Shown here: one piece after another, positions 1-64,000 of the stretch
Position numbering within the stretch: position 1 is the stretch's first letter
Layout: every line of letters begins with the position of its first letter
Assembly: GCA_965199495.1 (NCBI GenBank)
Contig: CBDASK010000002.1
Coordinates: 1 to 64,000 of the forward strand
Direction of reading: 5' to 3'
DNA length: 64,000 nt
Source of the DNA: Abditibacterium sp.
GTDB lineage: Bacteria; Armatimonadota; Abditibacteriia; Abditibacteriales; Abditibacteriaceae
Notes under the pieces: generated by a model
Told to the model about the DNA's origin: nothing
What the model saw: the letters and a program-made list of their open reading frames with translations, nothing else
The model's database searches: none
Position numbers and translations under genes: made by a program

Positions 1-2
1 TC

Positions 3-239
3 GTCAGTATCGCGGAAGATTACGCGGGCGCAAATGCGCTGTGTGCGACGGCGGGCGAATTGATCGAGCAGATTGGAATATCGCGCCAGCAGCAAACCGG
101 TGAGCCGATTCGCTATGTAGTGCTGGATATGGCGGATGCGCGGGCGATGATGATGTCGCAGATGTCCGGTCTTGGTGCAAATGTCGGCGAGGTATTTCCG
201 GCACCAATGGTAAAGGAGGAGGGAGGAAATAAAGCATGA
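3..239 (+). CDS. hypothetical protein, 5'-partial
   Basis: Frame is open from the window edge to a TGA that overlaps the next ATG (ATGA at 236-239). Confidence 0.5.
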   Translation, partial: VSIAEDYAGANALCATAGELIEQIGISRQQQTGEPIRYVVLDMADARAMMMSQMSGLGANVGEVFPAPMVKEEGGNKA

Positions 240-538
240 ATCAAACCACACATTTTTACCTGATCTTGAGCGAGGGTGGATCAGTCAGGACAACGATAAA
301 ACGCCCCAAGTTAAACGAAAACGAAATTTCGGTCGGCGTGACATTGGAATTTCCCCGCGATTTATTCAAGAAACCTCAGTTGAACGCGCGGCTGACGATT
401 TCCGACGATGCGGTTTCGCGCCCCGAAATTACTTCGGCGGTGATGGATGGAATGAAACAGGCCATCGAAGAAGGAACTGGGATGAAAGTTAGTCTCAGCA
501 TTGCGCCCGAAGCAGAAGGTGGTGAATCCAGTCCATAA
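236..538 (+). CDS. hypothetical phage protein
   Basis: GGAGG upstream; coupled to neighbouring genes. Confidence 0.7.
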   Translation: MNQTTHFYLILSEGGSVRTTIKRPKLNENEISVGVTLEFPRDLFKKPQLNARLTISDDAVSRPEITSAVMDGMKQAIEEGTGMKVSLSIAPEAEGGESSP

Positions 539-939
539 TGAGAACAGCTAAACACGAAACTCGTCGGATCAATGGAGATGGAAGTTTCCGGCTTTTCGGC
601 GGCGTCTACCAAGCCTACAACTGGCAAATAGACTTAGAACAACACAGAGAAACTCGGCGCAAAAGAGGTTATCGCGGCGATATGCTGGGTCATATCGGAG
701 TCGGCGTCTCCGAAAATAAGGAGGTTTTTCTTCGAGATTACAAGACCGGAGAGAAGATCGCCGACGCCCGAAAGGTTGAGAATGTCGGGACAAAAAGTTC
801 GGGTATCCACCTCAATCCGCTCGAATTAGAAAATCCCAGTGCCGCTTTCCTGCGAGCAGTCGGCCAAATGGTTGTTCAGGCGTTGCGCGATAGGCCGATT
901 GTGACGGTGAGGGTGCAAAAGGATGGTGCGGTTCCATGA
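538..939 (+). CDS. hypothetical protein
   Basis: TAATG and ATGA coupling on the two sides. Confidence 0.65.
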   Translation: MRTAKHETRRINGDGSFRLFGGVYQAYNWQIDLEQHRETRRKRGYRGDMLGHIGVGVSENKEVFLRDYKTGEKIADARKVENVGTKSSGIHLNPLELENPSAAFLRAVGQMVVQALRDRPIVTVRVQKDGAVP

Positions 940-1217
940 ACAATCTCAACAACGAGCAACTCAAAAAGCTCCACGAAATCTTAGGGATGGTGATGGTCGA
1001 ATGCCGCTCTATTTGCTGGGACGGGAAAAGTAAGCGCGCCGCCGCCCTGATGGATGCCTTTCACAATACGCCTTTTCTACTCAGTCGGGGTGAACTCGAC
1101 CTCAAATGGTTGCAGGATCGCGTGACGATTTATGAGAAGAAGTATCACACCGGCAAGTTAGGGGACTGGCGCAGCTATCTGCCGATGATCGAAGAAATCG
1201 TAAACTTGGCGGACTAA
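936..1217 (+). CDS. hypothetical protein
   Basis: Coupled ORF in the operon. Confidence 0.65.
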   Translation: MNNLNNEQLKKLHEILGMVMVECRSICWDGKSKRAAALMDAFHNTPFLLSRGELDLKWLQDRVTIYEKKYHTGKLGDWRSYLPMIEEIVNLAD

Positions 1218-1657
1218 TGCCGATTCAAACACAGTCTCTCAAGCCTAAAGCGCCACTGGCTTCTCTGGCGTCGGGACGTTATGCCATCATGCTGCCTGTC
1301 CCGCCGTCCACGAATGCCATCTGGGAGCCATATTCCTATCTGGTGGACGGGCGCCGGATGCCTGGAATGCGTGAATCCAAAGCGTCGAAGCAATACAAAG
1401 CGATGGTGCGCGCCCGGTGTGCCAAAGCGGGAATAGTTCCCTTGGGCGGGGCCATCGGCATCCGCATAACCTACTACCGCGCCAAGAAAATCGGCGATTT
1501 ATCGAACAGAATAAAAGTCCTCGAAGATGCGCTTAATGGCGTGGCTTACATAGACGATGGGCAGATTGATTACATCGAAATGCACCGAAAAGACGATCCG
1601 AAAAAACCGCGCGTCGAAGTTGAAATTTGGACGCGAAACTTGGAGAAAAAACCATGA
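1217..1657 (+). CDS. rusA: RusA-family Holliday junction resolvase
   Basis: Motifs PPSTN, GDLSNRIKVLEDAL, YIDDGQI, PRVEVEI. Confidence 0.88.
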   Translation: MPIQTQSLKPKAPLASLASGRYAIMLPVPPSTNAIWEPYSYLVDGRRMPGMRESKASKQYKAMVRARCAKAGIVPLGGAIGIRITYYRAKKIGDLSNRIKVLEDALNGVAYIDDGQIDYIEMHRKDDPKKPRVEVEIWTRNLEKKP

Positions 1658-2052
1658 AAGAACAATCCGAAAAGACTCTTGACGAGCATATTGCTGACGG
1701 CCTGACGGCCTTGACCCACAAATCCCATGTTGCGGCACACGAAGCGGGATGGTATCGGAATCCGGCAACAGGATTCCCCATTGATCGCAACATCGGCGAG
1801 ATGTTGATGTTGATTGTGTCGGAAGTTTCCGAGGCGATGGAAGGGCACCGGAAGGATTTACCGGACGACAAGCTACCTCATCGACGGATGCTTGAAGTTG
1901 AGATGGCCGACGCAATCATCAGGATTGGCGATCTGGCTGGATACCTTGGTCTTGATCTTGGTGGTGCCGTTCTCGAAAAGATGGGATACAATCGCACAAG
2001 GGAAGATCACCGGATCGAGAACCGCGCAAGCGAAGGCGGTAAGAAATTTTGA
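1654..2052 (+). CDS. MazG-like nucleotide pyrophosphohydrolase, copy 1
   Basis: SEVSEAMEGHRK and EVEMADAIIRIGD (ExxE...ExxD); KMGYNRTR. Confidence 0.85.
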   Translation: MKEQSEKTLDEHIADGLTALTHKSHVAAHEAGWYRNPATGFPIDRNIGEMLMLIVSEVSEAMEGHRKDLPDDKLPHRRMLEVEMADAIIRIGDLAGYLGLDLGGAVLEKMGYNRTREDHRIENRASEGGKKF

Positions 2053-3773
2053 CCGATTCTCACATTTCTGGGCCAGTGCCGGACAATAGCACGATAGTTG
2101 TCTGGTTCAGTTGCGGCGCGGCTTCCGCCGTTGCCGCCAAACAAACCATCGAGCGTTACGGTGAGCGTTGTCAGGTGCGGGTGGTAAACAATCCTGTTAT
2201 CGAGGAAGATGAAGATAATCGAAGGTTTTTAATTGATGTTCAAGCATGGCTTGGCATTGAAATCGAAATTGCCATCAATCCAAAATTCCCTAATTGCTCG
2301 GCGCGCGAAACGTGGGAAGATAAAAAATTCATGGCGGGCAATCGTTATGCACCCTGCACCGAACAACTCAAAAAGCACGCGCGCCAGCATTGGGAGAATG
2401 AGAACCACCACGACTTCTTAGTGTTGGGTTTTACGGCGGAAGAAAAGCGACGCTTTGATCGCTTCAAGCTCACTGAACGCGACAATATCTTGCCCATTCT
2501 CATCGAAAGCAATACAACCAAAGACGACTGTTTCGCGATATTGCGCGAAGCAAAAGTCGAACTGCCTCGCGCCTACAGACTCGGTTATCCAAACTCGAAC
2601 TGCTTCTCCGGTAACACCGAGTTTCTGACGGACATGGGCGTGCGTCGCTTGGATGAAGCGGTCGGCGAATCTGTTCGCGTCAGAGGCGTTGGGAACGGGT
2701 GGAAGGAAGCAACCATTCAGTCGTTCGGCGTTCAGCCATTAGTTAAACTTACTATTCGGCGAAACAACGTCGATAGAGAAATCTTTACAACAGAGAATCA
2801 CCGATGGTTTGTAAAGAATACCAGGCACGATCTTAAGGCTGAAAAAATCACCTTGGAACTTCAGGTTGGAGATAAGCTGTGTTCTATGCCGGGTCAGTTG
2901 GCGGGCAGGGTGAGGCCGTCTGCATTTGCCATTGCTCAAGGCATTGTTTTTGGAGATGGGTCAAGAGCCTCAAAAATGAACTCTGCGGCACGGATTACTT
3001 TGTGCGGCGAAAAGAAAAATGAGCTTTTGCGCTATTTTCCACTGTCACCCACATCACCTTCGCCCGCAGGGATTGAGGTTAAAGACTTGCCGCGAAAATG
3101 GAAGGAGAAGCCTTCGTTAGATGAATGTCAAAGTTTCTTGTACGGGTGGCTTGCCGGTTATTTCGCGGCAGATGGCTGTGTTGCGAGTGGAGAATATATT
3201 CTTTCTTCTGCTTTCCTTGACAACTTGACTTTTGCCCGCGATGTAGCTGTGCGATTAGGGATGGGGACGAATCCAATCCGAAGTGCCTTACGCAAGGGTT
3301 TTCCTGATCGAGAGCCTTCTCTGATTTACGGCTTGCCCATTATTGGGCATACGCTTCGAGAAGATTTCTTTCTTCTAAAACAACACAGGGAGCGATTTCT
3401 GGCGAAGCCTTCCCGTGCGCCTCATCCATGGACGGTGGTATCTGTCTCGCCGACAACTCGCGTTGAGGAAGTTTTCTGCGCCGTCGTTCCAGATGGCGGC
3501 GCATTTACTTTGGAAGGGAATATATTGACAGGAAACTGTTTGGGCTGTGTTAAAGCCACATCGCCGACATATTGGAATCACGTTCGCCGTGTTCACCCAG
3601 AAGTGTTCGCCGACCGCGCGGCGCAGAGCCGTGAATATGGCGCAAAATTGGTCAGAGCAAAAGGCGAACGAATTTTCCTGGACGAACTTGACCCCGAACT
3701 TCAAGGTCGGAGTATGAAAACGATGAAAAACGAATGCGGAATTTTCTGCGAGGAAGAAGATAAACAACCATGA
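2049..3773 (+). CDS. PAPS-reductase-like (PP-loop) protein with a LAGLIDADG intein
   Basis: WFSCGAASA, APCTEQLK, LGFTAEE, YRLGYPNSN/CLGCVKA, ECGIFCE; interrupted by an intein. Confidence 0.82.
   Translation: MTDSHISGPVPDNSTIVVWFSCGAASAVAAKQTIERYGERCQVRVVNNPVIEEDEDNRRFLIDVQAWLGIEIEIAINPKFPNCSARETWEDKKFMAGNRYAPCTEQLKKHARQHWENENHHDFLVLGFTAEEKRRFDRFKLTERDNILPILIESNTTKDDCFAILREAKVELPRAYRLGYPNSNCFSGNTEFLTDMGVRRLDEAVGESVRVRGVGNGWKEATIQSFGVQPLVKLTIRRNNVDREIFTTENHRWFVKNTRHDLKAEKITLELQVGDKLCSMPGQLAGRVRPSAFAIAQGIVFGDGSRASKMNSAARITLCGEKKNELLRYFPLSPTSPSPAGIEVKDLPRKWKEKPSLDECQSFLYGWLAGYFAADGCVASGEYILSSAFLDNLTFARDVAVRLGMGTNPIRSALRKGFPDREPSLIYGLPIIGHTLREDFFLLKQHRERFLAKPSRAPHPWTVVSVSPTTRVEEVFCAVVPDGGAFTLEGNILTGNCLGCVKATSPTYWNHVRRVHPEVFADRAAQSREYGAKLVRAKGERIFLDELDPELQGRSMKTMKNECGIFCEEEDKQP
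2601..3536 (+). mobile_element. intein (312 aa) with LAGLIDADG homing endonuclease
   Basis: Starts CFSGNTEFLT; block B TTENHRW; GIVFGDG and LAGYFAADG; ends ILTGN followed by Cys. Confidence 0.92.
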
Positions 3774-4153
3774 CTGAACAATACGCAAAGATTTTCGAGG
3801 GCTTAAGAGCCCTCTCCGAACTGTCTCACGGACGCGCTCTTCAAGCGGGATGGTATCATGATCCCGAAACCGGAGCAGAAAAAGAACGCAACATCGGCGA
3901 GATGCTAATGCTGATTGTTTCCGAAGTCGCCGAAGGCATGGAAGGTCATCGCAAAGACTTGATGGACGACAAGCTGCCCCTCCGCCCGATGCTCGAAGTT
4001 GAACTCGCGGATTGCCTAATTCGCGCGGGTGATCTGGCTGGATACTTGGGCCTTGATCTTGGCGGCGCTGTGATCGAGAAGATGGAATACAATCGCACAA
4101 GGGAAGATCATCGGATTGAGAACCGCGCAAGCGATGGCGGTAAGAAATTTTGA
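3770..4153 (+). CDS. MazG-like nucleotide pyrophosphohydrolase, copy 2
   Basis: Clear paralog of 1654-2052. Confidence 0.85.
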   Translation: MTEQYAKIFEGLRALSELSHGRALQAGWYHDPETGAEKERNIGEMLMLIVSEVAEGMEGHRKDLMDDKLPLRPMLEVELADCLIRAGDLAGYLGLDLGGAVIEKMEYNRTREDHRIENRASDGGKKF

Positions 4154-4350
4154 GCAAAGAATCTCTACCTGTCCTGCTCGAAAACGCAGAAATCCGATAC
4201 CGCCCAGACGTGGAGAAGGGCTGTGTGACGATGATAATAACAACCGAAACTGACCTAATCGAAGTTCCGATACCACCGAGTCAAGCGGTCATATCTGCGA
4301 ATATGCTGCATAAACACGCAGCGCACGTCAGAAAATGGAGGAAAAAATAA
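4150..4350 (+). CDS. hypothetical protein
   Basis: TTG start overlaps the MazG stop; TAATG coupling downstream. Confidence 0.55.
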   Translation: MSKESLPVLLENAEIRYRPDVEKGCVTMIITTETDLIEVPIPPSQAVISANMLHKHAAHVRKWRKK

Positions 4351-4541
4351 TGCCGCACGATTTCAATTTCAACGAAGACGCCGCCATCGAAGAGGAAAAG
4401 AAGCAAGGCGCAGAAACTTTCAGTTTCATGGGAAGATTGCTGGCCTTCATGCTTGGACTCATCGCTTTCCTTCTCTTGCTTCTCGTTGGTTTGTCCATCA
4501 CCTACTGGATCAACAATCTATGGTGGGCAATGCGTCACTAA
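4350..4541 (+). CDS. small membrane protein
   Basis: GGAGG RBS; one long hydrophobic helix. Confidence 0.6.
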   Translation: MPHDFNFNEDAAIEEEKKQGAETFSFMGRLLAFMLGLIAFLLLLLVGLSITYWINNLWWAMRH

Positions 4542-4557
4542 AAGTAGCGGTAATCTT

Positions 4558-4591
4558 GGCGTTCAGGTAAAATCTACCTGAACGCCTTTTT
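4558..4591 (+). terminator. intrinsic terminator
   Basis: ggcgttcaggta/tacctgaacgcc stem followed by a T-run. Confidence 0.75.
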
Positions 4592-4604
4592 GCGTGACAC
4601 TTCC

Positions 4605-6428
4605 ATGTTAAACCGAAAATACGGATGGCAACCCGACTTGCCCGACCACCGGGATCACCGTGTTGGTGAACAATTCAAGATTGCCGCGCCCGCGATTTTG
4701 CCCGCGTCCGTTGATTTGCGCGCCGGGTTTCCTGACGCATACGACCAAGGCGATCTCGGCTCGTGCCACGACGACCAGACCGAAGTTTTGACCGAGAATG
4801 GCTGGCAGTTCTTCGATAAGGTCAGCTCCGAAGAAAAGCTGGCGACTGTTTGCCCGGTCACAAATAAACTTTTCTTTGAGCGGCCAGCGAGACTTGTGCG
4901 GTTGCCATTTCAGGGCGAAATGATTTGCGGTCGCAGTCAGACAATGGATTTTAAAGTCACCCCTGACCATAAAATGCTTGTTCGTAAATGGGACGAGGGC
5001 TTACGGACATTAAGCAGCGGCTACACATTTGTTGACGCTAAGGACTTAGGGTGGTATTCAGGCTTAATGAATCGCGTTGACTATCAAGGCACCGATTCTT
5101 CCGATACGTTTGTCATGCCCGGAGTAGAACATAAGCATAAACCTCAAAGGGTTGAGCGAGCATTCCCAATGGCAATGTTCCTTCGACTTTTAGGGCTTTA
5201 TTTGGCAGAAGGGACACTTTGCAAGACTGGCCAAAAGGGCAGCGTTTCCAATAGAATCCAAATCGCAGCCGTGAAGGACAGAGAGAAGAGCTTCACTCGC
5301 GCCTTGTTCGCGGAGTTAGGAATAAACGCGCTTGAACTCAAGGATAGATTCACTTTCGAGAACAAGCAAATTTACAAGGCGTTTGAATCATTTGGTCTTA
5401 AAAGTGTAAAAGCGCCGCAGAAATTCGTTCCGGCTTTTGTTTTTCGCCAATCAAGTGATAACATCAAAGAGTTCTTGCTTGGTCATTTCACTGGCGATGG
5501 GAGCGAAACTAAAGGGGGAAGTAGAAGCCATTACACATCTTCCCCCCAACTTGCGGAAGATTTACAAAGGCTAATCTTTCTGTCTGGCCACGAATCTTAC
5601 ATAGCTGTTCGCCCTGCGCGCACTTCGGTTATGAAGGATGGGCGCGTGGTGACGGGGCGCCATTCAGAACATAGAGTTTCGGTTTGTGAGGTAAAGAATC
5701 TTTCTATCGAGAGAGCCTCTTCCATATCACGCGAATATTACGAAGGTGACGTGTTTTGTGCCGAAGTCCCTACTCACCACACCTTAGTCACTCGTCGCAA
5801 TAGGAAAATTCTTATCTCTGGCAACTGTGGCGGCAACGCGGCGGCGGGCGTGCTGCAATATGCGCGTCGCAAACAAGGTTTGCCGGATTGGACGCCTTCG
5901 CGGTTGATGCTCTATTACGATGCGCGCTCACTGGAACATTCCACGCGCGTCGACGCGGGTTGCTCTATCCGGGACGTGATTAAGGGCGCGGCAAAGAACG
6001 GCGCGGCGCCCGAAACGATGTGGCCTTACGAGGTCGCAAAATTCGCCAAGCGCGCACCAAGACCGGCTTACACCGAGGCTAAAAAGCATCCGGCGCTCGA
6101 ATATGCCGCCGTCGAGCAAACCGAAATCGCGCTCAAAACCGTGTTGGCGGCGGGCTACCCAATTATCTTCGGGATTTCGGTTTACGATTCGTTTGAAAGC
6201 GATTTAGTAACCAAGACTGGTAATGTTGCGATGCCGAAGAAAACAGAGCAAGTGCTCGGTGGGCACGCGATTGATCTGGTCGGCTACGACGATGCGAAAA
6301 AGCTCTGGCTCTTTCGCAATTCATGGGGCACCAGTTGGGGAAATGCGGGATGTGGAACCTTACCCTACGCCTATGTCCTTAATCCGGGATTGGCTTCGGA
6401 TTTATGGGTGACTCGCCTGACGGCATAA
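4605..6428 (+). CDS. papain-like C1 cysteine peptidase with an intein
   Basis: YGWQPDLPDHRD, LPASVDLR, DQGDLGS-[intein]-CGGNA, GGHAI, FRNSWGTSWG. Confidence 0.9.
   Translation: MLNRKYGWQPDLPDHRDHRVGEQFKIAAPAILPASVDLRAGFPDAYDQGDLGSCHDDQTEVLTENGWQFFDKVSSEEKLATVCPVTNKLFFERPARLVRLPFQGEMICGRSQTMDFKVTPDHKMLVRKWDEGLRTLSSGYTFVDAKDLGWYSGLMNRVDYQGTDSSDTFVMPGVEHKHKPQRVERAFPMAMFLRLLGLYLAEGTLCKTGQKGSVSNRIQIAAVKDREKSFTRALFAELGINALELKDRFTFENKQIYKAFESFGLKSVKAPQKFVPAFVFRQSSDNIKEFLLGHFTGDGSETKGGSRSHYTSSPQLAEDLQRLIFLSGHESYIAVRPARTSVMKDGRVVTGRHSEHRVSVCEVKNLSIERASSISREYYEGDVFCAEVPTHHTLVTRRNRKILISGNCGGNAAAGVLQYARRKQGLPDWTPSRLMLYYDARSLEHSTRVDAGCSIRDVIKGAAKNGAAPETMWPYEVAKFAKRAPRPAYTEAKKHPALEYAAVEQTEIALKTVLAAGYPIIFGISVYDSFESDLVTKTGNVAMPKKTEQVLGGHAIDLVGYDDAKKLWLFRNSWGTSWGNAGCGTLPYAYVLNPGLASDLWVTRLTA
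4764..5825 (+). mobile_element. intein (354 aa) with LAGLIDADG homing endonuclease
   Basis: Starts CHDDQTEVLT; VTPDHKM; LGLYLAEG and LLGHFTGDG; ends ILISGN followed by Cys. Confidence 0.92.
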
Positions 6429-6439
6429 AATAATTCAAA

Positions 6440-6787
6440 ATGAAACCCGAAAACCACTTCGACGCGCTGCCCGTAAAACTGGTAATTTATTTTGTCGGCG
6501 TCATTGGCGTTCTCTCGCTTTTGATTGCTGCCGGGCTGTCGTGGATGGGAAAAAGCGGTGACGCCGTGCTTTCCATCTCCAATGGTTGCGTGATGGGATT
6601 GATCGGACTTTTGGGCCGCACGTCCAGCAGCCAGCGCCAAACGCCCGAAGAGCCGATTGAAGTCAAGGCCAGCGAACCGTTACCGGTTGTGACGCGCGAC
6701 GAAGAAGAGTCCGGCGATGGTGACGAAACTCCGCCTACGCCGCCCAACAACCCTTCGGAGTTCGCCAAGGCCGTGAGAACCAACTGA
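6440..6787 (+). CDS. two-TM membrane protein, holin candidate
   Basis: Two hydrophobic segments and an acidic tail; directly upstream of the endolysin candidate. Confidence 0.5.
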   Translation: MKPENHFDALPVKLVIYFVGVIGVLSLLIAAGLSWMGKSGDAVLSISNGCVMGLIGLLGRTSSSQRQTPEEPIEVKASEPLPVVTRDEEESGDGDETPPTPPNNPSEFAKAVRTN

Positions 6788-6788
6788 T

Positions 6789-7334
6789 ATGTCCAATTCC
6801 CTTTCATACGTTCATCCTGATGCACGCGAAGCCCTCGCGCGCGCCTTCAAGCACGCCAATTTGACGCCCGTAACCGTGCAGACGCAGGGCAACGCGGCGG
6901 CGAGTGCTGGCACGCACAACTGTGCGGGACAATACCGCGACGGCAACAATAGCTGGCACGATTATTCTGCGTGCATTGATTTGTCGGTCAATCAAAAAGC
7001 GACGCGCAACAGCGACGGTGCAAAAATCACAATGGATGCCGCGCATATCAAGTGGCTGCTGTTTTGCCTTTCCGAAGAGGGCATCGCGGCGTGGTATCGT
7101 GTGCCCGCAGAGGGATTCGAGTATCACATTCACGGCGTTTTTGCGATGGTAAAAATGCCTGAGATATGTGGGCGACAAGTGGCCGATTTTATCGCAAATC
7201 GAAACGGGCTGAAATCGCATAAAACCGAAACGTTCTGGACGCCTGACGATTCCAACGATGCCGTGATTGCGCGCCTATTTCGCGCCTCAAATCCCGATAT
7301 GGTTCACCTTCTTCCAGAGAGGTTTCGCAAATAA
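6789..7334 (+). CDS. endolysin candidate, M15-like Zn peptidase
   Basis: SAGTH...D, GIAAWYR and HIHGV pattern of phage lysin peptidase domains. Confidence 0.65.
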   Translation: MSNSLSYVHPDAREALARAFKHANLTPVTVQTQGNAAASAGTHNCAGQYRDGNNSWHDYSACIDLSVNQKATRNSDGAKITMDAAHIKWLLFCLSEEGIAAWYRVPAEGFEYHIHGVFAMVKMPEICGRQVADFIANRNGLKSHKTETFWTPDDSNDAVIARLFRASNPDMVHLLPERFRK

Positions 7335-7352
7335 AGAAGAAAAATAATTACC

Positions 7353-7829
7353 ATGCGAACACTCAGCTTTTCGGCACCACAGGGTCTTTTGCAATGGATG
7401 AACCGCGAGGGGACGGCCATTGGCGAGTTCTTATCCGGCGCCTTGGCCGTTCATCAGGCAGCGCGCGCACTCACGCTATTTGAGGGGAAGTCAATGGCCC
7501 CATTTTTAATGTCGCCTGACAAATCTTCCTCATCTTGGTTTCTGGCGATGTGGGTGGTCTTGCTTTTGCTTTACGGCGCCCTGGCCTTGTGCATTATGTT
7601 TGCGGGTGAAGTGCGCAAGAATCGAGGCGCCAATCCGTTGTCGTTGGTTCGCGGATACACCTCGCTTGGCGGCGCTCTGACGTGGATGGCGGTTGGTGTT
7701 GCAACACTTTATGGGACATTGCCGGGAGTCGCTTCCATTGGATACTTCATCGTTTCCTTTGGAATTTTTTGCTGTAGTTTCATTTTATTCGTCCAAGATC
7801 GGATGAAGGATTTTCCGTCCGATGTTTGA
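7353..7829 (+). CDS. multi-pass membrane protein, possibly lysis-related
   Basis: About four hydrophobic helices. Confidence 0.55.
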   Translation: MRTLSFSAPQGLLQWMNREGTAIGEFLSGALAVHQAARALTLFEGKSMAPFLMSPDKSSSSWFLAMWVVLLLLYGALALCIMFAGEVRKNRGANPLSLVRGYTSLGGALTWMAVGVATLYGTLPGVASIGYFIVSFGIFCCSFILFVQDRMKDFPSDV

Positions 7830-8316
7830 ATACCTTTCCACTCTTCGCTATCTCCAAGGGCCACAAATCGCGGTTTACTTTTTGGTTTTCGTGGGGTTAA
7901 TTTTTGCCGGACTTTTTCGGTTTTCCGCCGTGAGTGGCATCAAAAAATTTGAAGCCAGAGAAGCGGAAAAGCTCAGATTGGCCGAAGAGAAAAAGGAAGA
8001 CGAGTCTCGTTCCTTTCGCCTTCTCGAAAAACAGGTTGGCGACTTGGAAAGCAAGGTCACAGACCTAACCAAGGAAATTCACCAGATGCGTGAGGACGAA
8101 GAGGACGGCAAAGAATATCGCCACGCCCTTGTGAATCAGAATCAGATTTTGGTGTCTTATCTTGAACTTGCCATTGATTTACTCAAAGAACTCTCGGTAT
8201 GGTGCGGTGAAGACTTGCCCGACTATTTTCGCATGAGAATTGATAAATTCAAAACACCGGGCGAAATCCTGAAGAATACGCCTTTGCCGAAAAGGAGTGA
8301 ACATCGCAATGAGTGA
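7822..8316 (+). CDS. membrane-anchored coiled-coil protein
   Basis: N-terminal TM followed by a charged heptad region. Confidence 0.6.
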   Translation: MFEYLSTLRYLQGPQIAVYFLVFVGLIFAGLFRFSAVSGIKKFEAREAEKLRLAEEKKEDESRSFRLLEKQVGDLESKVTDLTKEIHQMREDEEDGKEYRHALVNQNQILVSYLELAIDLLKELSVWCGEDLPDYFRMRIDKFKTPGEILKNTPLPKRSEHRNE

Positions 8317-8707
8317 TTTTCTTTCTGGTTGCAAAATTCTGGTCGCCGATGATTCTCCCGACCTCAAACACGTGTTTCAATTACTGCTGGAGAGTGCGGG
8401 CGCGACCGTTGTGAGTTGCGACGATGGCGAATGTGCATGGGTCGCTTATTGCGAAGCGATGGGTGCGGGTGAGCCGTTTGATTTGGTGCTAATGGATAAC
8501 GAAATGCCCGGTGCCACCGGCGTCGAAGTTTTGCGCAGGATGAGGATGGTAAGTCCCGCGCAAAAAGTGGTGATAATTACTGGCAATCCTCAAATCCGCA
8601 CCGACAAGATCGGCGTGCCGGTGTGGGACAAGCCGCTTCAAATTGGAAGTTTAAAATTGGAGGTCGAGCGAATCTTATTCCCCGAAAGGTTCGTCCAAAA
8701 ACCATGA
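8309..8707 (+). CDS. stand-alone CheY-like receiver domain protein
   Basis: ILVADD, DLVLMDNEMP, IITG and DKP receiver motifs. Confidence 0.9.
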   Translation: MSDFLSGCKILVADDSPDLKHVFQLLLESAGATVVSCDDGECAWVAYCEAMGAGEPFDLVLMDNEMPGATGVEVLRRMRMVSPAQKVVIITGNPQIRTDKIGVPVWDKPLQIGSLKLEVERILFPERFVQKP

Positions 8708-9573
8708 ACGATGATATTCAAAGGTTTCACGACTTAATGGGCGACGACGACGAAGAGCCTGTCGCGCCTGTTGTGCGCAAGCACTACGCGGGAATTGACC
8801 CGACGCCACTTTCCATTCCGGCGCCCAACGGACTCGACTTGCCCTCGTCCAATCCCGTCCAGTGGAAGCAGTTCGAGCAGCAGTGGGGCTACTTGCCCTA
8901 CCAGACTCCCCTTGAAGAGTATCTCTGCAACACCTATGCTCTCAACGAGCGCACCCTGCGCTACCGGTGGGAAGGCATTGGCATTACGCAGGAACCGGGA
9001 CAGATGCCGGTCAATGAATATGCGCGCATGATCGGCTCTATTTTCTACGGGCCAAAAGAGTTGGATTACAAAGCGGAGCGCGCGCGGGTGCAGTCAGCAC
9101 GGGCGCGGCAGATGGACTTGCCTGATTACATGAGCCAGGAAGAAATCGAAACGAACCGCAAAATCCAAATCAATGCTACCCTTGAGCAGATGCGCGACAT
9201 TGAGGACAAGCTCGCCAAAGGCTACGAAATCGTAGTGGAAGCCTACTACGAACCGGCCAAAGGTATGGACTACAAAGAGATGCTCCGCCCTCTGAGTTCC
9301 CTTGGCCGCTCCCGATTGCAAATCAGCCATCAGAAATACCACGCGACCTATTTGGAGCTTACCAACCAGTCCGGCAAGAATCACACGCTGACTCACGAAG
9401 TTGGCGAGAGCTTCTCGATCCGTGATAAACTGGCGGCGACGATGAAGGAAATGAACCATCCATTTCAGGGCGGTTATAGCATCGAAGAGCTTCATGAAGC
9501 ACGAAAAACACCGGAACTACCGGAAGTTGAAGGAGAAGTGATTGACCATGAGCCAGACACAAACCGAGATTAA
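8704..9573 (+). CDS. hypothetical protein, possible terminase small subunit
   Basis: Position upstream of TerL only; no diagnostic motif. Confidence 0.4.
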   Translation: MNDDIQRFHDLMGDDDEEPVAPVVRKHYAGIDPTPLSIPAPNGLDLPSSNPVQWKQFEQQWGYLPYQTPLEEYLCNTYALNERTLRYRWEGIGITQEPGQMPVNEYARMIGSIFYGPKELDYKAERARVQSARARQMDLPDYMSQEEIETNRKIQINATLEQMRDIEDKLAKGYEIVVEAYYEPAKGMDYKEMLRPLSSLGRSRLQISHQKYHATYLELTNQSGKNHTLTHEVGESFSIRDKLAATMKEMNHPFQGGYSIEELHEARKTPELPEVEGEVIDHEPDTNRD

Positions 9574-10369
9574 ATTGAAGACATGCCCTTTTTGCGGCTC
9601 AGACAAAATTGATGCCGAATTTTCACAGGGCAGGAGTCCCGATGGAATTGCGACCTTTTACGCAGGATGCTGGGACTGCGATGGCTGTGGCCCTGAATCC
9701 TCAGATAGGCAGCAAGCATCAATGAGATGGAATGTTCGATTTGCGGAAGTCGGAGGGGAATCATCGAATATGAGCCAAGCACAACCATCTAATTTACTCT
9801 CGGCGTCCGACCAAATCGAAGACGACGGCCTCGAAGATTTTTACGACGCAGAAATGGAAGAAGCCGATTGGGAGTTGTCGGAATATCTACCATCGTCCAA
9901 GCTCTCGTTCCAAGTCACCGACCGTGAATCGGCGGATTGGGTCGTCGGCAAGATGCTCGATTTGGATGCGCGCGAGACTCGTTTGAAAGCGGGCTATGAA
10001 GCGGCCAAGCGCGAGATTGAACGGGAGCGCGCCTTCTTCGAGCGGCGCTTTGGCGACGGGCTTCGTAATGTGGCCCTGCGCGAAATCGCGGCAAACGGCG
10101 GACGCAAGAAGTCGCTGAACTTGCTCAATGGGACAGTCGGCTTTCGAGTTTCGCCGGAGAAGATTGAAGTCGGCGACGAAGAAAAGGCAAAGGCGTGGGC
10201 CAAGGATAACGCGCTCGATGCCATCTCCATCAAAGTCACCGAATCGCTCATCAAAAAAGAGTTGCTTGTGGCGATGAAGAAACGTGGCGAAGTTCCCGAT
10301 GGTTGCGAATATGTTGAGCCTACGCAGAAGTTTTATGTCTCTGCGCCAAAGGAGAAATCAGATGGATAA
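9548..10369 (+). CDS. Lar-like zinc-finger domain in frame with a Mu Gam-like host-nuclease inhibitor (second ATG at 9770)
   Basis: CPFCG...CWDC...WN in the N-part; ADWVVGK, KKSLNLLNGTVGFR, GEVPDG in the C-part. Confidence 0.7.
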   Translation: MSQTQTEIKLKTCPFCGSDKIDAEFSQGRSPDGIATFYAGCWDCDGCGPESSDRQQASMRWNVRFAEVGGESSNMSQAQPSNLLSASDQIEDDGLEDFYDAEMEEADWELSEYLPSSKLSFQVTDRESADWVVGKMLDLDARETRLKAGYEAAKREIERERAFFERRFGDGLRNVALREIAANGGRKKSLNLLNGTVGFRVSPEKIEVGDEEKAKAWAKDNALDAISIKVTESLIKKELLVAMKKRGEVPDGCEYVEPTQKFYVSAPKEKSDG

Positions 10370-10634
10370 ATTGAAAAATTACGCCGTGTCTTACCTTGCC
10401 ACGATAGAAATAGATGGCAAGGTTGACATTGGGCATCAAGCTGGTGTAGTCAACGCGGAAAGTTACGATGAAGCATCATCCATCGCTTTGGAACGATGCA
10501 AAATTCGCTTCCCCAAATCTAAGGGATGGCAACATTGGAGCGTCTCTTGTGAGGATTTTTACGTGAGACAACTTTCGATTGCTTGTAGTCACGTTGATGA
10601 ACAACGGGATGCGAATAAGGTCATTCCAGTATGA
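10362..10634 (+). CDS. hypothetical protein
   Basis: AAGGAG RBS. Confidence 0.6.
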   Translation: MDKLKNYAVSYLATIEIDGKVDIGHQAGVVNAESYDEASSIALERCKIRFPKSKGWQHWSVSCEDFYVRQLSIACSHVDEQRDANKVIPV

Positions 10635-10643
10635 GATGAAATA

Positions 10644-10681
10644 AAACACGCCGACCCTGAGCCAAAGGGCGGCGTGTTTTG
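10644..10681 (+). terminator. intrinsic terminator
   Basis: aaaacacgccg/cggcgtgtttt stem. Confidence 0.65.
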
Positions 10682-10740
10682 ATGTTCCGCGTGGCTGCGG
10701 GCACCTTCAATTCTACCATAAAAGTGGATGGTGTCCAACT

Positions 10741-12453
10741 ATGTCTCAAACCGGTGCCTTGACAACTGTTCTGGCGCGCGAAATGGAGAACGCGGAGATG
10801 CGCTGGGTTTTCCTTAAAACCTACGTCGAACCGCTTATCAAAATCGCGTCCAACGATGATACCGCGATGGGCTTTCTGCCCAATCACGAGTTTTTGATTC
10901 GCACGCCCGCGACTGCCATTGCCGTCGTCAAGTGTCGCAAGGTGGCGCACTCTTGGGGCATCTCGGCGAAGTGTTACGCACGCGCGGCGACGGAGCCTCG
11001 TTCAACTTCGATTATCGTTTCCTACGACGAAGACGAAGCGCGCGAAAAGCTCAACTTCCTCGACTGGATTCACCAGGCCGTCACCGACCACAATCCGTCG
11101 CTGTTGCGCGAACTGCGCATGAGCGATGGCAGCGAGATTCGCACCCTTGCCAATGGCGCGCGCATTCGCTTTCTGGCGCGCAAAGAACCGACTGGCCCCG
11201 GCGCTTCGGTGGAGATGGACGAGTTCTCGGTTGAACCACCGGGTCGCGTTTCTGCGGCTCGAATGCTGATTGGCGCTTTGGGTTGCACAACGCACACCGG
11301 CTCGGTTTCCATCGGCGGCACCCAGCGCGGCGAAGAAACGCTCTTCAACCAAATCGTTTCGGGCAATATCGGGAAGCGCATGAGGGACGACCCGGCGATG
11401 GAAGGCAAGTTCAAGGGCCGCGTGGCGCGCACTTGGACGGTCGGCCATTTCCCATGGTGGACTTCGCCCGCGCTTTGCACCAAACCACTCGCGGCGGGCA
11501 ACGGCGCACCTTTGGGCAAGATGTGGCACGGCGGCGCATGGGACATGGAAACCGAGGAACGGGTGGATCGCTTTGCCAACGACAAGCTGTTCGACAAGTT
11601 CATCGAATACACTTCGACGCCGGAACTTGGCCTCGAACTGTTTCAACGCGAGTTCGAGATGCGGATTCTGGACGACAAAGAATCCTATTTCGAGGACGAA
11701 TTGTTGAACTACGCCGAAGACGTGGCAAAACGCCAGCTTGAGCATGGCGGCTACTATTTCAAGAGCATCAACATTGACGGCAACCGCTACGATGATTTCG
11801 GCGACTGCTTGCGTCCGGCTAAAGCCCTGATCGAGCAATTGGTGATGAAGTTTCCGCCCGGTAGCGCGCGCGGCGAGTTCGGATGGGCAATGGACGTGGG
11901 CGCCGACCGCGACCCTGACGAAATTTGGATTGGCCATACCGACCCGCGTGACAAAACGCTGCTGTTGCCGCGTCTCAACATCTCGATGCGCAAGATGCCG
12001 TTCGCGGGCAAAGAAGAAATTTGTCACTTCTTGGTTCAAAAGGTGCGCCCGATGCGCGGCGCCATTGATGCGACCAAAGGCTCGATGGGAATGTCGCTGG
12101 GACAGATGATGGAGAAACGCTACGGCCAGCGAGCGGCGCAGGTGCAATTTACTTCGCTCACCAAAACCGATATGGCGGTGGGCATGAAAAGCCGTATGGA
12201 AGCGGGCAAGTTGGCGCTACCGGACTACAAAACATTGCGTGCACAAATCAAGCGCGTCAAGCGCGAGGAAAAAGGCAACACGGTGAGATTCGATGCTGCG
12301 CGCAACGCGACCGATCACGCCGACAAGTTTTGGAGTTTGGCGATGTTGTGCGAACTGTTTTCGCAACCGGCGAGATTCCAGCCGCGTCCGCCAGTGGCGA
12401 TGCGCCAGAACCGCGCAACTTCTCGCAATGGTTCGTCTGTTGCCCGAAGGTAG
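10741..12453 (+). CDS. terminase large subunit (Mu gp28-like)
   Basis: Walker B VEMDEF, FQREFE, nuclease AMDVG, IDATKGSMG, HADKFWSLA; upstream of the portal. Confidence 0.85.
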   Translation: MSQTGALTTVLAREMENAEMRWVFLKTYVEPLIKIASNDDTAMGFLPNHEFLIRTPATAIAVVKCRKVAHSWGISAKCYARAATEPRSTSIIVSYDEDEAREKLNFLDWIHQAVTDHNPSLLRELRMSDGSEIRTLANGARIRFLARKEPTGPGASVEMDEFSVEPPGRVSAARMLIGALGCTTHTGSVSIGGTQRGEETLFNQIVSGNIGKRMRDDPAMEGKFKGRVARTWTVGHFPWWTSPALCTKPLAAGNGAPLGKMWHGGAWDMETEERVDRFANDKLFDKFIEYTSTPELGLELFQREFEMRILDDKESYFEDELLNYAEDVAKRQLEHGGYYFKSINIDGNRYDDFGDCLRPAKALIEQLVMKFPPGSARGEFGWAMDVGADRDPDEIWIGHTDPRDKTLLLPRLNISMRKMPFAGKEEICHFLVQKVRPMRGAIDATKGSMGMSLGQMMEKRYGQRAAQVQFTSLTKTDMAVGMKSRMEAGKLALPDYKTLRAQIKRVKREEKGNTVRFDAARNATDHADKFWSLAMLCELFSQPARFQPRPPVAMRQNRATSRNGSSVARR

Positions 12454-12469
12454 TAAAATAGGATGCGAT

Positions 12470-12697
12470 ATGAATAACGAAATTAATGATGGATTCAGAC
12501 CGTGCCCGTTTTGCGGATCGACCGATGTTAGGTCGAGTTTTTCCCACTGGTCGGGATTTTATGGCGCTCCCAACTACGCGGCATATTGCTCTGATTGCGG
12601 CGTGCGCGGTGCATATGTGAGGACGGGAGACGAAGCGGCGAAAAAGTGGAATGAGCGCGCGATGGCCCCTTTCGTAGAAGAAGGCGGTAAAATCTAA
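12470..12697 (+). CDS. Lar-family restriction-alleviation-like protein
   Basis: RPCPFCGS...CSDCG...AAKKWNER. Confidence 0.75.
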   Translation: MNNEINDGFRPCPFCGSTDVRSSFSHWSGFYGAPNYAAYCSDCGVRGAYVRTGDEAAKKWNERAMAPFVEEGGKI

Positions 12698-12702
12698 TTC
12701 GT

Positions 12703-14298
12703 ATGGCTCGACCAACTCTTCCTCGCAATGATGGCGATGGCGAAATCAAAAGCGATTCGCCCGATGTTCCGTCCGCCGATCCCAAGCGTCGCATTCCGCT
12801 CTATCCCGTCACGGTGCAACTGGGGCAGTCGTTTTCGTTCGCCGGGATTTTCGACACTGGCCTGTTTCCCTCGCGCCATCAGAGCGGCTGGGATGAAGGT
12901 TGGGTCGGCTTGGAAACGCGGCTTGCTATGAGTCGCCATCCCAAGGTTTATCAGGGCATCAATAACCTCAAGAACGCCATCGTCGGCGACGGCGGGCGCT
13001 GGATTCCGGCGATCAATCCCTACGGGCCGGACAAAGAGTTTTTTGCCGAAGCCGCCAAATACAGCCGCTTTCTCGACGCCGCGTGGCGCCAGATGAACGG
13101 CTCGTTTTTTGTTGCCACACGGCAGATGCTTTCCTGTATCGAAAACGGCAATAAGATCGCCGCGCCAACGGTGCGCGAGCAACAGACCGGCGTTTACAAA
13201 GGAAAATGGATGCTCGACCGCTTGCAAGTCTGGCCCAACCAATGTTACGCGCTGGGCTGCGACCAATACGGCGAGTTCGACCGCGTGACAACGCGCGGCG
13301 GCATGGGCTTAGGCATTCCCGAAAAGGAACAGCAAACTTACCCACGCGAAAGGTTTCATCATTTGGCGTGGCGCCCGATTAACGGCAATCCCTACGGCAC
13401 CACTATCTATTCGGCGGTTTACGATCCGTTCTTGGAAGATGTTCAGGCGCAATACGAAAACGCAGCTTACATGGCTACATGGGGCAGACCAAGCGTAATC
13501 ATCTTTTCCTCGCCGCCCAAAGACGGAGAAATTGAGGACGTGATGCCGCTCGTTATGGCAAGCGGAACGCCGATCATGGAAGACGACCCCGATAATCCCG
13601 GCGAAATGAAGCAACGCATGGGCTATGCGACCGAACAGAACGCGATCATGTTCACCGAGTTTCAGGCCGGTTCGATTTGGAGTTTGGAAGGCGGCTCAAT
13701 TGTGCAAGTGGCCGAAGCGCGTTCGGGTGGCAACGAACTGTTTCGCGACACCCGCAAAGAAGCGCGCGGCGCGATTATGGACGCCATCTACGGAACGCGT
13801 CACGCGACCGAAGGCGATAAATCCCCAACGGCGGCGGGCGCCGAACTGACCGAAGGCATCGCTGGTTTGAACGTGACCGAAGGTAAAGCAATTTTGGAGC
13901 AGTCGGAAGAGACCGGTATCGGGCGAATGCTATTGGCGCTGAACTTTGGCGACAAGGCGCTTGACCTGATGCCGATGCGCGATTACGGTTCGGGTCAGAG
14001 CGGGCGCCTCGCCAAGATTATGAACGCGACAGTGAGCTTTGCTTCAAACGGTAGCATGACGCGCGCGCAATACTGGGACTTCTGCGCCACCAATGGCCTA
14101 CCACTTTATTGGCCGGGAGACGAGCCTGTGATCTTTTCGTTGCGGCGAATGAGCTTGGAACTGAGTTCAAAATTGGGCATGAAGGAAGCCAAGGAAATGG
14201 GCGGAGAGAATCCGGGTGGCGGCGACAAAGGTTCCAATGACCCCAACTCCGGCTCCGACGATGGCAAGCCCAACCCGAATCAGGACGGTGCGAATTGA
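12703..14298 (+). CDS. portal protein (DUF935-like)
   Basis: 531 aa after TerL; GNPYG and WGRP motifs. Confidence 0.75.
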   Translation: MARPTLPRNDGDGEIKSDSPDVPSADPKRRIPLYPVTVQLGQSFSFAGIFDTGLFPSRHQSGWDEGWVGLETRLAMSRHPKVYQGINNLKNAIVGDGGRWIPAINPYGPDKEFFAEAAKYSRFLDAAWRQMNGSFFVATRQMLSCIENGNKIAAPTVREQQTGVYKGKWMLDRLQVWPNQCYALGCDQYGEFDRVTTRGGMGLGIPEKEQQTYPRERFHHLAWRPINGNPYGTTIYSAVYDPFLEDVQAQYENAAYMATWGRPSVIIFSSPPKDGEIEDVMPLVMASGTPIMEDDPDNPGEMKQRMGYATEQNAIMFTEFQAGSIWSLEGGSIVQVAEARSGGNELFRDTRKEARGAIMDAIYGTRHATEGDKSPTAAGAELTEGIAGLNVTEGKAILEQSEETGIGRMLLALNFGDKALDLMPMRDYGSGQSGRLAKIMNATVSFASNGSMTRAQYWDFCATNGLPLYWPGDEPVIFSLRRMSLELSSKLGMKEAKEMGGENPGGGDKGSNDPNSGSDDGKPNPNQDGAN

Positions 14299-14504
14299 GC
14301 AAGCCATTGACTTCTGCGCCAGTAAGCGATAAAATCGAATGCGACTGCCATTCGCGCGAACTAAACTTTCTGCTTCGCCTTCAAGGTCAGTTGAACGCTG
14401 CTGCCCAAAATGGCGGCACCAATCATCTGGCGCTGGCGATGCGAATGCTGGGATTGCGAATCCAAGAATACAGGAAAAACCAAAATGTCAAAAACCAAAG
14501 CTGA
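14295..14504 (+). CDS. hypothetical protein
   Basis: TTGA overlap with the portal stop. Confidence 0.45.
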   Translation: MSKPLTSAPVSDKIECDCHSRELNFLLRLQGQLNAAAQNGGTNHLALAMRMLGLRIQEYRKNQNVKNQS

Positions 14505-14847
14505 AATTAAATCCGAACTCGAAGGCATCATCGCCGAACTTTCCGCCAATCTCGAAAGCGAAAGGAATCAGGTCGATTACCTTCAAACTCACGTCGTCGC
14601 CAAGGTGGAGTTGGACGAACAACTCGTTTCTTCCGAGAAGTCCATCAACAAGCTGCGCGACCTCACCGATTCGATTGACGGCTCGACGCCAGTTGAAGCC
14701 AAGGCAGAAGTCGCTGCTCTCGATGGCGAGCCGGAAATTCAGACAGAAGAGAAGTTTGCCGAAGGTGATGGCATCGTCAAGACCCCGGTTGAGGGCGATA
14801 GCAACGTCATTACTGCCTCGGAAAAACCGCCCTCGAAAAAGAAATAG
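14485..14847 (+). CDS. acidic hypothetical protein
   Basis: RBS-like AGGA; codon usage like the head genes. Confidence 0.6.
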   Translation: MSKTKAEIKSELEGIIAELSANLESERNQVDYLQTHVVAKVELDEQLVSSEKSINKLRDLTDSIDGSTPVEAKAEVAALDGEPEIQTEEKFAEGDGIVKTPVEGDSNVITASEKPPSKKK

Positions 14848-14876
14848 TTGCGCACTTTGACGAAACGCGGTATGAT
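14848..14876 (+). promoter_or_regulatory. sigma70-like promoter for the ncRNA cassette
   Basis: TTGCGC-17bp-TATGAT. Confidence 0.55.
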
Positions 14877-14987
14877 TTGATACGTTGTGTTTCGTTGTTT
14901 TCATGTTTGGGGTGCCGATTTCATTCTGGTTGGAATCGGAGCTTTGTCGCTTAGTTGACGACAAGCCAGAGAGAGTTACTGGCAAAT

Positions 14988-15056
14988 TCACGAGTGGCCA
15001 AGTGGTAAGGCACCGGTTCGCGACCGTATTCGCAGGTTCGATTCCTGCCTTGTGAG
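14988..15056 (+). tRNA. tRNA-like gene, Gln-type scaffold with an aberrant anticodon arm
   Basis: Acceptor TCACGAG/CTTGTGA, D-arm GCCAAGTGGTAAGGC, T-arm GCAGG-TTCGATT-CCTGC; anticodon arm CCGGT-TCGCG-ACCG is short; no encoded CCA. Confidence 0.7.
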
Positions 15057-15067
15057 TTGTAAATGTC

Positions 15068-15170
15068 CCTACTCTCCGAAACTGCGCTACGGGATTACCC
15101 GTGATTGCGATACGCTGTTTCGAGGTGTCGCCGTTTTGCTAACGGAACTGAGCTTCGATAGGAGAATAGG
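15068..15170 (+). ncRNA. candidate structured RNA (four-way junction)
   Basis: cctactctcc/ggagaatagg closing stem around three hairpins. Confidence 0.4.
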
Positions 15171-15225
15171 TCGCTGTCCTGAGTAAGATACCCAACTGCT
15201 CTACTAACAATTTGTTGCCGCGCTT

Positions 15226-15290
15226 AAAACGCCGCTTTGTGTCATTCACGCTTTTGAAGTGTTGAGTGATTACAGAGCGGCGTTTTTTTG
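15226..15290 (+). terminator. long hairpin / intrinsic terminator
   Basis: aaaacgccgctttgt...acagagcggcgtttt followed by a T-run. Confidence 0.7.
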
Positions 15291-15299
15291 TTTTTCCTG

Positions 15300-16823
15300 A
15301 TGCAAAATTTGCCACTGCTCGATTTTGGGCGCCCGTATTACATCACGCCGCACGCGGCGCGGTTTTACATCGGCGTCTATCAGAAGGTGTTGCAAGCCAA
15401 AGCGGAAGGGCGCGACATTCGGCAGATTGACAACTCGGAAGGCGGCGAAGGCGTTATGCCCAAAGCCGTTGAAGGTCGGCGGGGCGAGCATTTGCCCAGA
15501 GGCGAAGATTCCTACGGATACGAGCGAAGTTATGATTGGACGTTTCGGGAAGGCGTGGCGACGATTGATTTCGCTGGGCCTGTGGTGAAGCGTTCGACTT
15601 ATCTTTCGTCCATGTCGGGCATGGCGTCAACGGCGAGCTTGTCGGTTCAAATCGGCGAGGCCATTGAACATCTCGACGTTTCGAGTGTGATTATCTGCTT
15701 CGATTCTCCCGGTGGCGAGTCGGGCGGATTGCCGGAAGTTGCGGCGCGCATTCGAGACCTGTCTCTGTCGTCGGGAAAATCCATCGTCGGCTATGTGGAT
15801 AATATGTGTGCTTCGGCGGCGTATTTTCTGGCGAGTGCGTGCAGCGAAATTGTAGTTGCGCCCAACGCGCTTGTTGGCAGCATCGGCAGCGTTTACGCGT
15901 TCTATGACGACAAAGAAGCTCTGGCGATGGAAGGGCTGAAAGAGATCGTCATTCGTAACGTCCAATCGCCCAAAAAGTATCTCGACCCGGCGAGCGATGA
16001 AGGCCAACAGGAGATGCAGCGTTTGGCAACTGAAAGCGCGCAAATCTTCGGTGAGGCCGTCGCCAAATACCGCGATGTGGACATTGAAACCGTGTGGAAA
16101 GATTTCGGTCAAGGCTCTGTTTTGACCGGACAAAGCGCGGTGGACGTTGGCATGGTGGATCGGCTGGGCGATTACGAAACCTTAGTTTCTCAACTGAGCG
16201 CGGAAAACTCCGTCTCAGTAGAAAATAATTCTGACGGCGCGGGCTTGTTCTCGATGCCGTCGCAAGGAGCAAATATGGCTACACCTCAATTAAACGAAGA
16301 ACAGGCTAAACACGGCTTTTTGTCGTGGCTGGGACTTTCGCCCGCTCAAGCGGCAACACCGGTTGAAATCGCGCCCAACGCAACGGCACAACTTCAAATG
16401 CCGAACAATGCGTCTCTGCAAGCGGAAATTGAATCTTTGAAGGCGCAACTCGCCGACAAGGAAACCAACGCGGCCAAAAGCGCCGCGCGCGATTTGAAGC
16501 TGGCTTCGCTCGAAGCGACAATCAAATCGAAGTTTCCGCCCGCAGCGCAGGAATCATGGCTCAACATGGCGAAGAACTCCCTCGACAACGACGCGGCTCT
16601 CGCTCACATGGAGGCGGTGCTGAAAGACACGCCCGCTTCGACGTGGACGGAGCAGCCCAAGCTCGCCGATGGCGGCGGCGTGTTCGTCAACCCTGAAGAG
16701 AAATCGGGCAACTCTTCGCAAAAAGAACAAGCCGACAAAGCGGGCAAAGCTATCGTCAACGGCAAAGATGGCGAAACGGTTGATCGCTCGCTTTACTCGG
16801 CGTTGCCCATCGGCGTTGGCTAA
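15300..16823 (+). CDS. S49-family prohead protease with scaffold-like C-terminus
   Basis: DSPGG, MCASAAYFLAS, VGSIGS motifs. Confidence 0.9.
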   Translation: MQNLPLLDFGRPYYITPHAARFYIGVYQKVLQAKAEGRDIRQIDNSEGGEGVMPKAVEGRRGEHLPRGEDSYGYERSYDWTFREGVATIDFAGPVVKRSTYLSSMSGMASTASLSVQIGEAIEHLDVSSVIICFDSPGGESGGLPEVAARIRDLSLSSGKSIVGYVDNMCASAAYFLASACSEIVVAPNALVGSIGSVYAFYDDKEALAMEGLKEIVIRNVQSPKKYLDPASDEGQQEMQRLATESAQIFGEAVAKYRDVDIETVWKDFGQGSVLTGQSAVDVGMVDRLGDYETLVSQLSAENSVSVENNSDGAGLFSMPSQGANMATPQLNEEQAKHGFLSWLGLSPAQAATPVEIAPNATAQLQMPNNASLQAEIESLKAQLADKETNAAKSAARDLKLASLEATIKSKFPPAAQESWLNMAKNSLDNDAALAHMEAVLKDTPASTWTEQPKLADGGGVFVNPEEKSGNSSQKEQADKAGKAIVNGKDGETVDRSLYSALPIGVG

Positions 16824-16872
16824 ACATTTTCTGGCGGTGAAACGCCTTTGACCTCACCGGGAGACAAAAACT

Positions 16873-17358
16873 ATGACAGGACTTATTCCTCCGCCCGAAA
16901 AAATCGCGGGCAACACTCGCCTGACTGCGGACGGTTATCCGAACTGGATGGATGGCGGCGTGACTATCGCGTGGGAACTGATTCCCGCCGTCACGATAGA
17001 CACCACCTTGCCCGATGGCACCCTCATTCGTGCGGGCCACCAATACATTGATATGGGCGCCGTGATGGTGAAAGTCACTGGCGGCGGCGTGGCTTCGGCC
17101 ATCGGCAAATACGCGCCCTACGATTCGACTCAGACCGATGGGCGCCAGACGCTTACGCGCGGCGATGTCGGCTTGATGGACGACGTGATGATTAAACATC
17201 GTGCGGGCATCTACAATTTGGTGGTGGACACCAATATCACCGGTCTCATCATCGGCGGCTTGCTGTGGCGCCAGCGCATTAAAGTCGGCGGCACCAACCA
17301 AGCGACGTTGGCGAACTTACTGGTGGCCATGCCGCTCATCGAACTGACCCGCGAATAG
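16873..17358 (+). CDS. head decoration protein
   Basis: Between protease and capsid; GKYAPYDSTQTDGRQT motif. Confidence 0.7.
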   Translation: MTGLIPPPEKIAGNTRLTADGYPNWMDGGVTIAWELIPAVTIDTTLPDGTLIRAGHQYIDMGAVMVKVTGGGVASAIGKYAPYDSTQTDGRQTLTRGDVGLMDDVMIKHRAGIYNLVVDTNITGLIIGGLLWRQRIKVGGTNQATLANLLVAMPLIELTRE

Positions 17359-17395
17359 TCGCGCGTTCCCGACCACCCTCACAAGGATTTTAATT

Positions 17396-18622
17396 ATGGC
17401 TTTTCAACAGCTTTCCATCCTCTCTCCGCCCGTCGTGACGCGCGTTATGCAGGAAACGCAGGACACTTTGACGCTCCCGATGCCGCTCAAATGGTATGCG
17501 CGCGCCAATATGCCAAACGTCACCGATAACGAGATGACGATGAAGGAGCGCAGCTACATCTTCGCTGCCGACATTATCGCGGCGGATTCCAAGGCGCGCA
17601 TTCGTGGCGCCGACGAGGTTTCGTTTGCGCAGTTCGGATCGGACAAAATCAAGCATGGCTACGCCCTGAGCGAAGAAATGCTGAAACTTCTGCGTCGATT
17701 GCAGGGCGGCAACGCGCTCGATAACGAGTATCTCGGCTTCCAAAGCTATCTCAAACGCAAGGCGATGGAACTCGAAATCGGTGCCGAACAGCGCGTCGAG
17801 ACGATGATCAACGCCATGTTGGTGGACGGTTACACCTACGACCGCATGGGCATCAAAATCACCGGCACCTTCGGAATGCCCGCCGATTTGAAGTTCAACG
17901 TCGTGGAACCCTGGCGTAACGCCGATGGCACCATCAACGTGAACGCCAAGCCGATCACCGACATCATCAACTGTTTGATGTATGCCCTGCGTCACTACGG
18001 CGAGGCTTACAATCGCCTAACATTCACCTTTGCGGCGCTGCAAGCGATGGTGGGCACGACGGAGTTTAAGGAAACCTTCAAGGGCGAGGGTTTCAAGTAT
18101 CAGCAAACTTCGGACGCCGCTACCAACGCGCGCGCCGCCTCGCCGACCTTTTACTTGAGTTTCATTGCGGACTTCATTTCGGATGCCATTCGCACTCAGA
18201 GCGGCATGAACAGTAACGGCGTTAGCAATCAGGGTCGTCAAGTTCAAATCGAAATCAACGAGGGTCAATACCGCGAATACTCGCCGACCAACAACCCGCT
18301 CGCCAACGGCTTCACGCCCTTCCATCCCGGCGAGGGCACCGTTATCTTCACCAACACCGAGGACGACAACTCCTCGACCGGTTGGGACGTGGGTAACGGC
18401 GAATGTATCGAAGGATTGATGGCTTCGATGGGCGGTTCGAGCGTTATCGACGCGGGCGCTTTTGCTCAGATGGGCACGGCTTACGGGCCGCTCGGCTACT
18501 GCACGCAAGCTGATGTTCACCTCAACCCGGCTGGCATTGCCATGTGGAACGTGCGTTGGGCCGCGCCGCGCAAGCACCGTGACACCTGTTCGGCCAAGCT
18601 GACCGCTTACGTGCGCAATTAA
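17396..18622 (+). CDS. major capsid protein (lambda gpE-like)
   Basis: 408 aa, gene order, biased codon usage, KPITDI motif. Confidence 0.75.
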   Translation: MAFQQLSILSPPVVTRVMQETQDTLTLPMPLKWYARANMPNVTDNEMTMKERSYIFAADIIAADSKARIRGADEVSFAQFGSDKIKHGYALSEEMLKLLRRLQGGNALDNEYLGFQSYLKRKAMELEIGAEQRVETMINAMLVDGYTYDRMGIKITGTFGMPADLKFNVVEPWRNADGTINVNAKPITDIINCLMYALRHYGEAYNRLTFTFAALQAMVGTTEFKETFKGEGFKYQQTSDAATNARAASPTFYLSFIADFISDAIRTQSGMNSNGVSNQGRQVQIEINEGQYREYSPTNNPLANGFTPFHPGEGTVIFTNTEDDNSSTGWDVGNGECIEGLMASMGGSSVIDAGAFAQMGTAYGPLGYCTQADVHLNPAGIAMWNVRWAAPRKHRDTCSAKLTAYVRN

Positions 18623-18648
18623 TCGCCTTCGGGCAAGGAACTCAATTT

Positions 18649-18915
18649 ATGGCTCTTTCACGAGACGAATTAGAAGCAATCATCAAACGCGGAGAATCGG
18701 TCATGCTTCCCGATGGGCGTTGCGTCACACACATTGACGCTTTGCCTTCCGCCGTCGAACTCGCTGGCGACGATGTTGTTAAAAAGCAGCACGCCATCGG
18801 CGATCTCGAAGCGATGCGCGCTGCGCTCGACAAGCAGATCGCCGAAGCCAGGTCTTTTGCGCCGCCTGAGACCAAGAAGAAAGAGGCTCCCGTCAAGACT
18901 GCCCCTGCGGAATAA
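18649..18915 (+). CDS. hypothetical virion-associated protein
   Basis: AAGGA RBS after the capsid gene. Confidence 0.6.
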   Translation: MALSRDELEAIIKRGESVMLPDGRCVTHIDALPSAVELAGDDVVKKQHAIGDLEAMRAALDKQIAEARSFAPPETKKKEAPVKTAPAE

Positions 18916-18920
18916 TTACG

Positions 18921-19625
18921 ATGCCCAACGAAACTACCGCTCAAGACTGGCAAGCGCGCGCGATTCGGGAGACCGGTGGCACGTCGCAAAATGCCATTTT
19001 CGAGTTCGGCTTCATCTACGGGACGGTCGGCGGTTCCCTGACGGTGGAGTTCAACGGTTTCGTTGGGGCGCCGCTCGTTTATCCCTTTTCTGCGGCGTCA
19101 CTCAAGGCCAATTTGGAAGCGATTCCTTCGATTGGCGTGGGCGGTGCCAATGTGTCGGGTGCCAAAGGTGGCCCTTACTCCGTCGAAATGATCGGGGACA
19201 ACGCGGGGCAGGACGTGGAAACGCTTATCGTGGATGGTTCGATGCTCGATGAGTCACAGGAAGTCGAAGTCGAAGTGGTCTCATGGGGCGCAACCAACAG
19301 TTACGAACTGGATGCCGCGCGTTTCTGGGAAGATCACGACAACGCCAAAAGTGACCATCTGCGTTTTCTGCTCACCAAAGCCGACTTGATAAATCTGCGT
19401 TTAGGGCAAGCGATTGACGCGGTGGATACGCGCACCGGCCAGGTGAATGAACTCGAACGCAAGGAATCGCAGCGTGTCGGCAACCTCGAACGGATGCTGG
19501 CGCGCTGCATGGATGCCATTAACCGCGAGGTGATGGCGCTGGCGGCTGGTTCACGTCGCACCTACGGCGGCGTAATGCGCGCTGGCCGGGAAGCTCGCAG
19601 CTTGTATCCCGTTTCGAGAGGTTAA
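18921..19625 (+). CDS. head-tail connector candidate with an inserted domain
   Basis: Gene order. Confidence 0.5.
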   Translation: MPNETTAQDWQARAIRETGGTSQNAIFEFGFIYGTVGGSLTVEFNGFVGAPLVYPFSAASLKANLEAIPSIGVGGANVSGAKGGPYSVEMIGDNAGQDVETLIVDGSMLDESQEVEVEVVSWGATNSYELDAARFWEDHDNAKSDHLRFLLTKADLINLRLGQAIDAVDTRTGQVNELERKESQRVGNLERMLARCMDAINREVMALAAGSRRTYGGVMRAGREARSLYPVSRG

Positions 19626-20219
19626 ATGCTCCTTCGTTCTTCTTCCGGCTCCGAGCCGATTCACACCCGCAACGCGCGACGCGACACGCAAAACCTCGCT
19701 CGCCGCCGCCGATTGAGTTGGTGCGAGGTTTACAGTCCGCCCAAAAGACAGGGCGGCATCGTGCGCGAGGAAGCGAAGATGCGCCCGCTTGGAAAAGTTC
19801 GATTGGGAATTACGCAGTCCACCAAGACCGCCGAGATCACGCCGGATAACAACACGGCTTCGAGCGTAATCGAATACGAGTTGGCGGGGCCACTTAACTG
19901 GCGAGTTGAGCCATCAAGTCGCGTTTTCGAGCCAGCCAAATATCCTGCGTGGAAAGCCAATCAGCTTTACGGCAACGGACAATTGGTGGTGGCGACCAAC
20001 TGGGACAACGGCAAAACGATAGTGTTTCGCTGCATCAAAAGCGGAATGTCAGGCACAACCGAACCGGTCTGGCCCACGCGAATGTCGGCGAGAATTTGGG
20101 ATGGACAAACCGGATGGGTCGCGACCTTTGTTGCCACGATTTACGAGGTTATCGCCATCAACAAAAACGAGACGCAAGCGATAGAAACCATCGTGCGAGC
20201 GAAGGAGATTAATTCCTGA
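19626..20219 (+). CDS. head-closure candidate with a CBM5/12-like insert
   Basis: Gene order; WKANQLYGNGQLVV...FRCIKSG motif. Confidence 0.5.
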   Translation: MLLRSSSGSEPIHTRNARRDTQNLARRRRLSWCEVYSPPKRQGGIVREEAKMRPLGKVRLGITQSTKTAEITPDNNTASSVIEYELAGPLNWRVEPSSRVFEPAKYPAWKANQLYGNGQLVVATNWDNGKTIVFRCIKSGMSGTTEPVWPTRMSARIWDGQTGWVATFVATIYEVIAINKNETQAIETIVRAKEINS

Positions 20220-20686
20220 TGAGCGTTGCAAACGAATACAATTCCGGCGTGCCGCTCGTTTTCGTGGATCAACGGTTCAGGGAAAGCGAAGATTTCAAGG
20301 CGGTTTTTGGAGACAACTTTTATGAAGAAGTCAACATTCCGCCTGACGTGGAAAATTCTTTCGTGATTTATTCGGCGACGGCCAACGTGCCGGTTCTGAT
20401 GGGCGGCGTGGACGAATACATCATGGACGTAAGCTGCACGCTCAACATCGTCAACGTGCGCAAATACGGCTTTGGGCAAGGTAGCGAGTTGCATTTCATT
20501 CAGGCTCTCAAAGTGATGCGACGGGCGCTGTGCGGAGTGTGCGGCTACGACGTGTTTTACGAGGGCGAGAAGATTGGGACGGTGGACGAAGCGAGTTACC
20601 TGGACGAAATCGGGCTGACGCGCTACCGCGACGGCAACTACGACGTGTTGCAAAAAGGGATTTCCCTTAAATTGATCTGGCGATAG
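20219..20686 (+). CDS. tail terminator candidate
   Basis: Gene order and size. Confidence 0.5.
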   Translation: MSVANEYNSGVPLVFVDQRFRESEDFKAVFGDNFYEEVNIPPDVENSFVIYSATANVPVLMGGVDEYIMDVSCTLNIVNVRKYGFGQGSELHFIQALKVMRRALCGVCGYDVFYEGEKIGTVDEASYLDEIGLTRYRDGNYDVLQKGISLKLIWR

Positions 20687-20733
20687 TTTCATCGCGCTAC
20701 AAGTAACGCGCCTCGGCGCAAGGACATACATTC

Positions 20734-22674
20734 ATGGCACTTTCAAAAGGTTTACAATTCGCTCGGCAAAACCGGTTCTACACCGTAGTCGAAGCTGGCT
20801 TTATGATTCCCGATCCCGCCGCGCCAACTCTGGTTCGCCGCGATGTGGGCAGCGACGGTAATGGCCTCAACGAGGTTCAGAACTGGAACACTTTCATGGT
20901 GGACGGCGACAATCTCGTTGATGCGGGAGAACTGGTGGGCAAAGAGGGCAGCGTGACCCGCTCCTTCATGCCGACCTATCGCTTGATGGAAAACATCTGG
21001 CGCGGCGTGGCTGGCTTGCCTCAGACCGATATTCTCATTGAGGGCGGCACGCGGCGCGAAATCACCTGGATTGACCCCGAACAGGGCAGTCCAGCCATCG
21101 AGACCGTCACCGGCTACTACGGTATGCCGGACGGCGCGGCGCGCTTGCTGGGCGGCAAGATTCGTTCCTTCAACATTGACGTGTCGCGCGGCGAGAACGG
21201 CGGTCAGGTGACGGGTAACATCGAATACCACTTCAACGCCGTAGATCGCGGCGTTTATGTGCCTAACGCTTCGAGCATGAACGCGCTTTATCGCTTCTCG
21301 GCGCAGCGTGCGGTGGGCGGTGCGACCTTCATGGTGGGCGCCTACACCATGACGCCGACCGGCAAGCGTCAGGTGATTACGTTTTCGGGTGCGGGGCCAG
21401 TGACAATTGGCGGCTTGACAGTTGACATCACCACGCCCGAAAGTGTGGCAACTTTTCTGGGCCGTCTCAAATCGGCGTTTCCGGCGCGTTCGACATTGAC
21501 GGCGACGGGCACGATTACGGCGGCTGTTGCGGGCACGACTGATAGCTTCACTGCCTCTGGCTTTAGCGATGGCAATGCCAACGGCAACTACACAAAAAAC
21601 GCGGCGTTAAAAAATGGGCAACCATATTTTCTTGAAAGTGGCGGTGGCATTAGTGGTGGCATTTATTGGAGTGGTAGCCGATGGTGGTGGGGACACGGCG
21701 ACCCAAGCAACAATTTTCAGGATATTGGCGGTGGAACAAACGCCAACACGCCTCTCGCTGGTTGGCCCGCTGGCGTTGTATTCAGCAACGTTGTTGGGTC
21801 TGGTGGCACTCCCGCATCGGTCAACATCACGCTCACCGACGCCGCCAGCGCGGGCGCACAAGCCGATTTCGTCGTGACGGGCACCGGTTACACTTCGACT
21901 TCGACGCCTTACAGTTCGGGCGGCGGATTCGCTTACCAGAACGTGACGCTGGCAAAAACCGACACGGCGGCGCAAATCAAAGCCAAGTTCGAGGCGGCGG
22001 GCCTGACGACCGTGATGGTAACGGGTGCGGCAACCGATACCACGTTCACCGTCGAAGTGCTGAATCCCTCGAACACCCGCGTTGACGTGCAAAAAGTTTC
22101 GGGCATTGGCTGGTCGTATTCCTGCCGTCGTCTCGGCGGCGTGGAAGCTCTCGTTTACTCGACGGGGCCGCGCTTGTTGCCGAACCACTGGAAGTCTTAC
22201 GTGGCGATCAACAATGCGGATTTGGCCTCAATCAACATGGACGATGTGCCGGAATTGACCGGACAACTGGGTGACGCGCACTTGCTGGAAACGGCGACCA
22301 GTGATAACTTTGGCATCGCCGATCTGTGGAAAGGGCATTACACCGGCACCGGATTGCTCAACGCGCGTGACTTCGTTTCGGGCGCGCGCACCTTCACCGG
22401 CCAGATCACCGTTCCCAACAACGAGGCCGATGGAAGTGACTGCAAGTTCCTCTACGATTTGGAAAACGGTTGCTCGTCACCCGGCTTCTGGCGTCGGCGA
22501 GTCTTCTCTTGCGGCGGCTTTGAATACATCGAAGATGTTTACTGGGGCCGCAACGAGCAACCGGGCTACGACGTAACCAACGATGTTTGGATGCGCTCAT
22601 TCCCGCTCTCGCGTCGTCGCAACCCCGAAGGCGGCGGCAGCGTGAAAATCACGTTACGCTTGCCGGTGGTGTAA
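20734..22674 (+). CDS. major tail protein with inserted accessory domains
   Basis: Upstream of chaperones and tape measure; Gly/Thr-rich; followed by a terminator. Confidence 0.65.
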   Translation: MALSKGLQFARQNRFYTVVEAGFMIPDPAAPTLVRRDVGSDGNGLNEVQNWNTFMVDGDNLVDAGELVGKEGSVTRSFMPTYRLMENIWRGVAGLPQTDILIEGGTRREITWIDPEQGSPAIETVTGYYGMPDGAARLLGGKIRSFNIDVSRGENGGQVTGNIEYHFNAVDRGVYVPNASSMNALYRFSAQRAVGGATFMVGAYTMTPTGKRQVITFSGAGPVTIGGLTVDITTPESVATFLGRLKSAFPARSTLTATGTITAAVAGTTDSFTASGFSDGNANGNYTKNAALKNGQPYFLESGGGISGGIYWSGSRWWWGHGDPSNNFQDIGGGTNANTPLAGWPAGVVFSNVVGSGGTPASVNITLTDAASAGAQADFVVTGTGYTSTSTPYSSGGGFAYQNVTLAKTDTAAQIKAKFEAAGLTTVMVTGAATDTTFTVEVLNPSNTRVDVQKVSGIGWSYSCRRLGGVEALVYSTGPRLLPNHWKSYVAINNADLASINMDDVPELTGQLGDAHLLETATSDNFGIADLWKGHYTGTGLLNARDFVSGARTFTGQITVPNNEADGSDCKFLYDLENGCSSPGFWRRRVFSCGGFEYIEDVYWGRNEQPGYDVTNDVWMRSFPLSRRRNPEGGGSVKITLRLPVV

Positions 22675-22689
22675 GACACAAAATAAAGC

Positions 22690-22729
22690 AAAAGCCCGAA
22701 GCGTTTCATGGTGCGCTTCGGGCTTTTTT
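22690..22729. terminator. bidirectional terminator
   Basis: aaaagcccgaagcg/cgcttcgggctttt. Confidence 0.85.
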
Positions 22730-22730
22730 G

Positions 22731-22874
22731 TCACTGATTCGGGAATAGTTCGGCATGGACGAACCTGAACGCGGCTTGGTTCAACACCCTCTGCCCGGTT
22801 GTAGCGAGAATGGCGGTAAGAAACATCGCGGTTAAAATGACGTTGATGAATGAGAATTGGCGTTGGGATTTCAT
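22731..22874 (-). CDS. 47-aa hydrophobic peptide (not in the ORF track)
   Basis: MKSQRQFSFINVILTAMFLTAILATTGQRVLNQAAFRFVHAELFPNQ, exactly between a promoter and a terminator. Confidence 0.6.
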   Translation of the reverse strand: MKSQRQFSFINVILTAMFLTAILATTGQRVLNQAAFRFVHAELFPNQ

Positions 22875-22884
22875 AGTGATTCTA

Positions 22885-22913
22885 ATTCTATCACATCCTT
22901 ATTTGCTTTGCAA
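22885..22913 (-). promoter_or_regulatory. sigma70-like promoter, GTGATAGAATTA family
   Basis: TTGCAA-17bp-TAGAAT with extended TG. Confidence 0.75.
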
Positions 22914-22958
22914 CCTCGTTTTCTGTTAAAATACAAGGTGCCTTTTTCGGCATACACC

Positions 22959-23627
22959 ATGAGTAATTTCAATCTCGCGCCCAAAGTGCGCGGCAACTTC
23001 AAAGGGTTGCGCAATTCCGTCGCCACTGCGACCGCCCTGGTTTATTCCAAGCCGGTGCTGACCTTCTCGCTTTCGGGCACCGTTTACGTCAACGAGCGCG
23101 ACGAGATCGTTGAAGAACTGGGCGACGATTGCCGCGTCGAAATGATCGAGGTGGACTATCACTATCGCGTCAATCCGCGCAATCTCAAACCGGAACACTC
23201 CAATTACATTGCGGCGGTAGGAGATCGGCGCACGGCGGCACAGCGAATGTATGAACGGATGGCGGCGACGCAGGGCAACATCGCGGCGAAAAAGCTGACG
23301 CGCGCCGATTTGCCCGACAAAGAGATTTTGGTGGATGTTTACGCCGAAATGGACGAAGCGTTGGATCGGCGCCTGTTGGCCGTTGTGGACACGACCGAAA
23401 CCGGCCTGACCGCGTGGGACTACACCGACGAGAACGGCCAGCCGATGATGCTGACCGCAGAACTGCTCAAGTCGGATGTTCGTCTTGCCGAAGCGATGCA
23501 CGCGTCGTTACAGGAATGGCTGACCCCTACGAAAGCCTCGTCCGAGGCGGCTACGAAGGAGACGACGGACGATGGCACGAAGGAAACGGAGCCACAGAGT
23601 CCGGCGAGCTTAACCCAAATTCCTTAG
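22959..23627 (+). CDS. tail assembly chaperone candidate
   Basis: Between the major tail and tape measure genes. Confidence 0.55.
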   Translation: MSNFNLAPKVRGNFKGLRNSVATATALVYSKPVLTFSLSGTVYVNERDEIVEELGDDCRVEMIEVDYHYRVNPRNLKPEHSNYIAAVGDRRTAAQRMYERMAATQGNIAAKKLTRADLPDKEILVDVYAEMDEALDRRLLAVVDTTETGLTAWDYTDENGQPMMLTAELLKSDVRLAEAMHASLQEWLTPTKASSEAATKETTDDGTKETEPQSPASLTQIP

Positions 23628-23635
23628 TCGCACGA

Positions 23636-23944
23636 ATGGCCTATGCGCTGTTCAAGTCTCGCAAAGGCCAGGAAGATTACGGCAATCACGGTTTCATTCC
23701 TTCGTGGTTTGAAGCCGTTCAGTTGCACAAAGACCATCACACCGGCTTTGGCGTTGACCTGGATACTTTTCACTGGTGCGAATGGGCAAAGCTCGCAAGG
23801 CGCGCCGAAAGCATGGCACAGGACGACAAAATGTTCGACGCAATGGACTCGGAACTCGCCCAGGCACAATACGAGGAAATCCCGCAAGCTAAAGTGCAGG
23901 GCCGCGCTGCATTGATGGCACAGGCAAAAGCGCCAGCATCGTAA
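23636..23944 (+). CDS. second tail assembly chaperone candidate
   Basis: Lies in the -1 frame overlapping the previous ORF; ends at a terminator. Confidence 0.5.
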   Translation: MAYALFKSRKGQEDYGNHGFIPSWFEAVQLHKDHHTGFGVDLDTFHWCEWAKLARRAESMAQDDKMFDAMDSELAQAQYEEIPQAKVQGRAALMAQAKAPAS

Positions 23945-23963
23945 TTGATGCTGGCGCTTTTGC
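23924..23963. terminator. bidirectional terminator
   Basis: gcaaaagcgccagcatc/gatgctggcgcttttgc. Confidence 0.8.
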
Positions 23964-23965
23964 AT

Positions 23966-24226
23966 CTATCGCGGTGACTTTGTATCTTTGAAGGAAACGA
24001 ATGTCCTCGATACTTGTTCTTCGACGTAGAATGTGGTTTCGCAAGAATCGCAATCGAACTCTCGTCGGTTGCCATCGGTGCCGTTCACAGTCCACATTTC
24101 AGGGCATTCCCAAATATCCACATTGTCGTGACCGCAGTGAGGGCAACAAATCTCCGAACTTTCCAGTTCGGCAGTTATTCCATCTTCGGGCGTGTAGTCT
24201 TTCAGTTTATCGTTGTCTTTTGCCAT
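23966..24226 (-). CDS. zinc-ribbon protein
   Basis: CPHCG...CDSC; GGAGG RBS. Confidence 0.7.
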   Translation of the reverse strand: MAKDNDKLKDYTPEDGITAELESSEICCPHCGHDNVDIWECPEMWTVNGTDGNRREFDCDSCETTFYVEEQVSRTFVSFKDTKSPR

Positions 24227-24513
24227 GTTTGATCCTCCTGTGGCTCTGTCATCGCTTGTAAAACGGCGAGGTTGTATTTGAGAATGTCTACCTTCCGTTG
24301 GAGTTCGTCGCGCTCTGCGGTTCGGGATTGAATCAGGAAGTCGCGCGCTTCTTGCCATGTGTCATGCCAGTTGACAACGCGGGATCGTTTCTGTTGGGGA
24401 CGTTTCTCGCCGACTTCGATTACGGTCGTTTCGGTTTCGGACTTGACGTTACGGCGCAGGATTTCGGTGCCTGTCCAAGTGGTTCTGAATTTAATCATTT
24501 TCTCCTTTGTCAT
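24202..24513 (-). CDS. hypothetical protein
   Basis: Coupled ORF in a reverse mini-operon. Confidence 0.65.
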   Translation of the reverse strand: MTKEKMIKFRTTWTGTEILRRNVKSETETTVIEVGEKRPQQKRSRVVNWHDTWQEARDFLIQSRTAERDELQRKVDILKYNLAVLQAMTEPQEDQTWQKTTIN

Positions 24514-24944
24514 TCCTCTCCGTTGGTTTGGATGAAATGTTCGATTCGTTCAATCGCCACTTGGCATTCTTCGTCGTGCGAACATTTGTCGTAACGAGAT
24601 TGAAACTCACGCGGCCACTGGTCAGTGTGAAAAAGCCGGGACGCTTGTTCCTGCGACATTCCAAGTAGATTGGAAGCTTTCCATTCGATGTCGTCAGCAT
24701 CATAATCCTCAAGGCAGTAAGCAACCCTCTGTAGTTCAACACTTGGATTCAAGGCAAGTGCCCACCCCGCAATGCAAGCAGTCGTCCCGCACTTGTGTTC
24801 AAGGACGCCGATCCGAATATCAACCTCGGAGAGAGCGCCACCAAAGTAAGAGGCCATATTGAAGTTCGACGGATTTCCTCGGATTTCTTCTTGGATTTTC
24901 CTGAGCAAAGGCTCGTTGATTTGTTTTGAAGTTTCTTCGTTCAT
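24510..24944 (-). CDS. hypothetical phage protein
   Basis: CGTTACIAGWA motif; directly downstream of a promoter. Confidence 0.7.
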   Translation of the reverse strand: MNEETSKQINEPLLRKIQEEIRGNPSNFNMASYFGGALSEVDIRIGVLEHKCGTTACIAGWALALNPSVELQRVAYCLEDYDADDIEWKASNLLGMSQEQASRLFHTDQWPREFQSRYDKCSHDEECQVAIERIEHFIQTNGEE

Positions 24945-24957
24945 ATTATTCTCTTTG

Positions 24958-25031
24958 CCGCAAATGTGCGACGGACTTAATTCTATCACATCCATATTTA
25001 GAAGTCAAGGGGCATTTGAGGTAAAATTTAA
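24958..25031. repeat. promoter cassette copy A (minus-strand TTGACT-17-TAGAAT)
   Basis: Imperfect direct repeat of 26197-26271. Confidence 0.8.
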
Positions 25032-25033
25032 AT

Positions 25034-25936
25034 ATGGCTGGAACACTGCGAACTCAGAGCCGCGCGATACTGGCGCAAATCAAGCGAGATACGACGGCTT
25101 CCTGTTTGGAGACGGCGGAGCGCATTCTCAAATGCTCGACCGGGCGCATTCTCTCTCACACTGGCGGGGCGGGCATCGCGCTTGGTTCGGGCGCCAACGA
25201 AGCTGACCTTGCGGCCTCGGCTTATATCGTAACCGCCAAAGAATCGGGCTACGGGGCGGCTGTTGCGCGCGCGGGTGCGGGGCGCTCAGATCGCTTCGCT
25301 CCGGCGGCGCACGTTGGTTCCGGTTCATCGGAGTTTCGTGTGAAGGTTGCCTTTGCTCTTGACCGCGCGGCCTTGATGCACAACGGCTACTTCGACCCGC
25401 GCGCCGGAATGCAGATGATGGGCACGCCGTTTTTGACCGATTGCGCCGATGCAAATTTCAAAGAGTTCGAGCAGGACATGATGGGCAACGTCAATGCGCT
25501 CGAAACTGTTCAGGAAACCCAGTTCAAAAGGGGTAGTGAAGAATGGTTTGAATCGCTGGGCGAGCAAGGTCAAGCCGACGAGATGCAGGAAGCGATGTAT
25601 CAAGAAATAACTGAAGCTACGCGCGATGTGTCGGGAGATATGCGCCAGGATTGGAACCGCTTCAAAGGCGCTTTTGGCGAAGAAATGAATCGCCAACGTG
25701 GAGCATTCACCGGAAAGACGCGGCCTATGACGCGCACGCACGCGGGCAAAACCTACTCCTACCCGGTGATGATTCAAACGCGCCACTGGGAAACTGCCGT
25801 TGAGCGCCTGGATCGCATAACAGAAGCATTTCAAGCGTTTCGCACCAACAGTTCGACGGCGGACATGGGATACAGCATGGCGAATAGCGCCGAACGTGAT
25901 TTCGTACGGCGTGCGATTGGAAGCAAGGCTAATTGA
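25034..25936 (+). CDS. hypothetical protein, possible tail/neck completion protein
   Basis: 300-aa ORF in the tail module. Confidence 0.55.
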   Translation: MAGTLRTQSRAILAQIKRDTTASCLETAERILKCSTGRILSHTGGAGIALGSGANEADLAASAYIVTAKESGYGAAVARAGAGRSDRFAPAAHVGSGSSEFRVKVAFALDRAALMHNGYFDPRAGMQMMGTPFLTDCADANFKEFEQDMMGNVNALETVQETQFKRGSEEWFESLGEQGQADEMQEAMYQEITEATRDVSGDMRQDWNRFKGAFGEEMNRQRGAFTGKTRPMTRTHAGKTYSYPVMIQTRHWETAVERLDRITEAFQAFRTNSSTADMGYSMANSAERDFVRRAIGSKAN

Positions 25937-25938
25937 CA

Positions 25939-25974
25939 AAGAACGCACGCTTCACAGTGAAAGCGTGCGTTCTT
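25939..25974. terminator. hairpin between convergent genes
   Basis: aagaacgcacgctt/aagcgtgcgttctt. Confidence 0.7.
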
Positions 25975-25993
25975 CAAATTACGACTTGAATTT

Positions 25994-26182
25994 TTAGTTG
26001 GATACCAGAGCTTTCGCACGAAGGCTGCGCTCTCGATTGACTTGCATCAACTGAACCGCCTCTTGCGGCGTTTCCAAATTTTGATTCTTCATCGTGCGAC
26101 GAATCTTGTTGGCGTTTTTTACGTCGTTTTGCTTGTAGCGGGCGTTCGAGGGCTTGTCGAACTTGGAATTGTGTTTGGGCAT
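25994..26182 (-). CDS. small basic protein
   Basis: AGGAG RBS; own promoter. Confidence 0.65.
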   Translation of the reverse strand: MPKHNSKFDKPSNARYKQNDVKNANKIRRTMKNQNLETPQEAVQLMQVNRERSLRAKALVSN

Positions 26183-26196
26183 ATTTTCTTCTCCTG

Positions 26197-26271
26197 TCGC
26201 AAATGCGCGACGTAACTAATTCTATCACGTCCATAATCAGAAGTCAAGGGCGATTTCGAGTAAAATTTAAA
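26197..26271. repeat. promoter cassette copy B (minus-strand TTGACT-17-TAGAAT)
   Basis: Imperfect direct repeat of 24958-25031. Confidence 0.8.
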
Positions 26272-26291
26272 GCAGTAAAAAATAAAGGAGA

Positions 26292-29200
26292 GTGGTCATT
26301 TTGGCGTATGCCGTGCTTTCGGTCGAGGTAGTTGGTAAATGGGGGCAACTGGAACAGACGCTATCGCGCGCGGATGCCGCGATGCGCAAGTTCGCCGCGC
26401 AACCGCGCTCCATCAAGTTTCAGGTGGACGACACGGTATTCCAGCAGATTAGCACCGTTCAGCGTGCCTTGCGCGCTATCGGCACAACCAACGTCGCCAT
26501 TGATTTGGTCGTCAATGGAGAGTCGGTTGCTGTCGCCAAAATGGACAAGGCAAGTTCGGGCGTCGATAATTTGGGCGCTGCTCTTGATCGAACCAATGCC
26601 AAAGCGCAGATCACGGCCAAAAATCTGGCCTCAATAGGGAATGGTGCGTCTGCTTCGGCGAGTTTTACAAAAACGCAACAGTTTGGCGAAGAGTATTTGA
26701 CGCCACAGGCGGTGAAGTATCAGAATACTTTTGGCAAGGGTGTATCGAGCCAGCAAATAATTAGCTCGGTTTCTTCTGCTGCGAATGATTACGCCAAACT
26801 TGGGGTTGATCCGGCTGCGATTCGCGGGGCAATTACTCAGTTGGAAGAGTTGTTGTTGAAGGAGAAGGAAGTTCAGGCTAATCGCACCATCAAGCTTGAT
26901 TTTGCCCTTGATCCGCAGGGCGAATCGTATTTGAAAGACATCAGCCTTGCCTTAGAAGGGGATGTGATGACGGCCAAACAATTGGAGTCGGCGATGAAGC
27001 GACTCGAAGCGGCGGGCGGTTCGGCGCTTGTGCCCTACATCCAAAAAGCGGCGACGATGGAAGAAGCGACGTTGCGGGTCAACGCGGCACTGGCGGGAGC
27101 CAAGCCAACGGGCGCTGCTTCGACGGTGGGCGGTTCGGCTCACATCAACGCGCTCTTGGCACAGACAGAAGAAGTTCGCAGTAAAATGGCGCAACTTGAT
27201 ACCGCCATCGTTGGGATTCGAGAAGCGGGCGGTTCAGCCCTGGTGCCTTTTATTCTTTCGGCGGATACTCTTGCCGTTTCGCTGGAACGTGCCAGCGTTG
27301 CCACAAAAGACCTCGCGGCAATGAATCGTATCGGCGCGGGCAACCTTGCACCTGACATCAAACCTGGTTCAGGCCAGGTGATTGCTGCCGACTTTGAGAA
27401 GGTGAATCGTGTGGTGATGAACACGCGCAATTCGATTCAGGCGGCAACCGAAGCCATCGCGGGATTTGAAGCAAGAACAAACGCATTGGGAGCCAATGGT
27501 GCCACGCCGGGAACCGAATTGTCGAATGGGATGCGCAAGGCGGCGACGGACATTCGGGAAGCGGACAAATCGACTAAATCTTTGGGCGAAAGCATTTTTG
27601 GTGTGATTAACACGATTCGGCGATGGGTTATTGGTTATGTCGTCGTCTCGCAATTGATTCGATTGTTCGGCGCGCTCAAGTTCGTTATTGTTGATTTCAA
27701 CTCATTGTTGGAAAAAGCACGCATTACGTTGACGACACTGTTCGATGGTTCGACGGTGGCTGCTGATTCTTTGATGCGAAAAATGGAGAAGTTTGCGGAA
27801 ATCACACCGTTTGAGTTCAAGGACTTGGTGCCGCTCACTCAAAGGTTGCTGGCGCTGGGCGTTGTCGCCAAAGATACCGCCGACAAGAAACTGATTCCGA
27901 CCTTTAGGGCCATCGGCGACACCGTAGCTTCGCTTGGCGGCTCGCCGGAAGTTATGGATCGAATCGTTTACGCTTTTGGCAACATGGTTCAAAAAGGCAA
28001 AGCGAGCGCCGAGGAAGTGACTCGTCAATTGGGCAACGCCAACGTTCCGGCACTCAAATACATGGCACAGGCGGCAGGTGTTTCAACGGCGGAGATTATG
28101 AAGCGCATGAAAGCGGGCGCGGTGGATGGCTCCAAAGCGGTTCAGGCCATTTTGTATGGCATGGCGAATGATCCCAAGTTCAAGGGAAACATGGAGAAGT
28201 TGAGCGCGACTTTCGAGGGCGCGTTCAACAACATCAAAGACATTGCCACCAAGCAGATTGCGGGCACGTTTAAAGATATTTACAACTGGGTCAGTCAGCA
28301 GATGCAGTCCATTGTCAAAGTTATCCAAACGACGAAGTTTCAGTTGGACTGGAAAGATAAAGTGAACGAGGCCAAAGAAGCGTTTTTGGCGCTCTACAAC
28401 GTGCTTGTTTCGGTTTATGATTTCGTGGTGAAGTTCAAGGGCACGTTGGTTCTCCTGTTCGTTTTGTTTGGCAATCTCGCAAAGACCAATCCCTTTGGAC
28501 TAATGCTAATTGCGGTTGCACGCGCGGTTATTGGCATTCAGCAACTCACCGATAACTGGGATCAAATGTCAGGCGCCGTTAAGGTTTCGACTGTGGCGAT
28601 TACCGCGTTTGGCATCGCGCTGGCGGCGGTTCAGATTAGTGCTTTGATTGGCGCATTAAACCTTGCTACAATTGCCAATTCGACGTTTGCAGTTACAGTT
28701 GGGGTGGCAATCCTTTCGTTGCAAGAAGCTGCCGTAGCGCTGGCGGCTGATGTTGTCGCCGCCTATGCTTTTGGTAGCGCTTTCGCCGGGGTTGCGGGCG
28801 GTGTCGTTGCGAGTGCCGCAACAGTCGCAACTGCCATCTCCACCATTTCTCCGCTTGCCCTTGTTGCTTTGCCCGCACTGCTCTTGGCGGGCGGGTTGGC
28901 GGCGATCATGTGGGAGAATTATCAGGATCACGCGGCCAAGGCGGACATTGCAAACAGCAATCTCGCTATCACACTTGACGCTACAAGTGCCTCTATGGAT
29001 CGCGTCAAGGCTTCGGTTTCGGGCGCCAATTCTGTTTTTGCCAATAATGCCGTCGAAAAAATGAATGATGACTTGGAGAAGGCCAAAGATAACAACGGAA
29101 AGTTGCTGGCCTTTCGACGCAAATATGGCAACGAAAAATTCATCCAGGACGTAATTGTTCAGTCCAAAATGGATGCCGTTGACGCCAAGGAATTTCGCGC

Positions 29201-32200
29201 GTCCATCAAAGAACAAGTCGAGCAAGCGCAACGCCTGATGGACGGCAACTCATTCAAAACGAGCATTGACGAAGAGCCGACTGGATTGGCCGGGTTAATG
29301 AAAAACCTGACCGACACCTATGCCAACGTTTCGTCTATGGACGCGGGAGTTGGCAAGTTTTTTCTTACTATCACTAAATGGATAGGGAGCTTGGCGCACG
29401 CCGTTGATAACGCTTACAACACGATAGCCGATAAGTTTCTGGGGCAAGGAAGCATTTTGCGCGCGGTTACGGACAACGTAAAAGGGTTTTTGGACATATT
29501 CACCGGGGCAAAAGCTGTCCTGTCATTGGATGTAGCCGCAACTCCCGCGCCCGTTCCCGTGACCTCAATTCCAGCGCCCGCCACTGGGAAACCACCGGCG
29601 CCCAAGCCCAATTACTTTCTCGATGACCTCAAAGCTCAGAATGCGGAGATGGCGAAGTATTTCGACGTGACCACCAAGTTGGGGCAAGAGAGTTTACGCA
29701 AGTATTCCGTTACCGTTGACCAGATCAACACGATGGATATTACGCAGTTGGATGCGCTTAAAAAGCGTTGGAACGAAGGGATTCTCGCCAACAAGAACAA
29801 CGACTTCTTTAATTCTCCATACTACAAGCAACTGAGCAAAGCGTTCGCCGCGAGGCGCAAAATGTTTGGCGATGCCATTGCCAAGCCGGATAACCTGGAC
29901 ATTGATGGCAAAGATGGTGGCAAGGATAAAGCGGCGGAAAAGGCGCGCAAGGCAGCACTCAAACTGGAAAATGACCGTTTGCAAGACGCAGCATCTTTAA
30001 ACGAGGCGATGGCGTCACAGGCCAAAGATTATTACGAGAAGGTTGCCAAGGCATCAGAAGATTCGGCCAAGCGCCAGATTGACGCGTTGAAGGGCGTGCG
30101 CGACAAAATGCAGGGGCTTCTTGGCTCGATGCAGGATGTTCTCGCCAAATACGGAGTCCTCAATTCTCCGCTCGATGGCGTGATTGCGCGCATTGAGAAG
30201 CTCACCCAACTGGGGCCTCGAATGTTGGATGCCGCGCGCAAAGGCGTGGAAGGGATGAACGATGCACAGCGTCAGGGTGCATCCGCGCAACAGGAATACG
30301 GGCTGAAGGCATTGCACGCGCGAATGTCCGCCGATAAGAATAGCGGCGGCAATGGCCTCGAACCAGCGCGACAGTTCAAGCTCGACCAGAAGATGAACGC
30401 CAATGGTGGCGCCCTGCCAATGCTCGTTGGCGGTGGAGTCAAAGGCGAAGTTTCGGTGGCGATGATGCAAGCGGTCGCGCGAAGTTTCAATGGCGCACAA
30501 ATTGATTCGGCTTGCGCAACGGTCGCAGGTAAGATGATGAATAAGGTGGGCATTGGTATCAATCAAACAGCCAATGCGGGCGGATTAGTTCGCAATGCCC
30601 GCGCGATGGGCGCTCGTGCAATTTCGATGGCAGATGCCAAAGCGGGCGATCTTATTCATTGGCAGGGCGCGCGTTACGGCGCGGGCGGTTCCGGCAACCA
30701 CGTCGGCGTTTACGAAGGCGGCGGCTACTACTCCGGCAACGGCGGCGGAAAAAACAAAAATCCATCACGCGTCCATGAAAAGGTTTACGATCTCGCTCAC
30801 GCAACCTTTTACAACACATCGGATTTTGCGAATGGAGCGTCGGGTAGAAATTACAATTACAAATCGGCAGCTTCGTTTGGCAAGGCGGGCGGCGTTGGAC
30901 GCGCGGCGCAACTAAATATCGGCGACGGGGAAAATCTTATGGCGTCGGTTCAAGAGGAACTGCGCAACTTGAAACTGGGCAAGTTTTCGGCGCTGCCCAA
31001 AGAGTTCGGTGCGTCCATCAAAGATGCAGAAGGCCATGCTTCGCGTTTTGCGGCGCAGATGTTCTTGGCCGACCGCGCGACACAAGAAATGCTGCGCTCG
31101 ACACTCGGCGAAGCCGGTTTCAAGAAGTTGGCGGGCATGATTGGAGAGGCGGCGGACATGACGGATCGCTTGGAAACCAACTTGCGCGCGCGCGCCGAAA
31201 CCAACGAACTGCGCAAGAAACAGATGCAACGCGGCATGGAGAACAAGCCGATGGCGCAGTTCGATTACCGGCGCCGCAAAGGTGGGGATTTGGAGTTCTT
31301 GGGTAACACAAAAGAGGATACGGCGGCGTTGCTGGCAAAGCGGCGCGAAGTCGCTAAGGCGCAAGCTCAAAATTCGAGAATTGGCAATTTAGTCAAGGGA
31401 CTGACTTTTGGGCTGGTAGACGTGGGAGAAATGAAGGCTAAAAAACTGCGCGACGAACTGGCGAAGTTGGAAGCACAATACAAGTCCGGCAATAAAGCCG
31501 TCACCGACTACCAGAAGGCGATTCGAGACGACGCCTTGGGCGAAGCAACGGACAAGTTGCAGGCTTACATTTCGTCGCAGAAAGATAGCGCGCGCGTGGC
31601 GAGTGAATCTCGCAAGTATGTGACGGAAGCGACGGTGGACACCTACGCTCAGGCACGTGCAGTTGAGTTGCTGACGAAAAAAATCGAATATCGCAATTCG
31701 ACTGAGATGGTTAAGCTCTACAACACCGACCGCAAAAAATACAATGAAAATCTAAACCAGTTTGAGCGGGAATCTGCCGATTCTTACGACAAAGGAAAGG
31801 AAGATGCGCGCACTCAGAGCATGGCAAATGCGCGTCAGGAACTCGACCGCCAGAAAACTTCGTTGCAAGCGCAAATCCCTCTGCTCGACCAATACGGCGG
31901 CATGGAAGCCCTGCTCAACATCGAACTGCAAAAGCAGAGCGATTACTTCCGCGAGCTTTATCGTTTGCGCGGCGAAGGCCACGATGATGAGAGTTCGCGC
32001 GTGCTGGCGCGGGAACTGACGGCGCGCGCCGAAACTAACCGTGCAATGGAGCGCCAGATCGCCCTGACGCGCGAAATAACGGCGGCACAAAAAGATGCCG
32101 CCGATGCACAAAGGGATGTAGAAACGGCCAAATCACAATATGCTACTGCACCCTACGGCAGCGAAGAGTTGGAGCGTTTGCAGAAACAATCTTCGGCGCT

Positions 32201-33494
32201 CAAACCTCTCGACAACCGTTTGGCATCGGGCGAGTTCGGGAAGATTGGAGCGGGCGCTACCCTCGAAGAAGCCGTTAAGACGCTGGCCATATACAATCAG
32301 TTGGCAAAGCCCATCCGCGACAAAGTGGATGCCGAAATCGAGGGCGAAAAAGTTACTAACAAAGCGGCGTCAACCGACGCCGCGCGCCTTGGTTCGATTC
32401 AGGCGCAGAACGCATTGCAACTTGACCAGTTGAACCTGGTCGGTCGTGTATCGGATTCTCAGAAGTATGCACTCGACTTAGCCGCCGAAATCCAAGAACG
32501 TCAGAACGGCACCAACAAACTTTCTGGCGAAGAACTGGCTTATCGTCAGCGCACACTGGAAACACTGCGCCAACAAGAAATTATCCAACGTGCGATGGGC
32601 GATAAAGAACAACGAGAGAAGCTGCGCGATATGCGCGACCAGACGGAATCGCTCAAGTATTCTCCCAAAGATGCGCAAGGCGTTAATCAGCAACAAGTGT
32701 TCCTTGATATGCAAAAAATCAGGGAAATGCAGGAAGAGGTTGACAAGATGGGAGTGGAACAAGTCGGTGCGAAAATGGCTGGAAAAATGGACGCTTTTGA
32801 CGCATTGCAAACAAAAATTAACGACACAACGAAGGCCATTCAACAGGCGCAGGAAGTTTTGAACGAGAGTATTTCGGGACAGAAGGCGCAAGCGGCCAAC
32901 GACGCGATGCGCGCGATGTTCGACCAAACTACGTCGGCGATTACCGATGGCTTTCACGCGGCTTACGAGGCGAGTGGCTCGGTGTTTGATCGCATTGGAG
33001 CAGGGTTGGGAGCAATGGTAAATAGTCTGGCGAATTATTTCACCACTCTCGCCGAAAAGATTCTGGCAACCTACATCACCATGAAGATTTTTGAGGCGCT
33101 TTCCCCTGGCTTTACTCAGTTCTTCATAGCAACTCAGGGCGCCGGAAATCAGCAGTCGGGTGGAAGTGCCGGTTTCGGTGGATTGATTACTGGCATCGCC
33201 GGAAGCCTGGGCGGTCAGGCTGGTGCAAGTGTCGCGGGAGCAGCCACTTCGACGTTAGAAAAAACCGATCCATCGGCGCGCTACGCAACCGCAGCATCGG
33301 CGCGTTCGGCGAGCGGTGGCATGGGCGGTAACGTGGTAAATCAGAGCTTTAGTTTTCCAAACGTCTCAACCGCCGAAGATGCGCGCGGCGTGTCGGGCGA
33401 AATCGCGGGCTACACTTCGTCGGCGTTTGACTCTAATCGCACCTACGCTCAAAACGCGAATGACGTGGTGGAATTTGGCGGAAAAAACAGATAG
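26292..33494 (+). CDS. tape measure protein with an internal NlpC/P60-like domain
   Basis: 2400 aa, Ala-rich; FAEITPFE and KGKASAEE motifs; TM region; C...GDLIHW...HVGVY. Confidence 0.92.
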   Translation: MVILAYAVLSVEVVGKWGQLEQTLSRADAAMRKFAAQPRSIKFQVDDTVFQQISTVQRALRAIGTTNVAIDLVVNGESVAVAKMDKASSGVDNLGAALDRTNAKAQITAKNLASIGNGASASASFTKTQQFGEEYLTPQAVKYQNTFGKGVSSQQIISSVSSAANDYAKLGVDPAAIRGAITQLEELLLKEKEVQANRTIKLDFALDPQGESYLKDISLALEGDVMTAKQLESAMKRLEAAGGSALVPYIQKAATMEEATLRVNAALAGAKPTGAASTVGGSAHINALLAQTEEVRSKMAQLDTAIVGIREAGGSALVPFILSADTLAVSLERASVATKDLAAMNRIGAGNLAPDIKPGSGQVIAADFEKVNRVVMNTRNSIQAATEAIAGFEARTNALGANGATPGTELSNGMRKAATDIREADKSTKSLGESIFGVINTIRRWVIGYVVVSQLIRLFGALKFVIVDFNSLLEKARITLTTLFDGSTVAADSLMRKMEKFAEITPFEFKDLVPLTQRLLALGVVAKDTADKKLIPTFRAIGDTVASLGGSPEVMDRIVYAFGNMVQKGKASAEEVTRQLGNANVPALKYMAQAAGVSTAEIMKRMKAGAVDGSKAVQAILYGMANDPKFKGNMEKLSATFEGAFNNIKDIATKQIAGTFKDIYNWVSQQMQSIVKVIQTTKFQLDWKDKVNEAKEAFLALYNVLVSVYDFVVKFKGTLVLLFVLFGNLAKTNPFGLMLIAVARAVIGIQQLTDNWDQMSGAVKVSTVAITAFGIALAAVQISALIGALNLATIANSTFAVTVGVAILSLQEAAVALAADVVAAYAFGSAFAGVAGGVVASAATVATAISTISPLALVALPALLLAGGLAAIMWENYQDHAAKADIANSNLAITLDATSASMDRVKASVSGANSVFANNAVEKMNDDLEKAKDNNGKLLAFRRKYGNEKFIQDVIVQSKMDAVDAKEFRASIKEQVEQAQRLMDGNSFKTSIDEEPTGLAGLMKNLTDTYANVSSMDAGVGKFFLTITKWIGSLAHAVDNAYNTIADKFLGQGSILRAVTDNVKGFLDIFTGAKAVLSLDVAATPAPVPVTSIPAPATGKPPAPKPNYFLDDLKAQNAEMAKYFDVTTKLGQESLRKYSVTVDQINTMDITQLDALKKRWNEGILANKNNDFFNSPYYKQLSKAFAARRKMFGDAIAKPDNLDIDGKDGGKDKAAEKARKAALKLENDRLQDAASLNEAMASQAKDYYEKVAKASEDSAKRQIDALKGVRDKMQGLLGSMQDVLAKYGVLNSPLDGVIARIEKLTQLGPRMLDAARKGVEGMNDAQRQGASAQQEYGLKALHARMSADKNSGGNGLEPARQFKLDQKMNANGGALPMLVGGGVKGEVSVAMMQAVARSFNGAQIDSACATVAGKMMNKVGIGINQTANAGGLVRNARAMGARAISMADAKAGDLIHWQGARYGAGGSGNHVGVYEGGGYYSGNGGGKNKNPSRVHEKVYDLAHATFYNTSDFANGASGRNYNYKSAASFGKAGGVGRAAQLNIGDGENLMASVQEELRNLKLGKFSALPKEFGASIKDAEGHASRFAAQMFLADRATQEMLRSTLGEAGFKKLAGMIGEAADMTDRLETNLRARAETNELRKKQMQRGMENKPMAQFDYRRRKGGDLEFLGNTKEDTAALLAKRREVAKAQAQNSRIGNLVKGLTFGLVDVGEMKAKKLRDELAKLEAQYKSGNKAVTDYQKAIRDDALGEATDKLQAYISSQKDSARVASESRKYVTEATVDTYAQARAVELLTKKIEYRNSTEMVKLYNTDRKKYNENLNQFERESADSYDKGKEDARTQSMANARQELDRQKTSLQAQIPLLDQYGGMEALLNIELQKQSDYFRELYRLRGEGHDDESSRVLARELTARAETNRAMERQIALTREITAAQKDAADAQRDVETAKSQYATAPYGSEELERLQKQSSALKPLDNRLASGEFGKIGAGATLEEAVKTLAIYNQLAKPIRDKVDAEIEGEKVTNKAASTDAARLGSIQAQNALQLDQLNLVGRVSDSQKYALDLAAEIQERQNGTNKLSGEELAYRQRTLETLRQQEIIQRAMGDKEQREKLRDMRDQTESLKYSPKDAQGVNQQQVFLDMQKIREMQEEVDKMGVEQVGAKMAGKMDAFDALQTKINDTTKAIQQAQEVLNESISGQKAQAANDAMRAMFDQTTSAITDGFHAAYEASGSVFDRIGAGLGAMVNSLANYFTTLAEKILATYITMKIFEALSPGFTQFFIATQGAGNQQSGGSAGFGGLITGIAGSLGGQAGASVAGAATSTLEKTDPSARYATAASARSASGGMGGNVVNQSFSFPNVSTAEDARGVSGEIAGYTSSAFDSNRTYAQNANDVVEFGGKNR

Positions 33495-33523
33495 TTGCAA
33501 TGCAAGGTGGGATGTGATAGAAT
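33495..33523 (+). promoter_or_regulatory. sigma70-like promoter, GTGATAGAATTA family
   Basis: TTGCAA-17bp-TAGAAT. Confidence 0.75.
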
Positions 33524-33559
33524 TAAGTCCTACCTTGCAAGGAGCAAGGATTTACCACA

Positions 33560-34225
33560 ATGAATGAACAACGCAAACCAAATGAAGGGCAGGAAACCTC
33601 GGATGATTTCTTCACTGCCCTTGTCCGCGATTATGCGATGAAGGTGAAATTTTTCACTGGAAGCTCTGGCGAACTTTACGATAGCCTCGAAGAGCAAGCG
33701 GAAAGTGTATTGTCAGTAAACCACGAAATTACAATTCGAGGTTCCTCCGATTGGCCGACTACCATTGCGGAAATGGATGCAAAATTGGCAGCAATTGCGC
33801 CATATCTACAGGAACATTACGATATTGACTGCCATAGTGGGCCGCGTAACGCATTGGGATTGTCTTGGGTTATCCGCATGAGCGATCAAGAAGAAACGAG
33901 AGGAACATGGGCGGAAGAGGAGTCGGAGGCCCGGCGTGAACAGGATCGCCGCGACCGCTTTTACGCGGCGGCACTCACTGGTATTTTGAACGGTTCTATT
34001 TTAGAGCAGATCATGTCCATGCCTTTTCTCAGAAAAGGCATGGGGAAGACCGAGGAAGAGATGGGCGATTTCGTCGTTAAGAGCGTGGCCGTCGCTGCGC
34101 GTTCTTACGGCGATACGATGTTCGAGGTTGCCGATATGTCCGAAATCAATCCCGAAATTGTATCTCAATTCGTCGCCGGTTCTTTGCTTGCGGAGATCAC
34201 AGAAGAGGAGAAGGATTTACCATAA
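33560..34225 (+). CDS. hypothetical protein
   Basis: RRDRFYAAALTG motif; downstream of a promoter. Confidence 0.7.
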   Translation: MNEQRKPNEGQETSDDFFTALVRDYAMKVKFFTGSSGELYDSLEEQAESVLSVNHEITIRGSSDWPTTIAEMDAKLAAIAPYLQEHYDIDCHSGPRNALGLSWVIRMSDQEETRGTWAEEESEARREQDRRDRFYAAALTGILNGSILEQIMSMPFLRKGMGKTEEEMGDFVVKSVAVAARSYGDTMFEVADMSEINPEIVSQFVAGSLLAEITEEEKDLP

Positions 34226-34455
34226 TGGAACAAAACGACAACCTTTCAGACGTGCTGGAATTTTTAGAGCAAGCACGCATAATCGAACCGGAACAGCAGT
34301 ATCTGGTCGGTAACTTCCTCGGCCACATACTAAGCGGCGTCCACGATGCTTGCATGAAGAACAACATCCCTGATGGTGCGCGATTAGAGATATATTTCTC
34401 CATTGTCCCGGTCATTTTGGGTCGCCGTGAAAAGAAGGAGTCCCATGCAGAATAA
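34225..34455 (+). CDS. hypothetical protein
   Basis: TAATG coupling. Confidence 0.6.
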   Translation: MEQNDNLSDVLEFLEQARIIEPEQQYLVGNFLGHILSGVHDACMKNNIPDGARLEIYFSIVPVILGRREKKESHAE

Positions 34456-34993
34456 CGAAACATTTACACCCGGCGACTTTGACAGCCCATCGCCAGAGCC
34501 GACTCAAAATTACGACCCTTGGGGTAATAATTATCAGCCTGATCCACCTGAGCCAGATCGCGCGCATTTCACCAGTCAATATGAGTCCTATGGTGTTGAT
34601 GCTGGCGACGACGGGCGCTCTGTTTGGGATGGGACAACGAGCATTGGGCCATGTGCGAAGATTTTTCGTTCGCACCAGCCAGACGACCCTTTTGGCGAAA
34701 ACGAGGATGAAGATGAACACCTCGCTGTCACGATAAACGAAGATTTGTATTCTTCCGACGAAGCAAATAGATTGGCCTCTCGGATTTGTGATTTCCTCAA
34801 CGCTCCAAGCGAACTGCGAATTGCAATTGCCGGTAGGCGGATGCGCGAAGCACAAAAGGCAAGGCAATTAGACGCCAGCGAAGAAAATTTTTGGAAAAAG
34901 GTCGAACTCGAAAAAGAGTTCGACGCTCTCCTTGCCGCCGCAACGCCAAGGAAGGTCGAGCCGCCAAAAAAGAAGGAGTTGATCGAAGAATGA
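34445..34993 (+). CDS. hypothetical protein
   Basis: AAGGAG RBS. Confidence 0.65.
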   Translation: MQNNETFTPGDFDSPSPEPTQNYDPWGNNYQPDPPEPDRAHFTSQYESYGVDAGDDGRSVWDGTTSIGPCAKIFRSHQPDDPFGENEDEDEHLAVTINEDLYSSDEANRLASRICDFLNAPSELRIAIAGRRMREAQKARQLDASEENFWKKVELEKEFDALLAAATPRKVEPPKKKELIEE

Positions 34994-35181
34994 GATGCTC
35001 TCAATGTGGATTAATGATGGATTGGCAGAGTTGCGATTCTTGTGGCGGATACGGCGGACACTGGGAGAGCGACGGCTACGGAAGGGAGTGGATAATGTGC
35101 CGTGACTGCGACGGCGAAGAAGGCCATTTCGTTTGCCTCGATTGCGAGAAGAAGGAAACTAACGATCATGACAACTCCTGA
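34990..35181 (+). CDS. Cys-rich zinc-finger protein
   Basis: Four CxxC pairs including CDSCGGYG. Confidence 0.6.
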   Translation: MRCSQCGLMMDWQSCDSCGGYGGHWESDGYGREWIMCRDCDGEEGHFVCLDCEKKETNDHDNS

Positions 35182-35902
35182 TTTCGGTGAACATCCGGTT
35201 TATAATAGATTTCCCACCCAAATTATTCCTGAGTCGAACCACTCGCCGCGATGGATGCCCAATCGCGTGACCAGTTCTGGCGCTGATGCTCGCATTCGTC
35301 GCCAGAGCCGTCCCTACTGGAACTCTGACCTTTCGGGCTGCAAGGCCAATGAGAAGCAGAAGGATTACATTTACGCCCTGCTTTATCGCAACATGGGCGT
35401 GCGTCCCGTTCTCAATTACGTCCCGACCTTTTGTGACATCGGCACCGTTGTTGACCGTGACTTTAACGGTGCGCCCATTGTGGCGCCAGAAGTGATTGGT
35501 GTGGGCAACGGAACGCCGATGCAGATGCAACTGCGAAAACGGTTGCGTATGGACGGCTACGAAAACGAGGAGATTTACTACGACGTAACCAAGCCTCACG
35601 TCGGCTATCCAGCCCTCGAAGGGCTGGCGCGCACAACTCACGGCCCGGTGCCCTACCAGCCGATGCCGGAATTGGAAGTTTTGCGCAACGGCATCTTGGT
35701 TCGGCGCGGAATCGAATACACCGTTGACCGTGACACTGGCATTATCTCGCACTCGATGAGCGGAGAAATCTCAGCGCGCGGCGGATTTTACATTCTGATG
35801 CTGATGCCCGGTGAAATCCCGATGTCACCCAGAGGTAACGGTGTCTACGAAATCAAAAGTGGCATTCGATTGGAAGAAGTGCCGCAGGATTACCAACAAT
35901 GA
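35168..35902 (+). CDS. distal tail protein (DUF2460-like)
   Basis: First structural-type gene after the tape measure; TSSGADAR, IGVGNG, YTVDRDTGII motifs. Confidence 0.65.
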   Translation: MTTPDFGEHPVYNRFPTQIIPESNHSPRWMPNRVTSSGADARIRRQSRPYWNSDLSGCKANEKQKDYIYALLYRNMGVRPVLNYVPTFCDIGTVVDRDFNGAPIVAPEVIGVGNGTPMQMQLRKRLRMDGYENEEIYYDVTKPHVGYPALEGLARTTHGPVPYQPMPELEVLRNGILVRRGIEYTVDRDTGIISHSMSGEISARGGFYILMLMPGEIPMSPRGNGVYEIKSGIRLEEVPQDYQQ

Positions 35903-36252
35903 AATGCTATGTTGCAACGGTGGAGCAAAACGATTGCGAAATCGCCGAAAAGGTTTATCGTAAAGCCGAATCTGCCCAGGCCTACAAAGACGAAATGGCG
36001 CTCGATGGCAAAGAAGTCACGATTGAGGAAGTTGAACTCAAAGTGGTTCGGTTGCTCAAAGATGTGTCGGTGAATATCGGACTTTATGCGGGCCGCAAGC
36101 TGCGCGAATGGCACGGCTTACCGCCGCGCGAAAATGGCGAATTGTGGGTCGAAGGCGACCGGCGCTTTCGACTGAATAAATCGCTCGAACAAGTCGAGTT
36201 GTGGCGCTTTTGCATTCTGACGCCGGACGAATATGAGGTGATTGAACAATGA
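35899..36252 (+). CDS. hypothetical protein
   Basis: ATGA coupling. Confidence 0.6.
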   Translation: MKCYVATVEQNDCEIAEKVYRKAESAQAYKDEMALDGKEVTIEEVELKVVRLLKDVSVNIGLYAGRKLREWHGLPPRENGELWVEGDRRFRLNKSLEQVELWRFCILTPDEYEVIEQ

Positions 36253-36662
36253 AAGAGAGATTCAGACGTAAACAGCAATTGTTAGATCAATTGAGAATCG
36301 CCAGGAAAGAAGTGGGACGAATCCAAGAATTGCTCATAAGCGAAGGATTTGAAAAAATTGACTGGGATAAATTTGACTGGCGAGAAGATGTTCTTAAAAT
36401 CGCTGACACAAAAGGATTTAGCTACGATTGCATCAGGAAGCAAAAGCATGAGTTTATGAAGCCGATTTATTCCGAAATGGATTTCAGGCTTCGCAACATG
36501 GATTTGCGCGACATTTGGCACGCCGATTACCAGTGGGTAACATTCCATCGCACCAAAGGAAGACATGGCGCTGCATTATCAGTAGAAGATGCAAAATACA
36601 AGGAATTGCTTGAGAATGAGAAGTCTAAGGCCGCAAAGGTTTTGGCTAATGGCAACCTATAA
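36249..36662 (+). CDS. hypothetical protein (AT-richer)
   Basis: Coupled on both sides. Confidence 0.6.
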   Translation: MKERFRRKQQLLDQLRIARKEVGRIQELLISEGFEKIDWDKFDWREDVLKIADTKGFSYDCIRKQKHEFMKPIYSEMDFRLRNMDLRDIWHADYQWVTFHRTKGRHGAALSVEDAKYKELLENEKSKAAKVLANGNL

Positions 36663-37984
36663 TGGCACATCCAATTAACAGCGTCACGCTTGACGTTACA
36701 CCGAAGAATACTTGGGTTTACACCGGGATATTTCTCGAACCAAGCGACGGCTTGCGCGTGACTTCGACTGGCGATGCTTCGGCTCTACTGCTCGATTTGC
36801 AGCCGACGAATACGCCACCCGCCGACTACGAGGGCGCACTCATTGGCGCGGCGTATGTCGTCGCCAACTATGGCGCGGGCGGTTACGTCTGGCTTCGCTC
36901 CAATGCCAATGGTAACGTCTCTTCGACAGTTGAACGTCTGGCGACCGTTGAGCGCGGCTTGCCTTCGCCGATTCGTTTTGTGCCACCGGGCATCCTGGCA
37001 GCGAAAGGGGCGAGCGAATCGGCGTTTGCATGGATGATCGCCATTAAACCCAAGTGCGGCGACTGGGAAGGCTACACGTCATGGGACGTGTCGCTCAAGG
37101 CGCCGCAGTATCAGGACGAACTGGGCAATGTCACTCCGGCGCTCACCTACCAGCCAAACGGTGCAGAACTCTCGCGCATTCCGCAGTCGCTCAAGTTGGG
37201 CGCGCAATCTTCGGATGCCAAAGTATTATCGCCGCGCTACTCGGACATTCTGAATATGGGAGCTACGCCGCAAGTGTTTTTGCCGCGCGATAAAATGGAG
37301 TCCGGCTACTATGTGGATGGTTATTGGGAACTGTTCGAGGTGATGCCTGATACCGACATGAACGAACGTTTGTGCTGGGTGTGCGGCGAAATCGGGCAAG
37401 TCTCCTATGACGACACTCAGGCGACGGTGGAACTGGCGACTTACGAAGACATTGTGAATCGCACCATCGGCGACCAGTTGCACATCTCGTGTCAGGTCGG
37501 CGCACGACGGGGTGAGAAGTTTGGGACGGGACGGTGCCGCAACGAAGTTTTGAGCGATGGGCCACTGCGCGCCGACTGGACATTTCGGGCGACTGTGCTG
37601 GCGGGAAGTGCCGTTGATGCCGTGCGCGTTCGCATTGGCAATCAGTCCATTACAGGCAAAGCCATTGACCCTGAATTTATCTCGCGTTTGAATAACGGAG
37701 ATTTGGAGTTCTTGGCGCCAGAAGAAGGTGGCGGCGTGATGGCTCACCGCGAGTTCCCTTTGCGCGGCGGCAACTTGATTTCGTCGGCGGGCACAACTCA
37801 AACGCTCGAAATCTACCCGAAGTTGGCGCTGCCATTTATTCCGGTTGCTGGCGATCTGGCAAACTTGGTCGTCGGTTGTCGTCGGTTGAAAACGGACTGC
37901 ATTTGGTTTAACAACCTCTATAATTTTCGCGGCGGCGGAGACTTACCCGGCAATGATGATTTGAACAGGAGAACACGAACATGA
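36662..37984 (+). CDS. tail hub protein (DUF2163/BR0599-like)
   Basis: C-terminal GCRRLKTDCIWFNNLYNFRG motif. Confidence 0.8.
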   Translation: MAHPINSVTLDVTPKNTWVYTGIFLEPSDGLRVTSTGDASALLLDLQPTNTPPADYEGALIGAAYVVANYGAGGYVWLRSNANGNVSSTVERLATVERGLPSPIRFVPPGILAAKGASESAFAWMIAIKPKCGDWEGYTSWDVSLKAPQYQDELGNVTPALTYQPNGAELSRIPQSLKLGAQSSDAKVLSPRYSDILNMGATPQVFLPRDKMESGYYVDGYWELFEVMPDTDMNERLCWVCGEIGQVSYDDTQATVELATYEDIVNRTIGDQLHISCQVGARRGEKFGTGRCRNEVLSDGPLRADWTFRATVLAGSAVDAVRVRIGNQSITGKAIDPEFISRLNNGDLEFLAPEEGGGVMAHREFPLRGGNLISSAGTTQTLEIYPKLALPFIPVAGDLANLVVGCRRLKTDCIWFNNLYNFRGGGDLPGNDDLNRRTRT

Positions 37985-39170
37985 CCGAACGAAACACAGC
38001 CGAACTCGAAGATAGGATGATGGACATTCTGAGAGAGCATAACGGCTATGAGGATTGGGTAGAATGGCCTGTTATCGCAATGATAGTTGGTTCGCCGAAT
38101 ATCAACAATGTTCATGCGGTGGCAAAACTCGTGGAATCAAAAAGGATTTGGTCGGCACGAATGGTGCGAAAGATAGACGGCGAGGCAGAATCTACTCACA
38201 CGCAGATATTTAAGATTAGAATATGAAAACACCTCTACTCACCGAGAAGCAAGCATTTCAAATGCTCTGCAATCTACCGCAACCCTGCGTTTACGATGCA
38301 ATCGAAAACATTGAACCTCAACCAAGCGTAGATTTTGCCCGTTTTGCTCTACTCAAACTCGAAGAAGCAGGGTTTGTTCAATGGCATCGCTGGCACCCTT
38401 GGGAGATTTCCTTGGCCGAAAAAGGACAGTCTCTTCTGGCGCTTCTCCGCCAAGAATATGGAGTTGAATCTACACCATGAATCCACGCAACGGAATTTCA
38501 CCAGTTATCGCGGCGGCAGTCGCCGGAGAACTATTGAGCCTCGATTATATGATGGCTCCGCCCGCCTCGTCCTTTACGCCACAACCGGCTGTTGGCGCTC
38601 CTGCGACCTTTACGCCCGAAATGCGAGAAATGGTCGTCGAAGAAATGGAGTTTCTCAAAAAGACGCGATCTGATTTGAACGCAAAGGGACGTAAGAAGTT
38701 GGCGCGTGCGCGCGCTTTGGAGTTGATGCAAAAATGAGTTACACCGTCCGCGTTCGAGACAACGATGCCAACAAAGAAATGACCATGACGGATTGGCAGT
38801 CGCCTTTCATCCCGGCCAAAGGCGATTTTATAGAAGTAAGCGATTCCTATTCAGAGAAGGGTTTTATCGGCTTCGTCCAAGGAATTAGTTATTCGTTGAC
38901 AACAGGATTTACACCCGGCGATGGCCGATACGACGACAACGACTGGTCGGAAATCGTAGTCACTATTTACATAGGGCCAAAGCAATGAGCGACTTTTTCA
39001 ACGATTACTTCTTCATCGTCCTCGGCAAGATATTTCTGGCGCTCATCGTCGCGATGGTTATTTTCGACCTTTATCATCGCTATGTATCGCCCAAAGCGCG
39101 TGAGGACAATAGGTTTTGGGCGGCGCAGAAACGGCTGGCGGAAGAAATAAGGCGAGAGAAATCCAAATGA
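37981..39170 (+). CDS. five small coupled hypothetical genes (37981-38226, 38223-38480, 38477-38737, 38734-38988, 38985-39170)
   Basis: Unbroken chain of ATGA overlaps. Confidence 0.65.
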
Positions 39171-39682
39171 AACGCCATCCTGAAAAACTCACCTTCTCTC
39201 GTCGATTACTGCGGGCACAGGATTTCGTAGACGCCTTGCTTAAATACGAAGGCATTTTGTATTCGCCTCATGCGAATTGGACTCTTCTCAAGGACGGTGC
39301 AATTGTGAATGGCCGCGCCAACTGCTTCGGCGTGCTGCTTATGGCGGCAAATGACTGTGAGTTGTGGGACGGCTCTCCCAACTTACCGCCCGCCGAATAC
39401 GAAGGCCAAACTTCGGCCAAAACACTGGCGGAGATTTTGGACTATAATTTCAACGAAGTGGCATATTCCGAAATGCGCGAAGGCGATATTCTATCGTTTC
39501 GCTATCGGGATGTGGATTGGGCGCGGCGCGAACCTCATCACATCGGCGCTTACGTCGGCAACGGCCAGTTCTTTCACGCTTCACAGGACGCCGGAAAGTG
39601 CATTGTTTCCCCGCTCGACGTTCTGATGCAAACACGCATTGACAAAGTTTTACGATTGCCAAATTTAATCTACGCGCCATGA
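39167..39682 (+). CDS. NlpC/P60 tail-associated peptidase
   Basis: NCFG...EGDIL...HHIGAY...FFHAS. Confidence 0.88.
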   Translation: MKRHPEKLTFSRRLLRAQDFVDALLKYEGILYSPHANWTLLKDGAIVNGRANCFGVLLMAANDCELWDGSPNLPPAEYEGQTSAKTLAEILDYNFNEVAYSEMREGDILSFRYRDVDWARREPHHIGAYVGNGQFFHASQDAGKCIVSPLDVLMQTRIDKVLRLPNLIYAP

Positions 39683-40146
39683 ACTTAATTTACGGGGATA
39701 TTTGGAGCGAAATCGGCAAGGCGGACATGATCTGTTTTACTGCCAATTCCACGCTCGACAAGCACGACGCTCTGATAATGGGCGCGGGGAGTGCGCTCGA
39801 ATGTAAGACGAGATGGCCCCATCTTGCACGCGAATTTGGATCGCTGATTTCAGACGACATCTACGGCAAGCGTTTTGGTTTCCTGGATGCTCGCGCAGAC
39901 GCTTCGACCATCATAGGCGCTTTTCAAACGAAATATCATTGGCGCGAAAAAGGCGATTTAGAGTTGATTGAACATTCGACCCATGTTCTCATCAATCACC
40001 TTGAAGCAGTTGTGATGATGGGCTACCAATGTCGCGTAGCAATGGTTTTCCCCGGAACGGGTTATGGCGGCTTAAATCGCGCAGACGTGCTGCCGATCAT
40101 TGCCAAGTTGCCGAGCAACGTTTGGGTCTACGAGAAACAAATTTGA
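39679..40146 (+). CDS. macro-domain (ADP-ribose processing) protein
   Basis: GDIW, TANS, MGAGSA, FQTKYHWR, PGTGYGGL. Confidence 0.85.
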   Translation: MNLIYGDIWSEIGKADMICFTANSTLDKHDALIMGAGSALECKTRWPHLAREFGSLISDDIYGKRFGFLDARADASTIIGAFQTKYHWREKGDLELIEHSTHVLINHLEAVVMMGYQCRVAMVFPGTGYGGLNRADVLPIIAKLPSNVWVYEKQI

Positions 40147-40156
40147 TTTACACACC

Positions 40157-40558
40157 ATGAATAAGGAAATCGAACAACTGTGCGCTCGACTTGCTGCGGC
40201 GTGGAACATTGATATTGACGATATTGGCTTAGAACTCAATAACGTGGGCGAAAGTTATCTCTGCAACATGGCGAACGAGCGATTGGGTTACGAACACATT
40301 CGCGGCGACATATCAGTTAGAGGCGAAGATTTCTGGGCAATCGTTTGTCACCACCGCCCTATTAGTTATTGGTTACTTTCAAGGCTGAGGCTGCCCGAAA
40401 ATAAAGATTTATCTTCGATAATTTATCGGTTCTATTTTTGGATGGGTGCCGACGTTCAATTTCTCGAAGACGCCGGAATAACAGTTCGCGCTCACGATAA
40501 ATTGGAATGGGCGTTACAGATGAGAGAGAAAGGCTTTACACTAAACGCCAATGGCTGA
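40157..40558 (+). CDS. hypothetical protein, paralog of 49742-50164
   Basis: Shared N-terminus and VRAHDKLEWA C-terminus. Confidence 0.7.
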   Translation: MNKEIEQLCARLAAAWNIDIDDIGLELNNVGESYLCNMANERLGYEHIRGDISVRGEDFWAIVCHHRPISYWLLSRLRLPENKDLSSIIYRFYFWMGADVQFLEDAGITVRAHDKLEWALQMREKGFTLNANG

Positions 40559-40763
40559 TTCAATTTCGACTGCCAAACCTAACCTACGCACCATGACTGA
40601 ATACCTTTCCACAATAAAGACAGAAGAACTCTTGGAAGAAATCAAAGACTCCATCACCGAAGCGTCGAAAGGCATGACGGATTCGGGCATTGTGAACCTC
40701 ATCGAGATCGTGATTACTTCTCTGCAAGACGAGAAAGAAGATTTTGAGCGAAACTTAGACTAA
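40551..40763 (+). CDS. hypothetical acidic protein
   Basis: Coupled ORF. Confidence 0.55.
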   Translation: MADSISTAKPNLRTMTEYLSTIKTEELLEEIKDSITEASKGMTDSGIVNLIEIVITSLQDEKEDFERNLD

Positions 40764-40825
40764 TGGCTGATTCCTTACGCAACGTTGGTTCCCTCGCGGC
40801 TGGCGCGGTCGGCTTTTATGTTTAG
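40763..40825 (+). pseudogene. orphaned 5' fragment of the tail-tip gene (MADSLRNVGSLAAGAVGF-YV-stop)
   Basis: Encodes the same first 18 aa as 41550-41603. Confidence 0.85.
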
Positions 40826-40834
40826 AATAAAGAT

Positions 40835-40863
40835 TTGCATTAGCAACACTTAGGAGCTAAACT
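40835..40863 (+). promoter_or_regulatory. promoter of the HNH gene, probably leaderless
   Basis: TTGCAT-17bp-TAAACT, with ATG 6 nt downstream. Confidence 0.55.
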
Positions 40864-40869
40864 GATGCT

Positions 40870-41544
40870 ATGGCAAATCCAAAATTTCCAAAAATGCCCG
40901 ACGATATGACCGTAGATGTTTGTCGCCGTTACCTTGCTGGCGAAAGCGCGAAGTCCATCGCCAAAACTATTCCTTACACTGACGTAACGGTTGTTCGAGT
41001 TCTTCGCCGCAACGGAATTGAAATTCGTCCTCACGGTGACACGAAATCTGCATCGAAGTTCTGTCCTGACTGCAAAAAGGGCGTGCCCATTTCTGAGTTT
41101 TACGGCGTCGAGCGTGGGCACGTTGACAATCGCTGCAAAACTTGCCGAAAAGCCTACGCAGCCAAGTGGAAAAAAGACAATCGAGAAAAGAGCTTGGGCT
41201 TGGCGCGAGATTACGCTCGTCGCAATAAAGATCGACAACTTGCAAATTCGCGCAAGAGGAACGCTGAAAATCCAGCTAAATTTCAAGCATCGAAGGCCAA
41301 AAAGAAAGCTCGTGATCTTGGAATTGAGGGGACTTTTACATGGCAGGAATTTGTTGCTCTTTGTGATAAATTCGGAAATGTTTGCCTCAGTTGTGGAGTT
41401 TCGGCCAAACTAACCGTTGACCATGTTATTCCGTTGAGTCAAAACGGCTGCACGAATGACATTGGTAACATCCAGCCTTTATGTCTTTCCTGCAATTCCA
41501 GCAAGGGAACCAAGACGATTGACTATCGGCCAAATGAAGATTAA
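40870..41544 (+). CDS. free-standing HNH endonuclease with HTH and Zn-finger
   Basis: CLSC...TVDHVIPLS...NDIGNIQPLCLSCNSSKG. Confidence 0.92.
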   Translation: MANPKFPKMPDDMTVDVCRRYLAGESAKSIAKTIPYTDVTVVRVLRRNGIEIRPHGDTKSASKFCPDCKKGVPISEFYGVERGHVDNRCKTCRKAYAAKWKKDNREKSLGLARDYARRNKDRQLANSRKRNAENPAKFQASKAKKKARDLGIEGTFTWQEFVALCDKFGNVCLSCGVSAKLTVDHVIPLSQNGCTNDIGNIQPLCLSCNSSKGTKTIDYRPNED

Positions 41545-41549
41545 TTGAT

Positions 41550-44156
41550 ATGGCAGATTCACTGAGAAACGTGGGGTCGCTGGCTGCGGGGGCGGTCGGT
41601 TTTGCCGTTTCTGGGCCGTTGGGCTTCGCTGTGGCCGAAGTTGCGTTCAACTTCTTGGTGCCGCCGAAGCCGCCAAAAACAGCCAAAGGTACGCGGACAC
41701 TGCAACAGGAAAAGAATACGGCGGTTGGCACGGCGATTTTTGAGGTTTATGGCAAATGGGAGCGCGAGGGCGGCGACCTGATTCGCTGCGCCAAAGACCG
41801 CGACGGCGTGCGTTCGGGCATTCTGGTGATTACCAAAGAAGAGAAGCAGGGCGGTTCGGGCGGTTCGGGATTAAGCACCGGCGCGCAAAAGGTCAGCAAA
41901 GACTACCAGTATTTACAGGCCTCATTCGCTCTGTGCGCTGGCCCTGCGCGCGTGGATCGCGTGATCGAAGTCAATGGCACCGATGGAGAGAAGGTCGTCT
42001 ATTTGCGCGACGACACTTACAATAATCGTGGCGCGTGGCGCGACAACACCGATTACGAAGTCGGCGATACCGTCACCAAAAATAACAAGCGGTATCTGTG
42101 CAAAGAAGCGCACCATTCCAGTTACGAGACAGACCCTGGTGACGACAGCGACGATAGTGACCCGACGAAAAACTGGCGCACTTACTGGACGCTAATTGGA
42201 GATAAGAACTCCCTGCTTGATTTTGTGCCGATTCGCAGCGCCCTCTCCGGCGAAGAAATCGGCCTGATGTCGGAGACCCTACGCCTTTATTACGGCACCG
42301 AAGAACAACCGACCGACAGCGCCGAAATGAGTTGGTATGACGACGGCGTTTCTGCCGACCGAGGCATTTGCAAGGCCGTGTTCAATAAATATGGGCCGTT
42401 GGAATCAGGCACGACGTTTAAGTTTCTGCTATCGGCGGGAACTGGCAATCGGCGCGAAATTATTCGTTCGCGGATGCAACGCGCTGGCGTTCCTGCATCT
42501 CGGATTGATTTGCGCTCGATTCCCGCCGATGCCGCCGACTATGGCTGGGCCGTCGAAGGGCGCGAAGCCGCGCGAACACTGTGCGAGAACGTCGCGGCAA
42601 TGGCCTTTCACGACTTGCATTTTCTGGCGACCGCGAGCGGAATGTGTTTTACCGATGTTTCGCAGTCTAATCCCACAGTTTTCGTGGTGCCGGATGCGCT
42701 GCTGGGCGCTTATTCCAATTCGGGCGGCGACGGCGCGCCGATCTCGACACTCAACGGCACCATCCAAAGCGGCGAAACCAAGCCGCGCGAACTGAGCGCC
42801 GATTTTGTCAATCTCAATCGCAACTACAAGGACGATAGCGTGGTGGCGCAGTGGCCTCAGGGTCAGGGCGAGCCGCAAAGCGTATCCTTCAAACTGGTTT
42901 CGGACGTGGAGCAGATGGGAGATTGGGTCGAAGTCGCCATGCGCGCGATTCAGGCCGTCAACGGAACTGGTGACGTGTCCCTGATGCCCGCTTTGTCACA
43001 GGTCGCCTGTGGCTGCGCGCTCGATTTGGGCGTTGAAACACAGGATAATCCCTTGGCTCGCAAACTGTTTCGCGTGGTGTCTCAGGCGATTGCTCCCGAT
43101 GGCGCTCTGGCTTGCACCCTGGCGCCCTACGACCCCTCGGTTTACGAGCCGGTGCCCCTTCATCCGGTGACGGTAGAGCCGCCGCCTCAGGTTTTTCTGT
43201 TTGGACTGCCGCGCGTTTTGATTTTGGATACGGCCAACGTCTCGGACGAAACCATTGATGATCCATACGCGCTGATGGTGGGCTACTGCAATGCCGATGA
43301 TAACTGGGGCGGCGCGACCGTCTCTTCGTCGTCGGGCGCCTTCGCTGACGTGGAACTCCCCTTTCGCGGAAAAATCGGCAAAACAGTGACGGCCTACAAT
43401 TATTCTCCCTTCGATACGGCGTATTTCGATTATCAAACCACGCTGCGAGTGAATCTTGATTACAGCGAACTGGTTTCTGCAAGCGAGGACGACGTGAGAA
43501 ATGGCGCCAACGTGCTTTATATCGGCGGCGCCTTTGTCGCGTTCGTGACGGCCACGCCTCTGGGCGGCGGTGTTTACGATCTCAAAGGGCTTTTGCCGGG
43601 ACTGCTGGGCACCGATTTTGTAGGAAATTTACCAGTCGGTTCACGAGTGGTCAAAATGACCGATCATACAGGCGCTTTGGAACCGAGCGTTACGCCAGTG
43701 AAGTGGACGCGCCGCTTCCTCAATCGTCAGGGCAACTACCGCGTTTACAGCGCGCGCGACACCACAATTTCTTCGGACGATATGACTTGCACGCTGACCG
43801 GCGAGAATCTGCGCGCGCTGTCGGTTTCGCCCTGGATTACGCGCGGCAGCGATGGAAACGGCGGGTATGAACTCAAGTTCTTTGGTCGCTCGCGTTATCA
43901 TGGCGTTGGAGAAGATTACTGGCAAGCGGGTTTTCCCGTCCGCCACGCCGACCCTCTTTCGTGGACGGTGCGCTTGAAGAGCGGGTCGGCAATTCTCGAT
44001 GAACGCGTCGTGAGTTCGCTCGACGCGGAAGTTTCGGTGAACTACACTCAAAGCGAACTGACCGCGATTTATGGCTCCGTGCCCGCCAAACTCAACGGAG
44101 AAGTTTTTCAAAACGGCACCTATGGAAGCGGGCGCGCGCGCCCCTTTAACCTCTAA
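41550..44156 (+). CDS. tail tip / host-specificity protein
   Basis: 868 aa after NlpC; ALCAGP, LYYGTEEQ, CBM-like WRDNTDYEVGDTV. Confidence 0.8.
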   Translation: MADSLRNVGSLAAGAVGFAVSGPLGFAVAEVAFNFLVPPKPPKTAKGTRTLQQEKNTAVGTAIFEVYGKWEREGGDLIRCAKDRDGVRSGILVITKEEKQGGSGGSGLSTGAQKVSKDYQYLQASFALCAGPARVDRVIEVNGTDGEKVVYLRDDTYNNRGAWRDNTDYEVGDTVTKNNKRYLCKEAHHSSYETDPGDDSDDSDPTKNWRTYWTLIGDKNSLLDFVPIRSALSGEEIGLMSETLRLYYGTEEQPTDSAEMSWYDDGVSADRGICKAVFNKYGPLESGTTFKFLLSAGTGNRREIIRSRMQRAGVPASRIDLRSIPADAADYGWAVEGREAARTLCENVAAMAFHDLHFLATASGMCFTDVSQSNPTVFVVPDALLGAYSNSGGDGAPISTLNGTIQSGETKPRELSADFVNLNRNYKDDSVVAQWPQGQGEPQSVSFKLVSDVEQMGDWVEVAMRAIQAVNGTGDVSLMPALSQVACGCALDLGVETQDNPLARKLFRVVSQAIAPDGALACTLAPYDPSVYEPVPLHPVTVEPPPQVFLFGLPRVLILDTANVSDETIDDPYALMVGYCNADDNWGGATVSSSSGAFADVELPFRGKIGKTVTAYNYSPFDTAYFDYQTTLRVNLDYSELVSASEDDVRNGANVLYIGGAFVAFVTATPLGGGVYDLKGLLPGLLGTDFVGNLPVGSRVVKMTDHTGALEPSVTPVKWTRRFLNRQGNYRVYSARDTTISSDDMTCTLTGENLRALSVSPWITRGSDGNGGYELKFFGRSRYHGVGEDYWQAGFPVRHADPLSWTVRLKSGSAILDERVVSSLDAEVSVNYTQSELTAIYGSVPAKLNGEVFQNGTYGSGRARPFNL

Positions 44157-44167
44157 GGATTCACACA

Positions 44168-44884
44168 ATGGCGACTTCTGACCCGCAACCTTACGCACCC
44201 GAACAAATTGGGCAACTGTCGGCTTCTGGCGATCCTCGCACCGAAGCCAATTATCTGTTCCGCATTATCAAGGCACTTCTGACAAACGGAATCGGCACCA
44301 GCAATGTTACGACTATTGTTGTGCCAAGCAATCGCCAGAGTTGGACGGACACTGGCATAAACCTTAACATCGCCGATGCCCTCACAATCGAAGCGACTGG
44401 CACTGTTTCGGAATCGTCCAGCATCCCACCTTACCTGATTCAGTCCAATGGTTTTTTGAGATTCCATGCCATTGTTGTATCCAACGGAGTTACGCCAAGC
44501 AACACTGTTATCGGCAATAGCTATGCGCTCAGTTCCGCGTTATCACGCCAGGTTGGGCGAGTCTGGGTCAGAGTTCACGACTACATCGCAACATCGGCTC
44601 AGTTTGGAGATTACTCGGACAATCAAGGCGAAGTCACCGCAACTCTAAACTATTACTCCAACGCCGCAAAAGCACCCGCTCCAACAGTTGTCCAGGTTTT
44701 ACAGTCCAACGTCGCGGGACTCAAAGAGGCACTGGCCCTTAAACTCAACGCCAATCAACCGATATTTTTCCCCAATGTGACAACTGAACCGGATACGCCA
44801 GTTGGCGGAGTCGTCTTTTATGCTCAGGACGGCGTTGCAAAAGTCAAGAACGCGGCAGGAACCGTGTTCACCATCGGAGGTTAA
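44168..44884 (+). CDS. tail fibre-like protein
   Basis: Gene order; WTDTGI...YSDNQG lectin-like segment. Confidence 0.55.
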   Translation: MATSDPQPYAPEQIGQLSASGDPRTEANYLFRIIKALLTNGIGTSNVTTIVVPSNRQSWTDTGINLNIADALTIEATGTVSESSSIPPYLIQSNGFLRFHAIVVSNGVTPSNTVIGNSYALSSALSRQVGRVWVRVHDYIATSAQFGDYSDNQGEVTATLNYYSNAAKAPAPTVVQVLQSNVAGLKEALALKLNANQPIFFPNVTTEPDTPVGGVVFYAQDGVAKVKNAAGTVFTIGG

Positions 44885-44886
44885 TT

Positions 44887-45462
44887 ATGCCCAACACAAT
44901 CATTCAAGTTTCAACTCAGGTCGAACTGAAAACTTTACCACCATCCCAGGACATGACGGTATTGCTCTTGGGCATTTCGGAAATTTACGATAATCGCGGC
45001 GGTTTGTATCGCTGGGACGCAGCAGCATCGGGCGCCGACGACACCGCGTTTATGAAAACTATCGGCTCCAACGTCACGGCAACTGGACGCTGGAAACGCG
45101 TTTTTCAAAACGTCACCACTTTGCCTCAAGGGGTTTTGCTTGTCAACGGTGGCATTAAAACTCTGTTTGCTTCCAGCCTGACCGTCGCGGGCGGACTGGG
45201 GACTGTTTTTAAAACACTGGAAAACACGGCAACAGGAACAGCGATCTTTAGCGAAATTTGGTCGGAGACAAGCCAGGTTTTGACGAGCGCTGCGACGCCG
45301 ATGGATGTTATTCAAAGCGGCATTAAAACGATGGATTTGAAGCAGTCAACTCACTTCTTCTATAAAGCCAACCCCATCACTCTGGCTCTCTCTGGCGTTG
45401 TTAATCCCATTGTGGCAGTGTCAGCGGGTGTTTCCGTCCGCTTTCGCGTTGAAGGAATTTAA
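44887..45462 (+). CDS. tail fibre/spike-associated protein
   Basis: DNRGGLYRWD...GRWKR tailspike N-terminal-type motif. Confidence 0.55.
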   Translation: MPNTIIQVSTQVELKTLPPSQDMTVLLLGISEIYDNRGGLYRWDAAASGADDTAFMKTIGSNVTATGRWKRVFQNVTTLPQGVLLVNGGIKTLFASSLTVAGGLGTVFKTLENTATGTAIFSEIWSETSQVLTSAATPMDVIQSGIKTMDLKQSTHFFYKANPITLALSGVVNPIVAVSAGVSVRFRVEGI

Positions 45463-45472
45463 AAATTAACCC

Positions 45473-45501
45473 TTGACAACCTCGATGGTTCCTCATAAAC
45501 T
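45473..45501 (+). promoter_or_regulatory. sigma70-like promoter
   Basis: TTGACA-17bp-TAAACT. Confidence 0.75.
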
Positions 45502-45509
45502 GAGGCATC

Positions 45510-45710
45510 ATGTTGAAGATTTGGAACTGCTTGCATTGCGGGCACCAATGGAGTTCTCGACTCGCACACCGACCGATTCGGTGCGCGTCGTGTCGCAATT
45601 CCGGTTGGTGGCGTCCGCGCCTTTTTGAGCGCGTCGAGCGTCCCTGTGGATTGCCGATGGCGCGCTTGTCGAACAACTCCACACCTCCACCTTCAGCTAA
45701 AACACCATGA
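45510..45710 (+). CDS. small zinc-ribbon protein
   Basis: CLHCGHQW...CASC. Confidence 0.6.
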   Translation: MLKIWNCLHCGHQWSSRLAHRPIRCASCRNSGWWRPRLFERVERPCGLPMARLSNNSTPPPSAKTP

Positions 45711-46897
45711 GCCAAAACAATCAACTCGCCGTTGTAGAAACGGCACCGCAACGCACTTGGGCCGAATTGCAAAATATCGGGCAAGTCATGTTTGAGAGTC
45801 GGATGTTCCCCGATCTCAAATCTGAGGCGCAAGCCATAACGAAAATTTTAGCGGGTAGCGAATACGGAATGCAGCCTTTCGAGGCTTTGCAAAACATCCA
45901 TATTATTCAGGGAAAAGCCACTTTGTCAGCGAACGCGATGGCGATGGCGATTAAAGCGTCTGCGAAATACGACTACCGCGTTTTGCGAATGGACGACGAA
46001 GCCGCCGAAGTTGAATTTTACGAATCCGGCGTTTCGCTGGGAATTTCGGCGTTCACGTTGGAAGATGCGCGCAAAGCGGGCACACAGAACATCCAAAAAT
46101 ACGCGCGTAATATGATGTTCGCGCGCGCGATTTCCAACGGTGTGCGCTGGTATGCCCCTGATGTGTTCAAAACGGCGGTTTATACGCCGGAAGAAATGGG
46201 TGCGGTTGTTGACGCCGAAGGCAGTGTTGTTTCTGCGCACGAAGAGCCGAAATCTCCACCTCGTGCAACGAAAGAAGGGCCAAGAAAGGCTGCCGTTGTC
46301 ACCGTCGAAGAGGAAGTCGAAACAGAAGTGGACGAGAGCGATCTCGATGTGTTCGACTTGCAGAGCAAGAGCATTGACGAACTCAACAAACGTTTCGAGG
46401 AAATCAAAGCATCTGGCGGCAAAGACAGTCCCGATGCCGCCGAATACAAAGAGGTCTTCTACCAAATTAAGTTGCGATTGGCGCGCGGCGAGAAGCCGAC
46501 TCCCAAAGCTGCTCCTACACCTGTCTCGGCGGTTAAAGATGTTCAACAGAAAGCGATTCAAGTCACGGAAGAAGAGGCCCAAGAAATCGAAGACATCTTC
46601 GGCTCAGGCAGTGGTGAACTCGTGGACGCCGAAATAGTCGAAATTCCCGCCGTCGAGATGATTCAGCCGGGGCAGAAACAGGCGATTATGGCGCGAGCGC
46701 GCAAGCTGTTTGGCAAGGAAGATTACCAGTCAAAACTTGCCGCCGAAATCGAGAGTAGTTACGGTTTCGTTTACGAGGCGGATTCTACCAAGCTCACGGT
46801 CGAAGAACTTACAGTGAAGCAAGCCAGCGACCTGATGATTAGCTTGCAAACGCGAATCACGGAAGCCGCCACTCCCAAAGAAGGCAGTGGCGAATAA
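45707..46897 (+). CDS. RecT/Redbeta-like single-strand annealing protein
   Basis: ILAGSEYGMQPFEALQNIHIIQGK, KYARNMMFARA, YTPEEM. Confidence 0.75.
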   Translation: MSQNNQLAVVETAPQRTWAELQNIGQVMFESRMFPDLKSEAQAITKILAGSEYGMQPFEALQNIHIIQGKATLSANAMAMAIKASAKYDYRVLRMDDEAAEVEFYESGVSLGISAFTLEDARKAGTQNIQKYARNMMFARAISNGVRWYAPDVFKTAVYTPEEMGAVVDAEGSVVSAHEEPKSPPRATKEGPRKAAVVTVEEEVETEVDESDLDVFDLQSKSIDELNKRFEEIKASGGKDSPDAAEYKEVFYQIKLRLARGEKPTPKAAPTPVSAVKDVQQKAIQVTEEEAQEIEDIFGSGSGELVDAEIVEIPAVEMIQPGQKQAIMARARKLFGKEDYQSKLAAEIESSYGFVYEADSTKLTVEELTVKQASDLMISLQTRITEAATPKEGSGE

Positions 46898-46964
46898 AAA
46901 GAAACGACAGCATAAAATGGCGCCGCCGCGAAAAGGGTGGCGCCATTTCTATTAAAGGCACAAC

Positions 46965-49730
46965 ATGACAACAATCGAAGATATTGCACGCAAACATGGA
47001 ATGAAACTCGACGCTGGCGAAACCGGTGGGCCGCGTTGGAAAGGTCGCAATCCCTATGAAGCGGGCGCAACCGAAAATGGTTTCCATTTATTCCCTCTCG
47101 GTTCAAAGCTGGACGGGAGCGAAAAGGGTGGCTGCGCTTGGCAACGCACGCCCTCGCGGTTTTATTCAGCGCAAGAGATCGCGCGCTTGGAAGGTATTCC
47201 CTATCAGGATTACGAAGGGTCTTTGTCCGACACCAGGAACGGCAAAGGCTTCATCGTGCCCAACGTCAGCTTCGACACACGCTCGCTCGAAGAACGCGGG
47301 CTGAACGAAGAGGCGCAGCGCAACTGGAACATCAGTAATGCTCGCGGCAAAACCTCGCCCTGGGGCGAGTCGCGCATTTGGCCGACCTACTTCCCAAACG
47401 GTGCGACCGGGCGCAGTAGAGTCAAATTCCGCTATCCCGCCAAGCAACTGGCGTTGCCGAATTACAAGGGTGGCTCTCCGGCCAAGACGATCTGGGACAA
47501 GGCAACTGAGTCGCTGGGGATGCCGGTCGCCTACGGTTTGAACCTGATCGAACCGGGCGCAACAGTGTGGCTCGTCAACTCAGAACTGGCGGTGTGGTTG
47601 TTCTGGCAAGAAGGCTTGACGGCGATTTGTCCTCTTGGCGAAGGTCGTAGCGAGAAAAGCTACAATGAAATCGTTCGAGAAGTGCGCGCCAAAAAAGCGG
47701 GCGAACTACGCGTTTTGCTCGACAATGATACGGGCGGCCGCACCGGTTCGGCGCGGGCATGGAAAGCGGTCAAAGACACCGGCTTGTCGTTTACCATCTA
47801 TGACCTTTCGACGGCGCCCAAAGAGAAGTATGATGCCAGCGATTTGTGGGAGTTCTGGCGGCAGTCCAATTTCGAGGGAGACGCCGAAGAAGGCACTTTA
47901 ATTCGCGTAGGCGATGATTTCGAGGAGTTTCTTCACGGCCAGTCGGTCGCCAACGTCGCCACATTGACGGCGTGGGATAGCATCAACGCCAAGATCGAAA
48001 ACGCGGCGCAGTTGGAAGCAGCCACGCAGAAAGGCGGATCGCTGGCCGACCAGATCGAAAAGGGGCGCAAAGGTGAAGACGACACCAAGGATGGCGATGC
48101 AGAAAAGCTGCTCAAGATGTTGCGCGGACACCAAATGTTCCACACGGAGTCGCAGGACTGCTACATCGTGATTGACTTTCCCGATGGGCAACGCAAGATC
48201 TTCGATATAAATTCCGGCTCTTTTGGTCAATGGGTGCGCTATATTTACAACCGCGACACGGGTAAGGTCGCCAAAGAGATGGCGGTTAAAAGCGCAGTGG
48301 CAACACTGGCGGCTCAGGCACTTTATGATGAGCCGGAGATGGCGGCTCACAATCGAATCGCGGCTTTTGGTGGAAAGTTTTATCTCGATCTGTGCAACAA
48401 ATCGGCGGAAGTGGTCGAAATCTCTGCGCAAGGTTGGCGCGTTACCAAAGACTGCCCGGTATTTTTTAAGCGCGCAATCGGAATGCAAGAGCTTCCCTAC
48501 CCGGTGCGCGATCCACAATGCTCGAACACGGAAGTGTGGGGAAAGTTTCGCGCGAACATCAATTACGGCGAAGAACGCAACTGGATTTTGATTGTGGCGT
48601 GGATGGTTTCGGCTCTGGTGCCGGGACGCTGGCCCTGCCCTATTCTGTCGGTCAACGGCGAGCAGGGGTCGGCAAAGTCATGGCTAACGCGCCTGGTGCG
48701 ACAGACGGTTGACCCCAACGATGGCTTCATGGTGCAAACCATTAAAGAAGAAAAAGACGTGGTGGTGGTCGCCGAAAAGATGCGCGTGGTCGCCCTCGAC
48801 AACCAATCCCATATGCCGGAGTGGATGTCCAACTTGCTGGCGGCGATGGTAACGGGCACGCCCTATATGTGCCGCACGTTGTTTACCAACGACGATCACA
48901 AAACCTATAAAGGGCAACCGGCGATTATCCTCAACGGCATCCCTGAACGGATCGGCGGCATTGACTTTAATGACCGCGCTTTGAAGCTCTTTATCCCGAA
49001 GTTGGTGGACAAGGGCTACCGCGAAGAGGCGGAAGTGACAGAAGAATGGGAGCAGATACGACCGGCGCTTTTGTGCGCGATTTTGGATGCGATGGTTTGC
49101 GGACTCAAGAATTATCCGCGCAAGCGGGAGATTAAGGATGGACGCACTCTGCCACGTATGGCGGACTTCGCGACATGGGTGATGTGCTGCGAAGAGGCGC
49201 TCCCTTTTGAACTCGACTCCTTTTATAACGCCTATTCCGGCAACATCGAAGAGAGCGCCGCCGCCGACTTGGAAGGGTTTTTCCCAACCGTTGTGATGGA
49301 GTTCGCCAAGACGTGCGTTCGCTTTTCCGGTACACCGGGTGAATTACACGACGCTTTGCACAATCAGGCGATTCTTCATCTGGTAGAGCGTGAGCATGAT
49401 GCCGTCTTAGCCGCAAAGCTGTCAGCAGTCGAGCGCGAGCGGCACCGGGAGCGAGTGAAAGAGCGCGTCTCGATTGAGCTTTCCAAGATGAAAAGTTGGC
49501 CTCATACACCGACATCCACAGGCGTGGCCCTCACCAAAATCTCGCCCTCATTGCTCAAAAGCGCCAAGATTAGCTGCTTTCGCGGCACCCGCAATTCGCT
49601 GGGCACGCCATGGTGCATCCACGATCTGAGCGAAGGTTCGGACGAGGCAGGGAATAAGATGCTTGGCCAAGCGCCGCCAAAAAACGGCAAGCTGAATTTT
49701 GACGACGATCCGTTCGATGATGCGAAGTAG
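46965..49730 (+). CDS. primase-helicase (TOPRIM plus P-loop ATPase)
   Basis: LLDNDTGG TOPRIM-like motif; Walker A GEQGSAKS; VALDN. Confidence 0.75.
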   Translation: MTTIEDIARKHGMKLDAGETGGPRWKGRNPYEAGATENGFHLFPLGSKLDGSEKGGCAWQRTPSRFYSAQEIARLEGIPYQDYEGSLSDTRNGKGFIVPNVSFDTRSLEERGLNEEAQRNWNISNARGKTSPWGESRIWPTYFPNGATGRSRVKFRYPAKQLALPNYKGGSPAKTIWDKATESLGMPVAYGLNLIEPGATVWLVNSELAVWLFWQEGLTAICPLGEGRSEKSYNEIVREVRAKKAGELRVLLDNDTGGRTGSARAWKAVKDTGLSFTIYDLSTAPKEKYDASDLWEFWRQSNFEGDAEEGTLIRVGDDFEEFLHGQSVANVATLTAWDSINAKIENAAQLEAATQKGGSLADQIEKGRKGEDDTKDGDAEKLLKMLRGHQMFHTESQDCYIVIDFPDGQRKIFDINSGSFGQWVRYIYNRDTGKVAKEMAVKSAVATLAAQALYDEPEMAAHNRIAAFGGKFYLDLCNKSAEVVEISAQGWRVTKDCPVFFKRAIGMQELPYPVRDPQCSNTEVWGKFRANINYGEERNWILIVAWMVSALVPGRWPCPILSVNGEQGSAKSWLTRLVRQTVDPNDGFMVQTIKEEKDVVVVAEKMRVVALDNQSHMPEWMSNLLAAMVTGTPYMCRTLFTNDDHKTYKGQPAIILNGIPERIGGIDFNDRALKLFIPKLVDKGYREEAEVTEEWEQIRPALLCAILDAMVCGLKNYPRKREIKDGRTLPRMADFATWVMCCEEALPFELDSFYNAYSGNIEESAAADLEGFFPTVVMEFAKTCVRFSGTPGELHDALHNQAILHLVEREHDAVLAAKLSAVERERHRERVKERVSIELSKMKSWPHTPTSTGVALTKISPSLLKSAKISCFRGTRNSLGTPWCIHDLSEGSDEAGNKMLGQAPPKNGKLNFDDDPFDDAK

Positions 49731-49741
49731 CGAGAATAACG

Positions 49742-50164
49742 ATGAACCGAAACGAAATCGAGCAGATGCGCGCGCGTATTGCAGCGGCGTGGGGTGTTGA
49801 TGTGAGCGAAGTTGAATATGAAGCGTTAATTTACGCAGCGCAAACCGATTCTTTTACTATCGAATTGGGCGCCAATAAAATTCAGTGGCGCCCAGAAGTC
49901 GCGTGGCTTTTACTAAAAACCACTGAGGATTATATGCCCGCGCAAATTGATATGAACGCGCCAGTTGCGCACAGGTTCAGTGTTCCGATTACGACGCTGC
50001 GGCTGCATTTCAATGCAAAAGAATTTTTCGCAATCGCGCACTTTCTCTATTGCATGGGTTACGACATCCAATTCTTGATAGACGCGAGTGTGACAGTCAG
50101 GGCGCACGATAAACTCGAATGGGCGCAACAGATGAAAGAGAAGGGATTTGCGCTGGCAAAATGA
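49742..50164 (+). CDS. hypothetical protein, paralog of 40157-40558
   Basis: Shared termini. Confidence 0.7.
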   Translation: MNRNEIEQMRARIAAAWGVDVSEVEYEALIYAAQTDSFTIELGANKIQWRPEVAWLLLKTTEDYMPAQIDMNAPVAHRFSVPITTLRLHFNAKEFFAIAHFLYCMGYDIQFLIDASVTVRAHDKLEWAQQMKEKGFALAK

Positions 50165-50177
50165 GGTGAAATGACGC

Positions 50178-50214
50178 AAAAAGGCCGTGACTTTTAAAAG
50201 TCACGGCCTTTTTT
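50178..50214. terminator. bidirectional terminator between the two genome arms
   Basis: Perfect palindrome aaaaaggccgtgacttttaaaagtcacggccttttt. Confidence 0.9.
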
Positions 50215-51076
50215 ATTGATCGAGAACTGAAATTAGTCGAGAGAACCATTCCCTCGCTTCTGGCGTTGGTGCCAGAAGCGAGATATGGTTCTCAACAAGC
50301 TCAAGGCAAAGGCTGTGGAGATTCTCCGGTGATTGGTTGAGATTGCTTTGCGTTGAACTTGTCTTTAGATCGCTTTTCGATAAATCGCCTATATTCGGCG
50401 TGCTGATCGAGAGTGAACCCTGCGGCGAGCATATTGGCCCGCTTTCTCTTGGCTCCCGATTCTCGGATTCGTTGGATTCGAGTGGCTTCGTCGTCTCCTG
50501 AAAAGAGGGGCTTTCGGGGTTTTGAGACGGGTTCTGCCCCGTTCCCGTCTCGCTTTCTTTTTTTCCTATCTCGCCCGTTTTCATCGTGGATTTAGTGCCG
50601 TGTTTCGTGGTGTAGGTGCGCGTCTCACTTATAACGTTTGAAGTGAGATTTTTGTCTTTGCGGATACCCGAAACAAAAGGTTGCGAAACGCCACACTGTT
50701 TAGCAATTGCGTTATCGCTCCACTGGCTCCATTCGGCATCTTCGAGCAAAACCATCACGGCGCGGCGCTTGTCAGCGATGGTGCGGTTGACCTGTGAAAT
50801 AGAGTTGGCGCCGACAGAGTAGAGAATAGCAGCGCGTTTATCGCCTTGGCGTATATCGGCGTCAATTTCAGTCAAGCCAGCTTTCTTTGCAGCGTTCCAG
50901 CGATGAAATCCATCGGCCATCCAGTAATCCGTTCCGTCGTAGAAAACTACGACGGGCGGGAACTGTGCGCCTTCTTTCATATCATCAGCGTAAGCGTCTA
51001 TGGCGGTCGCGTCCATGAAAGCGCGTGACTGAGTGCCGCCGTTGCACTTAATCTGAGTGAGAAGCAACTTCTCCAT
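50213..51076 (-). CDS. ParB/Srx-like protein with HTH
   Basis: FPPVVV...DGFHRW; WSDNAIAKQCGVSQPFV. Confidence 0.8.
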   Translation of the reverse strand: MEKLLLTQIKCNGGTQSRAFMDATAIDAYADDMKEGAQFPPVVVFYDGTDYWMADGFHRWNAAKKAGLTEIDADIRQGDKRAAILYSVGANSISQVNRTIADKRRAVMVLLEDAEWSQWSDNAIAKQCGVSQPFVSGIRKDKNLTSNVISETRTYTTKHGTKSTMKTGEIGKKESETGTGQNPSQNPESPSFQETTKPLESNESENREPRESGPICSPQGSLSISTPNIGDLSKSDLKTSSTQSNLNQSPENLHSLCLELVENHISLLAPTPEAREWFSRLISVLDQ

Positions 51077-52001
51077 TTACCACCTCCACATCGGGGAACA
51101 ATTCGACTTGCTGCGATCCGGTAAAGGGCGACCCAGCAATGTAAATCGGAACGGAATCTCCAAGCGGGGTAAAATTTGCTGCCAAGTGTTTTCCAAGGAA
51201 GAGGCGGTTCCATGCCTCGGCTACGGTGCGAGAAACGGTCGCCATGTTCTTCGTCTTTGGGATTCCGGAAAACAGCAAACGGCGTTCCAAATAGTTCCCT
51301 GCCTTGGTGCGGTTATCCTCCGAAACCAAGTCTCCCCAAAATTGTTGCGCTTTGAACGGCGCGTAGCGAAAAGTCACCATCCCTACGGCGGTTACGCCTC
51401 GCCATTTTAAGACACGCGATAGCGCCTGATGAGCGCCCGTAATGGCATTTTGGTATTGCCGAAACTCGTTATTCCAGTCGCGGATAGATTTTTCTTTATC
51501 ACTTGTAGATCGAACTAATAAAGAACGATTTGAGCGCGGCGAAAAACCACCTTCGATTAGTGCAGTCGCCGCACTAATCATGTTGAGTTGCGTCGAGGAA
51601 AGGGCAAGTGATTCTTGGATTCCGGTTGCTCGAAAAGAGTCGTTGACTGTGCGCGATTTGCCGTTTGCTGAATTGTAATCAGCAGCCACAGAAAGCTCAT
51701 CTTCGAGGATACGTGTGCGAACAACGAAAGGAGTCGTAACCTCGCTATGCACAACTGCGTTCAGCCGGTGTTGTCCATCAGTAAGGAATGTGTCGTCGCC
51801 AACGGTAGCAAAGTTGACTTGGGAGAGAGCGTCAAATTCTCCCATCTTCATCAGGCGAGAGTAAAGCAAAACGGTTTCGCGATCAAGTTTGCGCTGTCCG
51901 CGAAAAGGGCGTTGTGATAACCATTCGCGCGCAAGGTCGGGAGTGACTTGCACGAGTTCGATGCTACCCGAATTGCCGGGCATTTGGATGATATTTTGCA
52001 T
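51048..52001 (-). CDS. ParB-like N-terminal domain protein
   Basis: VTPDLAREWL, QRKL, DGQHRL. Confidence 0.75.
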   Translation of the reverse strand: MQNIIQMPGNSGSIELVQVTPDLAREWLSQRPFRGQRKLDRETVLLYSRLMKMGEFDALSQVNFATVGDDTFLTDGQHRLNAVVHSEVTTPFVVRTRILEDELSVAADYNSANGKSRTVNDSFRATGIQESLALSSTQLNMISAATALIEGGFSPRSNRSLLVRSTSDKEKSIRDWNNEFRQYQNAITGAHQALSRVLKWRGVTAVGMVTFRYAPFKAQQFWGDLVSEDNRTKAGNYLERRLLFSGIPKTKNMATVSRTVAEAWNRLFLGKHLAANFTPLGDSVPIYIAGSPFTGSQQVELFPDVEVVNGEVASHSD

Positions 52002-52110
52002 TTTTCGATGTGGTTTACTTGTCTTACAAGTGGTCGGATGCTCTCAATGAGCGATACTTGCATCGCATTTTTCGATGCAGAGGCTTGGCGCGGGCGTGCG
52101 TCGAGCCTTT

Positions 52111-52290
52111 TTATTTTTCTCTGGCGATTTGGATGTCGGCCAAAGCATACGGGCCTTGCTGTTTTGCCAGTATGCGTATCACGCCGCGCAACCAATGAGA
52201 CGCATTTTCGGCGTCCGATTGCTCGACAGCGTGATTCAATAACTCGACATCGCTGGCTTCAATGGAGAAATTGCGTAGAATTTTTTTCAT
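52111..52290 (-). CDS. ribbon-helix-helix-like regulator
   Basis: GGAGGT RBS; RNFSI...NASHWLR pattern. Confidence 0.5.
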   Translation of the reverse strand: MKKILRNFSIEASDVELLNHAVEQSDAENASHWLRGVIRILAKQQGPYALADIQIAREK

Positions 52291-52351
52291 AATTTCACCT
52301 CCAATAAAAGGATAACCCTTGCGCAGCAAAAGCGCAAGGGTTATTTGAGGT

Positions 52352-52561
52352 TTACGTCCACTGAGATTCCAAGCTCATCTGGTCGGGATGAACTGGTTCG
52401 GGTTGTGGTGCGTTGCCCGCGTGGTAATGGACAATCTCGACTAAGGCGGCGCTAATGCGCTGTTGGTCGGGGCTGTCAGTCGGCGAAGATGGCGGGAGAT
52501 TATCTTTCAATATCGCTCCCGCCATCTTGTGAGCTTCGCGTTTGGCGGCACGTTGGTTCAT
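52352..52561 (-). CDS. hypothetical protein
   Basis: ATGA coupling. Confidence 0.6.
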   Translation of the reverse strand: MNQRAAKREAHKMAGAILKDNLPPSSPTDSPDQQRISAALVEIVHYHAGNAPQPEPVHPDQMSLESQWT

Positions 52562-52770
52562 GGTGTTTTGGTTTCGACTGGAAATTTCCAGTCAAGGTTG
52601 TGCGCTTGGGCGTATGCGTTCATTTTTTCGATTTGGTCGTCGGTCGGACGCAAGCCATTCTCGAAGTAGGAGACTTTGGATTGTCCGTTTTCTCCCAGAT
52701 CCAGGACTACGCGCCCAAACTTTTTCTGGTTCATTTCTGCTAATCGGCGCAGTTGGCGAACTGGATTCAA
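52558..52770 (-). CDS. XRE/Cro-like HTH protein
   Basis: TTG start after GAGGTG; VRQLRR...MNQKKFG...QSKVSYFENG. Confidence 0.7.
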   Translation of the reverse strand: MNPVRQLRRLAEMNQKKFGRVVLDLGENGQSKVSYFENGLRPTDDQIEKMNAYAQAHNLDWKFPVETKTP

Positions 52771-52916
52771 TTCGACACCTCGTTTTTTCGGCACGTCTTC
52801 CAAAACGAGTAGACGCCGTAAGTAACGATGGCGGCGTAAATTAGAAATGCAATGACGCCGTATATGGGGTCGTGAACGCCGTGTGGCGCGGGAGTGAGGG
52901 TGATTTGGGGTTTCAT
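52767..52916 (-). CDS. 49-aa membrane peptide (not in the ORF track)
   Basis: MKPQITLTPAPHGVHDPIYGVIAFLIYAAIVTYGVYSFWKTCRKNEVSN; stop overlaps the HTH start. Confidence 0.55.
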   Translation of the reverse strand: MKPQITLTPAPHGVHDPIYGVIAFLIYAAIVTYGVYSFWKTCRKNEVSN

Positions 52917-52933
52917 GCTGTTTTGATCTTGCT

Positions 52934-53143
52934 TTACTTGCAAAAGGTGGAGAAGATGTGTTCTCGAATCTGTTCAAGTTGGTCGGCGGGACGCAAACAG
53001 AGAACGCCGATAATGTCCGACCTGTTCACGGCGGAGTTTTGTGAGATTCCGCCGTTTAATCGCGCCTTTTCGTTCATCTTTGACGCAATTTTTTCGATCA
53101 CTTCCAGCCTTTCGGCGGGCGTCCAATCTGGTGAAATGTTCAT
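52934..53143 (-). CDS. hypothetical protein
   Basis: ATGA coupling. Confidence 0.55.
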   Translation of the reverse strand: MNISPDWTPAERLEVIEKIASKMNEKARLNGGISQNSAVNRSDIIGVLCLRPADQLEQIREHIFSTFCK

Positions 53144-53640
53144 GGTGTGGAAAGTAGTTTGACAAGCTCGGCAATGGCCTTTTTTTCGGTTTTTACGACT
53201 TCGAGCTTTTCGAGGTGGACAACGACGGTGCGTCCGGCGAAATCGAGTGGGAATTTGTCGTCTTTCGCCGTAACAACAACCGGCGTGTTTTTGAAGTCGG
53301 GGACAAGGTGTAGGTGATCGCCAGAATGCCGAAAAAGCATTCTACGAGGTATCCCTGTGATTATTTCGATTAAGAAATCACGGGTAGCACAGGACATTTT
53401 GCCTTTAAAAACGTCGTGCAATACGACCTGTCGCTTCATGTTGATTGTCGCAATTGTTTCCCATTCTTGAAAATAACGCGTAGGCAAAATGGACTTGTCC
53501 ATCGAGTGCGCGATGGCGTGCGCCAAAACGGTTTTACCTGAGCATTTTGGCCCGACGAGAACGAGGGCTTTGTTGGGCGTGGCTGTGTTTTGAACGTCGG
53601 CGATCCATGCGCGGATGGTTTCGAGTTGTTGTTGTTTCAT
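53140..53640 (-). CDS. small P-loop NTPase
   Basis: GPKCSGKT; VVLHD. Confidence 0.7.
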   Translation of the reverse strand: MKQQQLETIRAWIADVQNTATPNKALVLVGPKCSGKTVLAHAIAHSMDKSILPTRYFQEWETIATINMKRQVVLHDVFKGKMSCATRDFLIEIITGIPRRMLFRHSGDHLHLVPDFKNTPVVVTAKDDKFPLDFAGRTVVVHLEKLEVVKTEKKAIAELVKLLSTP

Positions 53641-53668
53641 GGTAATCGGGTTTGCTGTATAAGCAACT

Positions 53669-54538
53669 CTAATTGTCTTTCAAGTGTTCGCGGACAGAAT
53701 CAAAAACCCATTGCGGGGCGCGCTCGTCGTCGCTGTATAATAGCTGGCGACCATCGAGCAAGAAGTAAAAGTAATCGGAGTCCAAGTTATCTTTGACCGA
53801 GTATAAACTGACCTCAAGGGAACCTGCTTTGTGTTCTCTGATTCCGATTTGCCACTGTTCTTTGTCTTCAAGGTTAATTTCGGGCGTTTCTTCGTCGCCA
53901 GGTGCGGCGTATACCTGATCACTGATGGCCTGGTTTATGTCCACTAACTGTCCGGCGATGTCAGAGAGCGTGGATTGAATGCCTTCCATCGTCTGCGCCG
54001 AAAAGTCGGTGGATAGTGCTTGCCAAAACATGATTGGCGTCATCTTATCTTGCGGAGCCGCGTTATTGAGCGCGGCAATGGCGCGACTGCGCACTTCGTC
54101 TAAAGACGGCCTCTTGAACGCTTTGGCAACGGGTGATAACGGCGGATCGCTGAGAATTTTACCAACATCGGCCATCGAACTGATTGGCGTTTGGATTATC
54201 TCGCCTGTTTGCGGACACTTGGTTTCCATCGCCAAGAGTGCGCCATTGGGGAACCTCTTGGCAATAAAAGCATTGCCGTCAATTTCGATCTTGGGCGAGT
54301 ATTCGCCGGTTTCTTCGTCGGGAGTAATGTCGAACTGAATCTGATTGCCGTCTGTATATTCGGGCACATCTCCAAACATGGCTGCGAGGGCAAAACGCAA
54401 TTTTGCGCGCTGGGCGTCGAAAGTCTGTTCGTGTTTGGTGACGCTTTCGCGGTCAAGTTGATCGGCGCGTTGCGTATAGGCTTGGCGCGCCGCTTCGGAA
54501 AAGGTCGGGGTTTCGGGTGTGGTCTCTTGGTTGTTCAT
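53669..54538 (-). CDS. hypothetical protein
   Basis: ACCATG start below a promoter. Confidence 0.7.
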   Translation of the reverse strand: MNNQETTPETPTFSEAARQAYTQRADQLDRESVTKHEQTFDAQRAKLRFALAAMFGDVPEYTDGNQIQFDITPDEETGEYSPKIEIDGNAFIAKRFPNGALLAMETKCPQTGEIIQTPISSMADVGKILSDPPLSPVAKAFKRPSLDEVRSRAIAALNNAAPQDKMTPIMFWQALSTDFSAQTMEGIQSTLSDIAGQLVDINQAISDQVYAAPGDEETPEINLEDKEQWQIGIREHKAGSLEVSLYSVKDNLDSDYFYFLLDGRQLLYSDDERAPQWVFDSVREHLKDN

Positions 54539-54585
54539 GGTGTTTTGGTAGTCGCTCTGCCGGTATAATGATACCAGCAGGACTA

Positions 54586-54614
54586 ATTCTATCACAAGTC
54601 GCCTATATTGTATA
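54586..54614 (-). promoter_or_regulatory. promoter, GTGATAGAATTA family
   Basis: TATACA-17bp-TAGAAT with extended TG. Confidence 0.6.
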
Positions 54615-54623
54615 GCGATATTC

Positions 54624-56009
54624 TTAGCGAATGGTGCGCGAGGCGATTTCTTCCGGCGTCATTTCGTCGGGATCGGTGGTATAGTCGAACTCGAAGTCGG
54701 TGTCCAGTTGCTCGAACGCTTCGAGTTTTTCGGCGAGTTCGGTTCGCCAACGGTTGATGGCTTCGACTTTGGCTGCTTCGGCCTCGCTCGAATCTAACTC
54801 GAATTGGTTAAAGAACGGTTGTCCGCTTAAAAACCATTTGCCGGGTTGATGGATGTGGCGATGAACGAGTAAGCGGTGAGAAGCCACGTTAAGCTCCCAT
54901 GTCGTCGGCGTGCGGTCTTTTTCACCTTGGCGAAAAGATGAAATGTCTTTCCAGTTCGGAGTGACGCGCGGTATATCGGCGCTCGCTTGGGCAGCAAGGC
55001 GCCTGTTCATATTGGCAACGGCAACTCGCTCGACGGTCTGCGGGAGATAAGTTTCGAGCGGCGTGCGACGGTCGGAGCCAAAGCCGTAAATCTCGAAATC
55101 TTCGTTATCTAATGTCGCCGCCGTCACATAGGCTTTGACCTCGAACGTGTCGCGGTTGATTGTGACGCCGTTATAATATGGCGTTTTGGTGGTGCCGTCT
55201 ACTTGCTGCCGCCACAGATTGATCGAGGAAATCGCTTGCTCGAAGTCCTCGGTTGATGGCTCGGCTGGCATGATCCAGTTTTCGCCGCAACCAGTGGGGG
55301 CAGGGCCGTTTCCAACTCGTATAATAGAGCCGTTAGCAAATTTTAAGTCGCGCGTCTCTTCGGTTGCTTCGGCTTCATCGAGAAGCGTTTCCAGTTCATC
55401 TAAGATAGACGGCGGGAGAAGAACGAGGCGGGTGATGTCGCCTTTCTGGACGTTCTTTATTTCGGCGCGTTTCTCGGCGATGAAGTCGCGGATTGTTTTA
55501 GTGTTATTCATGGGAATTTGGGTGGGTTGGGTTTCGCCGGTCGTCTCGGTTGCTGTATATGGAGTTACGGCGTCTGTCGTTTCGATCTGCGCAGTCTCAT
55601 ACTTCTCTTGATACTCCGCTTTCAACTGCTCGACTTGCTGTTTGATATGGGGCTGCGACTGCCATTGCTCAAGAAATTCGATGCGTCCCATTGCGGTCTT
55701 CTGTCCAAGTGCGGGGTGAATGTGAGAATGTCCGTGGTGAAACTCGTAGGCGCTGCGGGTTGAAATGCCGTCAATAGCAGCGCTTAAAACTTCGGGGTGA
55801 ATCTCTTGGCCGCCCGCCGCCGCTTTGATTATCGTATTGTGTATATACGGATTTTCAGCGATTACGCAAGCGGGCACGAATCCACCTGACAAGGCTTCGC
55901 CGTGAACCGCAATTCCGTAATAGTTGCTGTGAGACGGATTGACCGGGCCTAAAGAAGGGAGCGCAAACCTTTCTTCGTCCGACAAGTCAGCGAACTGTTG
56001 CGGCGTCAT
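54624..56009 (-). CDS. multi-module hypothetical protein
   Basis: Long ORF with an internal gene-start-like motif at 55511. Confidence 0.7.
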   Translation of the reverse strand: MTPQQFADLSDEERFALPSLGPVNPSHSNYYGIAVHGEALSGGFVPACVIAENPYIHNTIIKAAAGGQEIHPEVLSAAIDGISTRSAYEFHHGHSHIHPALGQKTAMGRIEFLEQWQSQPHIKQQVEQLKAEYQEKYETAQIETTDAVTPYTATETTGETQPTQIPMNNTKTIRDFIAEKRAEIKNVQKGDITRLVLLPPSILDELETLLDEAEATEETRDLKFANGSIIRVGNGPAPTGCGENWIMPAEPSTEDFEQAISSINLWRQQVDGTTKTPYYNGVTINRDTFEVKAYVTAATLDNEDFEIYGFGSDRRTPLETYLPQTVERVAVANMNRRLAAQASADIPRVTPNWKDISSFRQGEKDRTPTTWELNVASHRLLVHRHIHQPGKWFLSGQPFFNQFELDSSEAEAAKVEAINRWRTELAEKLEAFEQLDTDFEFDYTTDPDEMTPEEIASRTIR

Positions 56010-57708
56010 TTCGTGCGCGTATCTTGGCGCGTTTGGTTCGCCGGTAAGCGTTTCGATCTGCGGTTCTTCGGGCTTCGTCGTCGCTTGGTGCCGGTGTCGG
56101 ATTGTTCATCCAATTCTCGACGGTGCGCGCCGCTTGCTTACGTCCGGTGATTTCGCGTAACATCTGCCAATCCCGTGGCATTTCGCCGCGCGTGATATGC
56201 GCGAACTCTTCTTCGACGCGGTGACAAAGTTTGGCAGCTTGTTCATGCGCTTCGCGCGCCTTGTTGTTTTGATGGGCGTTGACGTTTGCGTTTCCGTGCA
56301 TTTCGCGCGGCGCCTGAAACTCGGTCGCCACGCCATTGGTATAAACAAACATCTCGCGCGCCTTGTTATAAAGCGCGCATTGGTTCGCAAGCCTGTGGCT
56401 GTATTTGGGCGCCGTTCCTCTCATTACGACAAAGAACGCGGCGCGCACATTTTCGGGCGCCTGGTTCACGGCGCTGGCTTTGTCTCGCTCCTTCAACTTT
56501 TGCAGCAAAGTCGCGTGTGCCTGGGCTTGTGCGTGTTCGGGTGTGCCTTCAATGCTGTTTATCGCGTGTTCTGCGGCGCGCAAACGCTCACTCGCGGCGG
56601 TTATCTCTGGCTTCATAGCGTCCGCGCCCAACGAATGCCACGCGGCTAAGGCATCGTTATATTCGGCGCGCGCGGCGTGTTCGTCGGTCGGGTCGTCCTG
56701 TGACGCTGCGGCGTCCTTAAACTCGTTGCGTCGGCGGTGCAAGTCGTTCCAATATGCGCTCGTTAGTTCTGGCAAAACTTCATCGAACGCGGTGCGCGTG
56801 CAAATTGAACGGATGTTTAACCCTGCTGCGCGCATCGCTTCAAGGGCTTGCCATGCAGAAAATTCGCCAAAATAATCATCGTGGTAAAACGGGTTTTCGA
56901 CATCAAATTCTTTCTCGTGCTGGCGGCGCATATCGGCCAAAACGAGCGCCGCGCGGTATTTTTCCAGCAGAAATTTCTTATCCATTTCGAGTTGGCCCTC
57001 TGGATTGGCTTCGGCGCGCTCTTTCAAGTCGGCCAAATAGTTATCGAGATTGGCGGTGATTGCGGCGCGTTGTGCGCGGTCGGTGGCAAAATAAAACTCT
57101 TCGGCTGCGCGTTCGCTGGGCGCGATTATGCCGCGTTCTAAGCGGGTTTCGATTATCTGGTTTTGGCGTGCCTCAAGGTTGCTCACGGCTTGCTCGGTCG
57201 CGTCGGGCGTTGGTTCGTCTTCCGGCATCACGTAAACGCTGGCGAATTTCTCCGCGAAAATTTTATCTTTGAAAACAAAGCCTTGCGGGTTGCTCTGGTA
57301 TTTGCCGTGACAAACACGGGCGCCGTCTGTGAGACGTTGCAACTCGTTGGCGCTCGTGCGCTCGTCAATGGCTACAAAGTGGGTGTTGTTGGTCATGGTA
57401 TAGGTCTCCGTGCTGGTGTTGGTGCTGGTCGGTTCGGGCGTTGGCTCTGGGGTTGATTCGATCCGGGAAAAGTTGCACAAATTGAACAAGTGTTTACCGG
57501 CTTCGCGCGCGATTTCTTTCAATGCTTTCACATTCGCCGCGTCCGTCCAATTCAGGGAGTTTTCTTCTTCGTCGGTCGCAGGGACTGTTACGACGTGGGC
57601 AAATTGATATTTGGCGCGCTTGTTTTTAGCGTTCTGATTCTGGCGAAATATAATAATTTCTGGCGCTGGTGTTGTCGTGGTTTCGGGCGTGGTGGTGGTG
57701 TTGTTCAT
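55987..57708 (-). CDS. multi-module hypothetical protein
   Basis: Long ORF with an internal gene-start-like motif at 57396. Confidence 0.7.
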   Translation of the reverse strand: MNNTTTTPETTTTPAPEIIIFRQNQNAKNKRAKYQFAHVVTVPATDEEENSLNWTDAANVKALKEIAREAGKHLFNLCNFSRIESTPEPTPEPTSTNTSTETYTMTNNTHFVAIDERTSANELQRLTDGARVCHGKYQSNPQGFVFKDKIFAEKFASVYVMPEDEPTPDATEQAVSNLEARQNQIIETRLERGIIAPSERAAEEFYFATDRAQRAAITANLDNYLADLKERAEANPEGQLEMDKKFLLEKYRAALVLADMRRQHEKEFDVENPFYHDDYFGEFSAWQALEAMRAAGLNIRSICTRTAFDEVLPELTSAYWNDLHRRRNEFKDAAASQDDPTDEHAARAEYNDALAAWHSLGADAMKPEITAASERLRAAEHAINSIEGTPEHAQAQAHATLLQKLKERDKASAVNQAPENVRAAFFVVMRGTAPKYSHRLANQCALYNKAREMFVYTNGVATEFQAPREMHGNANVNAHQNNKAREAHEQAAKLCHRVEEEFAHITRGEMPRDWQMLREITGRKQAARTVENWMNNPTPAPSDDEARRTADRNAYRRTKRAKIRARNDAATVR

Positions 57709-57750
57709 GGTTTGGTTTCCTGTTGGTTTGGGTTGTGTTTCGATCTGAAA

Positions 57751-60700
57751 TTATTCGGCGCTCGGATGGGTGCGCTCGACTGAAATGCGAAACGCAATTT
57801 GTGGTTCTTGGGCGCGCAGTTCGTTAATTTTGGCGTGCGCGTCTTCTCGGTCTGTGGCGTCTGCGGCGGTTTTCCAATGGCCGTTAGAGAATCCCACGAC
57901 TGAAAACTGGTCGCGAGTTTTTCGGCGGTAGCGTTTGGGGTCGGTCTGGCTGTATAGTTCGGCTACGAATGCCGTATCTCCGATTCGTGTCGCGTTGGCT
58001 GCGACTTCTGCAATCCAGCGCGCGACGGCTCGCAAGTCGTCGGGCGTGCCCGATTTGGCGATTTCTCGGAGTGCGGCGCGCGTGGCTTTGGTGGCGGCGT
58101 CGCTGCGTTCGGTTTCGGTGCGCTCGTTCATTTCCTGCGCGGTGGTGGTGATGTTCATGTGGTTTTATGCTCCTTTGTTGCCTCTGGCGGCTTCTGCTGC
58201 TTGCATCGCTTTCTCGAAATCGGCAAGCGCGCTCACGGCTGCGCGCAAAATTTGCGGGGTGCAAAGTGGCGGGTTTTCGGCGTATAGCGGTTTAAATTCC
58301 TTTGAGGCGCGGCGATAGTGAACGGCGTGGCGGAATCGCTTTTCGTGGGTTTCGTGAACTTGAAACATCGCCTTAACTCCTTCGGTTTCCGGCGTTCTGT
58401 GCCAGGGGCGGCAATGGGCGCCATTATAAATCACCTGTCTAATTTCGTAGGCGATAGACGAATGAAGTTTTTCGTATTCGTCGGATTTCGATGCTTGCGG
58501 CGTCTGGTTAATTCTCTCAAGCAATATGGTGGCGGTTTCGCTGGTTATGAGTTGTGTGTTTTGCATGGTGGTATTTTGGCCGCGTATAGCAGCTAAAGCG
58601 CGGTGGCGTCTCGCTCGCCGTGCCGGTCGTTCCGGTGCCGCGTTGGGTGTTTGGTCGGTGTTATTTGGCGGCGCGCTTTTGCTTGTGGCGGTAGATTGCG
58701 CGGCTCGTCTGGTCGTCTCCTGTCCAGTTTTGCGCGTTGCGATTGGTTTTTATGCAGTTGGCGCGTTGTTCTTTAAGCGCGATTGACGGGTAAAGTTTTA
58801 GCGGCACTCCGTTTACCGTATAACCCTCGCTTTCCAACTGCGCGACAACTTCAAGCGCAACCTCTTCTAAGCACTCGCCGCGCGCATATTCTTCGCCGTC
58901 AATGGCGCCTAAACTCTGATGTTCGCCCTTAAAGTCAATCGAGATAAACCAATAGTCGGGGCCGTCTTCGTAAACCTTTTTAATGGCGTCAATCTGGCGC
59001 GCGGTTTGAACTGCTACCATTTCGCGCGCAACTTGTTTGGATGCACCGGCTTTGCGGTAGCAAGCAAAATTCCCGGCGTCGGGGTCGCATGGCGCAATTA
59101 GGCGGTATCCCTCGCGTCCGGTGAAAATGCGCGCACGCGCGTCGCTCTGCGCGGAGTTGCCGTCTTTTAGCTCGTGGCCGTAAAATTCGTCATCCTCGAA
59201 TGGGTTGGCATCGTCGTCGCGCGTGATTTCTGCGGCGTCCAAGATGTTTTGAAACTCGACGGTCAAACCGGCGCTGGCGATTGCTTCCAGCTCATCCATT
59301 AAGTTATCGGTCGTCCAAAAAGTTGCTTCTTGCGCTTCGTCTGCGCTTTTGGAAAGGTGCGCAACTTGGGCGCGCTTCTCAGCAATAAAGGTGCGGAGTT
59401 GTTGGGCGGTTGTCTGTTCGGTCTGGTTGATGGTGGTGTTCATGTTGTTATTTTCCTTGCGTCGGATCGAAATTTTCTGATTTTCGACCTTTTCAGAGAA
59501 TGGCGCGCACACTCTGAAAAGGTCGCGCGCTCGGTATAGTCGGGCGCGCGACGGTGGGTTATTCGCCAAAGAAAAACTGCTGGCAATACTTCAAAAGCGT
59601 TTCCTCGTCGGCTTCGCGGTAGGTCGTCCAACTGGTAAACCAATCCTGCGCTTGTAACTGCGCCGTTATTGGCTCGCCGTGTTCGTTGAGTTCGCCAATA
59701 ATCTGCGTGGCTGGGCCTCCGGTTGATAGCAAGATTTTAAACTCGTCGGGGCTGGCTTCTGCGCCTGGTGTGTGCCACGCGCTGCGAACTTCGACACTTA
59801 GCGGGTCTTCCTGGATTGTTTCGCGGGCGTCGTCTTCGTCGGGCAAGGCGTCGAACGCGGCGCGCGCTGCGTTGGCGATTTCGCGCGCTTCCATTGCTAA
59901 TCCTCTTTCGTGCGAGGCTTCTTCTGCATTGTATTTTTCAGGGTCGTTTTCGGTATTCTCGCGCGCTTCCTCTTCGGCTGCGTCCGCTTCTTCTTCTGCG
60001 GTGTCTGCGGCGCTCTCTGCCTCGTCTGCGGCTTCTTCCAGTTCGGCGCGCTTGTCGGCATCGAGCGCGCTTACCATTTCGGCGATAGACGTATAGGCAT
60101 TGCGCCCGATTTCCTGCAGTTCGTTGGCTTGCGCCTGTTCGGTGGTCTGGGTGTTGTTGTTCATGTTGTTTACTCCTGCGTTTAAAGTCCGCTCGACTAA
60201 AAAGCGCGTGGCATCGCGATTGCCTTGGCGGTCGTTAGCCGCTCGCGCCTGTGGTGTTAAATCTTGATGCGCGCAACCTTCAAACGATAGGCGCCCTCTG
60301 GCGCGTTCTCGCGGTATTCTCTCAACGTGGCAAGTGCTTCGGCGCGCGTGTCGCTGGCGGTTAGTTCGTCGTAGCCGCATCCATAATTCCCCCAGATTTG
60401 AAACTCGTCGCGCGTTTTGCGCGGAGCCTTGGCAAAGCGGGCGCGCTCGGCTTGGGTTGCGCGCTCGGCGGCGATTTGCTCGCGGTCGCGTTGTTCGCGC
60501 GCTTCGTTATAGGCTTTTAGCGCGTCGGGGCTGGTGTTGCGATTGGCTTTCAGTTCAGAGATTTGTTTGCGGGTTATCATGGTTTGGTGTGTCCTGTGGG
60601 TTTGGGTTGTTGTGCGAGATCGAAATTATTTGGCGTTGATGCGTTTCAGTTCGGCGTCTTCCTGGTTGTCGCAAACTCGCAAGTCGCTCGGCTCACCGCT

Positions 60701-62756
60701 GCCTTCAATCATCGGGTTTGCTTCCCATAACTGCGCGCCGGTATCGTATCCCAAACGCTCAGCGATGCTGTATATCTCGTCCCACGCGTCGAAGTCGGCG
60801 CGGTCGGTGTAGTTCTCTTGAACGCGGGCTTTCCATCCGGTTGCGCCTGATTTGCAGATTGTGTTTTTCATGGTGTTAGGGTGCCTCTATAGGCAAAGGC
60901 GGCGCAACGTCTCGAACGTTGTGTATAGCTCCTTAAGCTCGCCGCGACGTTGGTGTTTAATTGTAAACCGGAAAATCGCCTTTTTCGTCGCGCCATTTTC
61001 CGTTTTGGATGCGCGAAACGACGCTCGCGCTAATCAGGATGCCGCGCGTTTTATCGTCGGCGCCCTCGCACAAGTCAAGCAAACAATATCCCTCGCGCGA
61101 CATTTTGATTAGCGCGCCGTCGCCGTATCCGCGTTTAGTGCCCGCCGTTTTCGCGCCGCGCACAGTCTCGAAAAACTCGTTGTTTCCAATTTTTTTCATG
61201 GTGGTATAGTGGCCTTCTCACTGGTATAGCCTCATCAGCAACCGCGAAACGGTTGGACGCCTCGCGGCGTTTCGGCTTGATTAGTTGGTGAACGTGACGC
61301 AATCGGCGCAGATAAAGCGGTTGCCTGTTGGGTTGCTGCCCTTGTATTCGTAGCCGTCCGCGCTGTGCTTGTGGCATCGGAAACATACTGGCAACTCGCT
61401 GGTATCGGGCATATCTTGCGGCTCGTAAAATAGCTCGTGCCATTGTTCGCCGCACTCGTCGCTGGCAATCGCTTGTCCGGCGTCGCCTTCCTCGTCGGTT
61501 TTGGTGAGAATCAATTCCTCGCGGTTTAACTCGTCGTCGTCATCGGCTTCGCTGGTGTCTCGAATGATGCTGGAATAAGACGCGATTTCAAAGAATCCGT
61601 CATCAAATTCGGGCGCGTTGCCGCTCTCGTCAATCAGCAGATAGGCTTCGCGATTTACGAAATGTTCGCCGCGCGTGGCTTGCATACTGTCGTCGTCATT
61701 GAATGTAAAAGTCCAGAGCGTTAAGCCGGTGACGGCTGCGGCTTGCTGCGCTTCCTGCATTTTGTTTAGTTCGCAATAAATTGCGGGAATTTGGGAGCCT
61801 TCGGTTGTGGTAAGGATGATGGTTTTCATGGTGGTAAATGTTGATTTGATCGAAATTTATTTCAGATTAAGCGCGCCCGCGAACCGGGCGCGCTGTTGGT
61901 TAAATAGAGAGTTCGGCCTCAAGCGCGTCAAGGCTGGCGCTGGTGTGGTCGTATGAATTGTGAATTGCTTCACGGGCGGCGGCGGCTCGGCGGTCGCTTT
62001 TGAGCAATTCGGCGCGGTCAATGTAGAATTGCGGCACCGGGCGGGCGGTATAGCGACTGGGGTTGTTGTCGGTCGGTTTGGAGAGGGTGAGTTTGTTATT
62101 CATGGTATCGGGTGCGCGCTCTTGGTTGGTTATCCAATGCTGCCACGAGGAGGCGGCGCGCTGGGCATCGTTGCCGCGTTTGCGGCGTGTTGGTTAGCAG
62201 CATTGCGTCCAACTGCCTTCGTAGTCGCCTTCGCCGCGAACATAGATAAGGTAATCGCCTTCTTTGCGGGCGTCGCTTTTGGCAAAAACTTGGTCAGCAT
62301 AGACAGCAAAGCCAAAATCTTCAATTACCCATTTTTCAAAATCCTCCTCGGTGTCAAGGACGGCGATGGGGCGCGATTCGTGCATTTCGGCTTCAAGGTC
62401 TTCGCTCAGGGTTTCGGTGTTAATGTTCATAGTGTTTTATCCTTCGCGCTCTTAGTTCCTATCAGTTCTAAACCCGCCAAGTAGGGGCGGCGCGTGGGTT
62501 CGTTGCCCCTTGCGGGGGCGGTTGATTAATAATCCATGTCTATTCCCATCGCCTCGCCAATAATCACGGCGGCATCGGTTTTCTCGTCGGCGCTGATAGC
62601 GCCAGCTCTTTCGATTACATTGCACGCATATTCGATGCATTCAGCGTTTTTGATGCTATATCCAGCATCGCGGAGCGCGGCACCAACTGCGGGCGCTTTG
62701 TCCGCACTGATATAGCGCGTTTGAATTCTCTGAGCTGGGTGTGTGTGGTTTGTCAT
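57751..62756 (-). CDS. array of small probable early genes (57751-58158, 58165-58566, 58661-59443, 59559-60164, 60257-60580, 60626-60871, 60957-61199, 61281-61829, 61900-62103, 62194-62430, 62526-62756)
   Basis: Co-oriented, non-overlapping ORFs with A/C-rich leaders, mostly ending ACCATG or ACATG. Confidence 0.7.
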
Positions 62757-62779
62757 GATGTTTTTTTAGCCTCGTCGGG

Positions 62780-63225
62780 CTAATTCAATGATATACGCGA
62801 TAACGCTGAATTAGTCCGCCAGCGATGTCGCTGGCGGCTCTTTCAATCGGAAACAGGCATCGCATAAAAGCCGGTCGCGCGGCTCGTTGGCCGTGCGTGC
62901 TGTCCGCTTCTGCCTGTTATTACGTTAGATGCCACGAATTTAAAATCAATCGTTCAAGATGCACTTAATGCGCTCACCTCATTGCATATTTCAGGTCTCA
63001 GAGAGTGTGAGCGCGTCTCCCGATTGATTCGAGTTTTCGCAGTTTCTAACGCCGTGTTTTCAATGTTCAAGGCTCGCCGGTTCCTACTCGTGGCAATCGC
63101 CGCTTTCGTCGCCTTCGCCTAATTGTGTGTCTCTGTCTGAGTTCGCCACAGTGGAGAGAAGCGGTTTGTCAGGCACAACCTGAGGTAGCTACTTTCCGAT
63201 TTGGGCGCCCTCTTTCGGGGACAAT
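62780..63225 (-). ncRNA. candidate large structured ncRNA or leader
   Basis: No ORF in the track; at least six perfect 7-9-nt long-range complementary pairs; directly below a strong promoter. Confidence 0.6.
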
Positions 63226-63229
63226 AGAA

Positions 63230-63258
63230 ATTTTACGGCATATCGCGATAGAAGTCAA
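63230..63258 (-). promoter_or_regulatory. strong sigma70-like promoter
   Basis: TTGACT-17bp-TAAAAT with an A/T-rich upstream tract. Confidence 0.8.
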
Positions 63259-63259
63259 C

Positions 63260-63920
63260 CCCTTTTTGGAAAATAAATAAAAAAAACTTTATCGTTACAA
63301 AATACGCCTTTCGCGCGCGTCTTATAATACGCCAAAGGATGAATAGGGAATTCCCTTATTGCGAGGCCATTATCATTATTATTGCGAATCAAGTCGCAAT
63401 AATATGTAATGATAATGATTGATTATGTTTGCTGATAGGTTAATGATGGCAATGAGTTGGAGTGTTGAGCGTGGAAGAAACTGCTTATTACAGTAATAGT
63501 GTAAAAATGTATCGGGGTGAATCATAGTCGTGAAGTCACTAAATAACTGTAATAACCGTTACATAATCAACACAAAACAACAGCGATTTAAGCGTGAATA
63601 GCGCAAAAATGCCGCTTTAAACTGAAACTTTATTAGTCTACCACAAAAGGCAAAATGTAAAAGTGCATTTTTTATTCAAAATATACAGGGAGCATCAAAC
63701 GTGTTTTAGCTTAATGCTTAATCGTATGTATTTAATAGAGAGAAAATGGCAAACGGCGTTACACTCGATACATTTTTACACTTTTGGCCTGTTTTACTGT
63801 AATTCTGAGCGTGAATGTAATTTTATTGAAAAGTGAATCAAAACATATCACGATTACATTAATACACTATTTTCTATTTCACGAAAAAATTACAAAGTGC
63901 ACTTTCTCTGTCTTTTTTGG
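63260..63920. other. AT-rich non-coding region, origin or control-region candidate
   Basis: Sharp GC drop, palindromes, short repeats. Confidence 0.45.
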
Positions 63921-64000
63921 CGATTGCTGGCGCCTGGGGGTGTGCCACGTCGCGGCTTTTCGGGCCGCGTGGCGCTTTGTGGATAGGAGTCTATCTGCTG

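Follow-up and report, generated by a model that had tools for sequence, protein, structure and literature searches.

A free-standing HNH endonuclease gene between two copies of a tail-gene start in a siphophage contig

Introduction

To our knowledge, homing endonuclease genes are thought to persist in essential genes only by way of an intron or an intein, and otherwise to lie between genes. Duplications of gene ends that accompany endonuclease genes are described from fungal mitochondria, for atp6, cox2, cob and rps3 (PMC4019555 and PMC6279837, each available in part), and Allomyces macrogynus atp6 is named among them in the accessible portion of PMC4019555. As far as these partial sources go, the endonuclease gene sits at the end of the host gene, together with one working copy and one stranded partial copy of that end, and the copy that comes in is a homologue with some alterations. 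The end concerned is the 3' (C-terminal) one, the nuclease is of the LAGLIDADG or GIY-YIG type, and it is often fused in frame to the host gene. In T4-like phages, the MobA/gene 60 cassette is, according to the accessible part of its description (bioRxiv 10.1101/2022.08.31.505936), an HNH element in an essential ORF that brings a divergent homologous replacement of its target, and insert-free close relatives exist. There, 55-75 nt of the target are deleted and the gene is split into two working ORFs with added tails, while changes in the target avert self-cleavage and a 50-nt translational bypass is required for immunity. The Seg and Mob endonucleases of T-even phages are encoded by free-standing genes beside essential genes; the available portion of PMC2988022 describes the co-conversion of flanking markers upon intronless homing, as well as repair with homology on one side only, which gives junctions at microhomology and entry into new sites. 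The natural cases in that portion lie between genes and show no duplication of a gene start, the one-sided events being laboratory constructs.

The locus described here lies on a 64.6-kb siphophage contig, of which we analysed a window of 64,000 nt (the whole stretch of DNA under study); the parts of the locus itself (40100-44156) are on the plus (+) strand. Like the fungal systems, it combines an endonuclease gene at a gene end with one working and one stranded partial copy of that end, the incoming copy being apparently an altered homologue, and the analogy drawn in the preliminary description of this DNA is an apt one. Unlike them, it concerns the 5' end of a gene, its nuclease is an HNH protein that has a start of its own, the three ORFs are set apart by stop codons, and it sits in a phage; an in-frame 3' fusion of the endonuclease ORF does not occur, as the partial copy ends in TAG (40823-40825) and the HNH gene has its own ATG (40870) and stop. 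With MobA it shares an HNH element in an essential ORF, a divergent homologous replacement and the existence of insert-free close relatives, but here no deletion is visible, the gene has not been broken up and has a whole new start, and its former start persists as a stub. The protection from self-cleavage in MobA may have its counterpart in the sequence difference between the two copies. A free-standing endonuclease gene beside an essential gene is what the locus has in common with Seg and Mob, to which the co-conversion of flanking sequence and one-sided repair may be added. In the literature searched, no natural phage case came up in which a peptide-identical stub of a gene start has been retained, and the layout, known from fungal mitochondria, is apparently undescribed for phage gene starts.

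The start of the tail gene is encoded twice

The ORF at 41550-44156 (868 aa) is a GTA-g15-like tail host-specificity or baseplate gene, as indicated by its matches to Pfam Rcc01698_C (E 5.9e-15) and CBM_5_12 (E 3.8e-6) and to phrog_4271 'tail protein' (E 3.4e-37). It is complete and colinear with homologues of 868-878 aa, with no split seen; ten homologues were found, the closest of which, P0001, is 94% identical and encoded on a 61,032-nt contig. The peptide MADSLRNVGSLAAGAVGF, with which the tail protein begins, is encoded twice, at 40763-40816 and at 41550-41603, and the HNH gene lies in between. Translation and a repeat search bear out the preliminary description in that the peptides are identical while 12 of the 18 codons differ, by 14 substitutions that are all synonymous (40/54 nt identical; the repeat search recovers the pair as a direct repeat of 61 nt with 72% identity). 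It was also right that the intact tail gene starts at the downstream copy and that the upstream copy is a stub, consisting of codons 1-18 followed by Y, V and a stop (40763-40825). The ATG of the stub overlaps the stop of a 70-aa ORF (40551-40763) in a TAATG coupling, and the stub is the sole significant match of tail-protein N-termini in a tblastn search over 39000-41549. An assembly artefact is ruled out, since an independently built Logan contig from the source run (52,353 nt) spans 39700-42448 and reproduces the layout with zero differences.

A chance origin of the all-synonymous pattern is excluded: the synonymous fraction of the possible single substitutions is 44/153 = 0.288, giving 0.288^14 = 2.6e-8, and among 200,000 random draws of 14 substitutions there was none that kept the peptide intact. 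Divergence in place is rejected as well, because a dead stub would also have gained non-synonymous changes, yet 14/14 are synonymous. The synonymous sites of the two copies are saturated (pS = 0.87), the longest identical run that they share is 8 nt, and 5/17 codons are identical as against 5.9 +/- 1.9 expected from independent draws; homologues at 51% aligned amino-acid identity have 56/174 codons identical. Since the copies are as different as independent back-translations, each would have evolved within a functional gene of its own lineage before a recent join brought the two together. Judged from these sequence comparisons, the all-synonymous 'recoding' is probably the divergence of two alleles that both worked until they were joined.

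It is possible, although we think it unlikely, that the HNH gene and the recoded start form an evolved knock-in cassette, that is, an adapted, repeatedly homing element in which selection maximised the synonymous difference, with the recoding giving immunity to the element's own nuclease and preventing recombinational loss. Such selection would fit the identity of 18/18 residues where the family varies (among nine homologues, the best match to the first 18 residues is 14/18, and the closest overall relative has 11/18), a synonymous difference at the level of independent back-translation, an identical run of merely 8 nt, and the third-position bias that the working tract has of its own. However, the difference is no greater than random saturation and hence carries no signal of directional recoding, and the ordinary divergence of two working alleles yields the same picture. 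The preliminary description had taken the recoding for an adaptation; nothing shows it to be one, the synonymous sites being saturated as they are between distant homologues. Plain divergence in its turn calls for a lineage-specific constraint or for luck, because 18/18 residues at saturated synonymous sites exceed the expectation from the family. The case was itself selected for strikingness out of a very large scan, which makes luck easier.

That the 20-codon upstream ORF is instead a small gene or leader peptide that was retained and is under selection in its own right, for example a separate hydrophobic N-terminal peptide or a device to control HNH expression, appears to us very improbable. 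Its frame and start are intact, as is its coupling to the ORF before it, and none of its residues differs from the working copy; moreover, one tail homologue, P0008, has a called start that leaves out about the first 40-50 residues, and an N-terminal peptide could be encoded apart. Yet a recent join suffices to explain why it is intact, with no need for a function, the ORF stops after two foreign codons, and a relative that lacks the HNH gene (X1, below) is without such an extra ORF.

A divergent 5' tract and a relative without the HNH gene

Compared with P0001, the tail protein has 13 differences in residues 1-48 and none in residues 49-153 (Fisher p = 7e-7). This cluster indicates that the foreign tract extends beyond 41603, where the preliminary description had placed the end of the element; by comparison with both P0001 and X1, the tract ends at about codon 30-48, i.e. 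at 41640-41693, and the working 5' tract (codons 1-48, 41550-41693) would be of other ancestry than the remainder of the gene. Third positions distinguish it too: the frequency of G is 0.47 in codons 2-18, 0.40 in codons 19-48 and 0.26-0.31 in the remainder, and the stub is C-rich, matching the rest of the tail gene, whereas the working tract is G-rich. The contrast in codon usage that had been described between the two copies is modest in size (summed log relative codon frequency of -21.6 upstream and -25.0 downstream). A divergent flanking tract beside the HNH gene, as expected of co-conversion, is present in both comparisons.

A phage in the metagenome run X1 is roughly 92% identical (88 mismatches in 1,063 nt over 41638-42700) and has neither the HNH gene nor the stub nor the 70-aa ORF at 40551-40763. 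Two contigs bridge the locus, one of 18,993 nt (depth 83) and one of 231 nt (depth 3.4). Both align at 40492-40561 and then pass straight into the tail gene, connecting 40561 to it via 77 or 58 unaligned letters, and the junction preserves the reading register of a tail gene that begins at 40551, the very position at which the 70-aa ORF begins here. The first 70-90 nt of the X1 tail gene are not alignable at 80%, the alignment resuming from 41619 or 41638 on, and over 40562-41618 nothing in X1 reaches a likeness of at least 80% except one 18-nt piece (40917-40934). The HNH gene thus shows presence and absence at the same locus among close relatives. An empty allele in relatives had been anticipated: an HNH-less allele exists, but the predicted joining of 40763-40816 to 41604 was not seen. 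Because X1 has a third 5' tract and lacks the 70-aa ORF, it is no guide to which tract is foreign. The first 90-150 nt of this host-range-related tail gene form a hot spot of exchange: phages with about 92% identity outside this stretch have three different alleles there.

An intact, free-standing HNH gene

The HNH gene (40870-41544, 224 aa) is intact and matches Pfam HNH (E 1.3e-10) and HNH_5 (E 4.2e-7). The catalytic His/Asn and the Cys4 zinc site are preserved, C172, C175, D184, H185, N200, C205, C208 and N209 being invariant across 10 aligned homologues, and the protein matches the PDB HNH chains 4ogc, 5h0m and 4h9d in sequence. It is built from an N-terminal three-helix module, a CxxC...CxxC ribbon, helical hairpins and a C-terminal HNH/Cys4 domain; the AlphaFold model has a mean pLDDT of 73, with 82-88 in the three-helix module (residues 11-47), and there are weak matches to HTH_38 (E 0.002) and HTH_58 (E 0.008), both under the Pfam cut-offs. 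With a GC3 of 0.44 against 0.59 for the contig, the gene is, by this measure, foreign in composition. It is preceded by a spacer (40826-40869) in which AGGAG can be read at 40853-40857, 12 nt ahead of the ATG; a promoter-like site had been ascribed to the gene, but a consensus scan of 40000-42000 returned none. The insert is indeed free-standing and not an intron, as had been proposed: the ORF carries a start and a stop codon of its own, lies between stops and is not read in frame with the tail gene, and no Rfam match at E up to 1 was found in 40000-42200, so that a group I intron or an intein was rejected. A terminase-associated HNH packaging factor was rejected too, given that the terminase-like ORF (10741-12453) and the portal gene (12703-14298) are about 26 kb away and that the HNH gene is absent from the relative.

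Among the 120 HNH homologues listed, the best non-self ones are 54% and 50% identical, and none lies on the 61,032-nt contig that carries P0001. The orthologous HNH protein P0012 (54% identity) and the tail homologue P0008 are each encoded on a 62,306-nt contig, and this pairing, a hint that the target is shared by a distant phage, would speak for an adapted, repeatedly homing cassette. Against such a cassette, searches of the viral and genome collections turned up no member of the HNH subfamily, and 0/80 related HNH loci in IMG/VR have the same layout. Such behaviour is hence not general in this HNH family, which also weighs against the scenario favoured below. We would regard as rather doubtful the fuller proposal that the HNH gene and the differently spelled start are an adapted 'cut, knock in and repair' cassette, proof against nuclease and recombination, in which tail translation right behind the HNH gene (the ATG at 41550 lies 5 nt past the HNH stop codon) would hinder loss or silencing. 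If true, the adapted cassette would represent a widespread, undescribed colonisation of phage gene ends by homing endonucleases without introns or inteins.

One-sided repair as a probable route of entry

The scenario that we favour, and consider probable, is that a free-standing homing endonuclease entered in company with the gene start of a diverged donor allele, through a repair that was homologous on one side only. The HNH gene would have invaded the 5' end of the tail gene and brought along about 30-48 codons from the beginning of a diverged allele; the incoming allele would have become the working start (41550 on), and the resident codons 1-18 would have remained upstream as a dead stub (40763-40825). 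We infer cleavage, its position and the direction of transfer as follows. The nuclease would make its cut near codons 18-20 of a tail gene that lacks the HNH insert, and the right end would be repaired by homologous recombination within that gene, beyond the divergent tract on its 3' side. The left end would meet no homology upstream of the donor's HNH gene and would for this reason be joined illegitimately, leaving the resident start in place. One-sided illegitimate double-strand-break repair of this kind is described in the available portion of PMC2988022, which has Parker et al. 1999 among its references. Where the stub ends could also be where resection stopped, and not the cut site. Perhaps the layout arose only once in this manner and now spreads by ordinary two-sided homing, with the stub being renewed in each new host. 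It is plausible that escape of the linked allele from the nuclease, and thus immunity, and the lack of excision by recombination between the copies would be consequences of such an entry. Precedents, in sources available in part, are the MobA elements, which bring along a homologous replacement for their target (bioRxiv 10.1101/2022.08.31.505936), and the fungal mitochondrial gene-end duplications with endonuclease genes (PMC4019555, PMC6279837).

If this scenario is right, the locus represents a third way in phage, by which an element invades a coding sequence at the very start and itself supplies the new one. The undecayed resident stub would serve as a dated snapshot that points to the cut or to the end of resection and separates donor from resident sequence. 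In practical terms, the locus offers a candidate for a site-specific nuclease whose target can be guessed, and for annotation it suggests the rule that a short ORF repeating the first residues of the next gene flags such an insertion. The layout can be used as a search pattern for further cases.

The ORF upstream of the stub

The 70-aa ORF (MADSISTAK...) at 40551-40763 is acidic and, by comparison with X1, occupies the ancestral start of the tail gene, whose context is the last ~60 nt of a 152-aa gene together with the overlap with the next ATG (ATGGCTGA). Clustered proteins, 5.8 billion in number, contain only the ORF itself, a HMMER search of 1.84 billion proteins returned itself and one weak match (a 514-aa protein with seven matched stretches), and phrog_3323 is matched weakly (E 2.3e-4). 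In the repeat search, a 12-nt start motif, AATGGCTGATTC, is found at 40550-40561 and again at 40762-40773 (12/12) and 41549-41560 (10/12), and the start ATGGC(T/A)GATTC is common to three successive ORFs. The 70-aa ORF has the appearance of a second insertion, nested at this gene start, and the 12-nt repeat around it, which counts against the favoured scenario, shows that duplications at this start arise without a nuclease gene inside.

These features would fit an account that we nevertheless hold to be quite improbable, namely ordinary but imprecise modular recombination at a conserved linker, the tail-gene start, in which the HNH gene would be a passenger that made no cut here and the 12-nt duplication (70-aa ORF) and the 54-61-nt duplication (HNH gene) would be scars of joining. 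Besides the three like starts and the like-styled insertion without a nuclease gene, it could draw on the X1 contig, which is unlike the window upstream of 40492 and so marks the region as mosaic, and on a distant locus (L003) in which the stretch from the NlpC/P60 gene to the tail gene is different. However, endonuclease genes are known at exchange boundaries because they cause the exchange (PMC10448857, in its available part), the HNH gene is intact and compositionally foreign, and the homology breaks exactly at its flanks. Imprecise joins that spare an essential gene are also far likelier to be recovered after a targeted break and repair from a homologous donor.

The 152-aa upstream gene (40100-40558, from the ORF list) belongs to no family. 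A paralogue of it, with 37% identity, lies at 49739-50155.

A tail-gene start that occurs twice, flanking an HNH gene

The peptide MADSLRNVGSLAAGAVGF is encoded twice in the translated window, at 40763-40816 and at 41550-41603. As the preliminary description had claimed, the two copies differ only synonymously, with 14 substitutions spread over 12 of the 18 codons and no residue change. The downstream, working copy opens an ORF of 868 aa (41550-44156), and the upstream copy, the stub, adds only Y and V after codon 18 before a TAG stop at 40823-40825. A repeat search returns the pair as a 61-nt direct repeat with 72% identity. Only 44 of the 153 possible single substitutions are synonymous (0.288^14 = 2.6e-8), and the peptide survived in none of 200,000 simulated random sets of 14 substitutions. 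The all-synonymous pattern is far beyond chance. Since an independently built Logan contig of the source run spans 39700-42448 without a single difference, the layout is not an assembly artefact. The stub is the only tail-gene remnant in 39000-41549, and the 4.8-Mb assembly holds no further copy of the insert, of the HNH gene or of the 70-aa ORF that precedes the stub (40551-40763), apart from two weak HNH-domain matches on the chromosome.

While the original observation is confirmed, its interpretation, an HNH element that invades a gene start and supplies a synonymously recoded replacement, is partly supported. No promoter-like site was found in 40000-42000, although one had been assigned to the HNH gene; an AGGAG sits 12 nt ahead of its start. 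The contrast in codon usage between the copies is modest, with summed log relative frequencies of -21.6 upstream and -25.0 downstream. Terminator-like hairpins (4, against 2.7 +/- 1.9 in shuffles) are not commoner than by shuffling.

Phage setting and the HNH gene

Contig 2 (64,557 nt), from which the window comes, belongs to an assembly of three contigs, one of them a 4.72-Mb chromosome. The genome is siphophage-like: domain matches identify a Mu-type portal, an S49 protease and a 2,400-aa tape measure, and a terminase-like ORF is present. A GTA-like tail tip comprises a BR0599 hub (36662-37984), an NlpC/P60 peptidase (39116-39682) and the tail gene itself (41550-44156; Rcc01698_C, E 5.9e-15; phrog_4271 'tail protein'). 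Because the phage has a separate contig of 64.6 kb next to the chromosome, it might be maintained as a plasmid-like prophage or a co-sequenced lytic phage.

The gene between the two copies (40870-41544) encodes a 224-aa HNH endonuclease (Pfam HNH, E 1.3e-10), the only HNH match among 62 ORFs scanned, and lies about 26 kb away from the terminase and portal genes. Its Cys4, Asp-His and Asn residues are invariant across 10 aligned homologues and it matches solved HNH chains by sequence. The predicted structure (mean pLDDT 73) consists of an N-terminal three-helix module, a zinc-ribbon-like hairpin, helical hairpins and the HNH domain. GC3 of the gene is 0.44, compared with 0.59 for the contig. 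An intron was considered and rejected, as 40000-42200 contains no Rfam match, which supports the earlier view that the insert is not spliced.

Elsewhere in the phage, a 612-aa ORF at 4590-6428 (+) combines a papain-like Peptidase_C1 domain (E 5.9e-11) with LAGLIDADG_3 (E 1.6e-6), and its residues 58-152 match PHROGs named thymidylate synthase and ribonucleotide reductase, as for intein-bearing families. These matches point to a probable intein, carrying the phage's second homing endonuclease. An ORF at 50213-51076 (-) carries a ParB N-terminal domain (E 3.3e-6).

A relative without the HNH gene

Protein searches returned 10 tail-protein homologues, of which P0001, encoded on a 61,032-nt contig, is 94% identical, P0002 65% and the rest 36-44%. 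The HNH protein has 716 matches, the best non-self ones among those listed being P0012 (54%) and P0013 (50%); no match among the 120 listed comes from a contig of 61,032 nt. The window protein, P0012 and P0013 form an HNH subfamily that has the N-terminal helix module; searches of genome and viral collections did not find it. In isolated phages, 40000-44200 has no blastn match, the tail protein finds no close relative by tblastn, only matches of 26-40% to GTA-like tail proteins, and none of the 79 records matched by the HNH protein reaches a coverage of 80% of the query. IMG/VR and the species-representative genomes likewise hold no relative of the tail protein. The only locus that a metagenome scan yielded, L003, is distant, its best segment reaching 46% identity; it has no HNH gene, and TAATG joins a small 56-aa ORF to its tail gene, as the 70-aa ORF is coupled to the stub. 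L003 also has a partial ORF with helix-turn-helix-like sequence upstream of its NlpC/P60 gene; the two ORFs are in L003 1-206 and 1172-1345.

An HNH-less allele does exist, in a phage of a lichen metagenome run (X1) that shows 88 mismatches in 1,063 nt over 41638-42700, but it lacks more than had been predicted, the 70-aa ORF and the stub being gone as well, and it has a different 5' tract. In an 18,993-nt contig (depth 83) the alignment covers 40492-40561 and, after 77 unaligned letters, continues from 41638 onward; a 231-nt contig (depth 3.4) has the same join with 58 unaligned letters and resumes at 41619. Since 11 + 77 = 88 = 41638 - 41550 and 11 + 58 = 69 = 41619 - 41550, the relative's tail-gene ATG occupies the position of the ATG of the 70-aa ORF (40551), where it overlaps the stop of a 152-aa gene. 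With the 70-aa ORF, stub and HNH gene absent, a net 999 nt are missing. The first 70-90 nt of the relative's tail gene cannot be aligned at 80% to either window copy, and its 5' tract is known only as protein, from P0001, assuming that the X1 contig is that phage or one like it.

The exchanged tract extends beyond 41603, where the element had been proposed to end. Of 868 residues, 48 differ between the window tail protein and P0001; 13 of these are among residues 1-48, and residues 49-153 have none (Fisher p = 7e-7). Together with the alignment starts at 41619 and 41638, this pattern puts a recombination boundary between about codons 24 and 48. Third-position G in the working tract is 0.47 (codons 2-18) and 0.40 (codons 19-48) against 0.26-0.31 in the remaining gene, while third-position C in the stub (0.47) is nearer to that of the remaining gene (0.35-0.36). 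By this bias the stub looks resident and the working tract incoming, as had been suggested, although the numbers are small. Upstream of 40492 the relative's DNA is also unlike the window. An account in which the alleles were shuffled by modular recombination independent of the nuclease may be considered at this point, but we regard it as improbable.

Two other proteins deserve mention. As called, P0012, the closest HNH orthologue, is longer by 23 residues at its N-terminus and by 14 at its C-terminus, and the call of the tail homologue P0008 leaves out its first ~40-50 residues. Each lies on a 62,306-nt contig, taken to be the same contig from equal size alone. These calls would fit an HNH insertion in or near the tail-gene start of that phage, possibly splitting the tail gene.

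Origin of the synonymous differences

By the Nei-Gojobori method there are 13 synonymous differences over 15 synonymous sites (pS = 0.87), which is saturated; the single non-synonymous count stems only from path averaging of CGC/AGA. The substitutions comprise 3 transitions and 11 transversions. In-place divergence of an originally identical repeat is rejected, because a dead copy would gain non-synonymous hits at the same rate and the stub has none. It follows that the copies diverged as working starts in separate phage lineages and were joined recently. That the stub is instead a functional upstream mini-ORF, a reading that its intact peptide might invite, is very improbable in our estimation.

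The recoding had been taken for a special replacement spelling. However, the copies share 5 of 17 identical codons, where two sequences drawn independently according to the phage's codon usage would share 5.9 +/- 1.9, and the tail genes of the window and L003, with 51% of aligned residues in common, share 56 of 174. We therefore reread the recoding as divergence between lineages of the ordinary kind. One point tempers this: these residues are variable within the family, where 14/18 is the best match to the first 18 among 9 homologues and P0001, 94% identical overall, reaches just 11/18. For the peptide to be fully identical at saturation, either a constraint peculiar to the lineage, or selection acting on the element, or luck is thus required, and luck is made likelier by the choice of this case from a very large scan. 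A cassette whose spelling was adapted by such selection is an alternative that we hold to be rather unlikely, though the most credible of those considered.

A one-sided homing scenario

The scenario that we favour, as reasonably probable, is that a free-standing homing endonuclease brought a donor's allele of the gene start with it when it entered, and that the resident start was left behind as the stub. The anatomy of the locus fits one-sided homing. The nuclease would cut near codons 18-20 of a tail gene without the HNH gene; the right end would invade the donor tail gene beyond the divergent tract, and synthesis would copy the donor gene start and the HNH gene. The left end, finding no homology upstream of the donor HNH gene, would be joined illegitimately, stranding the resident start. 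One-sided-homology events are described for T4 introns in PMC2988022. Alternatively, the layout may have formed once by this route and may now home with two-sided homology; each new host would then supply a fresh stub, and its lack of decay would be explained too. Since the longest identical run between the copies is 8 nt, homologous excision of the insert seems unlikely. The tail gene begins 5 nt past the HNH stop with only a weak GAAG ahead of its start, so its translation may lean on that of the HNH ORF.

Three nested starts

The motif AATGGCTGATTC occurs at 40550 and 40762 (12/12 identical) and at 41549 (10/12), each time opening an ORF with M-A-D-S. The first of these, the acidic 70-aa ORF, occupies the ancestral start context of the tail gene. 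It matched only itself among 5.8 billion clustered proteins, and a HMMER pass over 1.84 billion proteins returned, besides itself, only one weak match, to a 514-aa protein in which 7 stretches matched. A further weak match is to phrog_3323. We read it as a putative second insertion at the same gene start, with a duplication of 12 nt only, in which case the tail-gene start would repeatedly receive new genes and be restored. The ORF may be a very young gene or mere open spacer. The 152-aa gene at 40100-40558, which directly precedes the insertion site, has a paralogue at about 49742-50164 (37% identity over residues 19-148), neither belonging to a known family.

Known systems and wider occurrence

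Endonuclease genes accompany gene-end duplications in fungal mitochondria, where the C-termini of atp6, cox2, cob and rps3 are concerned (PMC4019555, PMC6279837); the window case, by contrast, concerns a 5' end. The MobA element of T4-like phages is described as deleting 55-75 nt of the target and carrying a divergent homologous replacement (bioRxiv 10.1101/2022.08.31.505936), and Seg and Mob enzymes are presented in PMC2988022 as performing intronless homing with co-conversion. Unlike in these three systems, the window gene stays in one piece, needing no fusion, splitting or bypass, and a peptide-identical stub is retained. No phage description of such a layout was found in open PubMed Central and bioRxiv.

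None of the 80 IMG/VR loci that carry related HNH genes repeats the layout; in the window control alone does a shared peptide directly adjoin the HNH gene. Matches of 7-10 residues occur in 7 of the 80, none with less than 300 nt on both sides (nearest L082, 673 + 336 nt), and we take them as chance or paralogy. In L013, the 10-residue peptide INPDNLGLDQ is encoded on either side of the HNH gene (about 2591 and about 5509; 7/30 nt different), at 365 nt and 2,074 nt from it, and probably reflects a domain repeat, not the duplication of a gene end.

Follow-up and report, generated by a model that had tools for sequence, protein, structure and literature searches.

A long, strongly folded putative 5' leader ahead of the leftward early operon in a tailed-phage replicon of Abditibacterium sp.

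The DNA analysed here (hereafter, the window) is 64,000 nucleotides long and corresponds to bases 1-64000 of a 64,557-bp contig, C2, whose assembly also contains a 4.72-Mb chromosome and a 24.7-kb contig. Judging by the genes that it encodes, C2 is a tailed-phage replicon. These genes include: (i) head and tail genes, that is, those of the terminase large subunit, a Mu-type portal, a prohead protease, the major head protein and a 2400-aa tape measure; and (ii) other genes, which encode RusA, a Mu Gam-like protein, a RecT-like protein and two ParB-like proteins. Among the C2 ORFs scanned, none belongs to an integrase or repressor family. The rightward genes occupy positions 1 to ~49730 and the leftward genes run from 62756 down to 50213. 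The two arms meet at a perfect palindrome of 36 bp bordered by A/T runs (50178-50213), which is one of the canonical hairpin-plus-T-run terminators of C2, another being located near 25950. A phage tRNA is found at 14987-15057, far from the stretch described below, and paralogous intergenic elements follow leftward genes 1 and 2; a candidate third copy of the latter element, within the stretch itself, was rejected.

The leftward arm lies behind a sigma-70-type promoter, TTGACT-17 nt-TAAAAT (63258-63230, minus strand), which agrees with the consensus at 10 of 12 positions and confirms the near-consensus promoter of the initial annotation. Its form is that of the rRNA promoters of the host: upstream of the single 16S gene there are three promoters TTGAC[AG]-17-TA[AG]AAT, followed by TTCTTCTTGC. 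The phage promoter and the host rRNA promoters share an identical GTAAAATTTC around the -10 element and, beyond it, a loose likeness that extends over ~20 more bases. This likeness suggests that a strong promoter for the host polymerase is located at 63258-63230, from which transcription would start at ~63223 on the minus strand. Sites of the TTGACN18TANAAT type number four in the window, against 0.08 expected, and none of 100 shuffles reaches that figure. All four have the form TTGACTTCT...TA[AG]AAT, and the other three are placed at 14307 (plus strand), 24980 (minus strand) and 26219 (minus strand).

The spacer of the leftward promoter contains a perfect 10-bp palindrome, TATCGCGATA (63241-63250), which, as read from the sequence, might serve as an operator. 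It is the sole exact copy in the window; when one mismatch is allowed, three sites are found against 1.9 expected and, in consequence, the palindrome is not significant by itself. The idea that the plus strand also carries an antisense promoter within the leader was rejected.

The promoter is separated from the ATG start codon of gene 1 (62756) by 469 nt (62757-63225, minus strand), which have the features of an untranslated leader (5' UTR) of the leftward operon: no open frame, an unusually stable fold (z -4.14) and no terminator. The initial annotation had described this stretch as ORF-free, and so it is, the longest ORF on the transcribed strand being 38 aa long and all six frames being closed. 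Since the stops in each of the six frames, on both strands, are a mix of TAA, TAG and TGA, no single stop reassignment opens a frame, and stop-codon recoding is thereby ruled out. Seven small ORFs within the leader have no family match in PHROG. The composition of the leader is A-rich and T-poor (A 0.296, T 0.192), as in the downstream genes. On the minus strand there is no terminator-like site in 62757-63225, from the promoter to gene 1, which argues for a 5' leader and not for a stand-alone RNA. The earlier proposal of a separate RNA as the first transcript of the arm does not agree with this result, all the more so as terminators are used elsewhere in C2. Gene 1 (62526-62756, minus strand) encodes an orphan protein of 76 aa. 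It is devoid of a Shine-Dalgarno sequence and starts in an A-rich unpaired tract, as do the other genes of the arm.

The MFE of the leader is -158.7 kcal/mol, against -132.5 +/- 6.3 kcal/mol in dinucleotide shuffles, none of which (0/100) is as good. Internal complementarity is also in excess. Perfect complementary 7-mers amount to 22 versus 6.9 +/- 3.3 in shuffles, and 8-mers to 12 versus 1.8 +/- 1.7, with 0/1000 shuffles reaching these values in either case; for 9-mers, there are three versus 0.44 (39/1000 shuffles). Against shuffled controls, then, the helix density of the leader is indeed high. Comparisons with windows from the replicon and the chromosome indicate that the excess over natural sequence is smaller than that over shuffles. 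The leader has nine distinct perfect helices of at least 8 bp (one of those counted, nt 389-398/401-410, consists of 9 bp with a 4-nt loop), which is the replicon's highest count, versus 2.13 +/- 1.63 in 1282 overlapping 469-nt windows of the replicon; at least nine helices are present in six of these 1282 windows, all of them overlapping the leader or the adjacent AT-rich region. Among 3000 random chromosome windows, 5.5% contain at least nine helices, and a raw count of overlapping 8-mers of at least 12 is reached in 15.6% of chromosome windows. In terms of fold z-score, the leader is the 5th of 97 same-size replicon windows on the coding strand (97 out of a set of 136; 12 shuffles each; background mean -0.78, sd 1.69), and it is outranked by the terminator/ParB-end region, two windows at ~52000-52900 and the tRNA region. 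The feature itself is genuine and, by the standards of this replicon, statistically out of the ordinary.

The opposite strand of the whole stretch has a fold z of -4.00. As both strands fold equally well, the fold signal alone shows neither which strand is concerned nor whether it acts as RNA or as DNA, and the case for the strand and for an RNA is made up of three elements: the promoter, the composition and the local fold asymmetries. Regarding the latter, unusual local folding is concentrated in domain 3 (see below) and in the last 150 nt, where the transcribed strand folds better; the 3' domains reach a local z of -5.01 on the transcribed strand versus -3.03 on the other strand. The first 250 nt of the transcribed strand show ordinary local folding (z -0.9 to +1.4).

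According to its partition function, the leader is predicted to form a row of six local stem-loop domains, all on the minus strand, with pair probabilities of ~0.8-1.0. Domain 1 (nt 3-98 of the leader; 63128-63223) is an irregular stem with the cap UCAGGU/GCCUGA and pair probabilities of 0.79-0.96, which begins 2 nt from the probable 5' end; its local z is -0.4 to -0.9 on the minus strand, and the plus strand does better (-3.24). Domain 2 (nt 107-134; 63092-63119) is a small hairpin, GGCGA/UUGCC, with a probability of 0.87. Domain 3 (nt 174-304; 62922-63052) is a 131-nt rod-like hairpin with a side hairpin (probabilities 0.93-1.00), in which helices of 8, 7, 10, 8 and 3 bp are stacked with small internal loops between them, and its local z is -2.52 on the minus strand versus -1.34 on the plus strand. 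In the prediction, this rod spans at least about two helical turns, as in leaders of the RNase III type, and by its shape domain 3 is a candidate substrate of RNase III, which might cleave it.

The remaining three domains occupy the 3' part of the leader. Domain 4 (nt 308-374; 62852-62918) is a hairpin closed by AACAGGCA/UGCCUGUU (probabilities 0.92-1.00), with an inner GCCG/CGGC stem followed by UUUUAU. Domain 5 (nt 381-419; 62807-62845) is a 9-bp GC hairpin, CCGCCAGCG-ACAU-CGCUGGCGG, extended by UGAA/UUCA. The GC helix has a probability of 1.00, and the local z of the domain is -3.5 to -5.0 on the minus strand versus -2.9 to -3.0 on the plus strand. After this GC hairpin (62816-62837) comes ACUAAUUCAGCG, with no U-run, and a terminator scan gives no call at this site. 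Domain 6 (nt 443-460; 62766-62783) is the hairpin UUAGCC-CGACGA-GGCUAA (probability 0.90), which is followed by an A-rich tract and then by the gene 1 AUG. Domain 6 is excluded by an alternative 8-bp helix (nt 412-419/439-446) that costs only +1.6 kcal/mol, and the start codon of gene 1 is free in both folds of the 3' end.

The initial annotation had interpreted the stretch as a large pseudoknotted ncRNA on the basis of seven pairs of complementary segments. All seven are exact Watson-Crick reverse complements, and four of them lie within the high-probability local domains: three in domain 3, while the seventh (62911-62918/62852-62859) is the closing helix of domain 4. The other three are long-range helices, namely 63193-63201/62845-62853 (nt 25-33/373-381), 63157-63164/62904-62911 (nt 62-69/315-322) and 63088-63095/62930-62937 (nt 131-138/289-296). 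Forcing them into the fold costs +3.9, +4.7 and +5.1 kcal/mol singly, and +13.2 kcal/mol when the three are imposed together. It is correct that, by their coordinates, two sets of helices cross each other. But the pseudoknots deduced from that crossing are not supported, because the long-range helices compete with high-probability local domains at an energy cost; the same competition affects the first of them, to which the role of closing helix had been attributed. The three long-range helices are possible alternative folds rather than predicted pseudoknots, and the reading as a large pseudoknotted ncRNA is not supported.

A motif of 17 nt, CCCAAATCGGAAAGTAG, is located at 63189-63205 (minus strand) and belongs to a repeat pair with 94% identity. 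The second copy of this leader motif, GCCC(G)AAATCGGAAAGTAG, is found on the plus strand at ~64264-64282 (18/19 positions, with one gap), beyond the end of the window and at the start of the first rightward ORF. The window has no further copies of CCCAAATCGGAAAGTAG at up to two mismatches. The first rightward ORF encodes a 48-aa protein that has no family match in Pfam or PHROG and that, by eye, looks like a helix-turn-helix protein. The 9-nt complement of the leader motif, UUUCCGAUU, is present at 62853-62845, where it constitutes the 3' partner of the so-called closing helix. The arrangement is reminiscent of nutL/nutR, or of the sites that c4-type RNAs target, but one 9-bp match proves little.

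Comparison with the Rfam 15 covariance models at gathering scores yields, for the whole window, a sole match, the tRNA at 14988-15056. Within 62400-63700 and with E up to 10, seven matches of 12.7-17.3 bits are obtained (gathering scores, 37-110), and these correspond to eukaryotic or viral families or lie far below threshold. The statement that the stretch cannot be assigned to a known family is borne out in this search, which covered ROOL, GOLLD, group I/II introns, RNase P and tmRNA. Likewise, neither the C4 antisense RNA nor the riboswitch families of Rfam have a match in the leader region, and ARAGORN detects no tRNA-like gene in the leader. The rrn leader of the host carries the boxA-like word GTTCTTTGAAAAC, whose best match in the phage leader is 10/13 at 63056-63068; such 10/13 matches are not above chance (23 in the window versus 27.8 expected). 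Mimicry of the rrn leader beyond the promoter was also rejected, with a similarity score of 19 versus a shuffle mean of 19.0.

The roles that had been suggested for the RNA (ribozyme, sponge or anti-defence) find no support in any test. Two specific candidates were rejected: (i) a mimic of the CRISPR repeat, since the leader region offers, without gaps, at best a match of 18/29 and the best in the replicon, 20/29, falls at the tRNA; and (ii) an antisense RNA to start regions, since the mean duplex energy with 82 start regions is -31.6, versus -32.5 for shuffled leaders (12 mononucleotide shuffles). The minimum duplex energy between the leader and a start region is -50.9, and shuffled leaders range from -41.0 to -57.1. 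The CRISPR array of the host has 131 identical 29-nt repeats, and none of its 130 spacers matches the replicon over more than 20 nt.

A blastn search of 62400-63700 against phage and plasmid collections gives no match, nor is the leader DNA matched in any of 26 further genomes from the host's family. In the genome of the host itself (nhmmer, blastn), the leader only yields chance matches (E of at least 0.4). The pattern CCSAAATCGGAAAGTAG has one match in IMG/VR, inside a 280-aa ORF of an unrelated contig, which was taken as chance and rejected. With respect to the proteins, gene 1 has no family match and no Atlas match, and neither it nor a 182-aa protein has a match in IMG/VR. Among 5.8 billion cluster representatives, gene 1 and a 573-aa protein only find themselves, and seven further proteins (six of the arm plus a 100-aa rightward protein at 236-538) are all one-member clusters. 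On these sequence comparisons, the leftward arm is an orphan module among ~15 billion proteins. A PAPS-reductase-like neighbour has relatives of only 25-41% in IMG/VR.

TerL has relatives, among them one with 98% identity, which is encoded on a contig of 61,032 bp, and another with 82% identity. On the 61,032-bp contig, RusA, a 921-aa protein and the capsid protein are each at least 90% identical to those of C2. None of the seven leftward-arm or junction proteins looked up is present there, nor are two others that were searched separately. Since this relative with a 98% TerL shares other genes but not the arm, arm and leader appear to be exchanged as a block. In the 28 genomes of the host's order, in genome contigs and in metagenome contigs (the latter as an alignment), TerL has no match. 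A distant IMG/VR relative, L009, has a TerL that is 42% identical. It carries a leftward arm behind TTGACA-17-TAAAAT, an AT-rich repeat region of ~0.9 kb and then rightward genes, and its leftward leader is only ~55 nt long. This one comparator, although thin as evidence, shows that phages of this type do not need a long leader in their basic design.

With a probability that we put at about one half, the stretch is a long, heavily folded, cis-acting 5' leader of the leftward early operon, possibly processed by RNase III and protective. The host RNA polymerase would start at the rRNA-like promoter and transcribe ~469 nt; the RNA would fold co-transcriptionally into six consecutive stem-loop domains; and transcription would continue, without a terminator, into gene 1 and the remaining arm. 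The 5'-terminal structure and the dense folding could shield the untranslated RNA from 5'-end-dependent decay, and the dense folding could also guard against Rho loading. The host encodes one RNase III gene and also Rho. The domain 3 rod, possibly together with domain 4, is a likely place for RNase III to process the transcript, which would define the 5' end of the mature early message as well as its yield. A regulatory alternative fold might be supplied by the long-range helices, all three of them, and by the repeated motif AAAUCGGAAAG. We infer the transcription, the start site, the processing and the regulatory role of the leader, and the proposed processing and protection are modelled on the early leaders of lambda (pL-N) and T7. 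Several observations count against this reading: both strands are equal in fold, the 5' 250 nt are ordinary, the fold z-score ranks only 5th of 97 windows, 5.5% of chromosome windows have as many perfect helices and the leader of L009 is short.

The pL-N leader of lambda contains nutL and an RNase III-sensitive hairpin ahead of N. The stretch described here resembles it in that it is untranslated, heads a leftward early operon, has a strong host-type promoter and carries a long hairpin before the first gene. Moreover, a short motif is repeated in both divergent early transcripts, like nutL and nutR in lambda. The differences are that the present leader is ~2 times as long, that no boxA is detected in it, that the repeated motif is not a boxB-like hairpin and that no N-like basic protein is encoded downstream, gene 1 not being arginine-rich. 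In the early region of T7, for its part, host-type promoters are followed by several hundred nt of leader, and gene 0.3 is preceded by an RNase III site. This region shares with C2 the strong promoter for the host polymerase, a leader of that size and the presence of hairpins between small early genes; but T7 has three promoters there and the leader of C2 has one, there is no sequence relation between them, and processing in C2 is only predicted. The leader is most likely an orphan, single-copy case of an already known kind, the structured early-operon leader, and a free-standing pseudoknotted ornate RNA is not supported.

Other explanations must also be considered. An unlikely one is that the stretch has no selected function, i.e., that it is a spacer or a decayed coding sequence at a mosaic junction in which folding is incidental. 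This would fit with a leftward arm that is, in its entirety, a swapped module (the relative with a 98% TerL is without the arm proteins), with a distant relative, L009, that copes with a ~55-nt leader, with a composition that is the same as that of the neighbouring genes and with the 5.5% of chromosome windows that match its helix count. Nonetheless, within a compact replicon, at least nine helices are only found at this stretch and its AT-rich neighbour (6/1282 windows), and the fold has a z of -4.1 versus shuffles. Furthermore, six high-probability stem-loops are not expected from gene decay, and a very strong promoter that drove 469 nt of useless untranslated sequence would be a costly thing to keep.

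Rather more doubtful is a discrete stable ncRNA, freed by processing or non-canonical termination, that would act in trans as an antisense RNA like c4/CI/CA, as a decoy or as a larger ornate RNA. The c4, CI and CA RNAs are ~80-nt RNAs released by RNase P from a tRNA-like fold, and they have two short loops that are complementary to targets which either overlap a ribosome-binding region or control a terminator of the operon itself. With those of P1/P7 (c4), N15 (CA) and P4/phiR73 (CI), the stretch has in common its operon-leader position below a constitutive promoter and its short internal complementarities to sites lying up- and downstream; the fact that the replicon forms its own contig and has ParB-like genes can be counted as a further likeness to P1/N15-type systems. 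In addition, UUUCCGAUU at 62853-62845 complements both the 5' motif of the leader and the near-identical motif at the rightward ORF start, three colinear long-range helices of 8-9 bp join the 5' and 3' thirds, and it is in the 3'-terminal 150 nt that local folding is strongest, with a strand bias (z as low as -5.0). Complementarity between ncRNAs and gene leaders is the very logic of P1, P7, N15, P4 and phiR73, as described in PMC7567579, which also refers to abundant non-coding RNAs in phage ICP1 and its satellites.

The evidence against such a trans-acting RNA comes from several sides: (i) there is no Rfam match, C4 included, at E up to 10; (ii) the stretch has neither a terminator nor a tRNA-like element, so that, unlike c4/CI/CA, it is without a tRNA-like processing signal and without a terminator to control; (iii) its duplex energies with the 82 start regions are no better than those of shuffled leaders, that is, unlike in c4/CI/CA, start-region pairing is not above chance; (iv) the long-range helices carry an energy penalty of 3.9 to 13.2 kcal/mol; and (v) a single 9-bp match is weak. 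As for the larger ornate RNAs, GOLLD and ROOL are presented as large ornate RNAs of phages and prophages in a cryo-EM preprint (bioRxiv 10.1101/2024.12.08.627333) and in PMC5737381, and their occurrence in phages is mentioned in PMC7567579. The stretch is, like them, phage-borne, several hundred nt long, ORF-free and strongly folding. Unlike them, it lacks a covariance-model match, is shorter (at most 469 nt), is not near the phage tRNA, is predicted to form a plain row of hairpins and not a multi-junction fold, and is continuous with mRNA.

A shade less probable still is a signal at the level of DNA; the stretch would then belong to a control or origin region of 1.5 kb whose scattered inverted protein-binding motifs mimic helices. 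The two strands fold equally well (z -4.14 and -4.00) and the helices are perfect Watson-Crick matches, as such a signal would have it. CAATCG occurs seven times in 62757-64557, versus 1.9 expected from the replicon density, but this enrichment of a 6-mer is modest and was found post hoc. The adjacent AT-rich region (63260-63900) has repeated motifs of 13-20 nt in both orientations, and AT-rich sequence with repeats occupies the corresponding position in L009; the repeat families of C2, however, stop short of the leader. Besides, most arms are separated by 30-350 nt, a distance too great for cruciforms or dimer sites, the stretch has an A>T bias, as in transcribed sequence, and no replication initiator is recognised in the leftward arm. 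Finally, it is improbable that the leader is excised as an abundant, stable RNA of 300-470 nt which switches between a hairpin-row form and a closed form held by the three long-range helices, acts in trans on targets of the host or the phage (for instance, via AAAUCGGAAAG/UUUCCGAUU, which the rightward operon shares) and represents a new class of phage regulatory or host-takeover RNA.

To our knowledge, gene control has hardly been explored in phages that infect the host's poorly studied group. The control layout of this replicon consists of four rRNA-like promoters, divergent arms around AT-rich repeats, and an orphan early arm with a long folded leader. If the 5' leader is processed or regulatory, it could offer an entry point to early-gene control in such phages and, in expression work with hosts of this type, could also be used as a compact 5' element with a stabilising effect. 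A new class of phage RNA would be at hand if, in addition, a trans-acting RNA arose from it. With regard to the host, the PF07596 prepilin-like family has 47 matches in its genome and SusD has none, a profile that would fit the Planctomycetes-Verrucomicrobia-Chlamydiae group.

Sequencing runs that contain 31-mers of the leader are two in number; both come from one study and neither is recorded as RNA. In run X2, the contigs that lie over parts of the leader have 0 differences from it, with no variant. The same run contains a low-depth 151-nt piece, at 63520-63670, with 14 differences.

The leftward arm of this phage, its early arm, is a swapped orphan module, mosaic with respect to the rest of the contig. 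A relative represented by a 61,032-bp contig has in common with the phage (in 90% clusters) the following proteins: TerL (98% identical), RusA, the capsid protein and a protein of 921 aa. Of those leftward-arm proteins (50213-62756) that were looked up, it has none.

Four phage promoters have in common the form TTGACTTCT-N14-TA[AG]AAT, for which 0.08 matches are expected in the window. They are located at 14307-14335 (plus strand) and at 24980-25008, 26219-26247 and 63230-63258 (all minus strand), and their form mirrors that of the three tandem promoters found upstream of the host 16S gene (positions 1085-1290 of the host stretch L002). Two of them, those at 24980 and 26219, are nearly identical to each other; a small hairpin and a Shine-Dalgarno site lie downstream of each, and they drive leftward genes which lie inside the rightward tail-gene arm and look moron-like.

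Regarding translation starts, most leftward-arm genes (57700-62760, minus strand) lack a Shine-Dalgarno sequence and have A/C-rich start contexts, for instance ACCACCATG or AACAACATG. The sequence AATTTCGATC is present 35-45 nt upstream of three leftward-arm starts (59465, 60618 and 61848); across the window it is not enriched (9 matches versus 10.2 expected).

The intergenic stretches that follow gene 1 (62431-62528, minus strand) and gene 2 (62104-62196, minus strand) of the same arm are paralogs, with about 60% invariant columns between them. Both are predicted to adopt a common fold, with two compensatory pairs, which consists, in order, of: (i) a hairpin; (ii) the sequence CAACGA; and (iii) a CGCGC...GCGCG stem with two small hairpins inside it. 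A covariance model recovered no third copy in 48000-64000.

The divergent arms are separated by an AT-rich region of about 1 kb (32-36% GC), which covers 63260-63900 of the window and continues to contig position ~64260. It holds no credible genes but has inverted copies of GTGTAAAAATGTA (63499-63511 and 63769-63781), together with weaker ones, and may serve as an operator or an iteron (origin) region. An analogous AT-rich, repeat-bearing region is found at 6290-7140 of L009, a distant relative. Besides, a 151-nt contig from a second sample of the same study (run X2) aligns to 63520-63670 with 14 differences (~91% identity), a hint that a co-occurring phage has a related control region.

Between the convergent arms, a perfect 36-bp palindrome, AAAAAGGCCGTGACTTTT/AAAAGTCACGGCCTTTTT (50178-50213), is likely a bidirectional terminator. 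The strongest fold z-score among the 97 windows tested (-6.6) belongs to 50094-50562. Upstream of the ParB-like genes, two adjoining 469-nt windows (51970-52910, minus strand) reach -5.0 and -4.8, stronger than the value of the leader (the untranslated stretch preceding gene 1), and contain two perfect 13-bp hairpins (52312-52344 and 52486-52528).

The host CRISPR array (assembly G000, contig C3, 2766476-2775027) has 130 spacers, 33-39 nt long, between 131 identical repeats of 29 nt. None of the spacers has a match longer than 20 nt in either the phage contig or the 24.7-kb contig of the host assembly.

Finally, self-splicing or homing elements appear to interrupt two of the rightward genes: (i) 2049-3773 (plus strand), whose PAPS-reductase-like product (574 aa) has a long insert; and (ii) 4590-6428 (plus strand), encoding a 612-aa protein in which a LAGLIDADG domain separates two unrelated halves, one being a papain-like peptidase.
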